Position numbers and translations under genes: made by a program. Under the pieces are notes generated by a model. That model saw only the letters and a list, made by a program, of their open reading frames with translations. It was not told the origin of the DNA and searched no databases. A stretch of DNA of 64,000 nucleotides from Antedon mediterranea. Lineage: Eukaryota; Animalia; Echinodermata. The stretch covers positions 4,858,101 through 4,922,100 of the forward strand of contig NC_092677.1 in NCBI RefSeq assembly GCF_964355755.1. Direction: 5' to 3'. Of the stretch, positions 1 to 64,000 are shown piece by piece (position 1 is the first letter of the stretch; each line of letters starts with the position of its first letter).

Positions 1-599
1 TCTTTAGTTTGGGCGTTTTCAACACGTTCTTTGATATTAATTGATTTTTTTTACTACTCAGCTGCTCACGTTATGCATAATTACAAGTAGTCTTTTGTTT
101 TTTGTAAAAAAATATTTTTAAAAGTATAATAGAAATTATTGCTTTTCTATTTCAGTTTTTTGTCTTTCTATTTATCATTTCAAAAACAGGTAAGTTTCTT
201 TTAAATTATGCCCTGATGCCCTCTTCTCTTACAGGAATTAGATTAGTTCTTTCTCTTATTGTAATATTTACTGTATACAACAAACATTCTAACAGATAGT
301 TTGGTTTTTAAATATTAGTTTTTAATTTAATAGAGATGTCCCTATCAAATTTGACTTGAGTAAACATTATTTATGGCAGCCAAAATGTGTATGCTTTATA
401 GTGTCCATCAACAGCCCAGTAATTTTTAAAAAGTAAGAACTTGTGAATTCATGCCTAGTTGAGTCCACAAACATACTAAATGAATCTAATATGCCCGGTT
501 TTCTTGAAATACTAGGCCCGATTGTTCTTTTGGCTGGCAATCCAGTATTCTTATTTTTAAGACATTACTCAAAATTTAATGTGTCTTAATTTTCAAAAG

Positions 600-929
600 C
601 ATATGGTCAATTTGTGACAATATCTGACCAGACAGCCAAGGAAGGTGATACTGAAGTGGTGATAACTTGTGATTATTCACAATTTACTTCTACTACTGAT
701 TCAATACAATGGGATGAACTAGATGAAGATGAAGCAGTTATTACTCCTGGTTTTGTTAATGATAAGAAGTTAGACAGTGGTCGTTTTAGATTGAACATAA
801 CACTTGGTAGAGCTAACTTGGTGATGTCACACCCAATGAGAAATGATTCTCAACGAAGATTTCAGTGTCATATACGAGCATCAAATGGAGATATTGAAAC
901 ATCAAATCCCTCTATTCTAACTGTATATT
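600..929 (+). CDS. Gene A exon, V-set-like Ig domain 1
   Basis: aag|CATATG acceptor, T|gtgagt donor, phase 1-1. Motifs ITC...IQW...ANLVM...DSQRRFQC; paralogous to 38877-39206 and 35833-35501. Confidence 0.9.
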
Positions 930-1209
930 GTGAGTAAATGACTAAATTTCAATATCATTATTATTCTATACTTATACTAGGTACGGTAACCCATTTCTTT
1001 TGTGTCTGGACTTAAACAAGTTTTCTTTACCTAAACAAATCTTTCATTAATCAGATGTGGATTTAGCTTTTTATTATTTTATTTATAAATAGAATTATTT
1101 TGATCCCTGTTTCAAAAAACATGATTTCTTTCAAAAAACATAAATATTATTGGTGTCCCTTATTTTTAGCTTTGATTTTACACCTTCATTTACTTACAGC
1201 TACAGACTA

Positions 1210-1554
1210 CTATGAAACGCCGTTTACGCAACTTCTATGATATGAATTTTATGACGCGATATGTGAATGAAATGCATCGATATGAATTGAATGGCGCGAA
1301 TTGAATGAAATGTTTTGAATTGAATGCTTTGAATTAAAATTTCAAAATATTTCATTCAAAACATTTCATTCAAAACTTTTTATTCAAAACATTCAATTCA
1401 AACCATTTTATTCAAAACATTTCATTCAAAACCGTCATTAAATTCAAAACATTTCATTCATATCGCGCCATTCAATTCATATCGATGCATTTCATTCACA
1501 TATCGCGTCATAAAATTCATACCATCGAAATGTTGCGTAAACGGCGTTCCATAG
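1210..1554. mobile_element. MITE with ~90-bp terminal inverted repeats and an internal 14-bp minisatellite
   Basis: CTATGAAACGCCGTTTACGCAAC... at the left end, ...GTTGCGTAAACGGCGTTCCATAG at the right end; internal (TTCAAAACATTTCA)n. Confidence 0.8.
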
Positions 1555-1626
1555 ACTTATACTGATAATTTTATGTTTAAAGTGATTTAACGTTTGTGAT
1601 GTATGTTTTGTCCCATGTTTTCCCAG

Positions 1627-1925
1627 ACATAGATCAACCACTTCTTAAGCCTCATCAAGTACTGTCTACAAAGGTCAATCAGTGACCTTCACCTGTAGTA
1701 AACCTAATGGTGATCCTATTCCTCACATTACTTGGTATAAAGATGGACAGACAGTCAACACCGACAGCCTTTCTAGATATGAGATTACAAATAGCAGTAC
1801 AGAGTCAGTCTTTAAGATTAAATCAGCTACTAAAGAAGATGATGGAAGATATACATGTAAAGCAGAAAGTGATCAGTTTAAAGGAGAAGATGCTAAAACA
1901 AGTGAAGGAAGATTGGTTGTATATT
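1627..1925 (+). CDS. Gene A exon, I-set Ig domain 2 (frameshifted near 1648)
   Basis: VTFTC..PIPHITWYKDG..KIKSATKEDDGRYTC. The exon is 299 nt, and CTTAA-GCC is one base short of the paralogs (CTTAATGTG, CTTGATACC). Confidence 0.85.
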
Positions 1926-2177
1926 GTATGTAAACGTTTTATAACATAACTAATCTATGTATAGTAATTGTAAATTAATATCATTTCCTTTATTTAGTTA
2001 GCCAACAAAAATAAATAGAGAACATGTCTGGAAAAAAAAAATATAAATATATAAAAAACAGTATTACAATAGGACTCTTAATCTGAATTTGGAGATAAAA
2101 GTGTACAGGAAAGAAAGGACTGCAGAATCTTTTAACAAATAATGGTAATGAATTAGTTGGGTATCTTTTTTTTTTAG

Positions 2178-2402
2178 ATGTTGATGTCAAATTTACATCT
2201 AGATATGGTATTGCAACCTGTACAGCAGAGGGCCATCCAAAGCCATCATCAGTATTGATATTACAAGATGGAGAAGTGGTTAAGAAAGGAGAAAATACAT
2301 CAACTATAGAAATAGAAGATGATGAGATATGTCAATCAAATCTTACATGCTATACAGAGAATGGAAAGCTTAACGAAACAACAACACTAGAGTGTAATGC
2401 AG
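2178..2402 (+). CDS. Gene A exon, short Ig-like domain 3
   Basis: ATCTAEGHPKPSS...ICQSNLTCYTENG, phase 1-1; paralogs at 39962-40186, 34562-34332 and 63195-62959. Confidence 0.85.
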
Positions 2403-2965
2403 GTATATGTACCATATTTCATAGAATCAAAGATATTGTGTTGCATGTTTTGTTTTTTGTTTTTGTTTCAGTTTAAATGCTATGAGTGAAGACATGTTGA
2501 TTAAGATCGAAACCGATATCTAATACCAGATATATTTGTGTTTATGGTTATATCAGGCCAATTGTCAGATATTTAAAAAATTAGGTTTAAGAACAATTTG
2601 CAGTGCTTTTATAGAAATGTATTTTAATTATATCTTCGTAATTTAATTTTATATTTTCATACCACACTACATACACACAATTCAAATACTCTTGTATAAC
2701 AATTTTGTACATGACTATTATTATTCAAAACAAACAATTAATTTCAGGTTTGTCAGTGTTTTTTTATAGGTACACCAAAACAAGTATGTGTCTAATCAAC
2801 GAATATGATTACATCCACCATCATGTCTTAAAAAAACTAAAGTCAAATAGTTATAGATTTTAAAGTTGTTTCAAGCAATAATTTTCTTTCTCAGAAATTG
2901 TATTGTTTTGACCATTCTTATAGTTTTGTTCATGGTTAATGGAAATGATAACTATTTGTTATTAG

Positions 2966-3061
2966 GTGGACGAATGCTGTACATCATTCTGATTGTTGTG
3001 ATTGTTGTGATTGTTGTGATTGGGCTGGTTTGTCTGTTCATATATTTAGTGCTTCTTGTTT
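2966..3061 (+). CDS. Gene A transmembrane exon
   Basis: GRMLYIILIVVIVVIVVIGLVCLFIYLVLLV, ag|...T|gtaagt; homologous to 41228-41308. Confidence 0.85.
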
Positions 3062-3339
3062 GTAAGTAAAGAATCTTATTTCTGAATTATTACTTTTTAT
3101 GTTCCATTTCAATAGTATTTCACAAATTGTATTACCATTTGAAGTGTATTTCCGTGTAATAAATAGCTGCAGGGCCTACTACTTTTATTAGTGTTTCCTT
3201 TTGAAGACGCGAGGTTTCTACCCCAAGTGACTGAGGCTAAATAAGGTATTTTTAATAGGTTTAGGAAAAATATAAAAAACATTTTTATGACTGTAACTTT
3301 CGGCAATTGTTGGTTTTATTGTTATGTGAAATGTTTTGG

Positions 3340-4700
3340 CCTTCCGAAAAATTGCATTTTGTTTTTAACCTAGGTCAAAGGTCAAATGTTTAAAAAGTGC
3401 AATTCAGTGAACCCAAACGTCAACCGGTACATACATACGGGCGTCGCGTCCCGGGACAGTAAATACCCTGTATGGGATACGGGCCACTTATGTGCGATTT
3501 TAGGATTTTTTATGATTGATAAAAGATTTTTAAACATTTTTTTATTGACACTTTGTGAAAATTTAAGTTACTGTATATCAAGTGCAAACTTTCTATTGAA
3601 ACTTTCTGTGGATTAAAAATGGCATGTTTTACACAAAGTTACGCGCGCACATGCAAAATGCGCCATATTAATTGCTAATCAACTTTCTACGCAAATCGTG
3701 ACATTTTACGCATGTCAACAATTCCCACGCGCGCGAATTATTTATGCGTACGGTGAGCACGGAGTATGAAAAACACGTTTTTTTCCTCTTGAATTTTGAT
3801 ATTCAAGCATTTCCTAGTCATTTTAGAACAAATTGAGATCATTTAAACTTTAAATTAAGCCATAAAAATACGTTGGATTAGACAATTTGTGTGCATTTTA
3901 GTTTAAAGAGTTACATCAAAATCATGCCTATTTTGAATTTATTATAGCTCCTCGGGATTAACCGTGACCCCCATTTTTTTTCATAATATGATCGAAAGTG
4001 GATAAGTTGTTGATATGAATCCATTTAAAATGTTTGCCTCTCGAATGTGGTGACATCATCGTATGGCCTTCCAAATATAAAATGAGATAATTTTTTTTTA
4101 TTATTTAACCGGTCAAAGTTGTAATGAGGTATCCTGTTGTGAATTGTTTACACAAACACAGGGTCCTTGTAACAGTAGTACAGTTTCTAGGTGGCCTTGA
4201 ACCACTGGATAAGGAGTCATAAATCATCAAAATTGGTGATTAAGAGCATTTATTACATCCCAGTGAGGCTCTCCTCATCAGGGTATGACTGGAAATTTAT
4301 CAAGGGACTTGTACACGTAATGTAGCTCATCACATTTTCTTGCTCAATCAATTTTAATTTTGATGTCATTATGTCAAAAAATTTCAATAACGTGGGTCAA
4401 TTATTTTCATCCTTACAGTAAATTTCAATGTGTTTTAGTTCGTCACTCTCATGGTTAAAATGTATTATCAAAGCCAATTGAAGTAAAAAAAGTCGGATTT
4501 TCATCTTTTGCGTATAGTATATCACATTTAAAAGAGTGCGCATCTATTGTCTATTTGTCAACATTATTTCTCCAACATGGTTATATGTTGTTTCTCAGAT
4601 TATTTTCTTCCAAAATTGTAATCTTCGTGTTTCTTTTTTGATGACGTGATCATGTTAAAAATTAGAATTAAAGCAGGTTTTCGTAATTTTCACATATGTA
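3340..4700 (+). mobile_element. Dispersed non-coding repeat (HINE/Helentron-like family), diverged copy
   Basis: 3611-3780 and 4480-4560 match 47620-47790 and 46910-46970 in reverse orientation. Boundaries are approximate. Confidence 0.5.
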
Positions 4701-5582
4701 CTAAACTGTAGGTATTTATTCTTTCCTTAGCATTATTTTGTCTGTCAATTATTTTGAGATCAATTTCATCTAGCTAAGTTAATTTTTCAGAGTATATTCC
4801 TTATGGCCAGGAATCGATGTGATTATCTTTTCATGTTGCAGTGCGCAATCAAAAATTGAACGAAATCACGTTTGTAATCATATACCTTCATACAAGCATG
4901 TATCATAATTAAATCAAATTTGGTACTCATAGGTTTCAGGTAATATAGATAGATTATTACATACCGCAATGAATCATCATTTTTTACTGATGATATCTTT
5001 AACAAGTTTGTTAATGATGCACTGTCAAAGTATACACTTTCAACTTTATATATGAACATTGTAAAGAAGGAGGTTAATGATTTTGTTTGATTGTCGAAAT
5101 TAAATGTTTTGAATTTAATATGCAATTAATGGTAACTTATGCGGAGGGATCTTTGATTGGGTTGTTTTATTCAAGTGTATGGCTTAATGTGCAGTGATAC
5201 CGGCTATTGTATTTGGGTTACCAATTACCTATCTTTCATATATTATAAATAATTAAAGATCTGACAAAATCAATCAATATATTTTAAAAATCAATTATCT
5301 GTATTTAAATCAATGCATTTAACCCTACAGTATAATTCGTCTAGTTATATTTTTGTGTTTATATGTGAAATAGTAAGGTGTATGAATATTATTATTCAAA
5401 TTCAATTTTAATTTATATCTTAGGTTTTTTTTTAGACAATTGAGTTAGGTTTCTTTTGTCAAACATTTTACCTAAATGCCATTATTTTGTAATTTTATAA
5501 CAATAGATAAATATTGTTTACCATCCTATATGAGATATGAGATAATTATTCAATTTTAATCAAATCATTTTTATTTCATAAG

Positions 5583-5821
5583 ACCGCAATAAAAACCAAC
5601 TGAATACATGCAGGTGAGTTTATTTGCATACTCTATTTTGATTAAATTGAGTACATCATTATGACACTTGTAATTAAACATTGAATTGATGATATAAATA
5701 TGGTGGTATATCAATGACCAAAAGTTAAAAGAAACATTTGTTTGTGTTAACTACAGAAGTGGAGAAGATGCATGTGATGGTCCAAGTTCACCAAACCAGG
5801 TTGGCTATAATGAAGAACAAG
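5583..5821 (+). CDS. Gene A post-TM micro-exons, copy 1 (5583-5613 and fused exon 5757-5821)
   Basis: RNKNQLNTCR + SGEDACDGPSSPNQVGYNEEQ; 31+65=96 nt, phase 1 to 1. Confidence 0.6.
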
Positions 5822-6009
5822 GTAAACTTTGACATTATTCTGTATACTTTCAATGTCAACATGAGAATGCATTCAAACAATCAAAACCCACTTGTGCTGT
5901 TATTTTTGGCTTATTAAGTGTACTATATTTTTTAATTTGTCTTTTATTAATGAGGGAAGACTGTGTTTTATTGAGCCAATTATTTTACTATTATTGGAAG
6001 TAGGCCTAC

Positions 6010-7363
6010 TGTCACACAGCCGCAATTACGACTCTTTCGGACATGTAATATCTGGTAACCACCGGTAAACAACGGTAAATAGCCACAACTGTACACATAT
6101 AAATGTAAAAAGTAAATTTAATAATAGTCTTTGACAAACAATTCTTCCTTTATAATCCAAACCACCCCCCCCCCCCCCAAAAAAAAAAAAACCCACAAAA
6201 AAGCCCACCCAATTCTCAAACAATGATACAGTATCCCTATTCCCCACACAATTTATACACTTTCCCAAATTCCCAATCCTTCCAGACAAAATATCAACAA
6301 TCTTCTTATTGTCAAATAAATCCCAGAACCCCCCTTCCAAATACAATATTATCACAAGATGAATAATTAAACAATAATAAATGTCCACAATATCGTTCCT
6401 TCTTGCCTTTTCTCCTACGCTGACACAAAACAAATTCGAAAGATAAAAGTTAAAACGATTCTGCAACTAAACAACTCCCACGCCTCTGCTCCCGTTCTGC
6501 TTGTATTCCCAATTATAATTCTTCTCAAACTGCAACTATTTTCTGACATATAAATAAATAAATGAAATATAAAGTTAAAATGTTTCTTGATGTCTTTCTG
6601 TACTGCCTTATAGTATTACTTCCATAATTATTTCCAACGCACAATTTATTAACTTCATGTATATTACTTTATTTCCTTCCTGCTTCAGCTCTATTTTCTG
6701 CTTCAGCTCTATATCACCATAATTATTTCCAACTCACAATTTGTTAACTTCATGTATATCACCATAGCTATTTCCAACGCACAATTTATTAACTTCATGT
6801 ATATCACTTTATTTCCTTTCTGCTTCAGCTCTATATCACCATAACTATTTCCAACGCACAATTTATTAACTTCATGTATATCACTTTATTTCCTTTCTGC
6901 TTCAGCTCTATATCACCATAATTATTTCCAACTCACAATTTATTAACTTCATAGTATATCACCTAATTTCCTTTCCGCTTCAGCTCTATATCACCATAAT
7001 TCTTTCCAACCCACACTTTATTAACTTCATATGTATCACTTTACTTCCTTTCTGCTTCAACATAACATAGCCCTCCTTCTCTGTCTCCTCTCAATTTTCA
7101 TCTCTCTCTCAACATTCCCTCAATTGCACACACACCACCACCTTATCCTTCTCAACCAATCAGCAACTCACACACCAAGTCAACTCTTACACCTCTCCTC
7201 CAATCAGCAACCTCCACACACTCCTTCTCTGCACACAAACACTCTGCTCCACTGGCTTCAAACAATAGTTTCCTAAAACAAAAGAAAGGTTCAAATAATG
7301 AAAACAAAAGGAAAAGTAAGCATGACTTGCAAAATAAATACAAAACTTATGTCACTTGTGACA
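6010..7363 (-). mobile_element. Gypsy LTR copy 1, with adjacent PPT and ~90 bp of internal sequence
   Basis: TGTCAC...GTGACA termini; followed on + by TTTACTCCCCTCT (PPT on the minus strand). Confidence 0.9.
6620..7060. repeat. ~77-bp minisatellite inside the LTR (present in every full LTR copy)
   Basis: Tandem units TTATTTCCTTTCTGCTTCAGCTCTATATCACCATAA.TATTTCCAAC.CACAATTTATTAACTTCATGTATATCACT. Confidence 0.85.
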
Positions 7364-8621
7364 TTTACTCCCCTCTAAAAGAATAATGTCCCAACATTTT
7401 CTTCAAACCGGAATGGGTCCTAATACTTTGAAACATGTGTTTGTTGTTTGATTGTTGATTGATTTCAATGTGTTATAGTTCGTCACTCTCATGGTTAAAA
7501 TGTATTATCAAAGCCAATTGAAGTAAAAAAGTCGGATTTTCATCTTTTGCGTATAGTATATCACATTTAAAAGAGTGCGCATCTATTGTCTATTTGTCAA
7601 CATTATTTCTCCAACATGGTTATATGTTGTTTCTCAGATTATTTTCTTCCAAAATTGTAATCTTCGTGTTTCTTTTTTGATGACGTGATCATGTTAAAAA
7701 TTAGAATTAAAGCAGGTTTTCGTAATTTTCACATATGTACTAAACTGTAGGTATTTATTTTTTCCTTAGCATTATTTTGTCTGTCAATTATTTTGAGATC
7801 AATTTCATCTAGCTAAGTTAATTTTTCAGAGTATATTCCTTATGGCCAGGAATCGATGTGATTATCTTTTCATGTTGCAGTGCGCAATCAAAAATTGAAC
7901 GAAATCACGTTTGTAATCATATACCTTCATACAAGCATGTATCATAATTAAATCAAATTTGGTACTCATAGGTTTCAGGTAATATAGATAGATTATTACA
8001 TACCGCAATGAATCATCATTTTTTACTGATGATATCTTTAACAAGTTTGTTAATGATGCACTGTCAAAGTATACACTTTCAACTTTATATATGAACATTG
8101 TAAAGAAGGAGGTTAATGATTTTGTTTGATTGTCGAAATTAAATGTTTTGAATTTAATATGCAATTAATGGTAACTTATGCGGAGGGATCTTTGATTGGG
8201 TTGTTTTATTCAAGTGTATGGCTTGATGTGCAGTGATACCGGCTATTGTATTTGGGTTACCAATTACCTATCTTTCATATATTATAAATAATTAAAGATC
8301 TGACAAAATCAATCAATGTATTTTAAAAATCAATTATCTGTATTTAAATCAATGCATTTAACCCTACAGTATAATTCGTCTAGTTATATTTTTGTGTTTA
8401 TATGTGAAATAGTAAGGTGTATGAATATTATTATTCAAATTCAATTTTAATTTATATCTTAGGTTTTTTTTTAGACAATTCAGTTAGGTTTCTTTTGTCA
8501 AACATTTTACCTAAATGCCATTATTTTGTAATTTTATAACAATAGATAAATATTGTTTACCATCCTATATGAGATATGAGATAATTATTCAATTTTAATC
8601 AAATCATTTTTATTTCATAAG

Positions 8622-9539
8622 ACCGCAATAAAAACCAACTGAATACATGCAGGTGAGTTTATTTGCATACTCTATTTTGATTAAATTGAGTACATCATTA
8701 TGACACTTGTAATTAAACATTGAATTGATGATATAAATATGGTGGTATATCAATGACCAAAAGTTAAAAGAAACATTTGTTTGTGTTAACTACAGAAGTG
8801 GAGAAGATGAATGTGATGGTGCACATTTTCCACTTGTAAGCAAATCAAGTTCACCAAACCAGGTTGGCTATAATGATTATTTATGATTTAATTAAAAGTT
8901 TTACACAATTTTACAGGCGTGGTTCTGCACAGCTTCGTATAACCATCGACTTAACTATTGAACGCAAAACAAAACACTGTTGACTGAATGAACGGTCAAC
9001 AATCAAACAATCGACGGTTCCCACAACACGCAAAAAACATTATGTCACTTGTATTTTTACTGGTGGAAAATTACGATTGCCGATTTGCTGGGCAATACAT
9101 GAGAGTTTAATTTCATTTATGTGCGAGAGTACCATTTCCGACCATAGGGGTGTCATTTACCAAGATTTGCTTCAACGCAGGGGGGGGGGGGTGGGTCTGG
9201 CTGTGGCTCATGTGCTTAGTGCCTGGTCTGACCCCCACCCCTGATTTTTAAACATGCTGATAGTTGTGTTTTTTTGGGTTTCGTAAATATGCTAAAATAC
9301 AGTTTTGTTAATTTTGGGTGTAATTTCTGTGGTCCCCAAATTCTTGTTGAAGCTTATTAATTTAAATAAATTACTTTACTTTTATCCAGTTACTATGCAG
9401 TAACAAAGAACTACAGCATAGAATTAGTGAAAGTGTTTAATAGTTTGAAAACAAGATTCTTTATAAATTCCTTTTTTTTTTCAGAAAAGTTCTGATTGTG
9501 AAGGCAGTACACTTTTACCAGAACACCCAGAAGAACAAG
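8622..9539 (+). CDS. Gene A micro-exon triplet copy 2 (8622-8652, 8796-8862, 9485-9539); repeated at 12309-13222, 16015-16929 and 22181-22992
   Basis: 31+67+55=153 nt, RNKNQLNTCRSGEDECDGAHFPLVSKSSSPNQKSSDCEGSTLLPEHPEEQ. Same phases (1-2, 2-0, 0-1) as gene C exons 42044-42083, 42248-42374 and 42715-42769. Confidence 0.7.
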
Positions 9540-9727
9540 GTAAACTTTGACATTATTCTGTATACTTTCAATGTCAAAATGAGAATGCATTCAAACAATC
9601 AAAACCAACTTGTGCTGTTATTTTTGGCTTATTAAGTGTACTATATTTTTTAATTTGTCTTTTATTAATGAGGGAAGACTGTGTTTTATTGAGCCAATTA
9701 TTTTACTATTATTGGAAGTAGGCCTAC

Positions 9728-11051
9728 TGTCACACAGCCGCAATTACGACTCTTTCGGACATGTAATATCTGGTAACCACCGGTAAACAACGGTAAATAG
9801 CCACAACTGTACACATATAAATGTAAAAAGTAAATTTAATAATAGTCTTTGACAAACAATTCTTCCTTTATAATCCAAACCACCCCCCCCCCCCCCAAAA
9901 AAAAACCCACAAAAAAGCCCACCCAATTCTCAAACAATGATACAGTATCCCTATTCCCCACACAATTTATACACTTTCCCAAATTCCCAATCCTTCCAGA
10001 CAAAATATCAACAATCTTCTTATTGTCAAATAAATCCCAGAACCCCCCTTCCAAATACAATATTATCACAAGATGAATAATTAAACAATAATAAATGTCC
10101 ACAATATCGTTCCTTCTTGCCTTTTCTCCTACGCTGACACAAAACAAATTCGAAAGATAAAAGTTAAAACGATTCTGCAACTAAACAACTCCCACGCCTC
10201 TGCTCCCGTTCTGCTTGTATTCCCAATTATAATTCTTCTCAAACTGCAACTATTTTCTGACATATAAATAAATAAATGAAATATAAAGTTAAAATGTTTC
10301 TTGATGTCTTTCTGTACTGCCTTATAGTATTACTTCCATAATTATTTCCAACGCACAATTTATTAACTTCATGTATAATATTACTTTATTTCCTTCCTGC
10401 TTCAGCTCTATTTTCTGCTTCAGCTCTATATCACCATAATTATTTCCAACTCACAATTTATTAACTTCATGTATATCACCATAGCTATTTCCAACGCACA
10501 ATTTATTAACTTCATGTATATCACTTTATTTCCTTTCTGCTTCAGCTCTATATCACCATAACTATTTCCAACGCACAATTTATTAACTTCATGTATATCA
10601 CTTTATTTCCTTTCTGCTTCAGCTCTATATCACCATAATTATTTCCAACTCACAATTTATTAACTTCATAGTATATCACCTAATTTCCTTTCCGCTTCAG
10701 CTCTATATCACCATAATTCTTTCCAACCCACACTTTATTAACTTCATATGTATCACTTTACTTCCTTTCTGTCTCCTCTCAATTTTCATCTCTCTCTCAA
10801 CATTCCCTCAATTGCACACACACCACCACCTTATCCTTCTCAACCAATCAGCAACTCACACACCAAGTCAACTCTTACACCTCTCCTCCAATCAGCAACC
10901 TCCACACACTCCTTCTCTGCACACAAACACTCTGCTCCACTGGCTTCAAACAATAGTTTCCTAAAACAAAAGAAAGGTTCAAATAATGAAAACAAAAGGA
11001 AAAGTAAGCATGACTTGCAAAATAAATACAAAACTTATGTCACTTGTGACA
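9728..11051 (-). mobile_element. Gypsy LTR copy 2
   Basis: TGTCAC...GTGACA; near-identical to copy 1 with a small internal deletion near 10770. Confidence 0.9.
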
Positions 11052-13410
11052 TTTACTCCCCTCTAAAAGAATAATGTCCCAACATTTTCTTCAAACCGGA
11101 ATGGGTCCTAATACTTTGAAACATGTGTTTGTTGTTTGATTGTTGATTGATTTCAATGTGTTATAGTTCGTCACTCTCATGGTTAAAATGTATTATCAAA
11201 GCCAATTGAAGTAAAAAAGTCGGATTTTCATCTTTTGCGTATAGTATATCACATTTAAAAGAGTGCGCATCTATTGTCTATTTGTCAACATTATTTCTCC
11301 AACATGGTTATATGTTGTTTCTCAGATTATTTTCTTCCAAAATTGTAATCTTCGTGTTTCTTTTTTGATGACGTGATCATGTTAAAAATTAGAATTAAAG
11401 CAGGTTTTCGTAATTTTCACATATGTACTAAACTGTAGGTATTTATTCTTTCCTTAGCATTATTTTGTCTGTCAATTATTTTGAGATCAATTTCATCTAG
11501 CTAAGTTAATTTTTCAGAGTATATTCCTTATGGCCAGGAATCGATGTGATTATCTTTTCATGTTGCAGTGCGCAATCAAAAATTGAACGAAATCACGTTT
11601 GTAATCATATACCTTCATACAAGCATGTATCATAATTAAATCAAATTTGGTACTCATAGGTTTCAGGTAATATAGATAGATTATTACATACCGCAATGAA
11701 TCATCATTTTTTACTGATGATATCTTTAACAAGTTTGTTAATGATGCACTGTCAAAGTATACACTTTCAACTTTATATATGAACATTGTAAAGAAGGAGG
11801 TTAATGATTTTGTTTGATTGTCGAAATTAAATGTTTTGAATTTAATATGCAATTAATGGTAACTTATGCGGAGGGATCTTTGATTGGGTTGTTTTATTCA
11901 AGTGTATGGCTTGATGTGCAGTGATACCGGCTATTGTATTTGGGTTACCAATTACCTATCTTTCATTATTATAAATAATTAAAGATCTGACAAAATCAAT
12001 CAATGTATTTTAAAAATCAATTATCTGTATTTAAATCAATGCATTTAACCCTACAGTATAATTCGTCTAGTTATATTTTTGTGTTTATATGTGAAATAGT
12101 AAGGTGTATGAATATTATTATTCAAATTCAATTTTAATTTATATCTTAGGTTTTTTTTTAGACAATTCAGTTAGGTTTCTTTTGTCAAACATTTTACCTA
12201 AATGCCATTATTTTGTAATTTTATAACAATAGATAAATATTGTTTACCATCCTATATGAGATATGAGATAATTATTCAATTTTAATCAAATCATTTTTAT
12301 TTCATAAGACCGCAATAAAAACCAACTGAATACATGCAGGTGAGTTTATTTGCATACTCTATTTTGATTAAATTGAGTACATCATTATGACACTTGTAAT
12401 TAAACATTGAATTGATGATATAAATATGGTGGTATATCAATGACCAAAAGTTAAAAGAAACATTTGTTTGTGTTAACTACAGAAGTGGAGAAGATGAATG
12501 TGATGGTGCACATTTTCCACTTGTAAGCAAATCAAGTTCACCAAACCAGGTTGGCTATAATGATTATTTATGATTTAATTAAAAGTTTTACACAATTTTA
12601 CAGGCGTGGTTCTGCACAGCTTCGTATAACCATCGACTTAACTATTGAACGCAAAACAAAACACTGTTGACTGAATGAACGGTCAACAATCAAACAATCG
12701 ACGGTTCCCACAACACGCAAAAAACATTATGTCACTTGTATTTTTACTGGTGGAAAATTACGATTGCCGATTTGCTGGGCAATACATGAGAGTTTAATTT
12801 CATTTATGTGCGAGAGTACCATTTCCGACCATAGGGGTGTCATTTACCAAGATTTGCTTCAACGCAGGGGGGGGGGGTCTGGCTGTGGCTCATGTGCTTA
12901 GTGCCTGGTCTGACCCCCACCCCTGATTTTTAAACATGCTGATAGTTGTGTTTTTTTGGGTTTCGTAAATATGCTAAAATACAGTTTTGTTAATTTTGGG
13001 TGTAATTTCTGTGGTCCCCAAATTCTTGTTGAAGCTTATTAATTTAAATAAATTACTTTACTTTTATCCAGTTACTATGCAGTAACAAAGAACTACAGCA
13101 TAGAATTAGTGAAAGTGTTTAATAGTTTGAAAACAAGATTCTTTATAAATTCCTTTTTTTTTTTCAGAAAAGTTCTGATTGTGAAGGCAGTACACTTTTA
13201 CCAGAACACCCAGAAGAACAAGGTAAACTTTGACATTATTCTGTATACTTTCAATGTCAACATGAGAATGCATTCAAACAATCAAAACCAACTTGTGCTG
13301 TTATTTTTGGCTTATTAAGTGTACTATATTTTTTAATTTGTCTTTTATTAATGAGGGAAGACTGTGTTTTATTGAGCCAATTATTTTACTATTATTGGAA
13401 GTAGGCCTAC

Positions 13411-14756
13411 TGTCACACAGCCGCAATTACGACTCTTTCGGACATGTAATATCTGGTAACCACCGGTAAACAACGGTAAATAGCCACAACTGTACACATA
13501 TAAATGTCAAAAGTAAATTTAATAATAGTCTTTGACAAACAATTCTTCCTTTATAATCCAAACCACCCCCCCCCCCAAAAAAAACCCACAAAAAAGCCCA
13601 CCCAATTCTCAAACAATGATACAGTATCCCTATTCCCCACACAATTTATACACTTTCCCAAATTCCCAATCCTTCCAGACAAAATATCAACAATCTTCTT
13701 ATTGTCAAATAAATCCCAGAACCCCCCTTCCAAATACAATATTATCACAAGATGAATAATTAAACAATAATAAATGTCCACAATATCGTTCCTTCTTGCC
13801 TTTTCTCCTACGCTGACACAAAACAAATTCGAAAGATAAAAGTTAAAACGATTCTGCAACTAAACAACTCCCACGCCTCTGCTCCCGTTCTGCTTGTATT
13901 CCCAATTATAATTCTTCTCAAACTGCAACTATTTTCTGACATATAAATAAATAAATGAAATATAAAGTTAAAATGTTTCTTGATGTCTTTCTGTACTGCC
14001 TTATAGTATTACTTCCATAATTATTTCCAACGCACAATTTATTAACTTCATGTATATTACTTTATTTCCTTCCTGCTTCAGCTCTATTTTCTGCTTCAGC
14101 TCTATATCACCATAATTATTTCCAACTCACAATTTATTAACTTCATGTATATCACCATAGCTATTTCCAACGCACAATTTATTAACTTCATGTATATCAC
14201 TTTATTTCCTTTCTGCTTCAGCTCTATATCACCATAACTATTTCCAACGCACAATTTATTAACTTCATGTATATCACTTTATTTCCTTTCTGCTTCAGCT
14301 CTATATCACCATAATTATTTCCAACTCACAATTTATTAACTTCATAGTATATCACCTAATTTCCTTTCCGCTTCAGCTCTATATCACCATAATTCTTTCC
14401 AACCCACACTTTATTAACTTCATATGTATCACTTTACTTCCTTTCTGCTTCAACATAACATAGCCCTCCTTCTCTGTCTCCTCTCAATTTTCATCTCTCT
14501 CTCAACATTCCCTCAATTGCACACATACCACCACCTTATCCTTCTCAACCAATCAGCAACTCACACACCAAGTCAACTCTTACACCTCTCCTCCAATCAG
14601 CAACCTCCACACACTCCTTCTCTGCACACAAACACTCTGCTCCACTGGCTTCAAACAATAGTTTCCTAAAACAAAAGAAAGGTTCAAATAATGAAAACAA
14701 AAGGAAAAGTAAGCATGACTTGCAAAATAAATACAAAACTTATGTCACTTGTGACA
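13411..14756 (-). mobile_element. Gypsy LTR copy 3
   Basis: TGTCAC...GTGACA; near-identical to the other copies. Confidence 0.9.
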
Positions 14757-17700
14757 TTTACTCCCCTCTAAAAGAATAATGTCCCAACATTTTCTTCAAA
14801 CCGGAATGGGTCCTAATACTTTGAAACATGTGTTTGTTGTTTGATTGTTGATTGATTTCAATGTGTTATAGTTCGTCACTCTCATGGTTAAAATGTATTA
14901 TCAAAGCCAATTGAAGTAAAAAAGTCGGATTTTCATCTTTTGCGTATAGTATATCACATTTAAAAGAGTGCGCATCTATTGTCTATTTGTCAACATTATT
15001 TCTCCAACATGGTTATATGTTGTTTCTCAGATTATTTTCTTCCAAAATTGTAATCTTCGTGTTTCTTTTTTGATGACGTGATCATGTTAAAAATTAGAAT
15101 TAAAGCAGGTTTTCGTAATTTTCACATATGTACTAAACTGTAGGTATTTATTCTTTCCTTAGCATTATTTTGTCTGTCAATTATTTTGAGATCAATTTCA
15201 TCTAGCTAAGTTAATTTTTCAGAGTATATTCCTTATGGCCAGGAATCGATGTGATTATCTTTTCATGTTGCAGTGCGCAATCAAAAATTGAACGAAATCA
15301 CGTTTGTAATCATATACCTTCATACAAGCATGTATCATAATTAAATCAAATTTGGTACTCATAGGTTTCAGGTAATATAGATAGATTATTACATACCGCA
15401 ATGAATCATCATTTTTTACTGATGATATCTTTAACAAGTTTGTTAATGATGCACTGTCAAAGTATACACTTTCAACTTTATATATGAACATTGTAAAGAA
15501 GGAGGTTAATGATTTTGTTTGATTGTCGAAATTAAATGTTTTGAATTTAATATGCAATTAATGGTAACTTATGCGGAGGGATCTTTGATTGGGTTGTTTT
15601 ATTCAAGTGTATGGCTTGATGTGCAGTGATACCGGCTATTGTATTTGGGTTACCAATTACCTATCTTTCATATATTATAAATAATTAAAGATCTGACAAA
15701 ATCAATCAATGTATTTTAAAAATCAATTATCTGTATTTAAATCAATGCATTTAACCCTACAGTATAATTCGTCTAGTTATATTTTTGTGTTTATATGTGA
15801 AATAGTAAGGTGTAGGAATATTATTATTCAAATTCAATTTTAATTTATATCTTAGGTTTTTTTTTAGACAATTGAGTTAGGTTTCTTTTGTCAAACATTT
15901 TACCTAAATGCCATTATTTTGTAATTTTATAACAATAGATAAATATTGTTTACCATCCTATATGAGATATGAGATAATTATTCAATTTTAATCAAATCAT
16001 TTTTATTTCATAAGACCGCAATAAAAACCAACTGAATACATGCAGGTGAGTTTATTTGCATACTCTATTTTGATTAAATTGAGTACATCATTATGACACT
16101 TGTAATTAAACATTGAATTGATGATATAAATATGGTGGTATATCAATGACCAAAAGTTAAAAGAAACATTTGTTTGTGTTAACTACAGAAGTGGAGAAGA
16201 TGAATGTGATGGTGCACATTTTCCACTTGTAAGCAAATCAAGTTCACCAAACCAGGTTGGCTATAATGATTATTTATGATTTAATTAAAAGTTTTACACA
16301 ATTTTACAGGCGTGGTTCTGCACAGCTTCGTATAACCATCGACTTAACTATTGAACGCAAAACAAAACACTGTTGACTGAATGAACGGTCAACAATCAAA
16401 CAATCGACGGTTCCCACAACACGCAAAAAACATTATGTCACTTGTATTTTTACTGGTGGAAAATTACGATTGCCGATTTGCTGGGCAATACATGAGAGTT
16501 TAATTTCATTTATGTGCGAGAGTACCATTTCCGACCATAGGGGTGTCATTTACCAAGATTTGCTTCAACGCAGGGGGGGGGGGGGTCTGGCTGTGGCTCA
16601 TGTGCTTAGTGCCTGGTCTGACCCCCACCCCTGATTTTTAAACATGCTGATAGTTGTGTTTTTTTGGGTTTCGTAAATATGCTAAAATACAGTTTTGTTA
16701 ATTTTGGGTGTAATTTCTGTGGTCCCCAAATTCTTGTTGAAGCTTATTAATTTAAATAAATTACTTTACTTTTATCCAGTTACTATGCAGTAACAAAGAA
16801 CTACAGCATAGAATTAGTGAAAGTGTTTAATAGTTTGAAAACAAGATTCTTTATAAATTCCTTTTTTTTTTCAGAAAAGTTCTGATTGTGAAGGCAGTAC
16901 ACTTTTACCAGAACACCCAGAAGAACAAGGTAAACTTTGACATTATTCTGTATACTTTCAATGTCAACATGAGAATGCATTCAAACAATCAAAACCAACT
17001 TGTGCTGTTATTTTTGGCTTATTAAGTGTACTATATTTTTTAATTTGTCTTTTATTAATGAGGGAAGACTGTGTTTTATTGAGCCAATTATTTTACTATT
17101 ATTGGAAGTAGGCCTACTGTCACACAGCCGCAATTACGACTCTTTCGGACATGTAATATCTGGTAACCACCGGTAAACAACGGTAAATAGCCACAACTGT
17201 ACACATATAAATGTCAAAAGTAAATTTAATAATAGTCTTTGACAAACAATTCTTCCTTTATAATCCAAACCACCCCCCCCCCCCCCCCCAAAAAAACCCA
17301 CAAAAAAGCCCACCCAATTCTCAAACAATGATACAGTATCCCTATTCCCCACACAATTTATACACTTTCCCAAATTCCCAATCCTTCCAGACAAAATATC
17401 AACAATCTTCTTATTGTCAAATAAATCCCAGAACCCCCCTTCCAAATACAATATTATCACAAGATGAATAATTAAACAATAATAAATGTCCACAATATCG
17501 TTCCTTCTTGCCTTTTCTCCTACGCTGACACAAAACAAATTCGAAAGATAAAAGTTAAAACGATTCTGCAACTAAACAACTCCCACGCCTCTGCTCCCGT
17601 TCTGCTTGTATTCCCAATTATAATTCTTCTCAAACTGCAACTATTTTCTGACATATAAATAAATAAATAAAATATAAAGTTAAAATGTTTCTTGATGTCT

Positions 17701-18489
17701 TTCTGTACTGCCTTATAGTATTACTTCCATAATTATTTCCAACGCACAATTTATTAACTTCATGTATATTACTTTATTTCCTTCCTGCTTCAGCTCTATT
17801 TTCTGCTTCAGCTCTATATCACCATAATTATTTCCAACTCACAATTTATTAACTTCATGTATATCACCATAGCTATTTCCAACGCACAATTTATTAACTT
17901 CATGTATATCACTTTATTTCCTTTCTGCTTCAGCTCTATATCACCATAACTATTTCCAACGCACAATTTATTAACTTCATGTATATCACTTTATTTCCTT
18001 TCTGCTTCAGCTCTATATCACCATAATTATTTCCAACTCACAATTTATTAACTTCATAGTATATCACCTAATTTCCTTTCCGCTTCAGCTCTATATCACC
18101 ATAATTCTTTCCAACCCACACTTTATTAACTTCATATGTATCACTTTACTTCCTTTCTGCTTCAACATAACATAGCCCTCCTTCTCTGTCTCCTCTCAAT
18201 TTTCATCTCTCTCTCAACATTCCCTCAATTGCACACATACCACCACCTTATCCTTCTCAACCAATCAGCAACTCACACACCAAGTCAACTCTTACACCTC
18301 TCCTCCAATCAGCAACCTCCACACACTCCTTCTCTGCACACAAACACTCTGCTCCACTGGCTTCAAACAATAGTTTCCTAAAACAAAAGAAAGGTTCAAA
18401 TAATGAAAACAAAAGGAAAAGTAAGCATGACTTGCAAAATAAATACAAAACTTATGTCACTTGTGACATTTACTCCCCTCTAAAAGAAT

Positions 18490-20464
18490 AATGTCCCAAC
18501 ATTTTCTTCAAACCGGAATGGGTCCTAATACTTTGAAACATGTGTTTGTTGTTTGATTGTTGTTTGTGTGTTTCTGTGGTCCTAAGTGTTCTGAATGGTG
18601 GATTCTTAGTGTTAGCTTGAGACCGGGTAACCACAGAACATCCTTCAAGATTTTGCTCTGTCCATGTTGGATCTGGATTTCCTGTTGCTCGTACTCCTGC
18701 AATGTTACCTAATATCAAACCATAAATAGGGTTATCCATACATAGTGCATACGTTTTTCCTGAAAAGAATGGAGTATTAACATTTATTAATGCAACCGGT
18801 AAGTTGCGCAAAAGTGCCATCAATCAACATACATGTTTTCTCTTTACCCGTAAGTTGTTCGGCGGATACAAGTTCTTTCTTCACAAACACCCCACTACAG
18901 CCACTGTCACGAAGAACAGAGACACGGCGTGATCCAACACAACCTGTATAAATGGGCATTTTACTACTTGAATTATTTAGAACCGCTGCCATAATTGGAA
19001 GACAGTGCCCACACTGAAGCGTGACCTTATCACCATCATTATTGATACAACATTGATTTAAAGATTCTGACATTTTCGTAACCATACTAGCCCCCACAAC
19101 GGGAATTTCTTCTTTGGCTTTACAATCGGGTTGGTTTGTACATTTTTGGCAATCAGACTCTTTTTGTAGTAAAGTAGACAACCCCGAGAAACTGTTGGTA
19201 TCCTGTCTACAATTTCTGGCAATATGTCCCGTTTTTAAGCATCGGTAACACTTTGGAGGAGAGTTTCGCTTATACCTAGTTGCAGCTCTGCCGTTTGGCT
19301 CTTTTTGAGGTGAAATAGACAACCCAGCGCGTCTACAATTTCTGGCAATGTGTCCTGTTTTTAAGCATCTGTAACATTTTGGAGGAGGGTTTGGTTTATA
19401 CATAGTTGAGGCTCTGCAATTTCTAGCCAAGTGACCTACACGATGGCATATAAAACAAGTTGGGCTACGGAAACTAGATAGGCTTTGTGATGAAGATGTA
19501 CTTGGAACATTATTAGAGGAAAGTTGAGGAGAATTAGGCTCTTTTTGTTTAAACTCTATTGATTTACCAAATAACCCCCACGGGCTTCCAAATATGGTTC
19601 CGCGATTTCAGTCATCGCTTGTATCGTCTTCGGTTGACGTTCCCTTAGGAACAGAGCTAGATCCTTCCCACACCCATCGGTAAACTGCTCTCGCAGCAAT
19701 AAATCTTTTAACCCCTGAAAGGTTTTTTCCCCCTCTGCTAGGTCAATCCACCTATCCAGATAATTGCTTAACCTTGCAGCAAATTGCGGGCCGCTTTCTC
19801 CGTATTCGGGCTTGGCTGTTCGTAACTTATGTCGAAATCCATCGGCGGTTAACTGAAACCGTTTTAGAAGAGCCAATTTCAACAGTTTGTAATCGTGAGC
19901 TTCAGCTGAAGACAACCTGGAATAAACCTCGAGAGCCTTCCCAGTTAGTAGGGCACTTAAGTTAACCGGCCACTCAATTTCTTTCCACTCCTGACTAGTC
20001 GCATACCGTTCAAACCTTTTCAGATAGGCATCTAGGTCATCTGTTCGGTCATGGAAAGGGGGTAATTTAGGTTTACTGGCCTTAACCCGTGACTCAGGAT
20101 TGGGTAATACTCTACCACCTGGCCGTGCCCGATTCTTTTCTTGCTCTAATTGGATTTCTAACCTTTGCATTTCTATGAGATAGGCCTGATTTTCAGCTTC
20201 TTTCACCCTTTCATTTTCTCTCTCTTTTTCTTCACTTGCTCTTTTTCTCTCTGCTTCGTCCTTCTCTAGTACCTCTCTTCTGTCTCTCTCTTCCTTGTCT
20301 CTGTTTCGCTCTTTTTCTTCTCTCTCCCTGTTTCTTTCTTCTCTCTCTAGTGCTCTCTCTTCTCTCTCTCTGACAGCTTCCCCTCTCTTTTCCACAAACT
20401 CTCTTAATTCCACTCCATCTAACCCCAACGCTTTTCCTGCGTCAACAATTTTAGTGAGATCCAT
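18490..20464 (-). pseudogene. gag: gag-protease ORF: coiled coil, capsid (SCAN-related), three CCHC zinc knuckles, aspartic protease; frameshifted near 19560 and 18815
   Basis: LPPFHDRTDDLDAYLKRFERYA..LLTGKALEVY..LKDLLLREQF; CFICHRVGHLARNC and CYRCLKTGHIARNC x2; VLRDSGCS. Confidence 0.85.
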
Positions 20465-20615
20465 TAAGAAAAAAAATAAATATATATATATATATATATA
20501 TATGTATAAGTATCCAATATAAGTATACAGTATATCAATAATATGGCAAATAGACATTCCAAGAATCACGTACAATTGTTTCATCTACCAATGTTCACGC
20601 TAGGTTACAAATCGC

Positions 20616-20633
20616 TCCCGGACGAGCCCCCCA
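20616..20633 (-). promoter_or_regulatory. Primer binding site complementary to the tRNA-Pro 3' end
   Basis: The minus strand reads TGGGGGGCTCGTCCGGGA 4 nt after the 5'LTR; the known tRNA-Pro PBS is TGGGGGCTCGTCCGGGAT. Confidence 0.85.
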
Positions 20634-23600
20634 TAAATGTCACACAGCCGCAATTACGGCTCTTTCGGACATGTAATATCTGGTAACCACCGGTAAACAA
20701 CGGTAAATAGCCACAACTGTACACATATAAATGTAAAAAGTAAATTTAATAATAGTCTTTGACAAACAATTCTTCCTTTATAATCCAACCCCCCCCCCCC
20801 CCAAAAAAAAAAACCCACAAAAAAAAGCCCACCCAATTCTCAAACAATGATACAGTATCCCTATTCCCCACACAATTTATACACTTTCCCAAATTCCCAA
20901 TCCTTCCAGACAAAATATCAACAATCTTCTTATTGTCAAATAAATCCCAGAACCCCCCTTCCAAATACAATATTATCACAAGATGAATAATTAAACAATA
21001 ATAAATGTCCACAATATCGTTCCTTCTTGCCTTTTCTCCTACGCTGACACAATAGTTCGTCACTCCCATGGTTAAAATGTATTATCAAAGCCAATTGAAG
21101 TAAAAAAGTCGGATTTTCATCTTTTGCGTATAGTATATCACATTTAAAAGAGTGCGCATCTATTGTCTATTTGTCAACATTATTTCTCCAACATGGTTAT
21201 ATGTTGTTTCTCAGATTATTTTCTTCCAAAATTGTAATCTTCGTGTTTCTTTTTTGATGACGTGATCATGTTAAAAATTAGAATTAAAGCAGGTTTTCGT
21301 AATTTTCACATATGTACTAAACTGTAGGTATTTATTCTTTCCTTAGCATTATTTTGTCTGTCAATTATTTTGAGATCAATTTCATCTAGCTAAGTTAATT
21401 TTTCAGAGTATATTCCTTATGGCCAGGAATCGATGTGATTATCTTTTCATGTTGCAGTGCGCAATCAAAAATTGAACGAAATCACGTTTGTAATCATATA
21501 CCTTCATACAAGCATGTATCATAATTAAATCAAATTTGGTACTCATAGGTTTCAGGTAATATAGATAGATTATTACATACCGCAATGAATCATCATTTTT
21601 TACTGATGATATCTTTAACAAGTTTGTTAATGATGCACTGTCAAAGTATACACTTTCAACTTTATATATGAACATTGTAAAGAAGGAGGTTAATGATTTT
21701 GTTTGATTGTCGAAATTAAATGTTTTGAATTTAATATGCAATTAATGGTAACTTATGTGGAGGGATCTTTGATTGTATGGCTTGATGTGCAGTGATACCG
21801 GCTATTGTATTTGGGTTACCAATTACCTATCTTTCATATATTATAAATAATTAAAGATCTGACAAAATCAATCAATATATTTTAAAAATCAATTATCTGT
21901 ATTTAAATCAATGCATTTAACCCTACAGTATAATTCGTCTAGTTATATTTTTGTGTTTATATGTGAAATAGTAAGGTGTATGAATATTATTATTCAAATT
22001 CAATTTAAATTTATATCTTAGGTTTTTTTTTAGACAATTGAGTTAGGTTTCTTTTGTAAAACATTTTACCTAAATGCCATTATTTTGTAATTTTATAACA
22101 ATAGATAAATATTGTTTACCATCCTATATGAGATATGAGATAATTATTCAATTTTAATCAAATCATTTTTATTTCATAAGACCGCAATAAAAACCAACTG
22201 AATACATGCAGGTGAGTTTATTTGCATACTCTATTTTGATTAAATTGAGTACATCATTATGACACTTGTAATTAAACATTGAATTGATGATATAATTATG
22301 GTGGTATATCAATGACCAAAAGTTAAAAGAAACATTTGTTTGTGTTAACTACAGAAGTGGAGAAGATGAATGTGATGGTGCACATTTTCCACTTGTAAGC
22401 AAATCAAGTTCACCAAACCAGGTTGGCTATAATGATTATTTATGATTTAATTAAAAGTTTTACACAATTTTACAGGCGTGGTTCTGCACAGCTTCGTATA
22501 ACCATCGACTTTACTGGTGGAAAATTACGATTGCCGATTTGCTGGGCAATACATGAGAGTTTAATTTCATTTATGTGCGAGAGTACCATTTCCGACCATA
22601 GGGGTGTCAATTACCAAGATTTGCTTCAACGCAGGGGGGGGGGGGGGGTCTGGCTGTGGCTCATGTGCTTAGTGCCTGGTCTGACCCCCACCCCTGATTT
22701 TTAAACATGCTGATAGTTGTGTTTTTTTGGGTTTCGTAAATATGCTAAAATACAGTTTTGTTAATTTTGGGTGTAATTTCTGTGGTCCCCAAATTCTTGT
22801 TGAAGCTTATTAATTTAAATAAATTACTTTACTTTTATCCAGTTACTATGCAGTAACAAAGAACTACAGCATAGAATTAGTGAAAGTGTTTAATAGTTTG
22901 AAAACAAGATTCTTTATAAATTCCTTTTTTTTTTCAGAAAAGTTCTGATTGTGAAGGCAGTACACTTTTACCAGAACACCCAGAAGAACAAGGTAAACTT
23001 TGACATTATTCTGTATACTTTCAATGTCAACATGAGAATGCATTCAAACAATCAAAACAAACTTGTGCTGTTATTTTTGGCTTATTAAGTGTACTATATT
23101 TTTTAATTTGTCTTTTATTAATGAGGGAAGACTGTGTTTTATTGAGCCAATTATTTTACTATTATTGGAAGTAGGCCTACCCTGCAATACACATGATCAC
23201 AGTACCCCATCAAATTGATTTTTTAATTTAAAAGACAAATAGCAACAGTTGTATGTTAATGTGTAGAAAGTTTAAGATAACAGCATATGGGTAGTAAATA
23301 GAATATACTCTGCTCTAAAACTTGCTTTATTTAAAACAATACATTTTTATATTAGCAAAACCAGTTGATTTGATTATTTTTCACTACATTTTCAAGATTT
23401 TTAAATCATTACTCTTACATTTGAATACGATTGTGTAGAAAGTCATGAGTAAAATATAAACATATGTAATATTTTTAAGTTTATGGGTAATATTGCTCTC
23501 AATCAAGGGCATTATGACTACTTTTAAGGGAGGAGTACAGAGCTGTAGGCACAAGGTGAATTTTGCTAAATGAAACCCTTAGATGGCCGGAAATGATACT

Positions 23601-25169
23601 TTGCACATAACATTCATGATAAATGGCACTTCTAGTTTGCCGGAAATGCTATTTTAGCGAGCTAGCAATTCAAACAGCAATACGATCCATAGCTTATTTT
23701 GTTTCCGCCGGTAACACATACAGTATGTGACTAAAAATATAGGATATATGAACTTTTGTTCCGGTACAGTAATAAATTCCAATAACTATAATCAATTGAT
23801 CTAGGCCTATATATAAATTGACAAAATTCGGTAAATCATGCGTTACTTCTACAATGTGTACTCGATGGTATATAAAGTTGGTTCGTACTTTCGGTACTGA
23901 CTTTAACCACCTGATGTTTTTTTTGTTTGTTTTTTTGTTATTTTTTTATATTTAGGCAAATTGCCAAGGATAACCATAAGCAAATTCATTCACTATCCTT
24001 CTTAGAGGTGGCAATCCGTTCACGAGACAAACATATACACACGATGCTCTACATAAACAAAGTCTTATTACAAGTCTTTGGGAGTGGAGTTGTAAATTGT
24101 CATTAGAAAAAATCCTGACACGTGTAACCCTGTTTACTAATTAAATTAAGTTAAACGAATTTCATTTCAACGATTTGCCCCATATAGGATAAGTAGGTAA
24201 ATTTATTGGCCCTTGGATAAACTTAAAATCTGTAAATATAGTATTGCAATACAATACTGTAAATACGTATATTAACCATTTTTGGTCGCCATTTGATTCG
24301 TCTTACTGTGAGTGTGGGTACTGTTAGATATAACCACATATACAAATAAATTTATTACTGTGAGTGTGGGTAGGCCCTACTGTTAGATAATATAAACTCA
24401 TAATATACAAATAAACTTTATTACTGACAGTTGCTTCTCAACGTTTGTATTGATAATTTAAAAAATATAAACGTCGTAGTGGTGTATCTTTACATGTACT
24501 ATGCTATTTCAATCGACTATGACAGTGACAGTTTTAACACAAAGTATTAAATCGCAAATGTTCTACTGTATTTAGTGGTATATTATTGATAGGCCTATAA
24601 AACATGAAAAATATTTCGTCAATGAGTGGATAAAGAATATATTTAAAAATTGTTCTACTTTGTACCCATGCTCTTCCCCATCCCTCAAACCTAATGTTAC
24701 ATACAAAATACATAAATTGGGTTTGTTTAAATGAGTCCAAATAAAAAATTTGCACTCATTTTGTGTGACCACAATTTTAGTTGAATCATCGTTTCTATTT
24801 ATTTTGTTTCTGTAAACGACAATGTATTATAGTACATACTAGTCATGCAAATTAAGTATTATCAGTTAATTGTAAATGTTTGACAAAAAGTAAAGCTGCT
24901 TTTATACATATAGAGCACAGTTCATCTATCTTCTACACCAATCGCTTTCACCACAAACAACTTTATAAGCTAGATGAATACAGCTCTGCTCATCTTTCTG
25001 CTCACGAGCTTGGCTTGACGGTACCCATTGGCAACCCCAACTTGGAACAATCTTAGTCAATGCTGATGACCGAAGATATTTAGCACCCATTCAAACAACT
25101 AAACAAACACTAACAGCCTTTTAAATAAAATAACCCAACGATCGAAATGAATTTTATAACTTTACACGA

Positions 25170-27290
25170 GTGCAAAATAAAATAAAACTTTTACTTAAAA
25201 TGCTGTTTATGTCATAATAAAATAACTACTACTGTTCTTTTATTACAGCTTCAATGGTAACCACTGCCGTAAAACAAGGAAAGGCTAGAATTCCTTTTTA
25301 TATGTCACCAAAATACAAAAACAAATGCAATCAAGTGTAACACGCCGATCACAAATTTAGTATAGCTATTTACTGGTTTTTACGGCACTTCCATTTGTAT
25401 AGCCTTTAGATTAATGTACAATTTTTCGTGACAATTTCAAACAATTAAGGGCGTTTTAAAAAAACAATTTCTCAGGTACCGAAGGGTTTCTTGGGTTAGT
25501 AAACAGTGAAATGCGTGGGCCTTGCCAAAACTTATATGTTACCAATACAAAAACAAATTAAGAAATGTATCTTTACAAACAAGTGTAACATGCCAATCAC
25601 GAATTTAGTATAGCAATTTACTGGTTTTTACGACACTTCCGTTTCTATTGGCTTTGGATTAATGTACAATTGCAGGTTTTCATGACAATTTCGAATTATT
25701 AAGGGTGTTTTCGAAAAAACTAAAAAAAATATTATCAGGTACGGTACCCAAGGGTTTCTTGGGTTAGTGACATTCACATTTGTGGGCCTTTCTAAAGCTC
25801 AGTTTTGAATGTGGGTGTACCCGCCCTCCTCCATCCAAGGGAGTAAAATACTAAATTGCACATTTTTAAGAAAAATTATTTTGAATTATCCACAATTTTC
25901 TTTGAAAGAATTGCTCTTGCTTAAAGAATTATTATATTTGCTTGTTTTTACAGAAGGCAGTGATTCTCCTGATGGGAAGTCATCTTGTCCAACATCAAGT
26001 GCATTTGTGGATAAGAGTAAGGTTTATGTTGATATTAACAACTTTGTAGCTGGAGAAGAAGATGATTACATAGTGAACAATAACTAGTCATTTTACACTT
26101 TAATAAATATCTATTTGATATTAAAGGCTGGCATAAGAATAAATTACATGGTTGGGTCATTTCTATTAAAGCACTGTAATTAAGGTTACGAGACTGAGTT
26201 TTGGGTTTTTACATACAATAAGGCTTATTCATTAATTTTAAATAGTTTTAATTGCCTTTTATTACCTGAATTTTGTGTGCAAAAAAATAAAAAAGTAAAA
26301 TAAAACTTTCTACATAAGACGCTGTTTATATCATAATAATATAACTACTACTATTTTTTTTTATTACAGGTCCAGTTTTAACAATGGAAAAGAATGACCT
26401 GTCTGCTGCCGTAGAAGGAAAGGCTAGAATCCTTTTTATATTATCCTTCACCAATACAAAAACAAATTAAGAAATTTATCTTTTACAAACAAATGTGACG
26501 GGCCAATCACGAATGTAGTATAGTTATTTACTGGTTTTTACGGCACTTCCGTTTGTATTGGCTCTGGATTAATGTACAATTGTAGGTTTTCGTGACAATT
26601 TCAAACAATTAAGGGCGTTTTTAAAAAAAACAGAAAAAATTATTCTTAGGTACACAAGGGGTTTTAGGGTTATTAAAATTAACATTTGTGGACCTTGCTA
26701 AAGCCTAGTTTTGAATATTGATGTAGCCCCCCACCTCCTCTTCCATCCAAAGGCGTAAAAGAGTAAATTACACATTTTTTAGCAAAATTATTTTGATTTA
26801 TCCACAATTTTCTTTGAAAGAATTGCTTTTGTTTAAAGAATTATTATATTTGCTTGTTTTTACAGAAGGCAGTGATTCTCCTGATGGGTTTTCCAATGAA
26901 AGTGTGAATGATAAATTGTTTCAAAACCCAGATGATGATTCTGCTGCAATATTCAATGTCAAGTGGAAGCAGGATGAAGCAAAGCAGCTGCAGTCATCAT
27001 TGCAGTCGCCTGATCCAAATTCACGCTATCAATGTGTATATGATAGTAAGAACAAGACGCATCTTGAGATCAGAAATGTTAAATCTGAATATGCAAGAGA
27101 ATATATGTGTGAAGTGGAAGTTAAAGAAAGACAGGAAATATACAATTGTACTTGAAGTTAGCAGTTAAAGCTAACAATAGAATATTATGCCTATTTTAAG
27201 ACCCCCTTTGAAATTAAGCTGGAACGATGACTAGTCATTTTACACTTCAATAACATCCATTTGATATTAATGGCTGGCCTAAGAAAAAAA
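25170..27290 (+). repeat. Old ~1.1-kb tandem duplication carrying decayed exons of gene A
   Basis: ...TTTACAG|AAGGCAGTGATTCTCCTGATGGG at ~25953 and 26866; CTAGTCATTTTACACTT at ~26083 and 27231; GGAAAGGCTAGAAT blocks at ~25278 and 26416. Confidence 0.75.
26866..27170 (+). pseudogene. Gene A post-TM Ig exon, damaged
   Basis: NVKWKQ..SRYQCVY..HLEIRNVKSEYAREYMCEV; counterpart of 49042-49374. TGA at 27153-27155 and donor GT changed to CT. Confidence 0.8.
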
Positions 27291-27337
27291 TATGACCTCT
27301 CGCCTGTATTTTCATTTTCTCCCCCTTCTTTTTATAG

Positions 27338-29320
27338 GCGATGTGTTTACTGAACAAGTAAATACATACAGGTAAATTGATTTCCATTCAAAATCCTAAT
27401 TATTGTTTTAGTCTATTTTATTTTCAAAAGTCAACATCTAGGTTTGTCGTTTTCTGAATTTAACTTTAAAATAACTTATAAATAAAAATAAGTTATTGAA
27501 TTATCTTGAAATTTTTCTGAAATTTATGCGTCTCTACATTTTTCTTTTTTTAGACACCCTGCAGTAGTCTTCATAAATTTTCATTTTATCATCTTTTGTG
27601 AGGAAAGTAACTCAGATGTAATAATGAGAGGAGGAAAATTAAATTGCAAGAGTTTGATTGAATGGGAAGAACCAAGAGTTATTTTACATGAAAAGGAAAC
27701 AAGGTAATTATATTGAGGTTTGACTTAAGTTGACCAAGCGATTAACATTGTTTGCTGGTTATTATGTTTCATACATTTAGATAAGTAATCAATTATTCAT
27801 TTTGTTTCATTTGCTATTACCAATGACATTAATATCAAAGAACATTTGTAAATTGTATTTAAACAAAATGAGAAAACGAAAAAGTGTACAAAGTTGATTC
27901 TAATAATGTAAACATTTGTTTTTAACAATAATTCTACAAATTTACTATACAGTTTTCAGCATGTAGTACCAATTGTGACAGATAAGAAAAATGGAAAATT
28001 GATTCTAATGTGTGTTAAACAAGATAACACCACAAAAGTAAGGAAGATAATAAGGATGAAATCTGCAGATAATGGAGTCAACTGGACAGAACCAGAAGAT
28101 GTACAATTTGATTTGAAAGGCTTACACATAGATGTTATGAGTTAGTATTAGTTTGTATTAGATTGTTACTTATTGAAATTGACTTGCCATACATGGCTTT
28201 GAATCTGACTAATTCATATTTCACAGACCAAATATTTATTTGTCAATTTGAGAGAGAGAGCTTACAATTGTTTATTTGTTCATTGTTTATTTTCCAGAAA
28301 AATTGTTAGTGATGACAAGTACTAATGATGGTGACACCTGGGATATTGTACCTGCTGTTAAACTACAATATTCTACCTTGGGAGGACACATACAAGTAAG
28401 AAACTTGAACATTCCCAGGGTTTCATTTCTAATTACAACATTTTAGTGCCACTGTGTCATATATAGTAATGTGATTTGTTCATTAGGTTGTTGAATATGC
28501 AAATGATGATGTTTACATCAGCTGTTCATTGGAGAACTGTAAACAGCGTTTCCATGTATATGGGAAGGATGGATGTAAAACATTTGATGTCAAGACTGAG
28601 GATGCACAATTAGAGGCAAATCCAGAGTGCCAGGTATACTCTACAATCATGTTTTATATTTGTTGAAGTTATATTTAATGAATGATCTTGAGTTGGAAAC
28701 TCGGCCCTTTTTGGCTTACTTGAGCATCCACATATAAACAAACTAAACTGTAACAAGTTTTTTTATATGATTTATCATCTTATATGAAATAATAAAATGA
28801 ATAAAGAATATTTCATGAGTTGAAAGATTGAATGCTCTATTGAACTGACATAAACTCATACTCAAATATTCTCCATTCAACAAATATGAAATGCTTACTT
28901 TAACATTATTTAAAGGATGTTTAAATTGCAATTATTTGATGTACTTGTTGGTTTAACTCTATTTGCTTTAATATTAATTTATATGATAATTTTAATGTTA
29001 TTTTGGATTATATTATTATCTAGGGTGGTATTTTACGTTTACCAACAAAGACAAATGAGTTCTACCAAATAGCAATGGCAAGTCATGGAAATGAGACAAA
29101 TAAGGATCTTACACTTTACTTAAGTGAAGATGGCTGTAAAACCTGGTGTCAGTTTTATACACTAGGTGCGGTGAATACAGAAGAATGTGACCTAGCTTAC
29201 TACAGTGTAAAAGAAGGGAAAGAAGAAGCAGAAGGAATAGTGTGTGTTTACAGTTATGGTTCAGATACAGAGGGTTATAATATTGGAATGCAGTTGATTT
29301 CTAACAAAGAAATTATGTAA
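27338..29320 (+). CDS. Sialidase (GH33, NEU2/3/4-like) beta-propeller exons of gene A
   Basis: Exons 27338-27371, 27554-27703, 27953-28140, 28298-28395, 28487-28633 and 29024-29320 splice in frame. YRHP (YRIP motif), Asp-boxes SADNGVNW, STNDGDTW and SEDGCKTW, PECQGG, stop at 29320. Confidence 0.85.
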
Positions 29321-30821
29321 ATGTAATTATGAATTAACCTGGTTTACATGCACTTTGGTTGTTTGCAGTGTAAGGCTTAATAATTCTGATGTGATATATC
29401 ATCAATGTACAGTAGTGTGCATGTTTACTCTCACTTTTTCTATATTTTAAAACACCAAATTTGCTGAATCATTAGCAACATAAATTAAAAAGTAAAATAA
29501 AATACACTGTAAAAACCTAATACTACCTTTATATGGACATTAAAATAAAATATTTTAAAGTGATCGGTTAATTTACGCTAAAAAACATCAATGCTTATGC
29601 AAAATACCAATTGTACAGTACAACAGAATAGCAGTAAAAACACCAACACATAAATTGACAATTCTTTTCGAAAAAAAAGAAGCAGAAATTAGCAAAAATA
29701 GTTTTGCTGTCCTGCTTGGACAGCTTCATCATTAAACGGATTGACCTCTAGAGGGTCAACTCTGTCTAATTACAGACTCAATTTATTTGTATCTAAAAAT
29801 CAGATGAACACATATGCAAAGAATACCTTAACATGTACATCAAAGTCAAATACATTTTATTTCTTGATTTGGATAATATTAATTTTTTATAGAATACCAC
29901 ACATTACTATACGCTTTTTCCATTTCCAACCTTAATTTACAATGTAAAAAAGTAGGATAAAAGTACTAGGTCACATAATCTGTATAAGGAAGTAGCTTAG
30001 GTGGTTGAATACTAATCAAATAATCAGACGAAAAAAATTCTGACAGTATTGTGATTTTAGACTTTAGATCTAATACTTTAAAAACATTTGCGACACATTT
30101 AATTTGGAATAAAAAAGTAAATAGTAGTTTTTTCTAATTGAATTTTAAACAGTTTTACTGTTATTTTAGATTTTAGAAAAATGTTAATATAAACTTTGAT
30201 TTAATGCTTTTAAAACATTGAAACGCACTTCAATTAGTGGGTTTTATATTTTGCTAAAATTAGTAATGCTGCATTGACTTTTCTAATTCCAGGTGCCATC
30301 ATTTTAGAAATACCAAATTTTTTTTTTTTTTGCTTTTATGTAGTGTAAAAAGTATGCACTGTATTGGTTATAGATATAATTATATATATATTTAGAAAAA
30401 AAATGACTATAATTTAATTTAATCACTATTTTGACCATTCCTTTCATCCTAATCCTGATTTCTAACTTAATTAAGTTATTCTACTGGTAAATCTTATTTC
30501 CAAAACAGTATAATTTTCCTATTATATTGGATTGACATAATCTAATTTTATTTGCCCAAATGTTGAAAAAATTTACCAAACTTTTAATAAAATTCAACAT
30601 GGTTCCAACTTGAAACCTAAAATTATTATTAATTATTATATAGACATTGTTTTATTTAAAATCAGCAATAAATAAAACATTAAGTTCAATTATATACTAT
30701 TATAACATTGACAAACTATAATTTTATAGTTGTTTTAGTATTTGATATTATAAAATTAAGTTTGTTTCCAACATGGTTCCAACTTGAAACGTAAAGTTAT
30801 TATTATATATTGGTTATAGAA

Positions 30822-30990
30822 GCACTGATGAAGGATAGTGTTGCCTGAAAGCTCTTCAAATGTTTCTGGCTGATTTTACTTTATCGTTTTGATTTAGTTT
30901 TGTTCTTATTTTATTTGTATCACCGTTGAGATCCAGCTACTACTGATACCTGCATCAATGTAATTTTTTTCAGTATTTTTTCTTCAAATT
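30822..30990 (+). mobile_element. Possible Penelope-like element remnant with a minimal hammerhead-like core
   Basis: CTGATGA-AGG(atagtgttg)CCT-GAAA-GCTC at 30825-30854, followed by a T-rich tract; stem I is poorly formed. Confidence 0.35.
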
Positions 30991-31906
30991 AAATTCCTCT
31001 GGTTATTATACGTATTATACTGTATGTATTTAAAATAATCTGTCAAATTCTTTATTATAGCAGTAATATAGACATTGTTATTTAAAAATCAGCAATAAAT
31101 AAAACATTAAAATCAATTATATATATTATTATAACATTGACAAAATATCATTTTATCGTTGTTAATATAGTATTATAAAAATTAAATGTATTTCCTTCCT
31201 GCAAGTGGTGGATACATGGAGTTGTAAAACATTGCCTTGATTGCAAACTGCAGGTAATATCAAATGATTAGGCCCACATATTAGGTCGTGCATATCAAAG
31301 TATCTACGATAATGGTACACACGATTAACGAAACCATTGCAGCTATTGTATTGTTTGCGTAATATTATTGTTTCCGTATACAGTAACAACTTTCTATTAG
31401 TTTACAGGTTTCGATAGTTTTCTCTACCGGTTTGCAGACATCTTTATTTGGAAATAAAAAATATTTCCTCCATGAGTATTCCATGAAATTGAATGTCTGC
31501 ATTATAAATCATCTATACCTAATCACTAAAGCTTAATTATTGTTTTCAAATGCTTTCGTTTTACCTACTAGGCCTATTTGATTTATCTTTATCTTCATTT
31601 TTTATCTTACATAATGAATAACTTCACTATTCATGTGTACTACAATTAAGCTTTTTGGACACCTCTTGAAATGGACACCTTTTAATTATAGACATTCTTC
31701 AAAGAGCACGTTTGTTCCGAGTCCTATCTAATCAGTGCATTTGGTACCACCGTGACCTCTCGTAATCGGACATCTGCCAAAACCTTTTACTGGCATTGCC
31801 ATTTAATGTACAATTACATTTTTTGTTTGATTTACCTCACGTTGGCGGAAACATGGAAATATGTTTAACTGTTTGGATGCATATATGTTGAGCATGAATA
31901 TTAGTA

Positions 31907-34900
31907 TTATATGCCTATCTGTTGACAATAATGTGATTCTGCAACTTTTCCTTTATTGGACGTACTATTAACACCATAATGAGGCTCTTCGTAAAAGCCT
32001 ACACTATTTGTCGAAACCAGTCCTTGGTTTTGGAGTTCTATTTTAATTTCTTCTCCTGTTTCCTGTAGAGACAATAATAATATTTATCATTGATTATGAG
32101 CAAACGTTTGTTTAAACTAAAAACTAAATTTGAACTTGACTAATTGTAGCAACTCCCTATTGAACTTAGCTAGGATGTTGCTTTCAACTCGCTCAAAACT
32201 AAATTCTTCTTGCTGGGATTTTTTGTTGGGACTAATCAATTGTTGAGTTTAACACGTGTAACTTGAGTATAATGAAATTGTTACTTTTGCGATACGTACC
32301 ACTTTGTTAGAAGTGGGTCTAACATATCCCTCGTCATCTAAGTCGACATCACTGTTTGCAGAATTAACTTGCAGATCTTGGTACTGATGACGTTGACGTT
32401 CATGCCCTCTTACTCCTGTCTGAAAAAGAAATGGTGTTTGTTAGTAACATTGATGTTGTTGTGGTACTTATATACTAATTACTAATTAATACTTATATAT
32501 TATCAGAAGAAGAAAAAATTTAACTAGCACAATTGACTTTAAGATACGATTTTATTTCCCGCTGTTAATTAGACGTGCTGTATCTTCTTCTGTAACGCAT
32601 TGATCGGTCATGTGGATATTAGGGACTATACGTTAAAATAGTGTCACTTGAGTATACTAAAATGTTTAACCCCGCCCCTGCAACCAACTTTGTGATATAT
32701 AGTACTACGTCATTATACCTCAATGGCCTTGGCATATCCATCGTCATCTATGGCGATATCAGAGTTTTCCGAAACCTGCAGATCTTGGTACTGATGATGG
32801 TGAAGTTCGATTTCTCTTACTTCTCTCTGTTAAACAATAGATGATGATTGTGTAAATATTGATGTTCTTGTAGCTAAATGGTAACCATTTTCGTTGATTA
32901 CCTATTTTTATATTATTAGGAACTAATCAAATGCTGAGTATTGTGTAACTTGAATATACTAAAATTGTTACTTTTGCGATAGGCCTACATACCACTTTAT
33001 TAGACGTGGGTCTAACATAGTCCTCGTCATCTAAGTCGACATCATTTTTTGCAGAATTAACTTGCAGATCTTGGTACTGATGACCTTGACGTTCAGGCTC
33101 TATTACTCCTCTCTATCAAACAAATGCTGTTAACATTTTTAGTTTATTTCGTTTATTCAATAAATTATGCACAAATATATATAAAAAACATATGATAATA
33201 ATTACATTAACAAGTTCAATAGTACTTTAAAATATAGTATGTGGAAGGAAGCTAATAAGCTAATTAACTTTACGCCTAGGCTATCAGAAACAAGCGAAAG
33301 TTACAATAATAAAATGTTGGGCAGAAAAAATACAACATAATACTATACGATATATTATTATTAAAAATAAATTGATGTTTAGTTGTGTAACTTGTATAAT
33401 ATATTTTAGGTCACGCTTATACTTTTCGCTCTCAATTACACATAACTTTATGCTACTAAAAAGAGGTATAATGCTTTCATCGGTCATTTAATAGTGTCCC
33501 GTATACACACAAGTTTAACCCCCGTCTCCCAATATTGTGATACACACTGAACTACTTTATTAGGCCTATACCTCAATTGGCTTGTCATGTCCCTTGTCAT
33601 CTATGGTGACATCCGAAACTTGCAGATCTTGGTACTGATGGTGTCGACCATCGATTTCCCTTACTTCTCTCTGTTAAAACAATATGGTGTTTTATATAGT
33701 TTGTATCTCTTTAAAATAATAAATAAAAATTTCTTTAATCTTTACTTGAATAAGAAATAATGGTAACACTTAAGTTTGAATTGTTACACACGAGTAGAGA
33801 TTTTTTTTAAATGTCTCGGAAAAGGTTTACCTGTATTCTGGCCATGGATCTTGCTTTAGTTGACATCCTGGTAGCACTAGCCTCCATCGTAGGACCTTTG
33901 TTGAGATCTTTGTATTCTCCAGTATTTGAAGACAATTGCAAGGCTTGATATTGATGATTTTGGCACTTTGAAGTTATTTCTTGTATTTGTTTTAGCTTAA
34001 TAGAAACAATAATAAACAATATAAAATAGATCTAATAAAAGATTAAGTTTACTTACTTATTTATTTTTAAGTTTAAAAAGGTCAACATCATGTTTATTTA
34101 AAATTACTTACATAAATATAACGGGTTATAAACATCGGAACCAAGCCAAGAATTGCAGCAGTAACTGCTATAGTTATCAATATACTTATTGCATACGAAC
34201 AACCACCTATAAATTATAAATATACAATGTTAAATATTGAAATATACATTACTGTATTACATTATACTATACACCTTAGAGTATTCTACAGTATAAAATG
34301 TGTCCAGAAACAAGTTCGGGGTGAATTTTACCTATATTACAGTTCTGTAGGCCTAGAGTATCTGTATTGCTACGCTTTCCATTCTCGGCATAACATGTAA
34401 TAGTTGATTGACATATCTCTTCATCAATTTCTATAGCTGCGATGTTTTCTCCTTTCTTAACCACTTCTCCATCTTGTAATATCAATACTGATGATGGCTT
34501 GGGATGGCCCTCTGCTGTACATGTTGCTACACCATCTTCAGATGTAAAAGTAACAGTGATATCTAAACAAAAATATGATACTAGTAATACTGATGTGGCA
34601 TGTTTATAAATTATTTTGTGAAATTTGAATATTTTTCTTGAGCATTATGTTATGAAACTTGTATTGCCTATTAAAATTAGTATTATCAAAACATTGTCAC
34701 GTGCCATTTCTGAATGGAGATTAATTATGTACAGTATATAGAAAACATTTTCTCTAGAAAGTGATTTTACAAAATTCAATTTTTGATCTGTTATTCTTTA
34801 TTATGTCATCATTCAGCTGCATATAAATAATAAATATATGTGTTATAGATTTATTACTTTAAAATTCAATTTGGACATACAATATCCAATTATGGTTAGC

Positions 34901-36290
34901 TGTCTTCCAACACTTGTTTTAGCATCCTCTCCTTTAAACTGGTCACTTTGTGCTTTACATGCATATCTCCCACCATATTCTTCAGTAGCTGATTTAATTA
35001 CAAGCACTGACTCTACATTGTTATTTGCTGTTACGTATTTAGAAGTTTCATTTATATTGACTGTCTGTCCATCTTTATACCACGTAATGTCAGGAATAGG
35101 GTCACCATCATGTTTACTACATGTAAAGGTCACGGAATGACACTTATATGCAGAACCTGATGACACATTAAGAAGAGGTTGATCCAAGTCTGTAAAAACA
35201 TAATAAAATAGTACTGCAATGTGACAGTTAATAAATAAAGAATGATATTTATTATTATTTCAATTTAGTCGGACATTTACTGATAGCAATCTTTTGGTGA
35301 ATGTCAGAGGGGATTTCAGATATATAGCTACTAATCGTGTAGCGTAATGTACCGATGACATGCAGTGCCGGCATCTGCATGAACCACCGAAGTAGATTTC
35401 CAGGCCGAGAATAATTGTCTTCATACATTTCAGATATTATTTATTTACAAATGAAAGAAAAAAACAATTTTTTTAGAATAATGACATTAATTTTACTTAC
35501 AATATACAGTTAGTAACGATTGGTTTGACATTTCAATGTTCCCATTTTTTGCTCGAATCTTGCATTGAAATGCTCGTTTAGAATCACCTCTGGTTGGCTG
35601 TGACATCACCAAGTCAGCTCTACCAGGTGTTATGTTTAACTTAAAACGATCATTTTCCATCTTGTTCTTATTAACAAAACCAGGATTAATGATTACCCCC
35701 TCATGTAGTTCATCCCATTGTATTACATCAGGTGTAGTAGACATAACTTGAGAATAATCACAAATTATTACCCCTTCAACGTCACCCTCTTTTGCTTTTT
35801 GGTCAGATGCTGTCACCGACTGTCCATGTGATTCTAACAAAAAGAAAAAAATACCAAAAATACTAATACATGATATACTAAGGTGTTTTGATAAGCAACA
35901 TTAATCGTAAAATCAGATTAAAACATTTATGAATTTTTATTTTTCAATGACGTTTAAATTGGACTTGGAAACATTTCATTAAGACACGAAAACTGTTCTA
36001 ATTGTTTTTCTGTAGAAAAAATCTAAACGGCTAATATGTTGTCCTTATCGTCCTTATAAACATGTTTTTGTGTGTCTACTATCTATCTACTCCCTGCTGT
36101 TGTAATTTCAACCATAACACGCATTTATTTTAACTATTTAACTATACAGTATGTCTGTCTGTTATACGACAGCACCAACTAATAATAAAACTAATAGAAT
36201 TACGATATTAAGAAATACCACTAGAGTGTAATATACTTTACCGAATAAAGAATGCTGTATAACAATTAGCAACGTCAACCATAACGCCAT
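31907..36290 (-). CDS. Gene B: intact type-I Ig-superfamily receptor (SP-V-I-domain3-TM-ITAM plus Tyr repeats), 594 aa
   Basis: 11 GT-AG exons: 36290-36242, 35833-35501, 35189-34881, 34562-34332, 34206-34112, 33995-33831, 33670-33572, 33112-32993, 32826-32719, 32419-32300 and 32062-31907. Total 1785 nt, open from MALWLTLLIV to TAA. Confidence 0.9.
32300..33670 (-). repeat. Four tandem phase-0 cytoplasmic exons (two types, alternating) encoding HQYQDLQV...DD(E/D)GY
   Basis: Direct translation; CTTGCAGATCTTGGTACTGATG-type core at ~32378, 32775, 33061 and 33618. Confidence 0.9.
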
Positions 36291-36749
36291 ATCTATAAGA
36301 AATAAAAATAGGCCATCTGTGAGCATGAATGTTGTAATTATAAACACATTTACAATGATCAGTTTCTTAATGTAAACATTGATTTTCTTTGTTTTGAACG
36401 AAATAACAATCATTGACAATCGGGATCTTCACCGGTCGTGGTTTCGATCGTTATCGGCATACTTTATTGCTTTGCGATAATTTCAGATATAACCACGTAT
36501 ATTTAATAATAAAAAATACATAAAAAAATGGTTTCATCAGTTATTATAGGGACTGTGATTCATGATTCATTCGATTTTCTAAAATGTCGGGTTAAACTTT
36601 AATAAAAAGCCTCTATTTACTTTATCGAATGGTGGGTTGGGGTGGGAATGTTGGTAGGGGAGATAGGGATAGAATAGACAGGTTGGTGAGGAGGGCAGGG
36701 AGGATGGTTGGATGTGAATTACCTGTGGTGGAATCGGTCTATCATGAAC

Positions 36750-37101
36750 GGTTAAGTTGCGCAATATGTTTAGAGTGATATGGAATGATGTTAGTCATCC
36801 CCTTAACTCGGACATTGCCGACTGCCTTATGGAACGTAGTGGTAGACTGAGGCCGCCACGGGGATCCACTGAACGCCATCGTCTCTCCTTCCTCTCCCAA
36901 GGGCCATACGAGACTATAATGAAAGATTTCAAAGATAGGGGAGTTTATTGAATACAGTATTTTTGTTATTATTACTATTATTATCACACTTACGTTTTAT
37001 GTCTATCTTTTTTCTTTTCTTTACGGCATTGTAATAAGACAGCAACACAATTTCCATAGTTGGGATGAATAAAGTTTCCTTGTATCCTTGTATCCTTGTA
37101 T
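36750..37101 (+). mobile_element. 5'-truncated LINE 3' end (Rex-Babar/L2-like)
   Basis: SHPLN...SGRLR..STERHRLSF C-terminal motif, AATAAA and a (CCTTGTAT)n tail. Confidence 0.6.
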
Positions 37102-37292
37102 AACCATTTTCACCCTTTTTCTAAAATTTTACTCCAAAAATATTTTTGTTTTAAGCATAGTAGGCCTATATACTGACTCCAAATAACGCTACCATGACAT
37201 AATTAAGGCAAACTAATAAATGTAACAAATTATGATTTAAAACATTTGATTTTAAAAAAAAATGGAGGAGCCTGCACTTTTACTTTGTGTTA

Positions 37293-37490
37293 AGCGTGGT
37301 TCCCAGTAGAACGTAAGTAACGCAAGGTCGTAAACGCAACACAAGCGTTTTAACCAATGACAAGCGAAGTTATAGAGAGTTAGCAATCACAAGCGAATAA
37401 GCCATCGCTTGTGATTGGTCAATTCACTTGCGTTGCGTTACGTCCTTGCGTTGCGTCGCTAGTGGGAACCAAGCTGTAGGAACCACGCTT
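37293..37490. mobile_element. MITE (PIF/Harbinger-like termini)
   Basis: AGCGTGGTTCCCA...TGGGAACCAAGCT and GGAACCACGCTT, with an imperfect long inverted repeat between. Confidence 0.65.
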
Positions 37491-37694
37491 TCTTTATGAA
37501 GAAGAGTAGTGGGCCGCGCCGGGAACCATGCTAAAACACCCTCAACGTAGTGGTGGTGGGGAAGACAACTAAAATAAACAAACTCTGACTGTTAATTGTT
37601 ATGTTATCAAAGTGTAGTAGGTTCTTTGATGTTATGTACAAGTTTAAGTTACCGTTTTACTAGCCTAGGCCTAGAGGGTAGAGCTATATTAATA

Positions 37695-40600
37695 ATGAGT
37701 GTGGGAAACGGGAGACCGAGACATAAAGTAAGCACAGTTTAGCATAAAATATTATGTATTTAATGTAGTTTTTGCATTCACTCGCGTTTTGCACTTAGAT
37801 AGCGCTAAAAAAACTACCAGTCCAAGAAGGGCAGGCTGACTGAGTTGTTCTCGCCCGGGTAGGACTAACAGGTGCTCTTTCTTGAATAAGTACTAACTAG
37901 GCCTAGGGGGCGTATAAATAGGGCGGTTCTAGGGCCTAGAAACTAACCTATCTATTTTAAAAATGTATATTTCTATTTTATTCACACTCTAGACGGACGT
38001 CCACTACTGAATGGTCTTTTTTTTTTCGTTTTATTTTTTGTTTTGGCATTGTTTGATTAATCATAATTAATAATGATTAAATACAAAATAAATTAATAAC
38101 AGTTTGAAAGATTCCATGGCAAAATCAATATGTTGATATAAAATTTGCAGTATGGTACACCATATATAAAATTGTCATTATTGGGTACAAGGATGAAGCC
38201 GGCTTCACTGACAATCGTTTTGAGTCACCATTGCCAGATGAATCTTTTACGATTGTATTTGTGGGGAGGTCCAACCAAAATGCAGTTGATGCATGTTCTC
38301 CAAACACAAGTGGCCTAGACTGAGAAAACTTTCACACATTGGACAAAACATATAAATATACTTTCTAAACAGTTGGAACTCACAGACTTTTCCAAACATG
38401 TGAAATCTGTTCTTCTTTCGAATACTGCTTAACTATCCTTAAGGATCAAAACAAGCAGGGTTTGTGCCCATGCTATTGCATGCATGATTTTGAATATTAA
38501 TGTTGACAGAGTTGTGAATTATAATCTATTATTGTTTAATATATAATTATTGTTATTTTTATTTTCAGTCTCTTGCAGGCCTGTTTTTGTTTGTAGTATT
38601 GTTGGATAATACTAAAAACAGTAAGTTTAATTGTATGGTCTAACTTATAACTTGCTTCATTTACTAGTACTAATTGATCACATTTGAATCTCGATACCTG
38701 GGTACCAATTTAGAAATAATTAGGTCAGTTGAATTATACACTTTTAGGTAACAAAAAAAGGCCATGTTGTAAATGTATGAACTAATGCTTATCAGTCTTA
38801 TCAGGCTGTTTTTTTATTTGATATCCATATTCAAATCCCATACACTATTTAAACTTTGGTGTTATTTCATTTTAAGCATGTGGTCAATTGGAGACAAAAT
38901 TTAACCAGACAGCTAAAGAAGGTGATACTGAAGTGGTGATTTCTTGTGATTATTCACAATTTACTTCTACTACATCTGCAATACAATGGGATGAACTAAA
39001 TGAAGATAGAGTAATTATTAATCATGGTTTTGTTAATGATGATAAGATAGAAAATAGGCGTTTCAAATTAACCGTTACACCTGGGAAAGCTGATTTGGTG
39101 TTGTCACAGCCAATGAGAAATGATTCTGGACGAACATTCCAGTGTGAGATACAAACAACAAATGGAGATACTCAAAGACTAAATCCATCTATGCTAACTA
39201 TTTATTGTAAGTAACAAACAAACAAACAATTTATTTTGATGTTTTTAATTAAATAGTCTATACATTTTGATAAATACACTGTGTACTGTTTTGATACTTC
39301 TCAGACTTGGATCAACCAATTCTTGATACCTCAGCAAGCACTGTCTATGAAGGTCAATCAGTGACCTTTACCTGTAGTAAACCTGATGGTGATCCTATTC
39401 CTCACATTACTTGGTATAAAGATGGACAGACAGCCAACACCAACAACCCTTCTAGATATGAGATTGCAAATACCAGTACAGAGTCAGTTCTTAAGATTAA
39501 ATCAGCTACTGAAGAAGATGGTGGGAGATATACATGTAAAGCAAAAAGTGATCAGTTTAAAGGAGATGATGCTAAGACAAGTGTCAAAGTACAGTTGCAC
39601 ACAATTGAATATTGTATGTACACATTTAATTTTAAATTAATAAATCTATGTCTGTAATGTGTAATAAATACAGTATATTTTATACAGTGAATAATGACAG
39701 AATACAGAATAACAGATCAGAAATTGAAAATACAAAGTTCCAAGTTTTCCAAATATAAATGGTAATTGTAATTAAAAAAAAGAGAATAATTGACTACTTT
39801 TTAATAATGGTAAAGTTAAAATAAAATTGCTACAGAATCTAGTTTATGACAACAATGTTAATTTTCTCTTGTTGTCTGTTGTTTACACTGTAAAGCTAAA
39901 TTGTTCAAATTGAAAATTTCAGTAAAAGGAAACAAACCTGTTAATGTTTGCTTTCTTTCAGATATTGTTGTTACTTTTACATCTAAAGATGGTTTTGCAA
40001 CATGTACAGCAGAGGGCCATCCCACGCCATCATCAGTATTGATATTACAAGATGGAGAAGTGGTTAAGGAAGGAGAAAATACAGCTACTATAGAAATAGA
40101 TGACGAGATATGTCCATCAAGTTTTACATGTTTTGCAGAGAATGGGAATCTCAATGAAACAACAACAATGGAGAAGTGTAATACAGGTAAATAAACCATT
40201 TTAAGGTAATATATTTAATGTTCTGCAAAAGAGGAAGCAAGACAACAGACAGGTCTCAAACATGGTCCGTTTATACAGTACAATTAATACTGAAGTTATA
40301 CTACAATATACCCAACAGTATACTACAAAATCATGAATTGCGTTTATAATGTTCATTTTATTTTTGTTTAAAAGACACATTTTTACATTGTGGATGAATG
40401 GAATTAAGTGTAAGATATATTTTGCATACATTTACCAACTAGTTTATTTTATGTTACTAATAACAGGTACTTTTTTTATGAATGTTATGCTTATTTATTT
40501 ACATTTTTGTTTCTTTGCATGTACAAATCAAATACGTATTCCTTTTTTTAAAACTACTTCTTTTAAACATAGCATTAAGTTCACTGGTCCTAAACTTTGG

Positions 40601-43600
40601 GATAACGTACCAGTTAATATAAAAAGTGCTTTGTCTAAGAAGAGTTTTTCTTTTAAATTGAAACGGCACCTCTTATCTAGTTATGTTTAATTATCCTTTC
40701 ACTCATTGTAGTTTTGATATTTAGTCTTTTCGGTACCCTGAATCTAAAAGTCTTCATTACTGTTTTTGTCCTGTTTCCGGTTCCCGTGTTGTCCTGTTTT
40801 TTTTTTTCAGTTTCTATGGGCTGCCTTATACAAGCTTTGCTTTTTAGGAATGTTGCCCCTCTTATTTTAATAATTTTTACTGTTAATTTTTATTTTCTAT
40901 GAAAGACAAGAGAAATAAATGTTACTTTGATTGATTGATTGATAGCACTCCCGCTATTGTTAAACATCACATCCAAAATAAAACTGCTTATTTTTATTTA
41001 TGATCTCTACTACATTAAGTGAAGTGGATTGTTTTAGTAATTTTGTTGTGAATAAGTTATAACCTTCATTGAATAGAAGAATAAAATATTACTTATTTTA
41101 TATTAATTTGTATTTTATAGTAGATTTTATGAGTTAAATTGTTTACTAATGATTCAATTTCTAAGAAATGTTTCTATGAATTCCATAATATGTTGATATT
41201 AATAATTATGTTTTATTGTTTTTTCAGATTTAAAATCATTCTACATCATTCTGATTGTTGTGATAATTGTTGGTTTGTTCCTATTCCTATGGTTACTGCT
41301 CGTTGTTTGTAAGTATTTTGATCTTTAATGCTTCATTGAAATATTAGCATACAAATAATTATAATCAATAAGCTATTGTTACTCTCTGTGTTTTGTATGT
41401 TATAGTGATCATTTGAAAGGTATTGAGAAGTCTGTTACCATTACAGCATTTTGATGAAATTGGTATATTTTTTGGCCTAATTTTAACAATTTTTAATGAA
41501 TATTGTTTTTGCTTTTCATTTAAACAAGTTTTAGAAATAAAAGAATTAATGTATAAGGATATAATAACTGATTATACAATGTATAATAATAGTATTGTTT
41601 ATTATAAAGTTTTTTATGTTCAATGATTTTTATTTCAGATTTTATGTATTACAAGAATATTGAGTGGAGCAATACAAATATTAATACAGTGACAGTTGAA
41701 GGTGGTAAACCAGTTACGATGAGTTGGAGATACCGTCCAAGTATTGCAAGGTTCAAGACTTTTGAAATAAAGAAAAAAGACAAGGTGCTTGGTTCAAATC
41801 CAAAGCAATTCAGTAGTTGTAAAACAGTCTGTCAGTTTGTCTGTTATTGCTGTCTTTACTTTTGTGGATTCTTTTGTAGTGAATACTGTAAGAAATCTTG
41901 TAAGTATTGGTTTTTTAGTCTTTTCATTGATATATACAGTTTTTACAGTATCTATCAGATTCAATATCAATGCATTTATTAAAATTCTTTTATATAATAT
42001 TTAATAATAATAATAATAATATTTTCTTATTGATTTTTCATAGTTGAATACAACAATAAAGATAAACAGAAAAATGGAAACAGGTGAGTTCCGTGTACTT
42101 TATTCACATTATATTAATTATAAGTTTTGTGCGTGTAGATATGGGGGTATAGCTGGAATGATGAGTAACCACATCAATGTTTACAATAAAAGTAAAAGAT
42201 AAAATAAAAGTAGTTGAATGTTATTATCTTGTATTGTGTTCCTATAGCAGTGGTAATAGAAGTGGTGAAGAGTATGAGATGATGGTGACTGAAAGAGACG
42301 GTCCTGATGGTGCAGAGTTCGCAACTGAAGACACTGCTGTACACCAACCAACAGCAGTCTCTGTTTATTTAGAGGTTTGTTTTCTGAAATTTAAGTAAGC
42401 CAAGGTTGTTAGTTTTAGTTTTAAAGAAAAAAATGTTTTATAAAAGATCATTAAATCAGGATGCCGAAACTGAAGACACTGCTGTAACATGCAAAGAGTT
42501 TATGAGTTCTATCTAAACTATAAGCACTTTTAACTCAGCTCGACTATGGGAGTAAGAATTCAAAGAAAACCAACATGCCTTTAAATGATGTTGGTAAAAG
42601 AAAGGGCAATGACAATCAACTACAGTATTTAATAAACTAAATTTATATAGTTATTGTGTAAACAGGTTTTTGAAAGTTTATTTGAAAAATAAGTGTCTTG
42701 ATTTTTTTTCGAAGGCATGTCCAGATGATGAAGAAAGTCAACTTATATCCGAATATCAAGAAACATCAGGTGAGAACACTTTCAATGACTTAAAAAAAAT
42801 TAAAATAGAACATTGCCGACTTCTGAATACCATAATAATTGAATGTTATGTCTGTTCAGATTTGTTTATTAAAGACACCTTCCCTACAATTTGTGACGTT
42901 TTGTAAAAATAATACATATATATTACTTTAAAAACATTAAACCAGGTCATTCCTTGTCTTAAATGTACGTTTTATGGTAAATTATGATAAAAAGTGAGAA
43001 ACAATGCACTACCTAAGTAGCTCGCGGCGAATGACCTCTCGTGGACGGTCTTTAGGCCTACTGTAGCCTAGCTAGGCTTAGTTTTCTAGGCCTAGCTCGT
43101 AAACATCAGTAACGTACGAACATCGTACGCTAGCTATATACCTAGCCTGACGTTGTGTAGTTGCTACATTAATTGTCTTTCTATTTTTGCCAGACTCTGT
43201 TGATACAAATTGGGGAAAATCCGGTCTTCCATTTGATTTGACCTCACGATCGATCGAAAAGTGGGTGAATTACAGAAGAAAAACAAAAATATCAATTCGT
43301 GCGCAATGCATTTTGGGATTTATAGTGGGCCGCTATAATTATTAGAATCGACTTATTTTTCACATTTGTAACCATTTAAAGACGAAAAAAGTTATCGCAA
43401 TAGGACCATAGTATTATTTTTACATTAAATATACTGTAGTTTGTGCTCTTAAATTAGATCTAAAAAACGTAGGGAAGGTGTCTTTAATTGTTCTTCTAAA
43501 AGAATAAGCAAACATCAGTTATAAATCTGTGGCGAATCCCTCACAAATTGTAATGCAAATGATAGGATATCAAATTAAGCTCTGGCAGCCCTTCATTTAA

Positions 43601-46600
43601 AAATCATGGATCTGCCATTGTCAATAGTGAGTTTTTTTTGTGGTTACTGTACATTGAATTATCCTCTACTTGTGAGGTTTAATGACTCTTAACTTTCTGC
43701 TTTCAAGGGTGTATCTTACTGTTATTTTTATTTTTGCCTATACCTTAAAAAAGCCTAAATCTCTACTGTTTATGTACTGTATTGTATTTTTTATGTTCTA
43801 GCAAAATACCCAAATGAAAGGTAATATTTTATCATCAAGCTTTGAATGAATATGCAGTTCACTTCTTTCTTAAAATACTGACTGCAAAAAAAAACTATGC
43901 TTATGATTCCCCGTTGTAAACATTATCTAAGTACAAAAATATGTTAAAGGCATGCAAGATGAAACTTTATATTAGTGTTTAAACATGTGTATAGATGATG
44001 ATTATTTTAATAGAAATTAAGCTAAAATTTCATCCCACAAAATGCTCTATTTTAGTATTGTTAAATTCAATTCAACTTTTATTGAAATATTGGGGCAAAA
44101 TATTCTGACCAATTAGCTGGTCATAATATTTTGCCCCACTAAGACATAATTTTACTAGATTATTATTCACTTTTATTTCAAATATCAAAAAAATTGACCA
44201 AAATTACAACTCGTGGCAAGAGCCAAATTGCGTGTAAAATACATGTCATATCAAAAATATATATATAAAAATATAAAATTAAAAAAAACAACAAACAACA
44301 AAGAAGGGGAGAGCAGTCGCAAGCTTGCAGGGGAGAAAATTAAGAATTTAATAATTTGATGAAGTAGGGTATAGGACTAATTAGTAAATCTGGATGTTTT
44401 AGACGCTAGCTGGGTAATTTTGTTTTTATTTCTTAAATTCCTACCATGACAGCTATGTCTGGTCGGTGGGATTAAATCAGCTGTTTGTTTAATTTTGGGG
44501 AGATACTCAGCGAACTTGCAACAATGCTCCACCCTTCTTTGTGCCAAAAGTCTCTAATTTAAGAAATTCAAGGGCACCAGAGTAAGAAAAGTAATCGTTG
44601 CCTAACATTATACGGCAAGCCCTCTTTTGTACATTTTCAATACAATCGCTTAATCTACAGTACTAGTCAGGCCAGAATGCCAAACAACATCAGCATACTC
44701 AACAACTGGTCTAATACAGTATAACCACAAAAGGTCAATTTAGTACATTATGGATACTTAATTTAATTTTTAGTTGGGCCTCAAAACCACAACCTCCAGA
44801 TCACCAGACCATCAAGCTGTCGCTGATTGCTAGATCCAAGTTTAAGCCTTACAACATTTTTACTGTTGCTACTCACTTCTTGCCTATGTTGGTTCTTGTT
44901 ACATTTACCAAAAATGATATAATCATTCATTGTGTGATGTTATAATATTTTCTTTTTTACTTTGGCTGCTATCTCTTACAATGTATATAGTATTGTCCAT
45001 TACAGTCTCCATCCGCTTACTTACCAAAATATACATTGTTCTTCATTAGATATTTTGATTATAAATATATGGTTTCTTTCACCTGCTTATACATTGGTTG
45101 CTGTATTCTACAATACATTGATATGTATATTATACTATTGTACTCTTACATTTTGATCATAACAATAAATAAGTACCGGTATTAGAATTTAGTCATCAAA
45201 ATTAGTGCGAGTTAGTGTGGTGAGACTATAGTACAAAGTGAATTACAAATATGTTTTTTTATTTCATTTTTTAAACATTTTTAAACAGAATTAATTTATA
45301 TATTATCATTGCAAAATAACATTTATCATTTTTATATTTTAAAGTAAATGTATAAATCAGCACTGTTTTTAAATCCCAGATATGTCCCTGATATATTTAT
45401 AACTTTACTATTTTTCGTTTTGTTTTAGATCTAAAACTTCATACTCAAGTAAGTATTAACGGAAATATTTTCAATTTTGAATTACATTTAATTAAGCATT
45501 GTTGAGTGACATTCACACAAATCCAAATGTCAGTTTCATTATCATTTTGTATCCTTTGTAAGTACCGAGGGGTCACAGTGAGTGAAAGTTAAACTGTACA
45601 TTATCAAAGTGTTGGATCATTTTACCTTGAATCTTTAAAAGCAACAAATAGTTTTTTTAACTTTGCGTTTAAGTGTCTACAAGTGGTAGAGGAAAAATCA
45701 ACCTAACGTTTCCAAATTCTGTGAGATCTAATTCAGGAGAGTACCACTGCAGTATAGAGGGCAGCAGACAACAGTATCCAGGTGTTACAAATTTATTTGT
45801 TTATTGTGAGTTAATAATTCTGTGATTTTTTCATTACAGTGTAATATATTACCTCATGTTTACTTTTTGTAAAGTTTTTCTTGAAAATGGAAATATAATT
45901 ATAAGAAGCAAATTCCATATATTGCATAATATTTGTATATATAATTTTATTATTTAGGGATTGAGATGGTAAATTTAAACAACTCAACAGAACAAGGCTT
46001 CAGTAATGCTAAAATGATGTGCAGATATGGACCAGCAGATATGCCATTAACAGGTTACAAGTGGAAGAAGATTAAGAAAGATGGCACAACAGAGATTGAG
46101 GATTGTTCTAAAGATTCTAGATTTGAAGTAACAAGTTACCAAAATAGCATTCTGTCTTTGAAGATAAAGAAGGCTAAACTTAAAGATGCTGGCAAGTATC
46201 AATGTGAAGTGACGCCAGTTGATGGAGGACAAATACTGAAAGATACTACACAACTGACAATTGAAAAAGGTAATTTTATGTTGAAAGAATCTTAAAGATG
46301 ATAAATGTTCTTATTTCATAATTTACTGATTTATAGTCAGCCTAATTCACTGTATGTATTTAGGAGGGGATTTTGATATGGGAAAATAATTGTCTGGAAA
46401 TATATTTCTAGACGCCCAGATAGCATCTGAGGCATTTTTACCGGTCAATTCATGTCATAAAATTATCTGAATATAGTGTGTTTTATAGACCATATTTAAT
46501 ATACAAATTTTTTGTTGCCAATAGCCTAAAGCCTGTGTGTGTACAGAAAGAATAATAACAACTAGACATGAAACTCGTCACTTTGACGAGTTTGGTTATC

Positions 46601-49600
46601 CACCGCGCAAGGGGTGCAACATGGACGTTTAACGCACAGATAAAGATTATGCCATTATGACTTGAACTGAAAAATATGATATGTTGTTATTGCTGAATTC
46701 TATTATTTTTATTCATATAGTATACACAGTATAATCTGTATCCATATCACATACAGTGTAGAATAGGTGAAATTACGGGACCCGCTATTTATTGCAATTT
46801 TTAACATGTTTACGGTTTTAAAATGAAACGCGAAGGTAGCAATTTCGGAAGGAAATTATCTCAGCAACAACATATTAACGTGTAGAAGAAATTTGAATAC
46901 GTGAAATATTGATGCACGCTCTTTTAAATGTGATGAACTATTACGCAAAATATGAAAATACGACTGTTTTTATTTAACTGGCCATATGATGACGTCACAA
47001 CATCCGATTGGCAAAATTTTTACATGATTTCGTATCTACAATCCAATAGCTTCCAGCCCGTTTTAATTGTGATTATCACGTTTTATTCTTACGATTAAAA
47101 TGTACTGTAAAGATGAAATTAACGCCACACATAATTAAAATTTTTAGGCATGATGACGTCATAAAAATTAAAATATTTTTAAAACATGCGAAAGATAGTT
47201 GATTGACCTAGACAATATCAAAATCTGGGTGAAAATGGAAAACGGATAAGTGGAGATGCGCTCTATTAAATGTGATGAGCTATGACGTAAGATACAAAAA
47301 TCCTAAATTTTATATTTGGGTGGCCATACGATGACGTCACAATGTCCGGTTAACCATATTAATGCATGATCCCATATCTACAACTTATCAACTTCCAGAA
47401 TATGCAATAAAAATAACTTTGACCGTTTAGTTTAGAAACTACGACTGTTTAAAAAAAGGTATAATTTTGACGAATTTTTGAACTTTTTCATAAAAAATGC
47501 ACGCAAATTATCCAATTCGACGTGCCCGTATGACGTAATTTTAAGTCGAAATTGTTTAAAAGTTGGAAAAATTACTGAAAAAGGCTGAAATAACATAAAT
47601 CATTCAAAAAAATTATGTTTTAACGCTACGTGCGCACCGTGCGTGTGAAAATTTGCGCGCGTGTGGGAATTTTTGACATGCCTAAAATGACATGAAACGC
47701 GTAAAAAATTGATTAGAAATTAATTTTGCGCATTTTGAAATTTTAAACGCGCGTGCCTGCGTAACTTTGTGTGAAACACGCAATTTTTTTTCAACAGAAA
47801 GTTAGCGCATGATATAAATTAAACTTTGTGCAAAACACGTAATTTTTTTCACACAAAAAGTTAGCGCATAACATAAATTAAACTTTTGCTAAGTTTCAAA
47901 TTAAAATGTTATATTGTTTTCGATCTATGTTAAATACGCGAAATTCATAAAAACGCGCGTAAGTCACGTTGCGCAACTCTGACGTCATTAAAAAATAAGC
48001 GGTGCACAACTTCACGTGAATGCGCATGTTGACAAAGTTAGGAAATGTTATGTTTACAAGTTTTAGAGATACGCTCTGCACAAAAATGACAGAAAGAAAG
48101 AAGAATACAGAAAAAAAAGATGAAACAGGACAGTTACAAGGAGTTATCCGCTCAATGCGGATAACTAAAAAAAGATGATGATGATGATGATTTCGTACAA
48201 TCACAAGAGGTTATCCTGCAACTTCGTTGCGGATAACCAATAAAGATTTTGTACAATAACAATAGGTGATCATTTTATTCTAAATGATCACCTAATAAAG
48301 ATTTCATACAATAACAATAGGTGATCATTTTATTCTAAATGATCACCTAAATAAATATATTTTACAAAAGGGTATTAAATGTAGAATATTATTTAGAATA
48401 TTTATATAAAGATATGATGATCATACAACAGTTCCTTACAGTAGTAATCCCACTAAACACACCTTTTCAATATGAACTTAATACCAGTTATTTAGGCATT
48501 ATCTATCGTCTTTGTATTAACTTTTTAAACTTCTTAGTATAGAAAAATATAAGAAAATGAAAGAAAAAAGGAGGTACAGTAGTATGGAATATAAAGTGAA
48601 TTTACAAGATTTAAAATGTTACTCAGCTGAAGTTTTCTCAAATGTAATGACATTAGAAATTAACAAAAATGTGATGAATAATAATGATGATTTTGGTGAT
48701 GACATGAAAGATGATATTAATGTGAATAAAAATGGTATTAATGCAACAAAAGAGAAAACAAATGAACTTAATACCAAAGAAAAAGATTTCAAAAAGCAAC
48801 TTATGTAATTTCTTGTCTTATTTAAATGAACCACTAATTTATGCCCTTATAAGACTCATGTTTTTAATCATTCTAGTTTTAAAAAGCTATAGATTTTTTT
48901 ATCTCACAGTCATCATTCACATTTGTAATAAAACATCTATTCTATCAAAGTTTGTAATTGTATTATATGCACATACCTGTAATTTATTTTTAAATTGTGA
49001 TATTCAAAATATTGATGATTTGTTTTGTCTTGTTTTTTTAGTTCCTCTCATCATGGAGATTCCGACCATTATTACCAGAGAGAGTGTAAATTATGTTAAG
49101 TTGATACTGAAGTTAACAAATGTTAAAAATTATGGTGAAATGTCCAATGTCATGTGGTATAAGCATATTGAAGGTAAAGAAAACAAGCTGCTGACATCAA
49201 TAAATTCACCTGATTCAACATCACGCTATCAATGTGGATATGTTGATGAAAGCAGTGCATATCTTGAGATCAGGAATGTTAAATCTGGAGATGAAGGAAA
49301 ATACATATGTCAAGTTGAATTTAAAGAAATGGAGCAACACAGACACAGTTGTTCTGGAAGGTTAACAGTTCAAGGTAAAAGCAGATATACAACTGGATCA
49401 TAATCAGGATGTTAGTATTATTAAGGAGGTTATTTCAATGGCAGTGAATATAAATACATTTTGAGCTTGGAATTGATAAAATTGAAAGGATTCATCCTTG
49501 AAACTTAATAATGTGTTGGATTGTTTGCCGAGTGTTATGTTTATGTTTTATAGTAAACCTTGTTAGTGTGAACCTTCCTTTCTTTTTTTAAATACTAGAG

Positions 49601-52600
49601 CCTAAAAACGAATTGAAATGCTAAACTATTTGTTGTATTGTTAACATTTTAAAGGTGGACCACTTTCAATATGCCAAGGAGGTATTATGTAGTCGATCGC
49701 GTGTGTTTGTTTGTTAGCAGGATTACTAAAAAAGTCATTTACCAAAATTAAAATACAGATAGATATGTGGTCAAGGAATTTTCAAAAGCCGGTGAGGCAG
49801 TCTTAAAGTAACAAGTAAACTGAAATTGCATTTTCTCGAGAACTACTTGTCCAAAAAACTTCATTTTTGTACAAGAGGCAAGAGTTATAATTTGTAATTT
49901 TAAAACATTTTTTTTTTTTTCAATTCAAAGTAACATTTATTTTCTTCAAAATAAAACAGTCTACAAAATGGAAAGAAAGGTAATTTAATATGATTGAAGA
50001 AGGCATGATCAAAAAAGCAAAAAGCTTGTGACAGACATGCCTAAACAAAGATTAGAAAAAAACAACACGGAAAAAGAAAAAAAATAAATAAATAAAAAAA
50101 ATAAAGAAATAACAATATAAAAATATACATAACATGGGTTAAACTAAATAAGTAAGATAACTAAAAAAAAACAATTTTGGTATAAATTAAGAATTGATTC
50201 GTCTTCTTGTTACTCATCATTAACATTATTATCATAAAATGTAATATAATAAAAATTAATACTTGGATGTGATATATCTTTTAAGTTTAAATGAAAAGCT
50301 TTTCTTAGATACAGCAACTTTAATATTTGAAGGTAGTTTATTCCATAGTTTAGGTCCACTAAATCTTATGTTATATTGAAATGATGTTTTTTTATGAAGA
50401 GGGATATGCATATCCTGTACAGTTCAAGTTCTATAATTGTGAAAAGATGCGTTTCGTTGTAATAAATTTGTAAATTGAGGTGGGTTTAGGGAGTTAATCG
50501 ATGAGTAGAGAAAAGTACACTGTTGATGATAGTTAAGATCTTTCAACTTTAAAAGGTTTAGGGAGGAAAATAAGGGATCTGAGTGAGCTAGTGGTGGTGC
50601 ACCTGATATTATTCGAACTACTTTCTTCTGTTTGATAAATAATCTGCTAGTGTTGGACTCATACGTGTTGCACCAAACTACATTTGATTTAATTTACAGG
50701 TTTTTTGATACGAGTAGTTTTGAAAAACCTATTTCTTTTCAAATTCACCCGTTTGTCTTTGGCGTTGCTGTTCTATTGTTAGTCAACTGAAACTATTGTT
50801 TGTTGAAAGGCTGGTTACATAACCATTACACCAAATTCGCGTACACATGCTTGTAATGAAATTAGCCTAAGACACACAAAAATATATATATATTTTCCCG
50901 GAGAAATCTTATGTAGGAGAATTTTACAGTAGGCGGAGGTATGCACTCTCGGAGTGGCTTCTAGTTGTTATTGAAAGCAATATAATCAAGACAATCAATT
51001 AAAATATTTTGGTATTAATATTGATAATCAGTATGTTACTTGCATTTTGGTTTCAATAAATTTACATCAAGGCATTCAAGGTGTATATTAAGTCTATTTC
51101 ATTTATTTATTAGACTTTATCACTGCATATAAAAATAAATTTTAAAAATCAGAAGAACAAAGGCAGTAAAAAGAAAGACATGAACAAGTGGCCAGCACCT
51201 CTATCGATATCCTTAAACAAATAATTACATGTATTCACATATTTTGACAACTGACAAGAAATGACATTTCTATAGATTTTAAACAAACAAGTCTTGGTCA
51301 ATTTACTCTTGCATATATAGAAACACTGATTTGAAATCAATACTTTCCACTATACGATACATAATTTGCCTAATAAATTTATTTTAAAAGGCAAATTTAT
51401 AAATTCTGGTAGGTAAATATTTTTTAAAACAGGTACTGTATCACCCATATTATTGATCGGTATCAAAAATAATAATTATTACTACTGTTAGTGTATTACT
51501 ATTAGTATTTAATAATTAGTATAAATACAAAGAGGAATCTCATGTTGAGGTCCTTGTTTTTTTTTTCTATATACTTTACAATGTACAGAGTTAATACATT
51601 TTGTTTTCTTTGAATGAAATAATGGAATACAAAATTTAAAAAAAATGTTGATATACAAACCTTAAATTTAAGATCCTAACAGGATTTATCAACATCATAT
51701 GTTTACTATGAAGCATAGATGATTTGATTTAGAACACAATAAAAAAAATTATATACATGATATTATTATAAATGGGAAAATATTGATTTTTGTTGAAGTT
51801 TAATCTTTCTCCACTATGTCAGAAATGTTGACTAATTGCTAAATTCTAACTTTTAGTGCACCAGGAATAGACTTTCAGATTCAGAAACTAATTGATGGTT
51901 GTCTATACCTTTAAAGATTTAACAAAATATTTTAAAATAATTTTAAGAAATAAATATTTACAGTAACATGGTTTGTCCAGTATTATCTTTATTTTAGAAA
52001 TTCTCACTAAAATGTAAACATATCTTTTGTTTAAAAAAGATTTGGAAGTGTATGTATTGGTATTTTTTAACCAATACAGTGATTTTGTTACACATAAAAG
52101 CTTTACCTTTATATCCCTCATTATGCAGTGATTTAGAAAAGATCTCTAATAATCCTTGTCATTTTCATGTACATTGTCATTTTTTCAGTGCTTTCAATCT
52201 ATATCCATCAGTGGCTCTCATCTTTTCTTATTCATTCCTGACTATTAAGGATTATCTGTTGGCATTGTTGTTTGGCATATTCTTATTTTAGTGCAGTGTC
52301 TGTATGTAAATGAGAATCTGTGTATAGTGCTTATATTTTACAGAATGTAAAAGAGAATGTACAGTTTCATGTCCTGCTTTGCTCTTTGCTATAATTCTAT
52401 GTTCTTTTTCTGAATCACTATGCAATGCCACCAAGTGTGTTTTTGTCTATGTTCTATGTTGAAAAATCTGATGCTGGTGACTACCTTTGTCAATGTGTGA
52501 CAGGAGGAAAGGATAATGAAATTCACTCGGCAACAAGCAAATTAGTTGTGGATTCATGCTGTAAGTATGTTTGGTGTTATTGGTACATTCAGCCACTCAT

Positions 52601-55600
52601 GTACACTGAGCCAAATTTCTGTAATTCTGTTGCTGTTGCTTTCATTATACCAGTCATTGTTGGTGTAGTATAAACTCTTGCGTGCTGCTCTTATGGTTCT
52701 TTACAAGTTATTAAAATATATTTGCATTAATACATCAATCTGTGTGTGATCTGTAGAGTTGGCATACAAACCCTCTCAACTTTATTGCCATTATTTGTCT
52801 CGCAATATGATAAATTATGCACATTTTCATGGTAATTTGACATGGCCTGAATAGAATATAGAAATAGATGAATGAGAAATTCATTAAGTATTTCAATATC
52901 TTATCTTTTAGTTTTAGACATGGATGATAGTTTTGTAGCATCAGTTGGAGAAAAGGCTGCTTTAACTTGTAAAATATAAAATAGAGGATAAAGATATTTT
53001 CGTCAGTTGGTATATTAAGAAGACTAATGAAAAAAAAAATTCATATGGTCTTCTGATAAATCAAAACAGAAGAAGATATTAAAAGAAGTACAAGAAAGAT
53101 GCAAAGTAACTTTTGATGGTAATGGGTCCTGCTTAGAGTTGGAGAAAGTGGAATTGGTTGATGCTGGACAGTACATTTATGAACTTTATAAGAATGAGGT
53201 TAATGTTATGGGCACAAAAAAGACACCATTACATACAAGAGCATCAAGCCTGTGTGTACAATGTAAGTCAATTGTTATTCAGGTTTTGCTTCATGAACCC
53301 TCATTTTGTGAAGGTTATTTTCTTTTCAAAAGTAACCTGTAACACAATGTGAAGAGTGGCCCAGCCCACCCAATCTCCCACCTTTAATTTCGACAATGTA
53401 AAAGTAGGTTAGCTTCAACATTTCAAATCACAATTTCTGCCTATGCCCTATCCTGTGGATGAACTGCTATTCTCTGATTCTGATGAATAGTAGTTTATTG
53501 CCCAAAACATATATTGTAGCCCAAAACGTATATTGTAGCCCTAATAAATGCAACTGTCATCGTAACATTTTAACATCATAACATTTTAACAGTCATATTA
53601 ATAATTTTATTATTTATTTTACAGTTATAATACATTAAAGATAATGCGCACTACAAAAAAATTATCAGAAATATTACCATAACTCCCAGAGATAAAGTGA
53701 TGCATACGTAGGAATGACGCACTTTGTTGATGTTTTAGAGCGATGTTTTTTGAAATTAAGATTTTTTTGGCAAATTAATTTAGTGTATGGTATAAAAATC
53801 ATTTTCTTTAGAAGTAAATGTTCAACAGATCTTTTTGTTGTTTTTTGGGGGGTTTTTTTGTCCTTAGGGTCCTCATGAGAGAAGTCACTGTCTTTTTGTG
53901 ACCCTTTTAAGTTTTACCAGTTCGTTTATTTGTTTAATCTATGTATGAAAATTTAAAAAAGATACTCAAGTTCGTTATTAGACCTAATCCATTTAGGTTT
54001 TTAGATCTAAGTGCAATCATTGCCATAAGTTCATGAGATGAGATAATTGATGGACAAGTCATATTATTCTGACAAAATCAACAATATGCAATGCATAACG
54101 TAATGAATGTTTAGTTAAAATTGTTAAAATTTTATACAAAAATAATATTGAATTGAAAATTGGTTTATTTTTGTAGTAGTGGATGTGTTTTCTGCAGTTG
54201 ATAGGGAACAAAGAAACATTTACAGGTAATTGTTATGACTATTTTAATCCCGATACATCACCATCTACAAATACTATTATAGATTATGGAATTGAAATTG
54301 GTTTAGAGAGGTTTGTATTTACATTTGTGTAGTTCTCTACTACTATTGTTGGTCTAACTCTAAGAAAGATTTATTGTGATAAGAAACTAGTTTGTATTTG
54401 AAATAAGCAATGTATAAAAAAATAATACAATTTTTATACATAGTATTTAAACTTAAAACGTATAAATGTTGGTAACAGCTTCTATTCTGCTTTCTTTTTT
54501 CCCCATATAATTAAAGTTCCATTTCTATTTACTGCATATGGTCATTAAATAAACAAGCATGAAGCTCTGTTGAATGGAGGAGATTAAAAAATAATATATA
54601 TATATCATAAACCTTTGAATTTGTTTTTCATATGGTTGTAATCTGTATCTGTGTGGCAAATTAACTAAATATATTCGTCCTCCATTTATTTGCCCTTATT
54701 AAGTGGCACGAAAATAAAAAAAAAATTTTACGGTTAAAATGAAGTGTTAAATTTTGTTTCTATTGAATTCTACTATTTACTATACAGTTTTCAGAATCTA
54801 GTACTAATTGTGACAGATAAGAACAATGGAAAGGTGATTCTCATGTGTATTAGAGAAAACAACAACACAAAAGAGAGGAAGATTATAAGGATGACATCTG
54901 ATGATAATGGAGAGAATTGCAATAGTCTAAGTGAAGTACAACTTGATTATAAATTCAATAGATAGCCTAAGTAAGTAGTTTTCAATGATTTTCCATGGCC
55001 AAAACACTGATCAAAAAATTGTACGGGAAAATATTTTATTGAGTTTGTTACTTCCATATTATTTTTAACTACAATTAAGGTCACAAAGGTACATTTTATG
55101 TAAAATAAATACTATATGGACCCAGTGGGATTTTTTTTATCTTTAACCGGTTAAAATGTGAAAAATAAGTTGATTACAATAATTTAAGTGGCCCGCTATA
55201 AATATCAGAATGTATCGTGCGCGGATTGGTACTGTATGTAGTTAACCCTAGCCGAAACTATGCCTAAGATCGTCCACGGGAGGACATTCAATGTGAGCTA
55301 CTTGTGTAGTGCATTGTTTCTCTGAATTGATCATAATTTACCATAAAACGTACATTTAAGACAAGGAATGACCTGGTTTAATCTTTTAAAAATAATATAT
55401 ACGCATTATTTTTACAAAACGCAGAAGAAACAATTAATCTAAGTCTATAAAGTATAACTTTTTTTTTATTTCAAAATTTTATTTTCACGTCTACTTGGTT
55501 ATATGTGTAGTGGGAAAAGGTGTTGTCTTGATTGAAAAATTAAAGATATTATACAAAAAATACATTTTGTTTTTCAGGCTTGGGTAATGGTGTATGCTTA

Positions 55601-57390
55601 AATTCTGGAAAATTGGTTATTGCAGGAATTTTGAAGCTGAAATATGATCAGCGTAAGAAAGTAACATTCAAAGAGGCCTCAAATAATTGCCCTCAAACAT
55701 TGCACATACAATATTCAATTTATGTTCCTTTCTCATTCTTAGTTAACAGACATATTTAATGTAGGAGATTATTGTCCTCCTCATTTAACCCTTTACATAC
55801 AATTATAGAAACTAGAGGGTGTACTCACTCTATATTAAGTAGTGTACAGAGATAGTTCTTGAATTAAATTATGAACATGTAATAAAAATTGTTCATCTGC
55901 CAGTCTTCACATAATACACTAGTTCTAATTTTGTTTTAGTTTTGGAAATTAATATCAACATCTACATAAACTATTCTTGTAAACTGAACAAGTAATAAAT
56001 AATAACAATTGATATTATAGCGCTCTACAAAGAACACAGCACTTTATAGTAGAAGTATAATTGGATACAGACGTATTTGAAACAACATGTCGTCTTTACA
56101 TTTCTAATGTCACAGAGAAGCTGATTTCAAAGATGCAGATTACATGCTTTGTCACTAGCTTGTGTGAGAAATTATTAGTCTTGTGGCATGACGGTGCAAA
56201 CGTAGTCGACATTTGTGTTGTTCAAAATTAGAGTATATTACTCTGGAAAACTGGATATTTTGTAATGAAAAGCAACACTTCATGATCTTATAATTGATCT
56301 TGTGAAAATTTACTGTAGCTAATATTGCTTTCCAAACACTTGCAAAAAAAAAGCATTGAAAATATATTTTAATGGCTCTGGAGCTGCCTCTACATAACCA
56401 ATCAGAGATTTCAAGTGTAATAATTAAAACTTCTACATACAGTATGGCATAGATCTGATCATTAGTTGTAATTATTTTAATTTTGAGTTATTTGTGCTGT
56501 TGTTTTTGCAGGAAGACTATTTGTAATGAGAAGTGTCGATAATGGTGACATCTGGACAACTGATGTTAAACCACTTGATGCTCCACCAGATGCTACCTTG
56601 GGAGAACACATACAAGTAAGATGAAGAATTTTCCATTGTGTTTATTTGAAATTGTGGTATCAAGTTTTTTCACACAGATTTTAGTAGAGATCTCTAAATG
56701 TTACTTTGTCATATAATGTGATTTTTATTAGGTTGTTGAATATGCTAATGATCTAGTTAACATCAGCTGTTCGTTCGAGGGCTCTAAACAGTGTTTCTGT
56801 ATATACAGTGATACAGGATTTAAAGTATTTGATTGCCAGATTAAGGATGCAAATCCAGAATGCCAGGTACTTTATAATATGAAAGCTTGTATCTCTAGTG
56901 TTGTCTGTCTAGTTGTGGTATATAGTTGTATAGATACACTACCTATCTATTTTAATGTATTCTAAAATGTTGTCATCACTACTACTTTTACAATAAAAGG
57001 TGGAAGTTCTGCTGTAGACACAAATACAATAATGTTGCATGAACTCTGCTTCTTCATGGATAAATTATTTGTACATAATTTTTCCTTAAATTGCATTTTT
57101 ATCTAGGGTTGTATCGTACGTTTACCAACAAAGACAAATAAGTTCTACCATATAGCAATGGCAAGTCATGGAAATGAAACGGATAAGGATCTTACACTTT
57201 ACTTAAGTGAAGATGGTTGTAAAACCTGGTATCAGTTTAACACACTAGGTGCAGTGAATGCAGAAGAATCTGACCTAGCTTACTACAGTGTAAAAGAAGG
57301 TGAAGAAGAAGCAAAAGGAATAGTGTGTGTTACAGTTATGGTTCAGAAACAAAGGGTTATAATATTGGAATGCAGTTAATTTCTAACAAA
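37695..57390 (+). CDS. Gene C: SP-V-I-domain3-TM-linker-multiple Ig-sialidase-like protein; 5' part open, 3' part disrupted
   Basis: In-frame exons 37695-37727, 38569-38620, 38877-39206, 39305-39613, 39962-40186, 41228-41308, 41639-41899, 42044-42083, 42248-42374, 42715-42769, 43802-43820, 45429-45448, 45958-46269 and 49042-49374. Then frameshifted Ig exons and sialidase exons. Confidence 0.7.
40510..40943 (+). mobile_element. CR1/L2-group LINE 3' fragment
   Basis: KTTSFKHSIKFTGPKLWDNVPVNIK..SFSFKLKRHL; tail AATAAATGTTACT(TTGA)n; same family as 49920-50690. Confidence 0.75.
41639..41899 (+). CDS. Gene C juxtamembrane exon: Ig-like N-terminal strands plus a Cys-rich hydrophobic segment
   Basis: TVTVEGGKPVTMSWRY...CKTVCQFVCYCCLYFCGFFCSEYC, phase 1-1, good splice sites. 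Confidence 0.65.
42873..43483. mobile_element. Non-autonomous DNA transposon with TTAA target site (Kolobok-like)
   Basis: TTAA|AGACACCTTCCCTAC ... GTAGGGAAGGTGTCT|TTAA; a partial inverted copy lies at ~55130-55420. Confidence 0.8.
44063..44745 (-). mobile_element. CR1/L2-group LINE 3' fragment
   Basis: Minus strand CIRPVVEYADVVWHSGL..ENVQKRACRIMLG..SPIPYFIKLLN; tail AATAAAAGTTGAATTGAA. Confidence 0.7.
45958..46269 (+). CDS. Gene C post-TM Ig exon (canonical C-W-C)
   Basis: MMCRY..YKWKK..LSLKIKKAKLKDAGKYQCEV..TQLTIE, phase 1-1. Confidence 0.9.
46561..48350 (-). mobile_element. HINE/Helentron-like non-autonomous repeat(s)
   Basis: AACTAG next to hairpin AAACTCGTCA-CTT-TGACGAGTTT; GGTTATCC/GGATAAC subterminal repeats; terminal hairpins at 48140-48350; related fragments at 3340-4700 and 58340-58880. 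Confidence 0.55.
49042..49374 (+). CDS. Gene C post-TM Ig exon lacking the B-strand Cys
   Basis: NVMWYK..SRYQCGY..AYLEIRNVKSGDEGKYICQV..GRLTVQ, phase 1-1. Confidence 0.88.
49670..50966 (+). mobile_element. HINE-like element interrupted by a minus-strand CR1/L2-group LINE fragment (~49920-50690)
   Basis: GCCAAGGAGGT..TGTTTGTTTGTTAGCAGGATTAC start and GGCGGAGGTATGCACTCTCGGAGTGGCTTCTAGTT end. The nested minus-strand peptide reads QKKVVRIISGA..HSDPLF..GPKLWNKLP. Confidence 0.65.
52344..53262 (+). pseudogene. Two frameshifted Ig exons of gene C (52344-52560 partial; 52918-53262)
   Basis: VEKSDAGDYLCQC..SKLVV; ASVGEKAALTCK/ ..VSWY../ ..LELEKVELVDAGQYIY with indels in A-runs near 52973 and 53035. 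Confidence 0.75.
54177..57390 (+). pseudogene. Sialidase-like exons of gene C
   Basis: Exons 54177-54225 (DVFSAVDREQRNIYR), 54788-54970, 55578-55652 (GLGNGVCLNSGKLVIAG), 56512-56615 (SVDNGDIW), 56732-56866 and 57107-~57390. Stop at 54963-54965 and a 1-nt deletion near 57331. Confidence 0.8.
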
Positions 57391-57455
57391 AAAAAATAAG
57401 CACAAAGACAAATTCTGAACGATATTAGAAACTGATCTGCTCAGTTTCAATGGTA

Positions 57456-57545
57456 CGGTGGCCCACAACTGTCACGCACACTATATAAATCATATGTAAT
57501 TGTGTGATTCTGTGTTATAGTGTGCGTGACAGTTGTGGGCCACCG
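57456..57545. mobile_element. 90-bp MITE with TA target site (Tc1/mariner type)
   Basis: TA|CGGTGGCCCACAACTGTCACGCACACTATA ... TATAGTGTGCGTGACAGTTGTGGGCCACCG|TA, perfect TIRs. Confidence 0.85.
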
Positions 57546-59092
57546 TACAATGGAGACCAATATTGTAAAAGAAAATGTTGTCACTGAAACGAGTTACTTT
57601 TACCATTTACATTTTTCATCACATTCAATCACAATTGTGATTATTTTGTTCTGTAGTAGATATTAACATTATTTACCTAGATACAATTTATGTAGAAAAA
57701 ATATTAGGGTGTAGTACGACTACTATAAATTTGAATAATATTAACGGTTTTAGTCATTTTTAATTGTTTAAGACTTATAGCTAGTAATAAGTTTAGAATA
57801 GTTAAAATTCAGAATAAACTTGTGACATCAGCACTCGCTCTAGCCCTTTTGTCATCTGGCATTTTGTAATTGTCAGATGTGAATACAGTACTAACTGTAA
57901 AACTAATGTTTTGAATGTTTTATTAATTGTTTAATCCTCCAAATCAGCAATTTATAAAACTGTTTATGTAACATGAAAAAGCGATTTCGGTGTGATAGTA
58001 TTTACACTTTCTATTACCACTGTACTTTCTATAATATTTACAGTTTCTGTTACTACTTTCTATTATTTCATATACTAATAACAGTTTTAATGTTTGCAAT
58101 ATAAATTACATTGCAGGAACAATAGCACAAATATATTGTGCATTGTTCACCGTTTATAGTTTACAAAATGTAATAATAAAGTATATGTATGGTGATTATA
58201 AATAAGTACCTAAACATAACAATCCAAGCAAGATTAAGTATGACTAATTTTTACTGTTATGTTTAATCAACACAATGTTATTAGAACAGGTTGTTTATTC
58301 AGCAAAAATATTTTGTTTGTTTATATACAAACAAAAAATATAAACTAGAATTATAGGTGATCATTTTTATAATTTTACTGACATTTAATTTAAAAAAACG
58401 TGGACATACATTCAATCAATACAATCCAAAAAAGTTGATATATGTCATCCTATGGCCTGATGCTTATAGTTCCGAGTTGTGCCTATTGTATATGTGTCAT
58501 AATAGAATATGTAATTTATATCTATATAAAGTGTAACATAGGTGAAATTACGGGACACACATCAATGGTCTAATTGGAGAGAAAATCGGTCATGGAAAAG
58601 CGAGGTACGCTTTGTTGAATGTGATATTCTATGAAGAAAGAGAAAAACAACCCCTAATTTTCAATTTCAAGTGTCCATGTGATGATGTTACTAATTTTTT
58701 TTAACGTAAAATATATACATACATTCATATCTACAACTCATTGGCTTCCATAATAAATTGACATTTAACTTTTAGAGATAGGCCTAATTGACACAAAAAA
58801 TATGTACACAAGTAAATAAAGAAGAGGATAATTAATGATTCATACAATAACTACAGTTTATACTAAATGATTGCCTAATTAGGGCTTTGCACCACGTACT
58901 ATAAGTATAAATATATTAGGCTACAATCGTATACAGTACGTTAAAATGTAGGTTGGAAATATTTGCTATCTCTCCAATAGAATTAAATCCTTGCAAATCA
59001 TATTTTAATAATTGTAATAATATTGTATCATTTTTTACCGTCCATAATGAGTACCGAAACATCATCAATACTATTGACTTAAACACAATTAC

Positions 59093-62000
59093 TTAGTCAT
59101 TGAACTGTTTACAATAATATGATTCTGAAACTTTTCCTATTTTGAATGTACTAGTAACGCCACTATCACAAATCTCTTCGTAAAGGACATCAGGACTTGC
59201 CGAAACCAAACCTTTGTTTTGTGAATGTTGGCGTTCCATTTCAATTCCACGTCTCATTGCCTGAAGAAAGAATAATTTATTATTTTATACTCGCCTCTTT
59301 TATTTTATTTAGATAGATGCCTACAATATGTTGCATGTTGTAAAATGGCTATTTATAGTTTATGCATTTAGCACACCAATTTTGTTTTTCTTTTTGTTGT
59401 TTCGCTAAGCGCCGTACAATATAATATATTATCTTATAGTATGATTTTACGTGCCTACTTTGTCATTGTTATACGAAGTGTATAGTGTTTACCTCTAGTT
59501 TTGATGCACTATCGTCGCCTATGTCATCACTAGACAGTCCTTTGTATTGAGGATTTTGGCATTTGATTTCTATCACTTCTCTTTTCTAATAATATAAAAA
59601 GATTTCAAATTCGGTGTTAAATGTCTTGAGTGGCATTAAGTATCAGAGTTGGTGAAATAAGGTGATATTTTATTTTATTCTCAACAAATTTCATCTGGTA
59701 AAAAAAATAGTTAACATTTATTTTTAAATATTTTATTTTATGTTACCCCAAGTTTTGCACTGCATGTAGGCCTAACATATCCCTCGTCATCTATCTCGTC
59801 ATCAGCTGCCATACTTTGGTATTGATTACTTTGATCTTGGATTTCTCCTACTTCTTTCTGTTAAACAATGCAATTATTGAGTGTTAATTGACCTTTTATG
59901 TTTAATTTGTAAAAATGACAAATAAATAACGAAACTAACTTTGAACTTTATTATAAATTATAATTCATCAACATTGATATTTATCAACTCAGAACTTGAA
60001 AATAAAATACGCGACGAAAATTAGCTTTTACTATAAGGCCTATTGTTTTCAATTAGCAACTGTAAAAAAAAATCTGTAAATCAATCATGCAAAGGGTATT
60101 TTTAAGCAAAGTTTACCTGTATTATTGTTCTGGATCTTTCTTTATGTGACATGTTAGAAACACCAACCCCTGCCGTAGCACTTTGGTTTGGCACAGCGGC
60201 AGATTTAGAATGTCCTCCCTGATATGGAGCATTTTGATGTCTGGAACTGATTTCTTTTATTCTTCTTACCTTTAAAACAATCGGTAACAACAGATAGTAG
60301 AGAGAGTAGAGTTTATTTGTACATTCTTCTCTATAGTTCTTTCTATTGCAAATATACTTACATAAATACAACGGGTTATCATAAACGTCAAGACGCAGCA
60401 AAGAATAGTTGCAGTTGTTGCTATGGCTGTACCCATTGGATACAAATCTATACAAAGCCAATATCAAATGTTTAAAAAAATTAATATCACTTCAAACAAT
60501 TTTACAAGCACGAACGTTTTATACGTTAGGTATACAATGTGTTATGGATAGTTCAAATAAAAGTACAACAATACTATCTACACAGTTGCTGCAGTATATT
60601 CTGCCTATTTGTGAAAGTACAGAAGAATGTACCAGAAAAAACTGGGATGTTAAATTAATAGAGCTAGAAAAGACTTTAAAACAATGGAATGCTAGAAATC
60701 TCTCAATTTTTGGTAGAATAATAATCCTGAAAAGTCTTGCACTATCTAAATTAACATATGCTGCAAATATCACTGATGTTCCAAAATATGTATATACACA
60801 AGTTACAAATCTAATATATAATTTTATTTGGAACAATAAAAGGGAAAAGATAAAAAGAAAAACTCAAATTGGTGATGTTGAGATGGGAGGCATTAAAATG
60901 CCTGATTTTACTCTTCATGTTAACGCACTCATGTGTGGCTGGTTAAAAAGAATGATGATGGTGCTAAATGGAAAAATATTCCAATGTATTATATTAAAAA
61001 AATATGTGATATTAACGTGTTACTTAATATGTCATGTTATAACATTATTGATGTTAATTCTGATAAAATTCCACTGTTTTACAAAAATATGATAAAAGCC
61101 TACATAAATTATAACAGAATCTCTAAAAAAAAACCTGAAACTTATAACGATATAATGAATGAGCAACTGTGGGGAAACAACTACGTTAAACTAAAAAAAA
61201 AAATCGCTTTTCTACAAGCATTGGATTGACAGTGGCATTATCAGTATTAAAGACATTGTTAATAAGAACACTTTTTTAACATCAAACGAAATACTGGTGA
61301 AACTACAATGTAAAACAAACTGGTTAAATGAGTATTTGTGCATTATTAAGGCAATACCAATTCAATGGAAACGTATTATTAAGGAGGTAGATATTTTCAA
61401 TTGTGATGATAATGATGAATTAGTTGGGACCAAGTATGAGATTAATACTACCAAACTAATATACTCATGGTTTGTGAAAGAATATTTCATTATTCCAATG
61501 TCACAACTAAATGGGAAGAGTACTTCAATGATAACAACATTGATTGGAAAACTTCTTGGTTACGGAAAGTATGTAAAATGAAAGATAAGAAACTAGCTCA
61601 ATTCAATTATAAGATGTTACATAGAATACTGCCTACCAACAAACGGCTGTATCAGTGGAAAGTTAAGGAAACACAAACGTGTGACAAATGTGGAGAAATT
61701 GAAAATGAAAATCATTTGTTTTTTAGTTGTAGATTTATTCAGAAATATTGGAGGAAAATGCTTAGTATCTTTGTAAGTTTAAATCACAATAATATATCAT
61801 TTAAACAATTAATACTAGGAACGGGAGATAAGCTAATAGATTATATTTACACTTTTGCAGCATTTACTATTTATAGAATAAAAATGTTATCTGCACTAAA
61901 TAAGCCAGTGGGTAAATCTTTATGGAATTCATTTAAAAGCAATATGTTATATAACATTGAATGTGAAACATATAACAATAAAGAAACAAGTATAGAAAAA

Positions 62001-63667
62001 TGGGTAGCTTTAAGAAATAAGATTATGATAATATAATTTCTAATTTGATACGATTAACCGAAAAAGAATTACAGTGATACGGGTTACTGGTGGTACTGAG
62101 CTATTATTGTTTTTTTTGTATCATGTATATAAATATATTGTATAATCCGGGTTGTAAAATGAAAACAAACAAATGAAAAAGTGTGAACTATTTTAAAACG
62201 GGATAGATGATAATGATGATCCTGTCAAGTGTATAACAAAATATAAAAAAATTAATGAAAAAAGGAGTAATACAGAATTCATATATGTAAAAATGTTACT
62301 TATGAACTGTAACGACATTTACAAGTTAAATAATACGATTTTATGTAATATGAGATAATATGAATGTGAATAAAAGTGGTGTTTGCGCCACAAAAGAGAA
62401 AAAAAAAGTACAACAATTCTACTATCTAGTCATAGTCATATATACTTTATTGTCCATTTAAAAAACAGAAATGTGATTTGAAAACTGGCAAAATACAAAA
62501 ATAAAAAAAATCTACACAGTTGCTGCAGTATATTCTGCCTATTTGTGAAAGTATTCTTATATCTTTAAAAATTATATTTAATAATGTCATTTAATATAAC
62601 TAGAGCGTGTGCTCGCTCACCTTCTAGTAAGTTACATGATGGTTCTCGCAAATATTGACAATAGGCGTAGGCCTACTAAATGTTTGCTGTTTCGGCCTAA
62701 AAGTGAGTGTGGACCGAAATGTCCCAGATATGAGTTTTAAACGGGGCGTAGCATGACATGCAAAAATGGATTGAAAACGCTCCATTTAGTGGTTGTAAAA
62801 CCCCATATGAAACAATATTCTATATGCTTGCTAAAATGTTTTATCAAATCTACCCATCTCAGTACATCTCTTGGTGTGAGTTGGATGGTGTGTGGCAGTT
62901 TTTTTTTTGCACATTGTGCAGGGCTATGTTGTTGAACTATAGTTGTTAAGACGCTTACCTGCAATACAGTAGTTTTCTAGTAGACATATTGCTGTATCGT
63001 TCAGCTCTTTTTCAGTTTCTGTATGCCATGGAATACTTGACTGACATATCTTATCATTAGTTCCTAAAGTAACTGTATTTTTCCCTTGCTTAATCACTTC
63101 CCCATTTTGTATTATCATTACTGATGATGGCTTGGGTTCGTCCTCTTCTGTGCATGTTGCTAAAACATCTTCCGATTGAAATGTTACAAAGACATCTAAA
63201 CAAGTGAGAATAACTGTATGGTATATTTTGTATTTATGGTCAACAACACATATTATGTCTCTAGATCTGAAATCTGACATATTATGTGTTGTTGGAACAC
63301 AACTTCTTGAATTGAAAAGGCTTAAGCCAATAACTGTTATTCCAATACCACTTTTACTTACTGTATATGCTCAACTGTTTTCCAACACTTGTTTTAGCAT
63401 CCTCTCCTTTAAACTGATCACTTTCTGCTTTACATGTATAATTCCCACCATCTTCTTCAGTAGCTAATTTAATCTTAAGAACTGACTCTGTACTGTTAAT
63501 ATTGGTAATCTCATATCTAGAAGAGTTGTTTGTGTTGACTGTCTGTTCATCTTTATACCAAGTAATGTGAGGAATAGGATCACCATCAGGTTTGATACAG
63601 GTAAAGGTCACCGATTGACCTTTATAGGCAGCACTTTCTGTTTCACCAAGAAGTGGTTGATTCAAAT
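59093..63667 (-). CDS. Gene D (5' exons beyond the window): Ig receptor paralog of B with an ITIM-bearing tail
   Basis: Exons 63667-63362, 63195-62959, 60447-60362 (TM), 60269-60117, 59857-59747, 59585-59493 and 59260-59093, all in frame to TAA. Confidence 0.88.
60620..62407 (+). mobile_element. 5'-truncated L1/Tx1-clade LINE (ORF2 C-terminus, frameshifted) in a gene D intron
   Basis: WNARNLSIFGRIIILKSLALSKLTY..GGIKMPDF..FNYKMLHRILPTN..CDKCGEIENENHLFFSC; AATAAA and A-tail; flanking direct repeat. Confidence 0.9.
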
Positions 63668-64000
63668 CTGAAAAGACATACGAGACCTACTATTATGAAA
63701 ATGCAATATAATGTCAGCCACATGCTGCTCACAATTTAGATTTTTTAAGATTTATATAGTCATGAACTTCATTTCATGTTAGTAACATTGTTTTTGTAAA
63801 TATCTCATTGAAGAAAGTCTAGCTTCTAATCATTAAGTTTATTTAAATTCCCAATAATCAAAACTTGAAATGTCCAGTACAAAGATGATTAAAATGCACA
63901 TTTTAAACATGTTTTTGCACCACAAATCAGTTGGTTAAATTAAGTAGCAGAAAAGGAGCGTGTTGAATTGTTGATTAAATGTCCGATGTCGTTGGAAACT

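Follow-up and report, generated by a model that had tools for sequence, protein, structure and literature searches.

Genes and exons at the locus

The window, a 64,000-nucleotide stretch of the Antedon mediterranea genome, is crinoid DNA. It contains genes A to D, and gene B, which is broken in part, belongs to a gene family of feather stars. The features are listed below; the three Ig-like exons of gene B precede a transmembrane (TM) exon.

600..29320, + strand: gene A, a decayed paralogue of gene B
31907..36290, - strand: gene C, an intact 594-aa receptor (signal, three Ig, TM, tail)
37695-37727 and 38569-38620, + strand: gene B exons 1 and 2, start and likely signal peptide (hydropathy only)
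38877-39206, 39305-39613 and 39962-40186, + strand: ectodomain, three Ig exons, all phase 1 and open
41228-41308, + strand: TM exon (19-residue Kyte-Doolittle mean, 3.47)
41639-41899, + strand: N-half of a likely split Ig, followed by a hydrophobic string rich in Cys (Kyte-Doolittle, 1.6)
42044-42083, 42248-42374 and 42715-42769, + strand: linker exons
43802-43820 and 45429-45448, + strand: micro-exons of 19 and 20 nt
45674-45805, + strand: C-half of the likely split Ig (V-set positions 70-108; E, 0.0094)
45958-46269, + strand: Ig4, open, both canonical Cys present
49042-49374, + strand: Ig5, open, lacking the B-strand Cys; final intact exon of the continuous chain
52189-52560, + strand: Ig6 pseudo-exon, in-frame stops at 52239, 52311 and 52392; only its C-terminal third is recognisable
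52912-53262, + strand: Ig7 pseudo-exon, two frameshifts (~52971 and ~53032) with stops
54177-54225, + strand: propeller exon s1, starting in phase 1 without an ATG
54788-54970, + strand: propeller exon s2, TAG at 54963-54965, ending in the wrong phase
55578-55652, 56512-56615, 56732-56866 and 57107-57379, + strand: propeller exons s3 to s6, an open chain corresponding to RefSeq XP_071958832
59097..63667, - strand: gene D, a gene C paralogue with tyrosine-motif tail exons; its 5' end lies beyond the window

The open chain of gene B runs without a stop from the ATG at 37695 to 49374, through 15 exons with GT-AG junctions, and encodes 776 aa in the order signal, three Ig, TM, split Ig with Cys string and two more Ig. 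It is 65% identical to the RefSeq model P0003 (503/776) and 64% identical to P0004 (496/776), and its micro-exon peptides match P0003/P0004 at 4/6 and 7/7 residues, indicating that the exon chain is not due to chance. Across the full-length models P0003, P0004, P0005 and P0008, identity was 59 to 65%. These results confirm the proposal of the preliminary description that the phases continue through the micro-exons into Ig exons. Its remark that two post-TM Ig domains lack a canonical Cys was likewise correct; the B-strand Cys is absent, also in the paralogues. In the ectodomain, the second exon matched the Ig_3 profile (E, 4.5e-18), the third matched weakly and the first had no Ig match. The linker and micro-exon region (42044-45448) is a low-complexity insert, basic and then acidic. 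A candidate exon at 42460-42483, phase-neutral and with a weak acceptor, was excluded from the model. Exon 45674-45805 had been overlooked previously.

The 3' part of gene B is decayed. It had been stated that no stop follows the TM; this holds only as far as 49374, beyond which stops or frameshifts occur in 52189-52560, 52912-53262, 54788-54970 and the last exon, where the frame shifts near 57323-57329 relative to the paralogues. The exon carrying an R-H-P motif between s1 and s2 is also decayed. The phase 1 start of the first sialidase exon and its lack of an ATG were as described. An assembly error behind the s2 lesion was ruled out, as the contigs of both haplotypes carry it, although these contigs may derive from the assembled sample. 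Of gene B, RefSeq annotates just s3 to s6, and does so as a gene of its own with a 201-aa product (XP_071958832, P0007). The longest open chain reaching the last exon encodes 971 aa, with four distal exons bypassed. The gene B product is at most a receptor of 776 to 971 aa in which a complete propeller is absent.

Gene A had been credited with the same order as gene B. Its propeller exons do chain into an open 304-aa stretch (27338-29320), but s3 is missing, the second Ig exon carries a frameshift (~1647), and comparison turned up no counterpart in gene A of the half-Ig/Cys exon, the second half-Ig or Ig4. Its linker exons are repeated five times. The distal Ig pieces have degenerated.

Family architecture and membrane topology

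The full chain of three Ig, TM, a variable number of further Ig and propeller is present in four RefSeq paralogues of 1,166 to 1,454 aa (XP_071958824, XP_071958844, XP_071958647/8 and XP_071958852), and a fifth Antedon gene, XP_071957667, runs from TM to propeller in both of its isoforms, X1 and X2. All of these full-length members are automated gene models. A TM is present in gene B and five Antedon genes; it is strong and follows the Ig ectodomain in gene B and in 4/4 of the full-length models P0003, P0004, P0005 and P0008. The Pfam scan took in seven models, with P0008 left out; BNR_2 exceeded the cut-off in six, among them P0003, P0004 and P0005, the exception being P0007, and no kinase, RhoGEF or FN3 family was reported for the seven. 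The Ig-TM-Ig-sialidase-fold architecture that was proposed for gene B is thus supported at the level of the family, but not for gene B itself, whose distal exons are broken.

The two halves of the first post-TM Ig align to the N- and C-parts of one Ig profile, and the N-half score was beaten by 0 to 5 of 200 shuffles. The complex score of the halves was 0.37, compared with 0.02 for the best control; the runs agreed in at least 81% of contacts, and partner pLDDT was at least 51. The complex-score mark was reached by 51/78 solved pairs and 2/108 mismatched pairs, and a pass at or below 0.60 carries little weight and might stem from resemblance to Ig folds already solved. The first post-TM Ig is predicted to be split around the Cys string. 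AlphaFold2 applied to the TM-proximal region of P0008 with nine sequences gave pLDDT below 50 over residues 1 to 224, with Ig4 alone folded, and the ESM Atlas matched P0004 residues 290 to 560 to Ig-type clusters at 0.89 to 0.90, which is a lead only.

Topology was assessed from hydropathy and from sequon counts in related, non-independent paralogues. Before the TM, 33 glycosylation sequons were observed and 15.8 expected, with none of 2,000 shuffles as high; after it, 40 were observed and 34.8 expected (p 0.19). The enrichment is confined to the pre-TM part, which fits a cytoplasmic tail. Against a cytoplasmic tail, the TM is not immediately followed by a basic cluster, and both canonical Cys are retained in several post-TM Ig domains. 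Hydrophobic N-termini were detected, by hydropathy only, in gene B, P0003 and P0005 and are absent from models P0004 and P0008. A cytoplasmic position of the distal Ig domains and propeller would match the sequon, cysteine and phylogenetic evidence.

Alternatively, the Cys string may be a second membrane span that places the distal Ig domains and the dead propeller outside, the latter as a sialic-acid lectin. The string has a 19-residue hydropathy of 1.6 to 1.9, no other segment is as well conserved (86% mean identity), the canonical Cys pair is retained in several post-TM Ig domains, and inactive trypanosome trans-sialidases are described as lectins in the available part of one report (PMC5504189). 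With a second span, however, the membrane would separate the two halves of the split Ig, and a Lys-rich patch would face outwards. Sequons are not enriched after the TM, P0008 continues in frame without the string (possibly a modelling artefact), and the loss of two of the three carboxylate-binding Arg speaks against sialic-acid binding. We consider this topology unlikely.

The family was also compared with Anneissia japonica, which belongs to another crinoid family. The Ig-propeller half of the architecture is present there, and P0020 has the Antedon order of half-Ig, Ig4, Ig5, Ig6, Ig7 and propeller. These relatives surfaced only in the full HMMER search; beyond Antedon, the word-index searches had yielded just two bacterial-type sialidases. 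The suggested search for copies in related species, which outside Antedon covered the Ig-propeller part, thus recovered that part. A TM is missing from 3/3 Anneissia models as well as from seven Antedon models (P0001, P0002, P0006, P0007, P0010, P0013 and P0157).

These ten models without a TM would be expected if annotation had fused two adjacent genes, a short Ig3-TM receptor and a soluble obscurin-like Ig-pseudo-sialidase whose start would lie close to the exon for the second half-Ig. That half-Ig is where P0020 and P0013 (one protein under three accessions) begin, the gene B tail is modelled separately in RefSeq, and an AATAAA lies at 41536, just past the gene B TM exon. Among the joints listed for sequencing-run contigs, none linked the TM to distal exons, and no transcript spanning TM to propeller was seen in those runs; none of the runs listed is recorded as RNA, runs X2 to X5 behave like DNA of one sample, and taking X1 as RNA is a guess only. 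On the other side, the reading frame continues through four models and two isoforms, whose micro-exon peptides match, and between 41308 and 45674 the chain used showed no terminal exon with a stop that could end a short receptor. A separate protein would also open with half an Ig whose other half directly follows the TM, a weak argument. Two fused genes are, on balance, distinctly improbable, and a single receptor gene is the preferred reading.

The predicted sialidase-fold propeller

The AlphaFold2 model of P0006 (pLDDT 85), built on an alignment rich in active sialidases, superimposed on human NEU2 with Z 36.3 and an rmsd of 2.6 Å over 325 aligned residues. A single-sequence PDB search with P0006 missed the sialidases, which a profile search recovered. 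A six-bladed beta-propeller of the sialidase fold is predicted from this model. BNR/Asp-box repeats are present, and the F/YRIP motif is degenerate (R-[HRQ]-P). The domain shares its predicted propeller, Asp boxes and this motif with animal GH33 NEU2, NEU3 and NEU4 and invertebrate NEU5 (PMC3431349, available part). Unlike those free-standing enzymes, the crinoid propeller has lost five of six catalytic residues and is fused behind Ig domains and a TM.

The same single catalytic residue, the first Arg of the triad, is kept in 9/9 propeller sequences. The second Arg (replaced by Ser/Thr) and the third are kept in 0/9, as are the acid/base Asp, at the column of P0016 D46, and the nucleophile Tyr (Glu, Ser or Cys instead), and the Glu of the nucleophile pair is His in 9/9. 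A cruder alignment to one bacterial enzyme had placed a nearby Asp in the acid/base column. Since one of six catalytic residues remains in all nine sequences, the propeller is, by its residues, a pseudo-sialidase, and an active enzyme was rejected on the same grounds.

The sister group of the propeller comprises crinoid sialidase-3/4-like (NEU3-like) sequences (SH 98) in a FastTree tree of 49 rows with a stem branch of 1.18 and no recognised NEU1. The propeller is predicted to derive from a crinoid NEU3-like sialidase. The sole full-length member of the sister group, P0016, lacks a signal peptide. Hydrophobic N-termini do occur in two hemichordate NEU-like proteins of the tree set (P0044 and P0066), and the wider clade is therefore not uniformly cytosolic. 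In one contig of run X1, two propeller exons of a paralogue similar to P0004 are directly joined, the intron being absent.

That the propeller is a passenger, captured once and now decaying cluster-wide while the receptors work via ectodomain and juxtamembrane part, is improbable: the distal region or its surroundings are damaged in each of the two window copies, isoform P0009 stops mid-propeller, and the dN/dS between genes A and B is about 1 in s4 and s5 (1.12 and 1.06, few codons), but the last exon is 80 to 90% identical among paralogues with an A-vs-B dN/dS of 0.38, the His in place of the catalytic Glu is invariant, and propellers that are open over their full length persist in two families, in seven sequences of Antedon and two of Anneissia.

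We favour, as reasonably probable, the reading that gene B belongs to a tandem crinoid family and has decayed at its 3' end, and that intact copies of the family encode predicted single-pass surface receptors. Three Ig domains would likely lie outside. On the inside there would likely be a split Ig with its Cys string, a further two to five Ig domains and a dead propeller serving as a docking module rather than an enzyme. In the proposed mechanism, the ectodomain would bind a cell-surface ligand. The Cys string and the basic patch behind it may be S-acylated and tether the first Ig on the cytoplasmic side to the inner leaflet. The Ig chain would keep the dead propeller at the cell cortex, within reach of partners of the ancestral cytosolic sialidase, which it could bind. 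The propeller receptor might thereby tune the signalling of a co-transcribed partner with tyrosine motifs, much as paired recognition receptors do. Non-catalytic docking by a sialidase has a precedent, reported for NEU1 in the available part of PMC8591358.

Paired layout and known receptors

Genes B and C are arranged head-to-head, with start codons 1,404 bp apart. Over the three Ig exons they share 62 to 70% identity, whereas their tails are unrelated. The tail of gene C contains nine YxxPhi motifs and one strict ITAM pattern; matches to the ITIM pattern on the gene B side fall inside predicted folded domains or the Cys string. To judge from the sequence, this is a paired-receptor layout.

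Paired IgSF receptors, such as the CEACAM, SIRP and Siglec pairs, combine a shared ectodomain with different tails. The crinoid genes resemble them in the tandem cluster, the birth and death of copies, the shared (here three-Ig) ectodomain and the ITAM-like motifs in one partner. They differ in that the propeller partner has 850 to 1,100 residues of Ig and pseudo-enzyme in place of a short ITIM tail.

Receptor-type phosphatases carry dead intracellular enzyme domains (D2) on IgSF receptors, and the PTK7 pseudokinase is an IgSF receptor of this kind (PMC9496920, available part). Like these, the crinoid proteins have an Ig ectodomain, a single TM and a dead domain proposed here for signalling or docking; they differ in that their dead domain is of the glycosidase propeller type and in having Ig domains beyond the TM as well. 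Cytoplasmic Ig chains of the obscurin/titin type, after which RefSeq names P0020, are alike in their tandem Ig domains, some without the Cys pair, but the Antedon proteins have a TM and ectodomain, and Pfam reported no kinase, RhoGEF or FN3 family on the seven models scanned. In the literature searched, no published receptor with Ig arrays on either side of the membrane, or ending in a dead glycosidase, was found, nor was a crinoid immune-receptor study.

In plants, head-to-head NLR pairs carry integrated decoy domains. Divergent transcription and a dead copy of a host enzyme in one member are common to both systems, whereas the protein families are unrelated, the crinoid receptors are surface Ig proteins, and effector sensing is without support here. 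In a more speculative reading, which we consider unlikely, the crinoid pair would be an animal surface counterpart of plant paired NLRs, with one receptor signalling via tandem tyrosine motifs and its partner bearing a cytoplasmic dead sialidase as integrated decoy or sensor on a split, lipid-anchored Ig stalk.

The gene B copy itself is of low value, and the intact paralogues matter. The crinoid family offers a natural setting in which sialidase functions that need no catalysis could be tested separately, and the locus is a candidate recognition locus in crinoids. Family copies are gained and lost quickly, and the TM region of gene D is interrupted by a reverse-transcriptase-type insert. In RefSeq, the Antedon proteins are labelled 'uncharacterized' and the Anneissia fragments 'sialidase-3-like' or 'obscurin-like', names that mask both the fusion and the catalytic loss.

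Architecture and topology of the crinoid family

Querying with the last exon of gene A recovered 7 proteins out of 72 candidates, every one from Antedon and from a single 28.6-Mb contig; further searches enlarged the family. The Ig-TM-Ig-sialidase-fold order that the preliminary description assigned to gene B is broken distally in that copy but is whole, from ectodomain and TM through Ig chain to propeller, in four RefSeq paralogue models, and the architecture of the family is well supported. The HMMER search (1.84 billion representatives, 400 matches at E 0.001, 150 of the 400 listed) added, among the matches listed, at least three proteins of Anneissia japonica (Comatulidae).

P0003, Antedon, 1,435 aa: full-length
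P0004, Antedon, 1,411 aa: full-length
P0005, Antedon, 1,166 aa (two accessions): full-length
P0008, Antedon, 1,454 aa: full-length
P0020, Anneissia: half-Ig, four Ig, half propeller
P0014, Anneissia: Ig and propeller
P0015, Anneissia: propeller

P0020 aligns with P0004 domain by domain, and the B-strand Cys of Ig5 and Ig6 is lost there as well. The Ig-propeller order is shared in a second crinoid family; a TM was found in none of the three Anneissia models. A profile built from the Ig domains that follow the TM in Antedon matched 10 of 156 proteins, all crinoid, although distant Ig domains could be missed.

A single strong span (3.1-3.6, 19-residue hydropathy window) characterises every model that carries a TM. 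A weaker Cys-rich string (1.6-1.9, same window) is present in five of the six, P0008 being the exception, with a Lys-rich patch C-terminal of it. Sequons in four pooled, non-independent paralogues numbered 33 before the TM (15.8 expected) and 40 after it (34.8 expected). Cytoplasmic placement of the post-TM part is moderately supported. Against it, both Cys are kept in Ig4 and the last Ig domains, and a basic cluster right after the TM is absent. A passage of PMC11416241 places NEU2 in the cytosol and NEU3 at the membrane, and mentions a study proposing that S-acylated NEU3 faces largely outside, so sialidase ancestry alone does not settle topology. A propeller outside the cell is unlikely.

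The stretch of 62 residues past the TM resembles the beginning of an Ig profile (score equalled or exceeded in 0-5 of 200 shuffles), and exon 45674-45805 resembles the last part of the same profile. A single-chain AlphaFold2 model of this region in P0008, from 9 sequences, stayed below pLDDT 50 over residues 1-224, with only Ig4 folded. Folded as separate chains, the two pieces scored 0.37 against 0.02 for the best control, with at least 81% of contacts in agreement and a partner pLDDT of 51 or more. Of 78 solved pairs 51 came up to this mark, as did 2 of 108 mismatched ones; since scores up to 0.60 are more often wrong than right unless the pairing is likely beforehand, and may echo solved Ig folds, the prediction lends weak backing to a split Ig. 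An 8-residue Ser/Pro/Thr repeat in tandem interrupts an Ig5-type domain in P0008 and P0158, which would make this the second post-TM Ig domain split by an insert.

Gene B: open chain and distal lesions

The window DNA is of the intron-rich animal type (31% G+C). Splice-site mapping followed by phase-based exon chaining gave 776 aa without a stop from 15 exons of gene B.

37695-49374, + strand: signal region, three Ig exons, TM, half-Ig/Cys-string exon, three linker exons, micro-exons of 19 and 20 nt, second half-Ig (45674-45805), Ig4, Ig5

The phases are continuous through the micro-exons into the Ig exons, as previously claimed, although that earlier chain overlooked exon 45674-45805. Identity of the chain to the four full-length models is 59-65%; in the micro-exons, 4/6 and 7/7 residues agree with P0003/P0004. 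Propeller exons s4 and s6 match XP_071958832 (P0007, 201 aa, Antedon mediterranea) at 100% by tblastn; the P0007 sequence is s3 to s6 of gene B as translated here. On this match the window is assigned to that feather star (Crinoidea, Antedonidae).

The statement that no stop follows the TM fails beyond 49374, where the distal exons carry stops and frameshifts. The Ig6 exon has three in-frame stops, the Ig7 exon has two frameshifts, and the R-H-P exon is beyond recognition. In s2 a TAG stands at 54963 and the phase is broken; the final exon has a frameshift close to its 3' end. Across every combination of the eight distal exons that ends in s6, the longest open product was 971 aa, joining Ig5 to s3-s6, about half a propeller. 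Short-read contigs across s2 showed 0 differences in run X3 (record 12) and 10 substitutions, 0 gaps and no change at the stop in run X4 (record 20). Polishing error was ruled out as the source of the s2 lesion because contigs of two haplotypes carry the stop; the runs spanning s2 may derive from the assembled sample. Contigs of X4 and X5 lack one base at 52971, indicating that the first Ig7 frameshift is polymorphic. An inverted pair of high-copy repeat elements (42897-43477 and 55051-55421), of very high depth across the runs compared, surrounds the Ig4-s2 part of the gene. Long imperfect, MITE-like palindromes lie at 57444-57557 (120 bp), directly beyond the gene B stop, and at 1210-1554 (345 bp).

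That ectodomain and propeller belong to two genes rather than one chain is quite unlikely. Seven Antedon family models have no TM; a fifth Antedon gene runs from TM through a full propeller in isoform X1 (P0158) and stops mid-propeller in isoform X2 (P0009). The isoform labels and modelled micro-exons in RefSeq presumably reflect transcript support. In a contig of run X1 (from another study, RNA by guess only), the last part of a P0004-like R-H-P exon is fused directly to s2; these exons are 249 nt apart in gene A, and the joint therefore fits a spliced paralogue propeller transcript. The joint lies within the propeller exons and leaves the TM unconnected to them. The divergent, TM-less P0013 (XP_071944339-41, three accessions for one protein, separate 39-Mb contig) begins at the second half-Ig and is possibly a soluble form or a 5'-damaged copy.

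The sialidase-like propeller

BNR_2 passed the cut-off in 6 of 7 models. The AlphaFold2 model of P0006 (pLDDT 85; 72-sequence alignment, mostly active sialidases) matched human NEU2 with Z 36.3 and rmsd 2.6 Å over 325 residues, bacterial sialidases with up to about Z 35, and mouse NEU1 with 33.7. Six residues are described as essential in a passage of PMC3431349: three Arg, a Tyr/Glu pair and an Asp. Their columns were transferred via the Antedon sialidase-3-like P0016 (aligned with NEU2 at E 2.7e-30) to 9 family sequences, 7 Antedon and 2 Anneissia, excluding the partial models P0001, P0007, P0009, P0010 and P0020. The first Arg is the sole catalytic residue retained (9/9). Asp, Tyr and the second and third Arg are lost in all nine, and Glu is replaced by His in 9/9 across two crinoid families, which suggests that a new surface or a metal site has been conserved. 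Ten ordinary deuterostome sialidases retained the catalytic residues wherever the column was covered. Predicted loss of catalysis in the family propeller is well supported.

In a FastTree of 49 rows (9 family members, 10 deuterostome enzymes and the first 30 remaining matches by id; no recognised NEU1), the family propellers formed a single clade (SH 100), sister to the crinoid sialidase-3/4-like P0016, P0017 and P0021 (SH 98). The stem branch is long (1.18), and long-branch error in this placement is therefore possible. P0016 has no signal peptide, and two hemichordate relatives have hydrophobic N-termini.

Mean identity among paralogues is 64% for the first Ig, 86% for the Cys string and 85% for the last propeller exon. 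The A-vs-B dN/dS, from small samples and two damaged copies, is 0.99 in the first Ig and falls to 0.38 in the last propeller exon, with 1.12 in s4 and 1.06 in s5. That the propeller is carried as a passenger domain is quite unlikely.

Neighbouring genes and a possible docking role

Gene order alternates by strand: A (+), C (-), B (+), D (-). The ATGs of C and B lie 1,404 bp apart, with a CpG-richer stretch in between, as the one head-to-head pair in the window.

31907-36290, - strand: gene C, intact 594-aa ORF of 11 exons with signal, three Ig, TM and tail

The gene C Ig exons are 62-70% identical to the three of gene B. Its tail is assembled from phase-0 repeat exons that all carry a Y-Q-D-L motif, followed in some by Y-V-R-P, and contains 9 YxxPhi motifs, one strict ITAM pattern among them.

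On balance we favour, with some reserve, the joint reading that gene B is a decaying copy of its family and that the family consists of single-pass recognition receptors with a docking module. The ectodomain would recognise a ligand; the Cys string, if S-acylated, would anchor a cytoplasmic Ig stalk; and the stalk would present the catalytically dead propeller for docking. Such a receptor may act beside a tyrosine-motif partner with the same ectodomain, of the gene C type; what the receptor binds, what docks on it and any functional tie to gene C are conjecture. A functional precedent is NEU1, which, according to PMC8591358, binds the MUC1 cytoplasmic tail and damps PI3K-Akt, catalysis not being required.

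The family, already in RefSeq as uncharacterized proteins, would join the IgSF receptors that have a catalytically dead enzyme domain inside the cell, here in a paired cluster. No description of it was found in full-text literature (mostly without subscription papers) on Antedon Ig/sialidase, crinoid genome/IgSF/immunity/ITAM, sialidase evolution, cytoplasmic Ig domains, inactive sialidase-like receptors, inactive trans-sialidase and pseudosialidase; the same kind of search returned no paper on Anneissia with sialidase or on integrated decoy/paired receptors. The crinoid receptors can be likened to CEACAM/SIRP/Siglec pairs, RPTP D2 domains, cysteine-string proteins and plant NLR pairs.

Gene A, described earlier as having the same order as gene B, does have openly chaining propeller exons (304 aa without s3), but it is frameshifted near 1647, its distal Ig pieces are degenerate, and a search for half-Ig and Ig4 exons detected none. 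Its linker exons occur five times in a ~3.7-kb tandem repeat (4422-23180, units 98-99% identical), which could give a length-variable linker or be an assembly artefact. Inside this repeat, ORFs at 18470-20584 (-) encode CCHC zinc knuckles together with a protease-like motif and, as labelled by motifs alone, are probably a gag-pro piece of an LTR retrotransposon. The tail exons of gene D resemble those of gene C, and its TM region is disrupted by a reverse-transcriptase-type insert, which we take to be LINE-like reverse-transcriptase C-terminal fragments (60409-62036, +). A 44-bp exact repeat occurs in the gene D region at 60576-60619 and 62510-62553.

What the first reader, a model, noticed from the sequence alone, without database searches (positions are those of the whole stretch)
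59093..60269. Activating/inhibitory switch between paralogs B and D
At homologous positions B has YQAL-x8-YKDL (ITAM) where D has YQGG and no second Tyr. In the last exon B has GFYEEP where D has VLYEEI, which fits the ITIM consensus (I/V/L/S)xYxx(I/L/V). This reciprocal change is the signature of paired receptors, here in what appears to be an invertebrate; function is inferred.
Basis: partly seen in the sequence, partly recalled or inferred. Interest (0 to 1): 0.8.

Follow-up and report, generated by a model that had tools for sequence, protein, structure and literature searches.

The report
Feather-star receptor lost its activation motif
In a feather-star cluster of antibody-domain receptor genes, copy B carries an immune-type 'on' motif that copy D has lost, but D's supposed 'off' motif occurs in no other family member found and likely docks Src-type kinases rather than inhibitory phosphatases, so the two are likely differently wired receptors rather than an on/off pair.

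Summary
The motifs are real and sit in homologous exons of two genes with open frames, B and D, in a crinoid Ig-receptor cluster (D equals Antedon mediterranea XP_071958833.1). B's ITAM is credible: 4 of 9 related tails have it (0.3-1.7% by shuffle), and D lost it. D's ITIM is weak. The consensus appears in 27% of shuffles of D's tail. Ile at +3 occurs in 1 of 7 paralogs with that exon; 5 keep YEEP, one as VLYEEP. YEEI is the classic Src-family SH2 ligand, and a charged +1 residue failed to recruit SHP1 in a published test. ITAM loss recurs in 5 of 9 tails without significant ITIM gain (Fisher p=1.0 broad, 0.17 narrow). B and D ectodomains are among the least alike in the family (Ig2 66%, Ig3 47%), unlike paired receptors. 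A better inhibitory candidate lies elsewhere in the family: a member with tandem VTYADL/IKYVDL, which one isoform skips. The scan noted similar feather-star receptors on other DNA. Verdict: a new member of the known invertebrate ITAM/ITIM Ig-receptor clusters. The B/D switch is only partly supported.

The parts
59093..59260 (-). D last coding exon (55 aa + stop)
   Evidence: X1 contig covers 59132-59259 with 0 differences
59171..59188 (-). D VLYEEI: ITIM consensus match, fits Src-family SH2 patterns; Asp at -3
59105..59116 (-). D YCKQ (YxxQ), shared with B, P0013 and P0030
59493..59585 (-). D tail repeat exon with YKGL
   Evidence: X1 depth fits this exon
59747..59857 (-). D tail repeat exon with YQSM and DDEGYVRP
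60117..60269 (-). D first tail exon; ITAM lost (YQGG, second Tyr absent, net 12-nt deletion)
60362..60447 (-). D transmembrane exon
62959..63195 (-). D third (short) Ig-like exon
63362..63667 (-). D I-set Ig exon; the V exon lies beyond the window end
33831..33995 (-). B first tail exon; ITAM YQAL-x8-YKDL at 33950-33903
32300..33670 (-). B four tail repeat exons (33670-33572, 33112-32993, 32826-32719, 32419-32300), each with YQDL; two with acidic YVRP
31907..32062 (-). B last exon with GFYEEP (31999-31982) and YCQQ
34112..36290 (-). B signal-peptide, V, I-set, short Ig and transmembrane exons (36290-36242, 35833-35501, 35189-34881, 34562-34332, 34206-34112)
38876..57393 (+). Paralog C: same ectodomain, tail with inner Ig domains and a sialidase-like end; converges on D; frameshift in an inner Ig exon
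596..29323 (+). Paralog A: C-type gene converging on B; frameshift in its I-set exon near 1650

Best explanation
B and D are two diverged copies in a feather-star cluster of single-pass immunoglobulin receptors with tyrosine-rich tails; B keeps the ITAM and likely recruits a Syk-type kinase, while D has lost the ITAM and likely works as a Syk-poor docking scaffold whose YEEI site binds Src-family kinases rather than as a phosphatase-recruiting inhibitory receptor. Shown: the gene models, the ITAM in 4 of 9 tails and its loss in 5 of 9, tails built from repeated phase-0 exons, and a spliced D contig in one run. Inferred: ligand binding clusters the receptor and a Src-family kinase phosphorylates the tail. 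B's ITAM and four YQDL repeats would then bind Syk, and YEEP or acidic YVRP would bind Nck/Vav/Abl-type adaptors. In D the Pro-to-Ile change would keep Src-family binding and drop Nck/Abl/Vav binding at that site, while YQSM (PI3K-type, recalled), YVRP, YKGL and YCKQ (STAT3-type, recalled) remain. D would thus give a weaker or rerouted signal. True inhibition in this family most likely comes from the tandem-ITIM member P0005/P0028.
For: ITAM at the same position in B, P0018, P0004 and P0012; the Anneissia homolog P0020 keeps two Tyr with 8 residues between the YxxM and the second Tyr. ITAM members sit in both main clades of a weak tail tree, so loss looks recurrent. Last-exon site: YEEP in 5 of 7, YEGH in 1, YEEI in D only. 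[quoted passage not shown] In that paper's Table 3 the Src, Blk and Hck patterns accept P or I at +3, and SHP2 N-SH2 needs a hydrophobic +1. D's site matches Blk/Hck/Yes/Shc1 patterns and no SHP pattern. Polar or charged +1 residues (S, T, K, D tested) failed to recruit SHP1 (PMC8631942). B-D tail exons run at dN/dS of about 0.5-1.2 (first exon 0.83, last 1.17) against 0.51-0.56 in the Ig exons. P0028 has VTYADL and IKYVDLDL 31 residues apart, fitting the SHP1 and SHP2 patterns; isoform P0006 lacks those 81 residues.
Against: No binding data exist, and all SH2 preferences are borrowed from human domains. Glu at +1 itself was not among the substitutions seen. D departs from a YEEP site otherwise kept in 5 of 7 paralogs through a two-nucleotide codon change, and the X1 contig carries the same site, so the change may be selected. 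With the narrower ITIM rule, 3 of 5 ITAM-less tails match against 0 of 4 ITAM tails (p=0.17). B's ITAM has no acidic residue at -3 (a feature recalled from vertebrate ITAMs). Amphioxus SYK can be inhibitory (PMC13344425), so 'ITAM means activating' is not safe. Syk, SHP and SHIP were not looked up in this genome (none held).
Confidence: 0.6

Rival explanations
1. One reading: D is an inhibitory receptor. It lost the ITAM and gained an ITIM (VLYEEI) that recruits SHP or SHIP, and it pairs with activating B.
For: VLYEEI matches the ITIM consensus used for Hydractinia and Botryllus. D alone lost both the Leu of the first half-site and the second Tyr while keeping the first Tyr. SHP2 N-SH2 prefers Ile/Leu/Val at -2 and a hydrophobic +3 (PMC11287265). 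Narrow-rule trend 3 of 5 against 0 of 4. The site is unchanged in run X1.
Against: The consensus arises in 27% of shuffles. There is a single site, not a tandem one. Glu-Glu at +1/+2 fits Src-family domains. It is unique to D. D keeps YQSM, YVRP and YKGL. B is D's least similar Antedon relative in Ig2 (13th of 13) and Ig3 (14th of 14).
Confidence: 0.12
2. Drift: D's tail is decaying or changing neutrally, and both the ITAM loss and YEEI are incidental in a fast birth-and-death cluster. D would act as a decoy or adhesion molecule with little specific signalling.
For: dN/dS near 1 in the first and last tail exons. ITAM damaged in different ways in 5 of 9 tails. Neighbours A and C carry frameshifts and D carries a LINE fragment in an intron. 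D has a long branch (0.93) in the tail tree.
Against: All four D tail exons keep frame and GT-AG sites. Seven tyrosines remain, including DDEGYVRP and YCKQ unchanged against paralogs. A spliced contig in X1 has 0 differences over 128 bases, while a contig just downstream of the stop has 8 over about 338 (small numbers).
Confidence: 0.2
3. The family is not immune at all: these are adhesion or neural recognition molecules whose tyrosines drive cytoskeletal adaptors (Nck, Crk, Abl), and the ITAM match is a by-product of repeated YxxL exons.
For: The nearest solved structures are generic I-set proteins (titin, Dscam, Robo, LAR, Dpr4). YxxP sites occur in 7 of 9 tails. No tissue data.
Against: Lineage-specific expansion, exon-number variation, repeated motif loss and a tandem-ITIM member with an isoform that skips it resemble Hydractinia Alr and Botryllus FcoR. 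The ITAM spacing is kept in 4 paralogs.
Confidence: 0.08

Closest known systems
Hydractinia Alr family (bioRxiv 10.1101/2022.03.04.482883; passages read)
   Same: [quoted passage not shown]
   Different: No sequence link was found or tested. Alr proteins have an Fn3-like domain and a known role in allorecognition; the crinoid tails are built from repeated tyrosine exons and no function is known.
Botryllus FcoR coreceptors (PMC12582321; passages read)
   Same: IgSF receptors with mixed ITIM, hemITAM and other YxxI/L/V motifs, encoded as neighbouring gene pairs, with motifs swapped by allele or splicing (compare P0028 and P0006, and the A/B, C/D cassettes).
   Different: The FcoR partner (FF) has no tyrosine motifs. 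Here both neighbours share the same ectodomain type, B has a full two-tyrosine ITAM, and co-expression of neighbours is untested.
Vertebrate paired receptors, e.g. CEACAM1/CEACAM3 and Xenopus ceacam pairs (PMC5112662; FcR/KIR background PMC2413239)
   Same: Ig ectodomain families with ITAM-bearing and ITIM-bearing members that arise by duplication.
   Different: Pairs share 80-93% of the ligand-binding domain, kept alike by gene conversion. B and D share 66-69% (Ig2), 47-49% (Ig3) and 57% over 30 V residues. B against the tandem-ITIM member P0028 is also only 62% (V) and 68% (Ig2).
Src-family SH2 ligand pYEEI (polyoma middle T) and Dok1 IpYDEP (PMC7337045; PMC3514216; PMC2172353)
   Same: D's site has the YEEI core with an acidic residue at -3; the family's usual site (F/I/L)YEEP resembles Dok1's Nck/Abl site.
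   Different: These are four-to-seven-residue matches to mammalian ligands; crinoid SH2 domains were not tested.

Membership tests
Paired receptors (B with D) | Highly similar ligand-binding ectodomains (80-93% in Xenopus ceacam pairs) | tested here: not met
   Ig2 66-69%, Ig3 47-49%, partial V 57% over 30 aa; not sisters in the Ig2+Ig3 tree. D's full V domain was not available.
Paired receptors (B with D) | One member has an activating motif | tested here: met
   B YQAL-x8-YKDL; shared by 4 of 9 tails; shuffle rate 0.3-1.7%
Paired receptors (B with D) | The other member has a credible inhibitory motif | tested here: inconclusive
   Consensus met, but chance rate is 27%, it is unique to D, and it fits Src-type rather than SHP-type patterns
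Paired receptors (B with D) | Shared ligand, co-expression and opposite signalling | not testable with these tools
   Only contigs of one probable RNA run were laid on D; no reads were laid on B
ITAM receptor (B) | Yxx[I/L]x6-9Yxx[L/I] in a cytoplasmic tail (definition) | tested here: met
ITAM receptor (B) | Binds tandem SH2 domains of Syk/Shark when phosphorylated | not testable with these tools
   Sea-urchin SYK accessions are listed in PMC13344425; crinoid Syk not looked up
ITIM receptor (D) | [S/I/V/L]xYxx[I/V/L] consensus | tested here: met
   VLYEEI
ITIM receptor (D) | [quoted passage not shown] | tested here: not met
   Glu at +1; human rules applied to a crinoid sequence
ITIM receptor (D) | Tandem ITIM/ITSM about 25 residues apart for bivalent SHP binding (common, not universal) | tested here: not met
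   D has one consensus site; P0028 has two, 31 apart, plus TSYFEL 22 further on
Invertebrate IgSF clusters with ITAM and ITIM tails (Alr-like, FcoR-like) | Clustered single-pass Ig receptors, some with ITAMs and some with ITIMs | tested here: met
   Four paralogs in the window; all Antedon relatives found but P0021 share one longest-contig length; ITAM members and tandem-ITIM P0005/P0028
Invertebrate IgSF clusters with ITAM and ITIM tails (Alr-like, FcoR-like) | Role in allorecognition or immunity, with high allelic polymorphism | not testable with these tools
   No functional or population data

The most novel reading that the evidence does not exclude
The cluster is an echinoderm paired-receptor system with exon-modular tails, and D shows an inhibitory receptor being born from an activating paralog: the ITAM was erased and four nucleotide differences turn a YEEP adaptor site into a working ITIM, alongside an older tandem-ITIM member that switches off by splicing.
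Probability: 0.12. Interest if true: 0.75.

Novelty: new member of a known kind. Interest (0 to 1): 0.42.

Why it matters
ITAM/ITIM-bearing Ig receptor clusters are described in a cnidarian and a tunicate, and oyster Syk signals downstream of ITAM-bearing Ig receptors. My nine literature searches (listings only) showed none for crinoids. This family gives echinoderms a candidate set of activating, rerouted and inhibitory receptors on one ectodomain scaffold, with tails assembled from interchangeable tyrosine exons. It makes the question of whether echinoderms use Syk/SHP balance for recognition testable with a few phosphopeptides. The specific B-to-D switch is the weak part: it shows how easily a loose ITIM consensus misleads.

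Tried and rejected
No whole genome is held, so the family survey rests on RefSeq models found by three protein searches, one profile search and three cluster look-ups. It is incomplete: none of B's tail exons occurs in any fetched protein, P0030 was found only, and P0021 and P0029 lack a last exon. No ortholog of B or D from another Antedon species or transcriptome was found. The run search listed no run on record as RNA; X1 is a guess. Only D's last two exons and the end of C were laid, so the upstream D joints and all of B's splicing lack read support. DNA runs X2, X4 and X5 show no cover over D's last introns; the tool says such holes prove nothing. Pfam finds nothing for B's V exon and no meaningful family for four tail exons; an AlphaFold model of paralog P0018 shows two Ig folds, a transmembrane helix and a low-confidence tail. 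Structure and fold searches give only generic Ig hits. P0031 (locust repeat protein) and P0032 (unnamed, YQDL-like repeats) were dropped as unrelated or unplaceable. C-type tails, P0011 (no Tyr) and Anneissia P0017/P0020 were left out of the 9-tail counts. The tandem-ITIM segment of P0028 has no match in the window, so A and C are not B's ITIM partner. Both trees are weakly supported. Complex prediction was not run: phosphotyrosine cannot be modelled with it. Look-ups of earlier findings near the window and by sequence gave nothing. No supplementary files were read; Alr and FcoR tail alignments in supplements could refine the comparison.

Full report
Setting. The window is AT-rich animal DNA (about 31% GC). 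Self-comparison shows four Ig paralogs: A (+), B (-), C (+) and D (-, V exon outside the window). D's I-set exon hits an Antedon mediterranea protein at 100% (P0002 = XP_071958833.1), so the animal is a feather star. A and C match long family members with inner Ig domains and a sialidase-like end. The window is therefore two convergent cassettes, A facing B and C facing D, with B and C head to head. That B and D come from duplication of such a cassette is an inference from this layout and from the DNA matches.

Observation. Splicing by coordinate gives B as 11 exons and 594 aa with no stop and GT-AG sites; the seven in-window D exons give an exact substring of P0002. The first and last tail exons of B and D align at DNA level (94 of 165 and 112 of 168 columns). 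In the first tail exon D has YQGG and a net 12-base deletion where B has its second tyrosine. In the last exon GFYEEP and VLYEEI differ by one base each at -2 and -1 and two bases at +3. DDEGY fits the three-acid start of the hemITAM pattern quoted for Botryllus but ends in Pro, not Leu, and both B and D have this kind of site.

Expression. No listed run is on record as RNA. In X1 (RNA by guess, a different sample and study code from X2-X5) one 252-letter contig lies on 59132-59259 with 0 differences, and its first 124 letters lie elsewhere. The depth in the bin holding exon 59585-59493 (5.52) equals about 95 bases of that contig's depth of 7.2, and the bin wholly inside the last intron is zero. 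I read this as a spliced D transcript carrying VLYEEI; the joint itself was not among the joints printed.

Family survey. Nine Antedon tails are homologous to B and D: B, D, P0004, P0012, P0013, P0018, P0021, P0029 and P0030. P0021 and P0029 lack a last exon, and P0004 and P0012 are near twins. The ITAM is intact in 4 of 9 (B and P0018 with spacing 8; P0004 and P0012 with spacing 9) and broken in 5 of 9 by different changes. The Anneissia homolog P0020 keeps two tyrosines at B's spacing as YQGM and YEIP, so the two-tyrosine layout is old but not a canonical ITAM there. At the last-exon site, 5 of 7 have YEEP (B, P0013, P0004, P0012, and P0030 as EVLYEEP), P0018 has YEGH and only D has YEEI; Anneissia has AIYEQS. 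The broad ITIM consensus is met in 2 of 4 ITAM tails and 3 of 5 ITAM-less tails (Fisher p=1.0). With Ser excluded at -2 it is 0 of 4 against 3 of 5 (p=0.17); on the seven complete tails p=1.0 and 0.14. Shuffles give an ITIM consensus in 27% of D tails and 43% of B tails, and an ITAM in 1.7% of B tails.

What VLYEEI resembles. pYEEI is the textbook Src SH2 ligand (PMC7337045, passages). [quoted passage not shown] Against that paper's patterns, YEEP fits Blk, Hck, Lck, Nck1, Abl1 and Vav1, and D's YEEI fits Blk, Hck, Yes and Shc1; neither fits SHP2 N-SH2. In PD-1, Ser, Thr, Lys or Asp at +1 failed to induce SHP1 recruitment, and bivalent tandem binding was optimal (PMC8631942, passages); Glu was not among the changes I saw. 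All these rules are human.

Are B and D a pair? Paired receptors have similar ectodomains, 80-93% in the ligand-binding domain for Xenopus ceacam pairs (PMC5112662, passages; background PMC2413239, passages). B and D share 66% in Ig2, 47% in Ig3 and 57% over the 30 V residues available; B is D's least similar Antedon relative in both domains (13 and 14 compared). In a weak tree D groups with ITAM-bearing P0018 (80/85), not with B. Exon-bounded counts give 69% and 49%. dN/dS is 0.51-0.56 in the Ig exons, 0.83 in the first tail exon and 1.17 in the last (own Nei-Gojobori script, about 50 codons per tail exon).

A better inhibitory candidate. P0005/P0028, a C-type member, has VTYADL and IKYVDLDL 31 residues apart and TSYFEL 22 further on. 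The first two meet the SHP1 rule and the second fits the full SHP2 N-SH2 pattern. Isoform P0006 lacks these 81 residues. Two or more ITIM matches arise in 7.6% of shuffles of that tail, so the case rests on motif quality and spacing. Its ectodomain is only 62% (V) and 68% (Ig2) like B's, so it is not a tight pair either. The segment is absent from the window.

Mechanism. Most likely (0.6) B recruits a Syk-type kinase through its ITAM and YQDL repeats, and D is an ITAM-less, rerouted scaffold docking Src-family kinases, with PI3K-type YQSM and STAT3-type YCKQ sites (these two labels are recalled, and YQSM does not match either PI3K pattern). Rivals: drift or decoy (0.2), true ITIM switch (0.12), non-immune adhesion family (0.08). 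Sea urchins have annotated SYK homologs, but amphioxus SYK can inhibit NF-kB (PMC13344425, passages), so even the sign of B's signal is inferred.

Comparison and novelty. The family works like Hydractinia Alr and Botryllus FcoR clusters (passages) and meets the sequence features of that kind. B with D fails the ectodomain test for a paired receptor. Nine searches (listings only) showed no description of this crinoid family. Earlier notes of this scan report other on/off-type clusters in the same genome (unchecked). Verdict: new member of a known kind, interest 0.42.

Noticed in passing
P0005/P0028 vs P0006 (XP_071958881/880/882; outside the window): Family member with tandem ITIM-like VTYADL and IKYVDLDL plus TSYFEL; one RefSeq isoform skips the whole 81-residue segment, a possible splice switch for inhibition.
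   Followed up: partly
window 596-29323 (+), 36290-31907 (-), 38876-57393 (+), >64000-59093 (-): Two convergent cassettes, each a sialidase-tail Ig receptor facing a tyrosine-tail Ig receptor; B and C are head to head with about 2.6 kb between B's start codon and C's V exon. This recalls Botryllus gene pairs; co-expression untested.
   Followed up: partly
window 32300-33670: B's tail holds four phase-0 repeat exons in two alternating types (copies 73-80% identical in protein). Repeat number varies across paralogs, from none or one up to about seven in P0018, so YxxL dosage is exon-modular.
   Followed up: partly
window 60576-62553: Decayed LINE 3' fragment on the + strand inside D's intron before the transmembrane exon, flanked by an identical 44-base direct repeat (60576-60619, 62510-62553).
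   Followed up: partly
window about 1650 and 52920-53000: Frameshifts in A's I-set exon and in an inner Ig exon of C; the RefSeq model of C (P0008) stops just after the transmembrane helix. A and C may be decaying while B and D stay open.
   Followed up: partly
window about 4470-23180: About five near-identical 3.7-kb tandem copies (about 99% identity in the pieces listed) inside gene A, each seeming to hold small tail exons, plus a reading frame near 19900-20500 (-) that looks retrotransposon-like (by recall); recent duplication or assembly artefact.
   Followed up: no
window 41641-41898 (+): C's first tail exon ends in a Cys-rich hydrophobic stretch conserved in all C-type members; it could be a palmitoylated anchor or a second membrane segment, which would change the topology of the inner Ig and sialidase-like parts.
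   Followed up: no
window 57107-57393 and 58232-58851: High summed contig depth in DNA runs shows that the sialidase-like last exon has many copies in the genome and that repeats lie between C and D.
   Followed up: no
P0020 (Anneissia japonica): Short homologous tail with YQGM, YEIP, TSYCDV (ITSM consensus) and AIYEQS: same tyrosine skeleton, different predicted partners.
   Followed up: partly
window 36290-31907: B is an open 594-aa model, yet none of its tail exons occurs in any fetched protein; it may be unannotated.
   Followed up: partly
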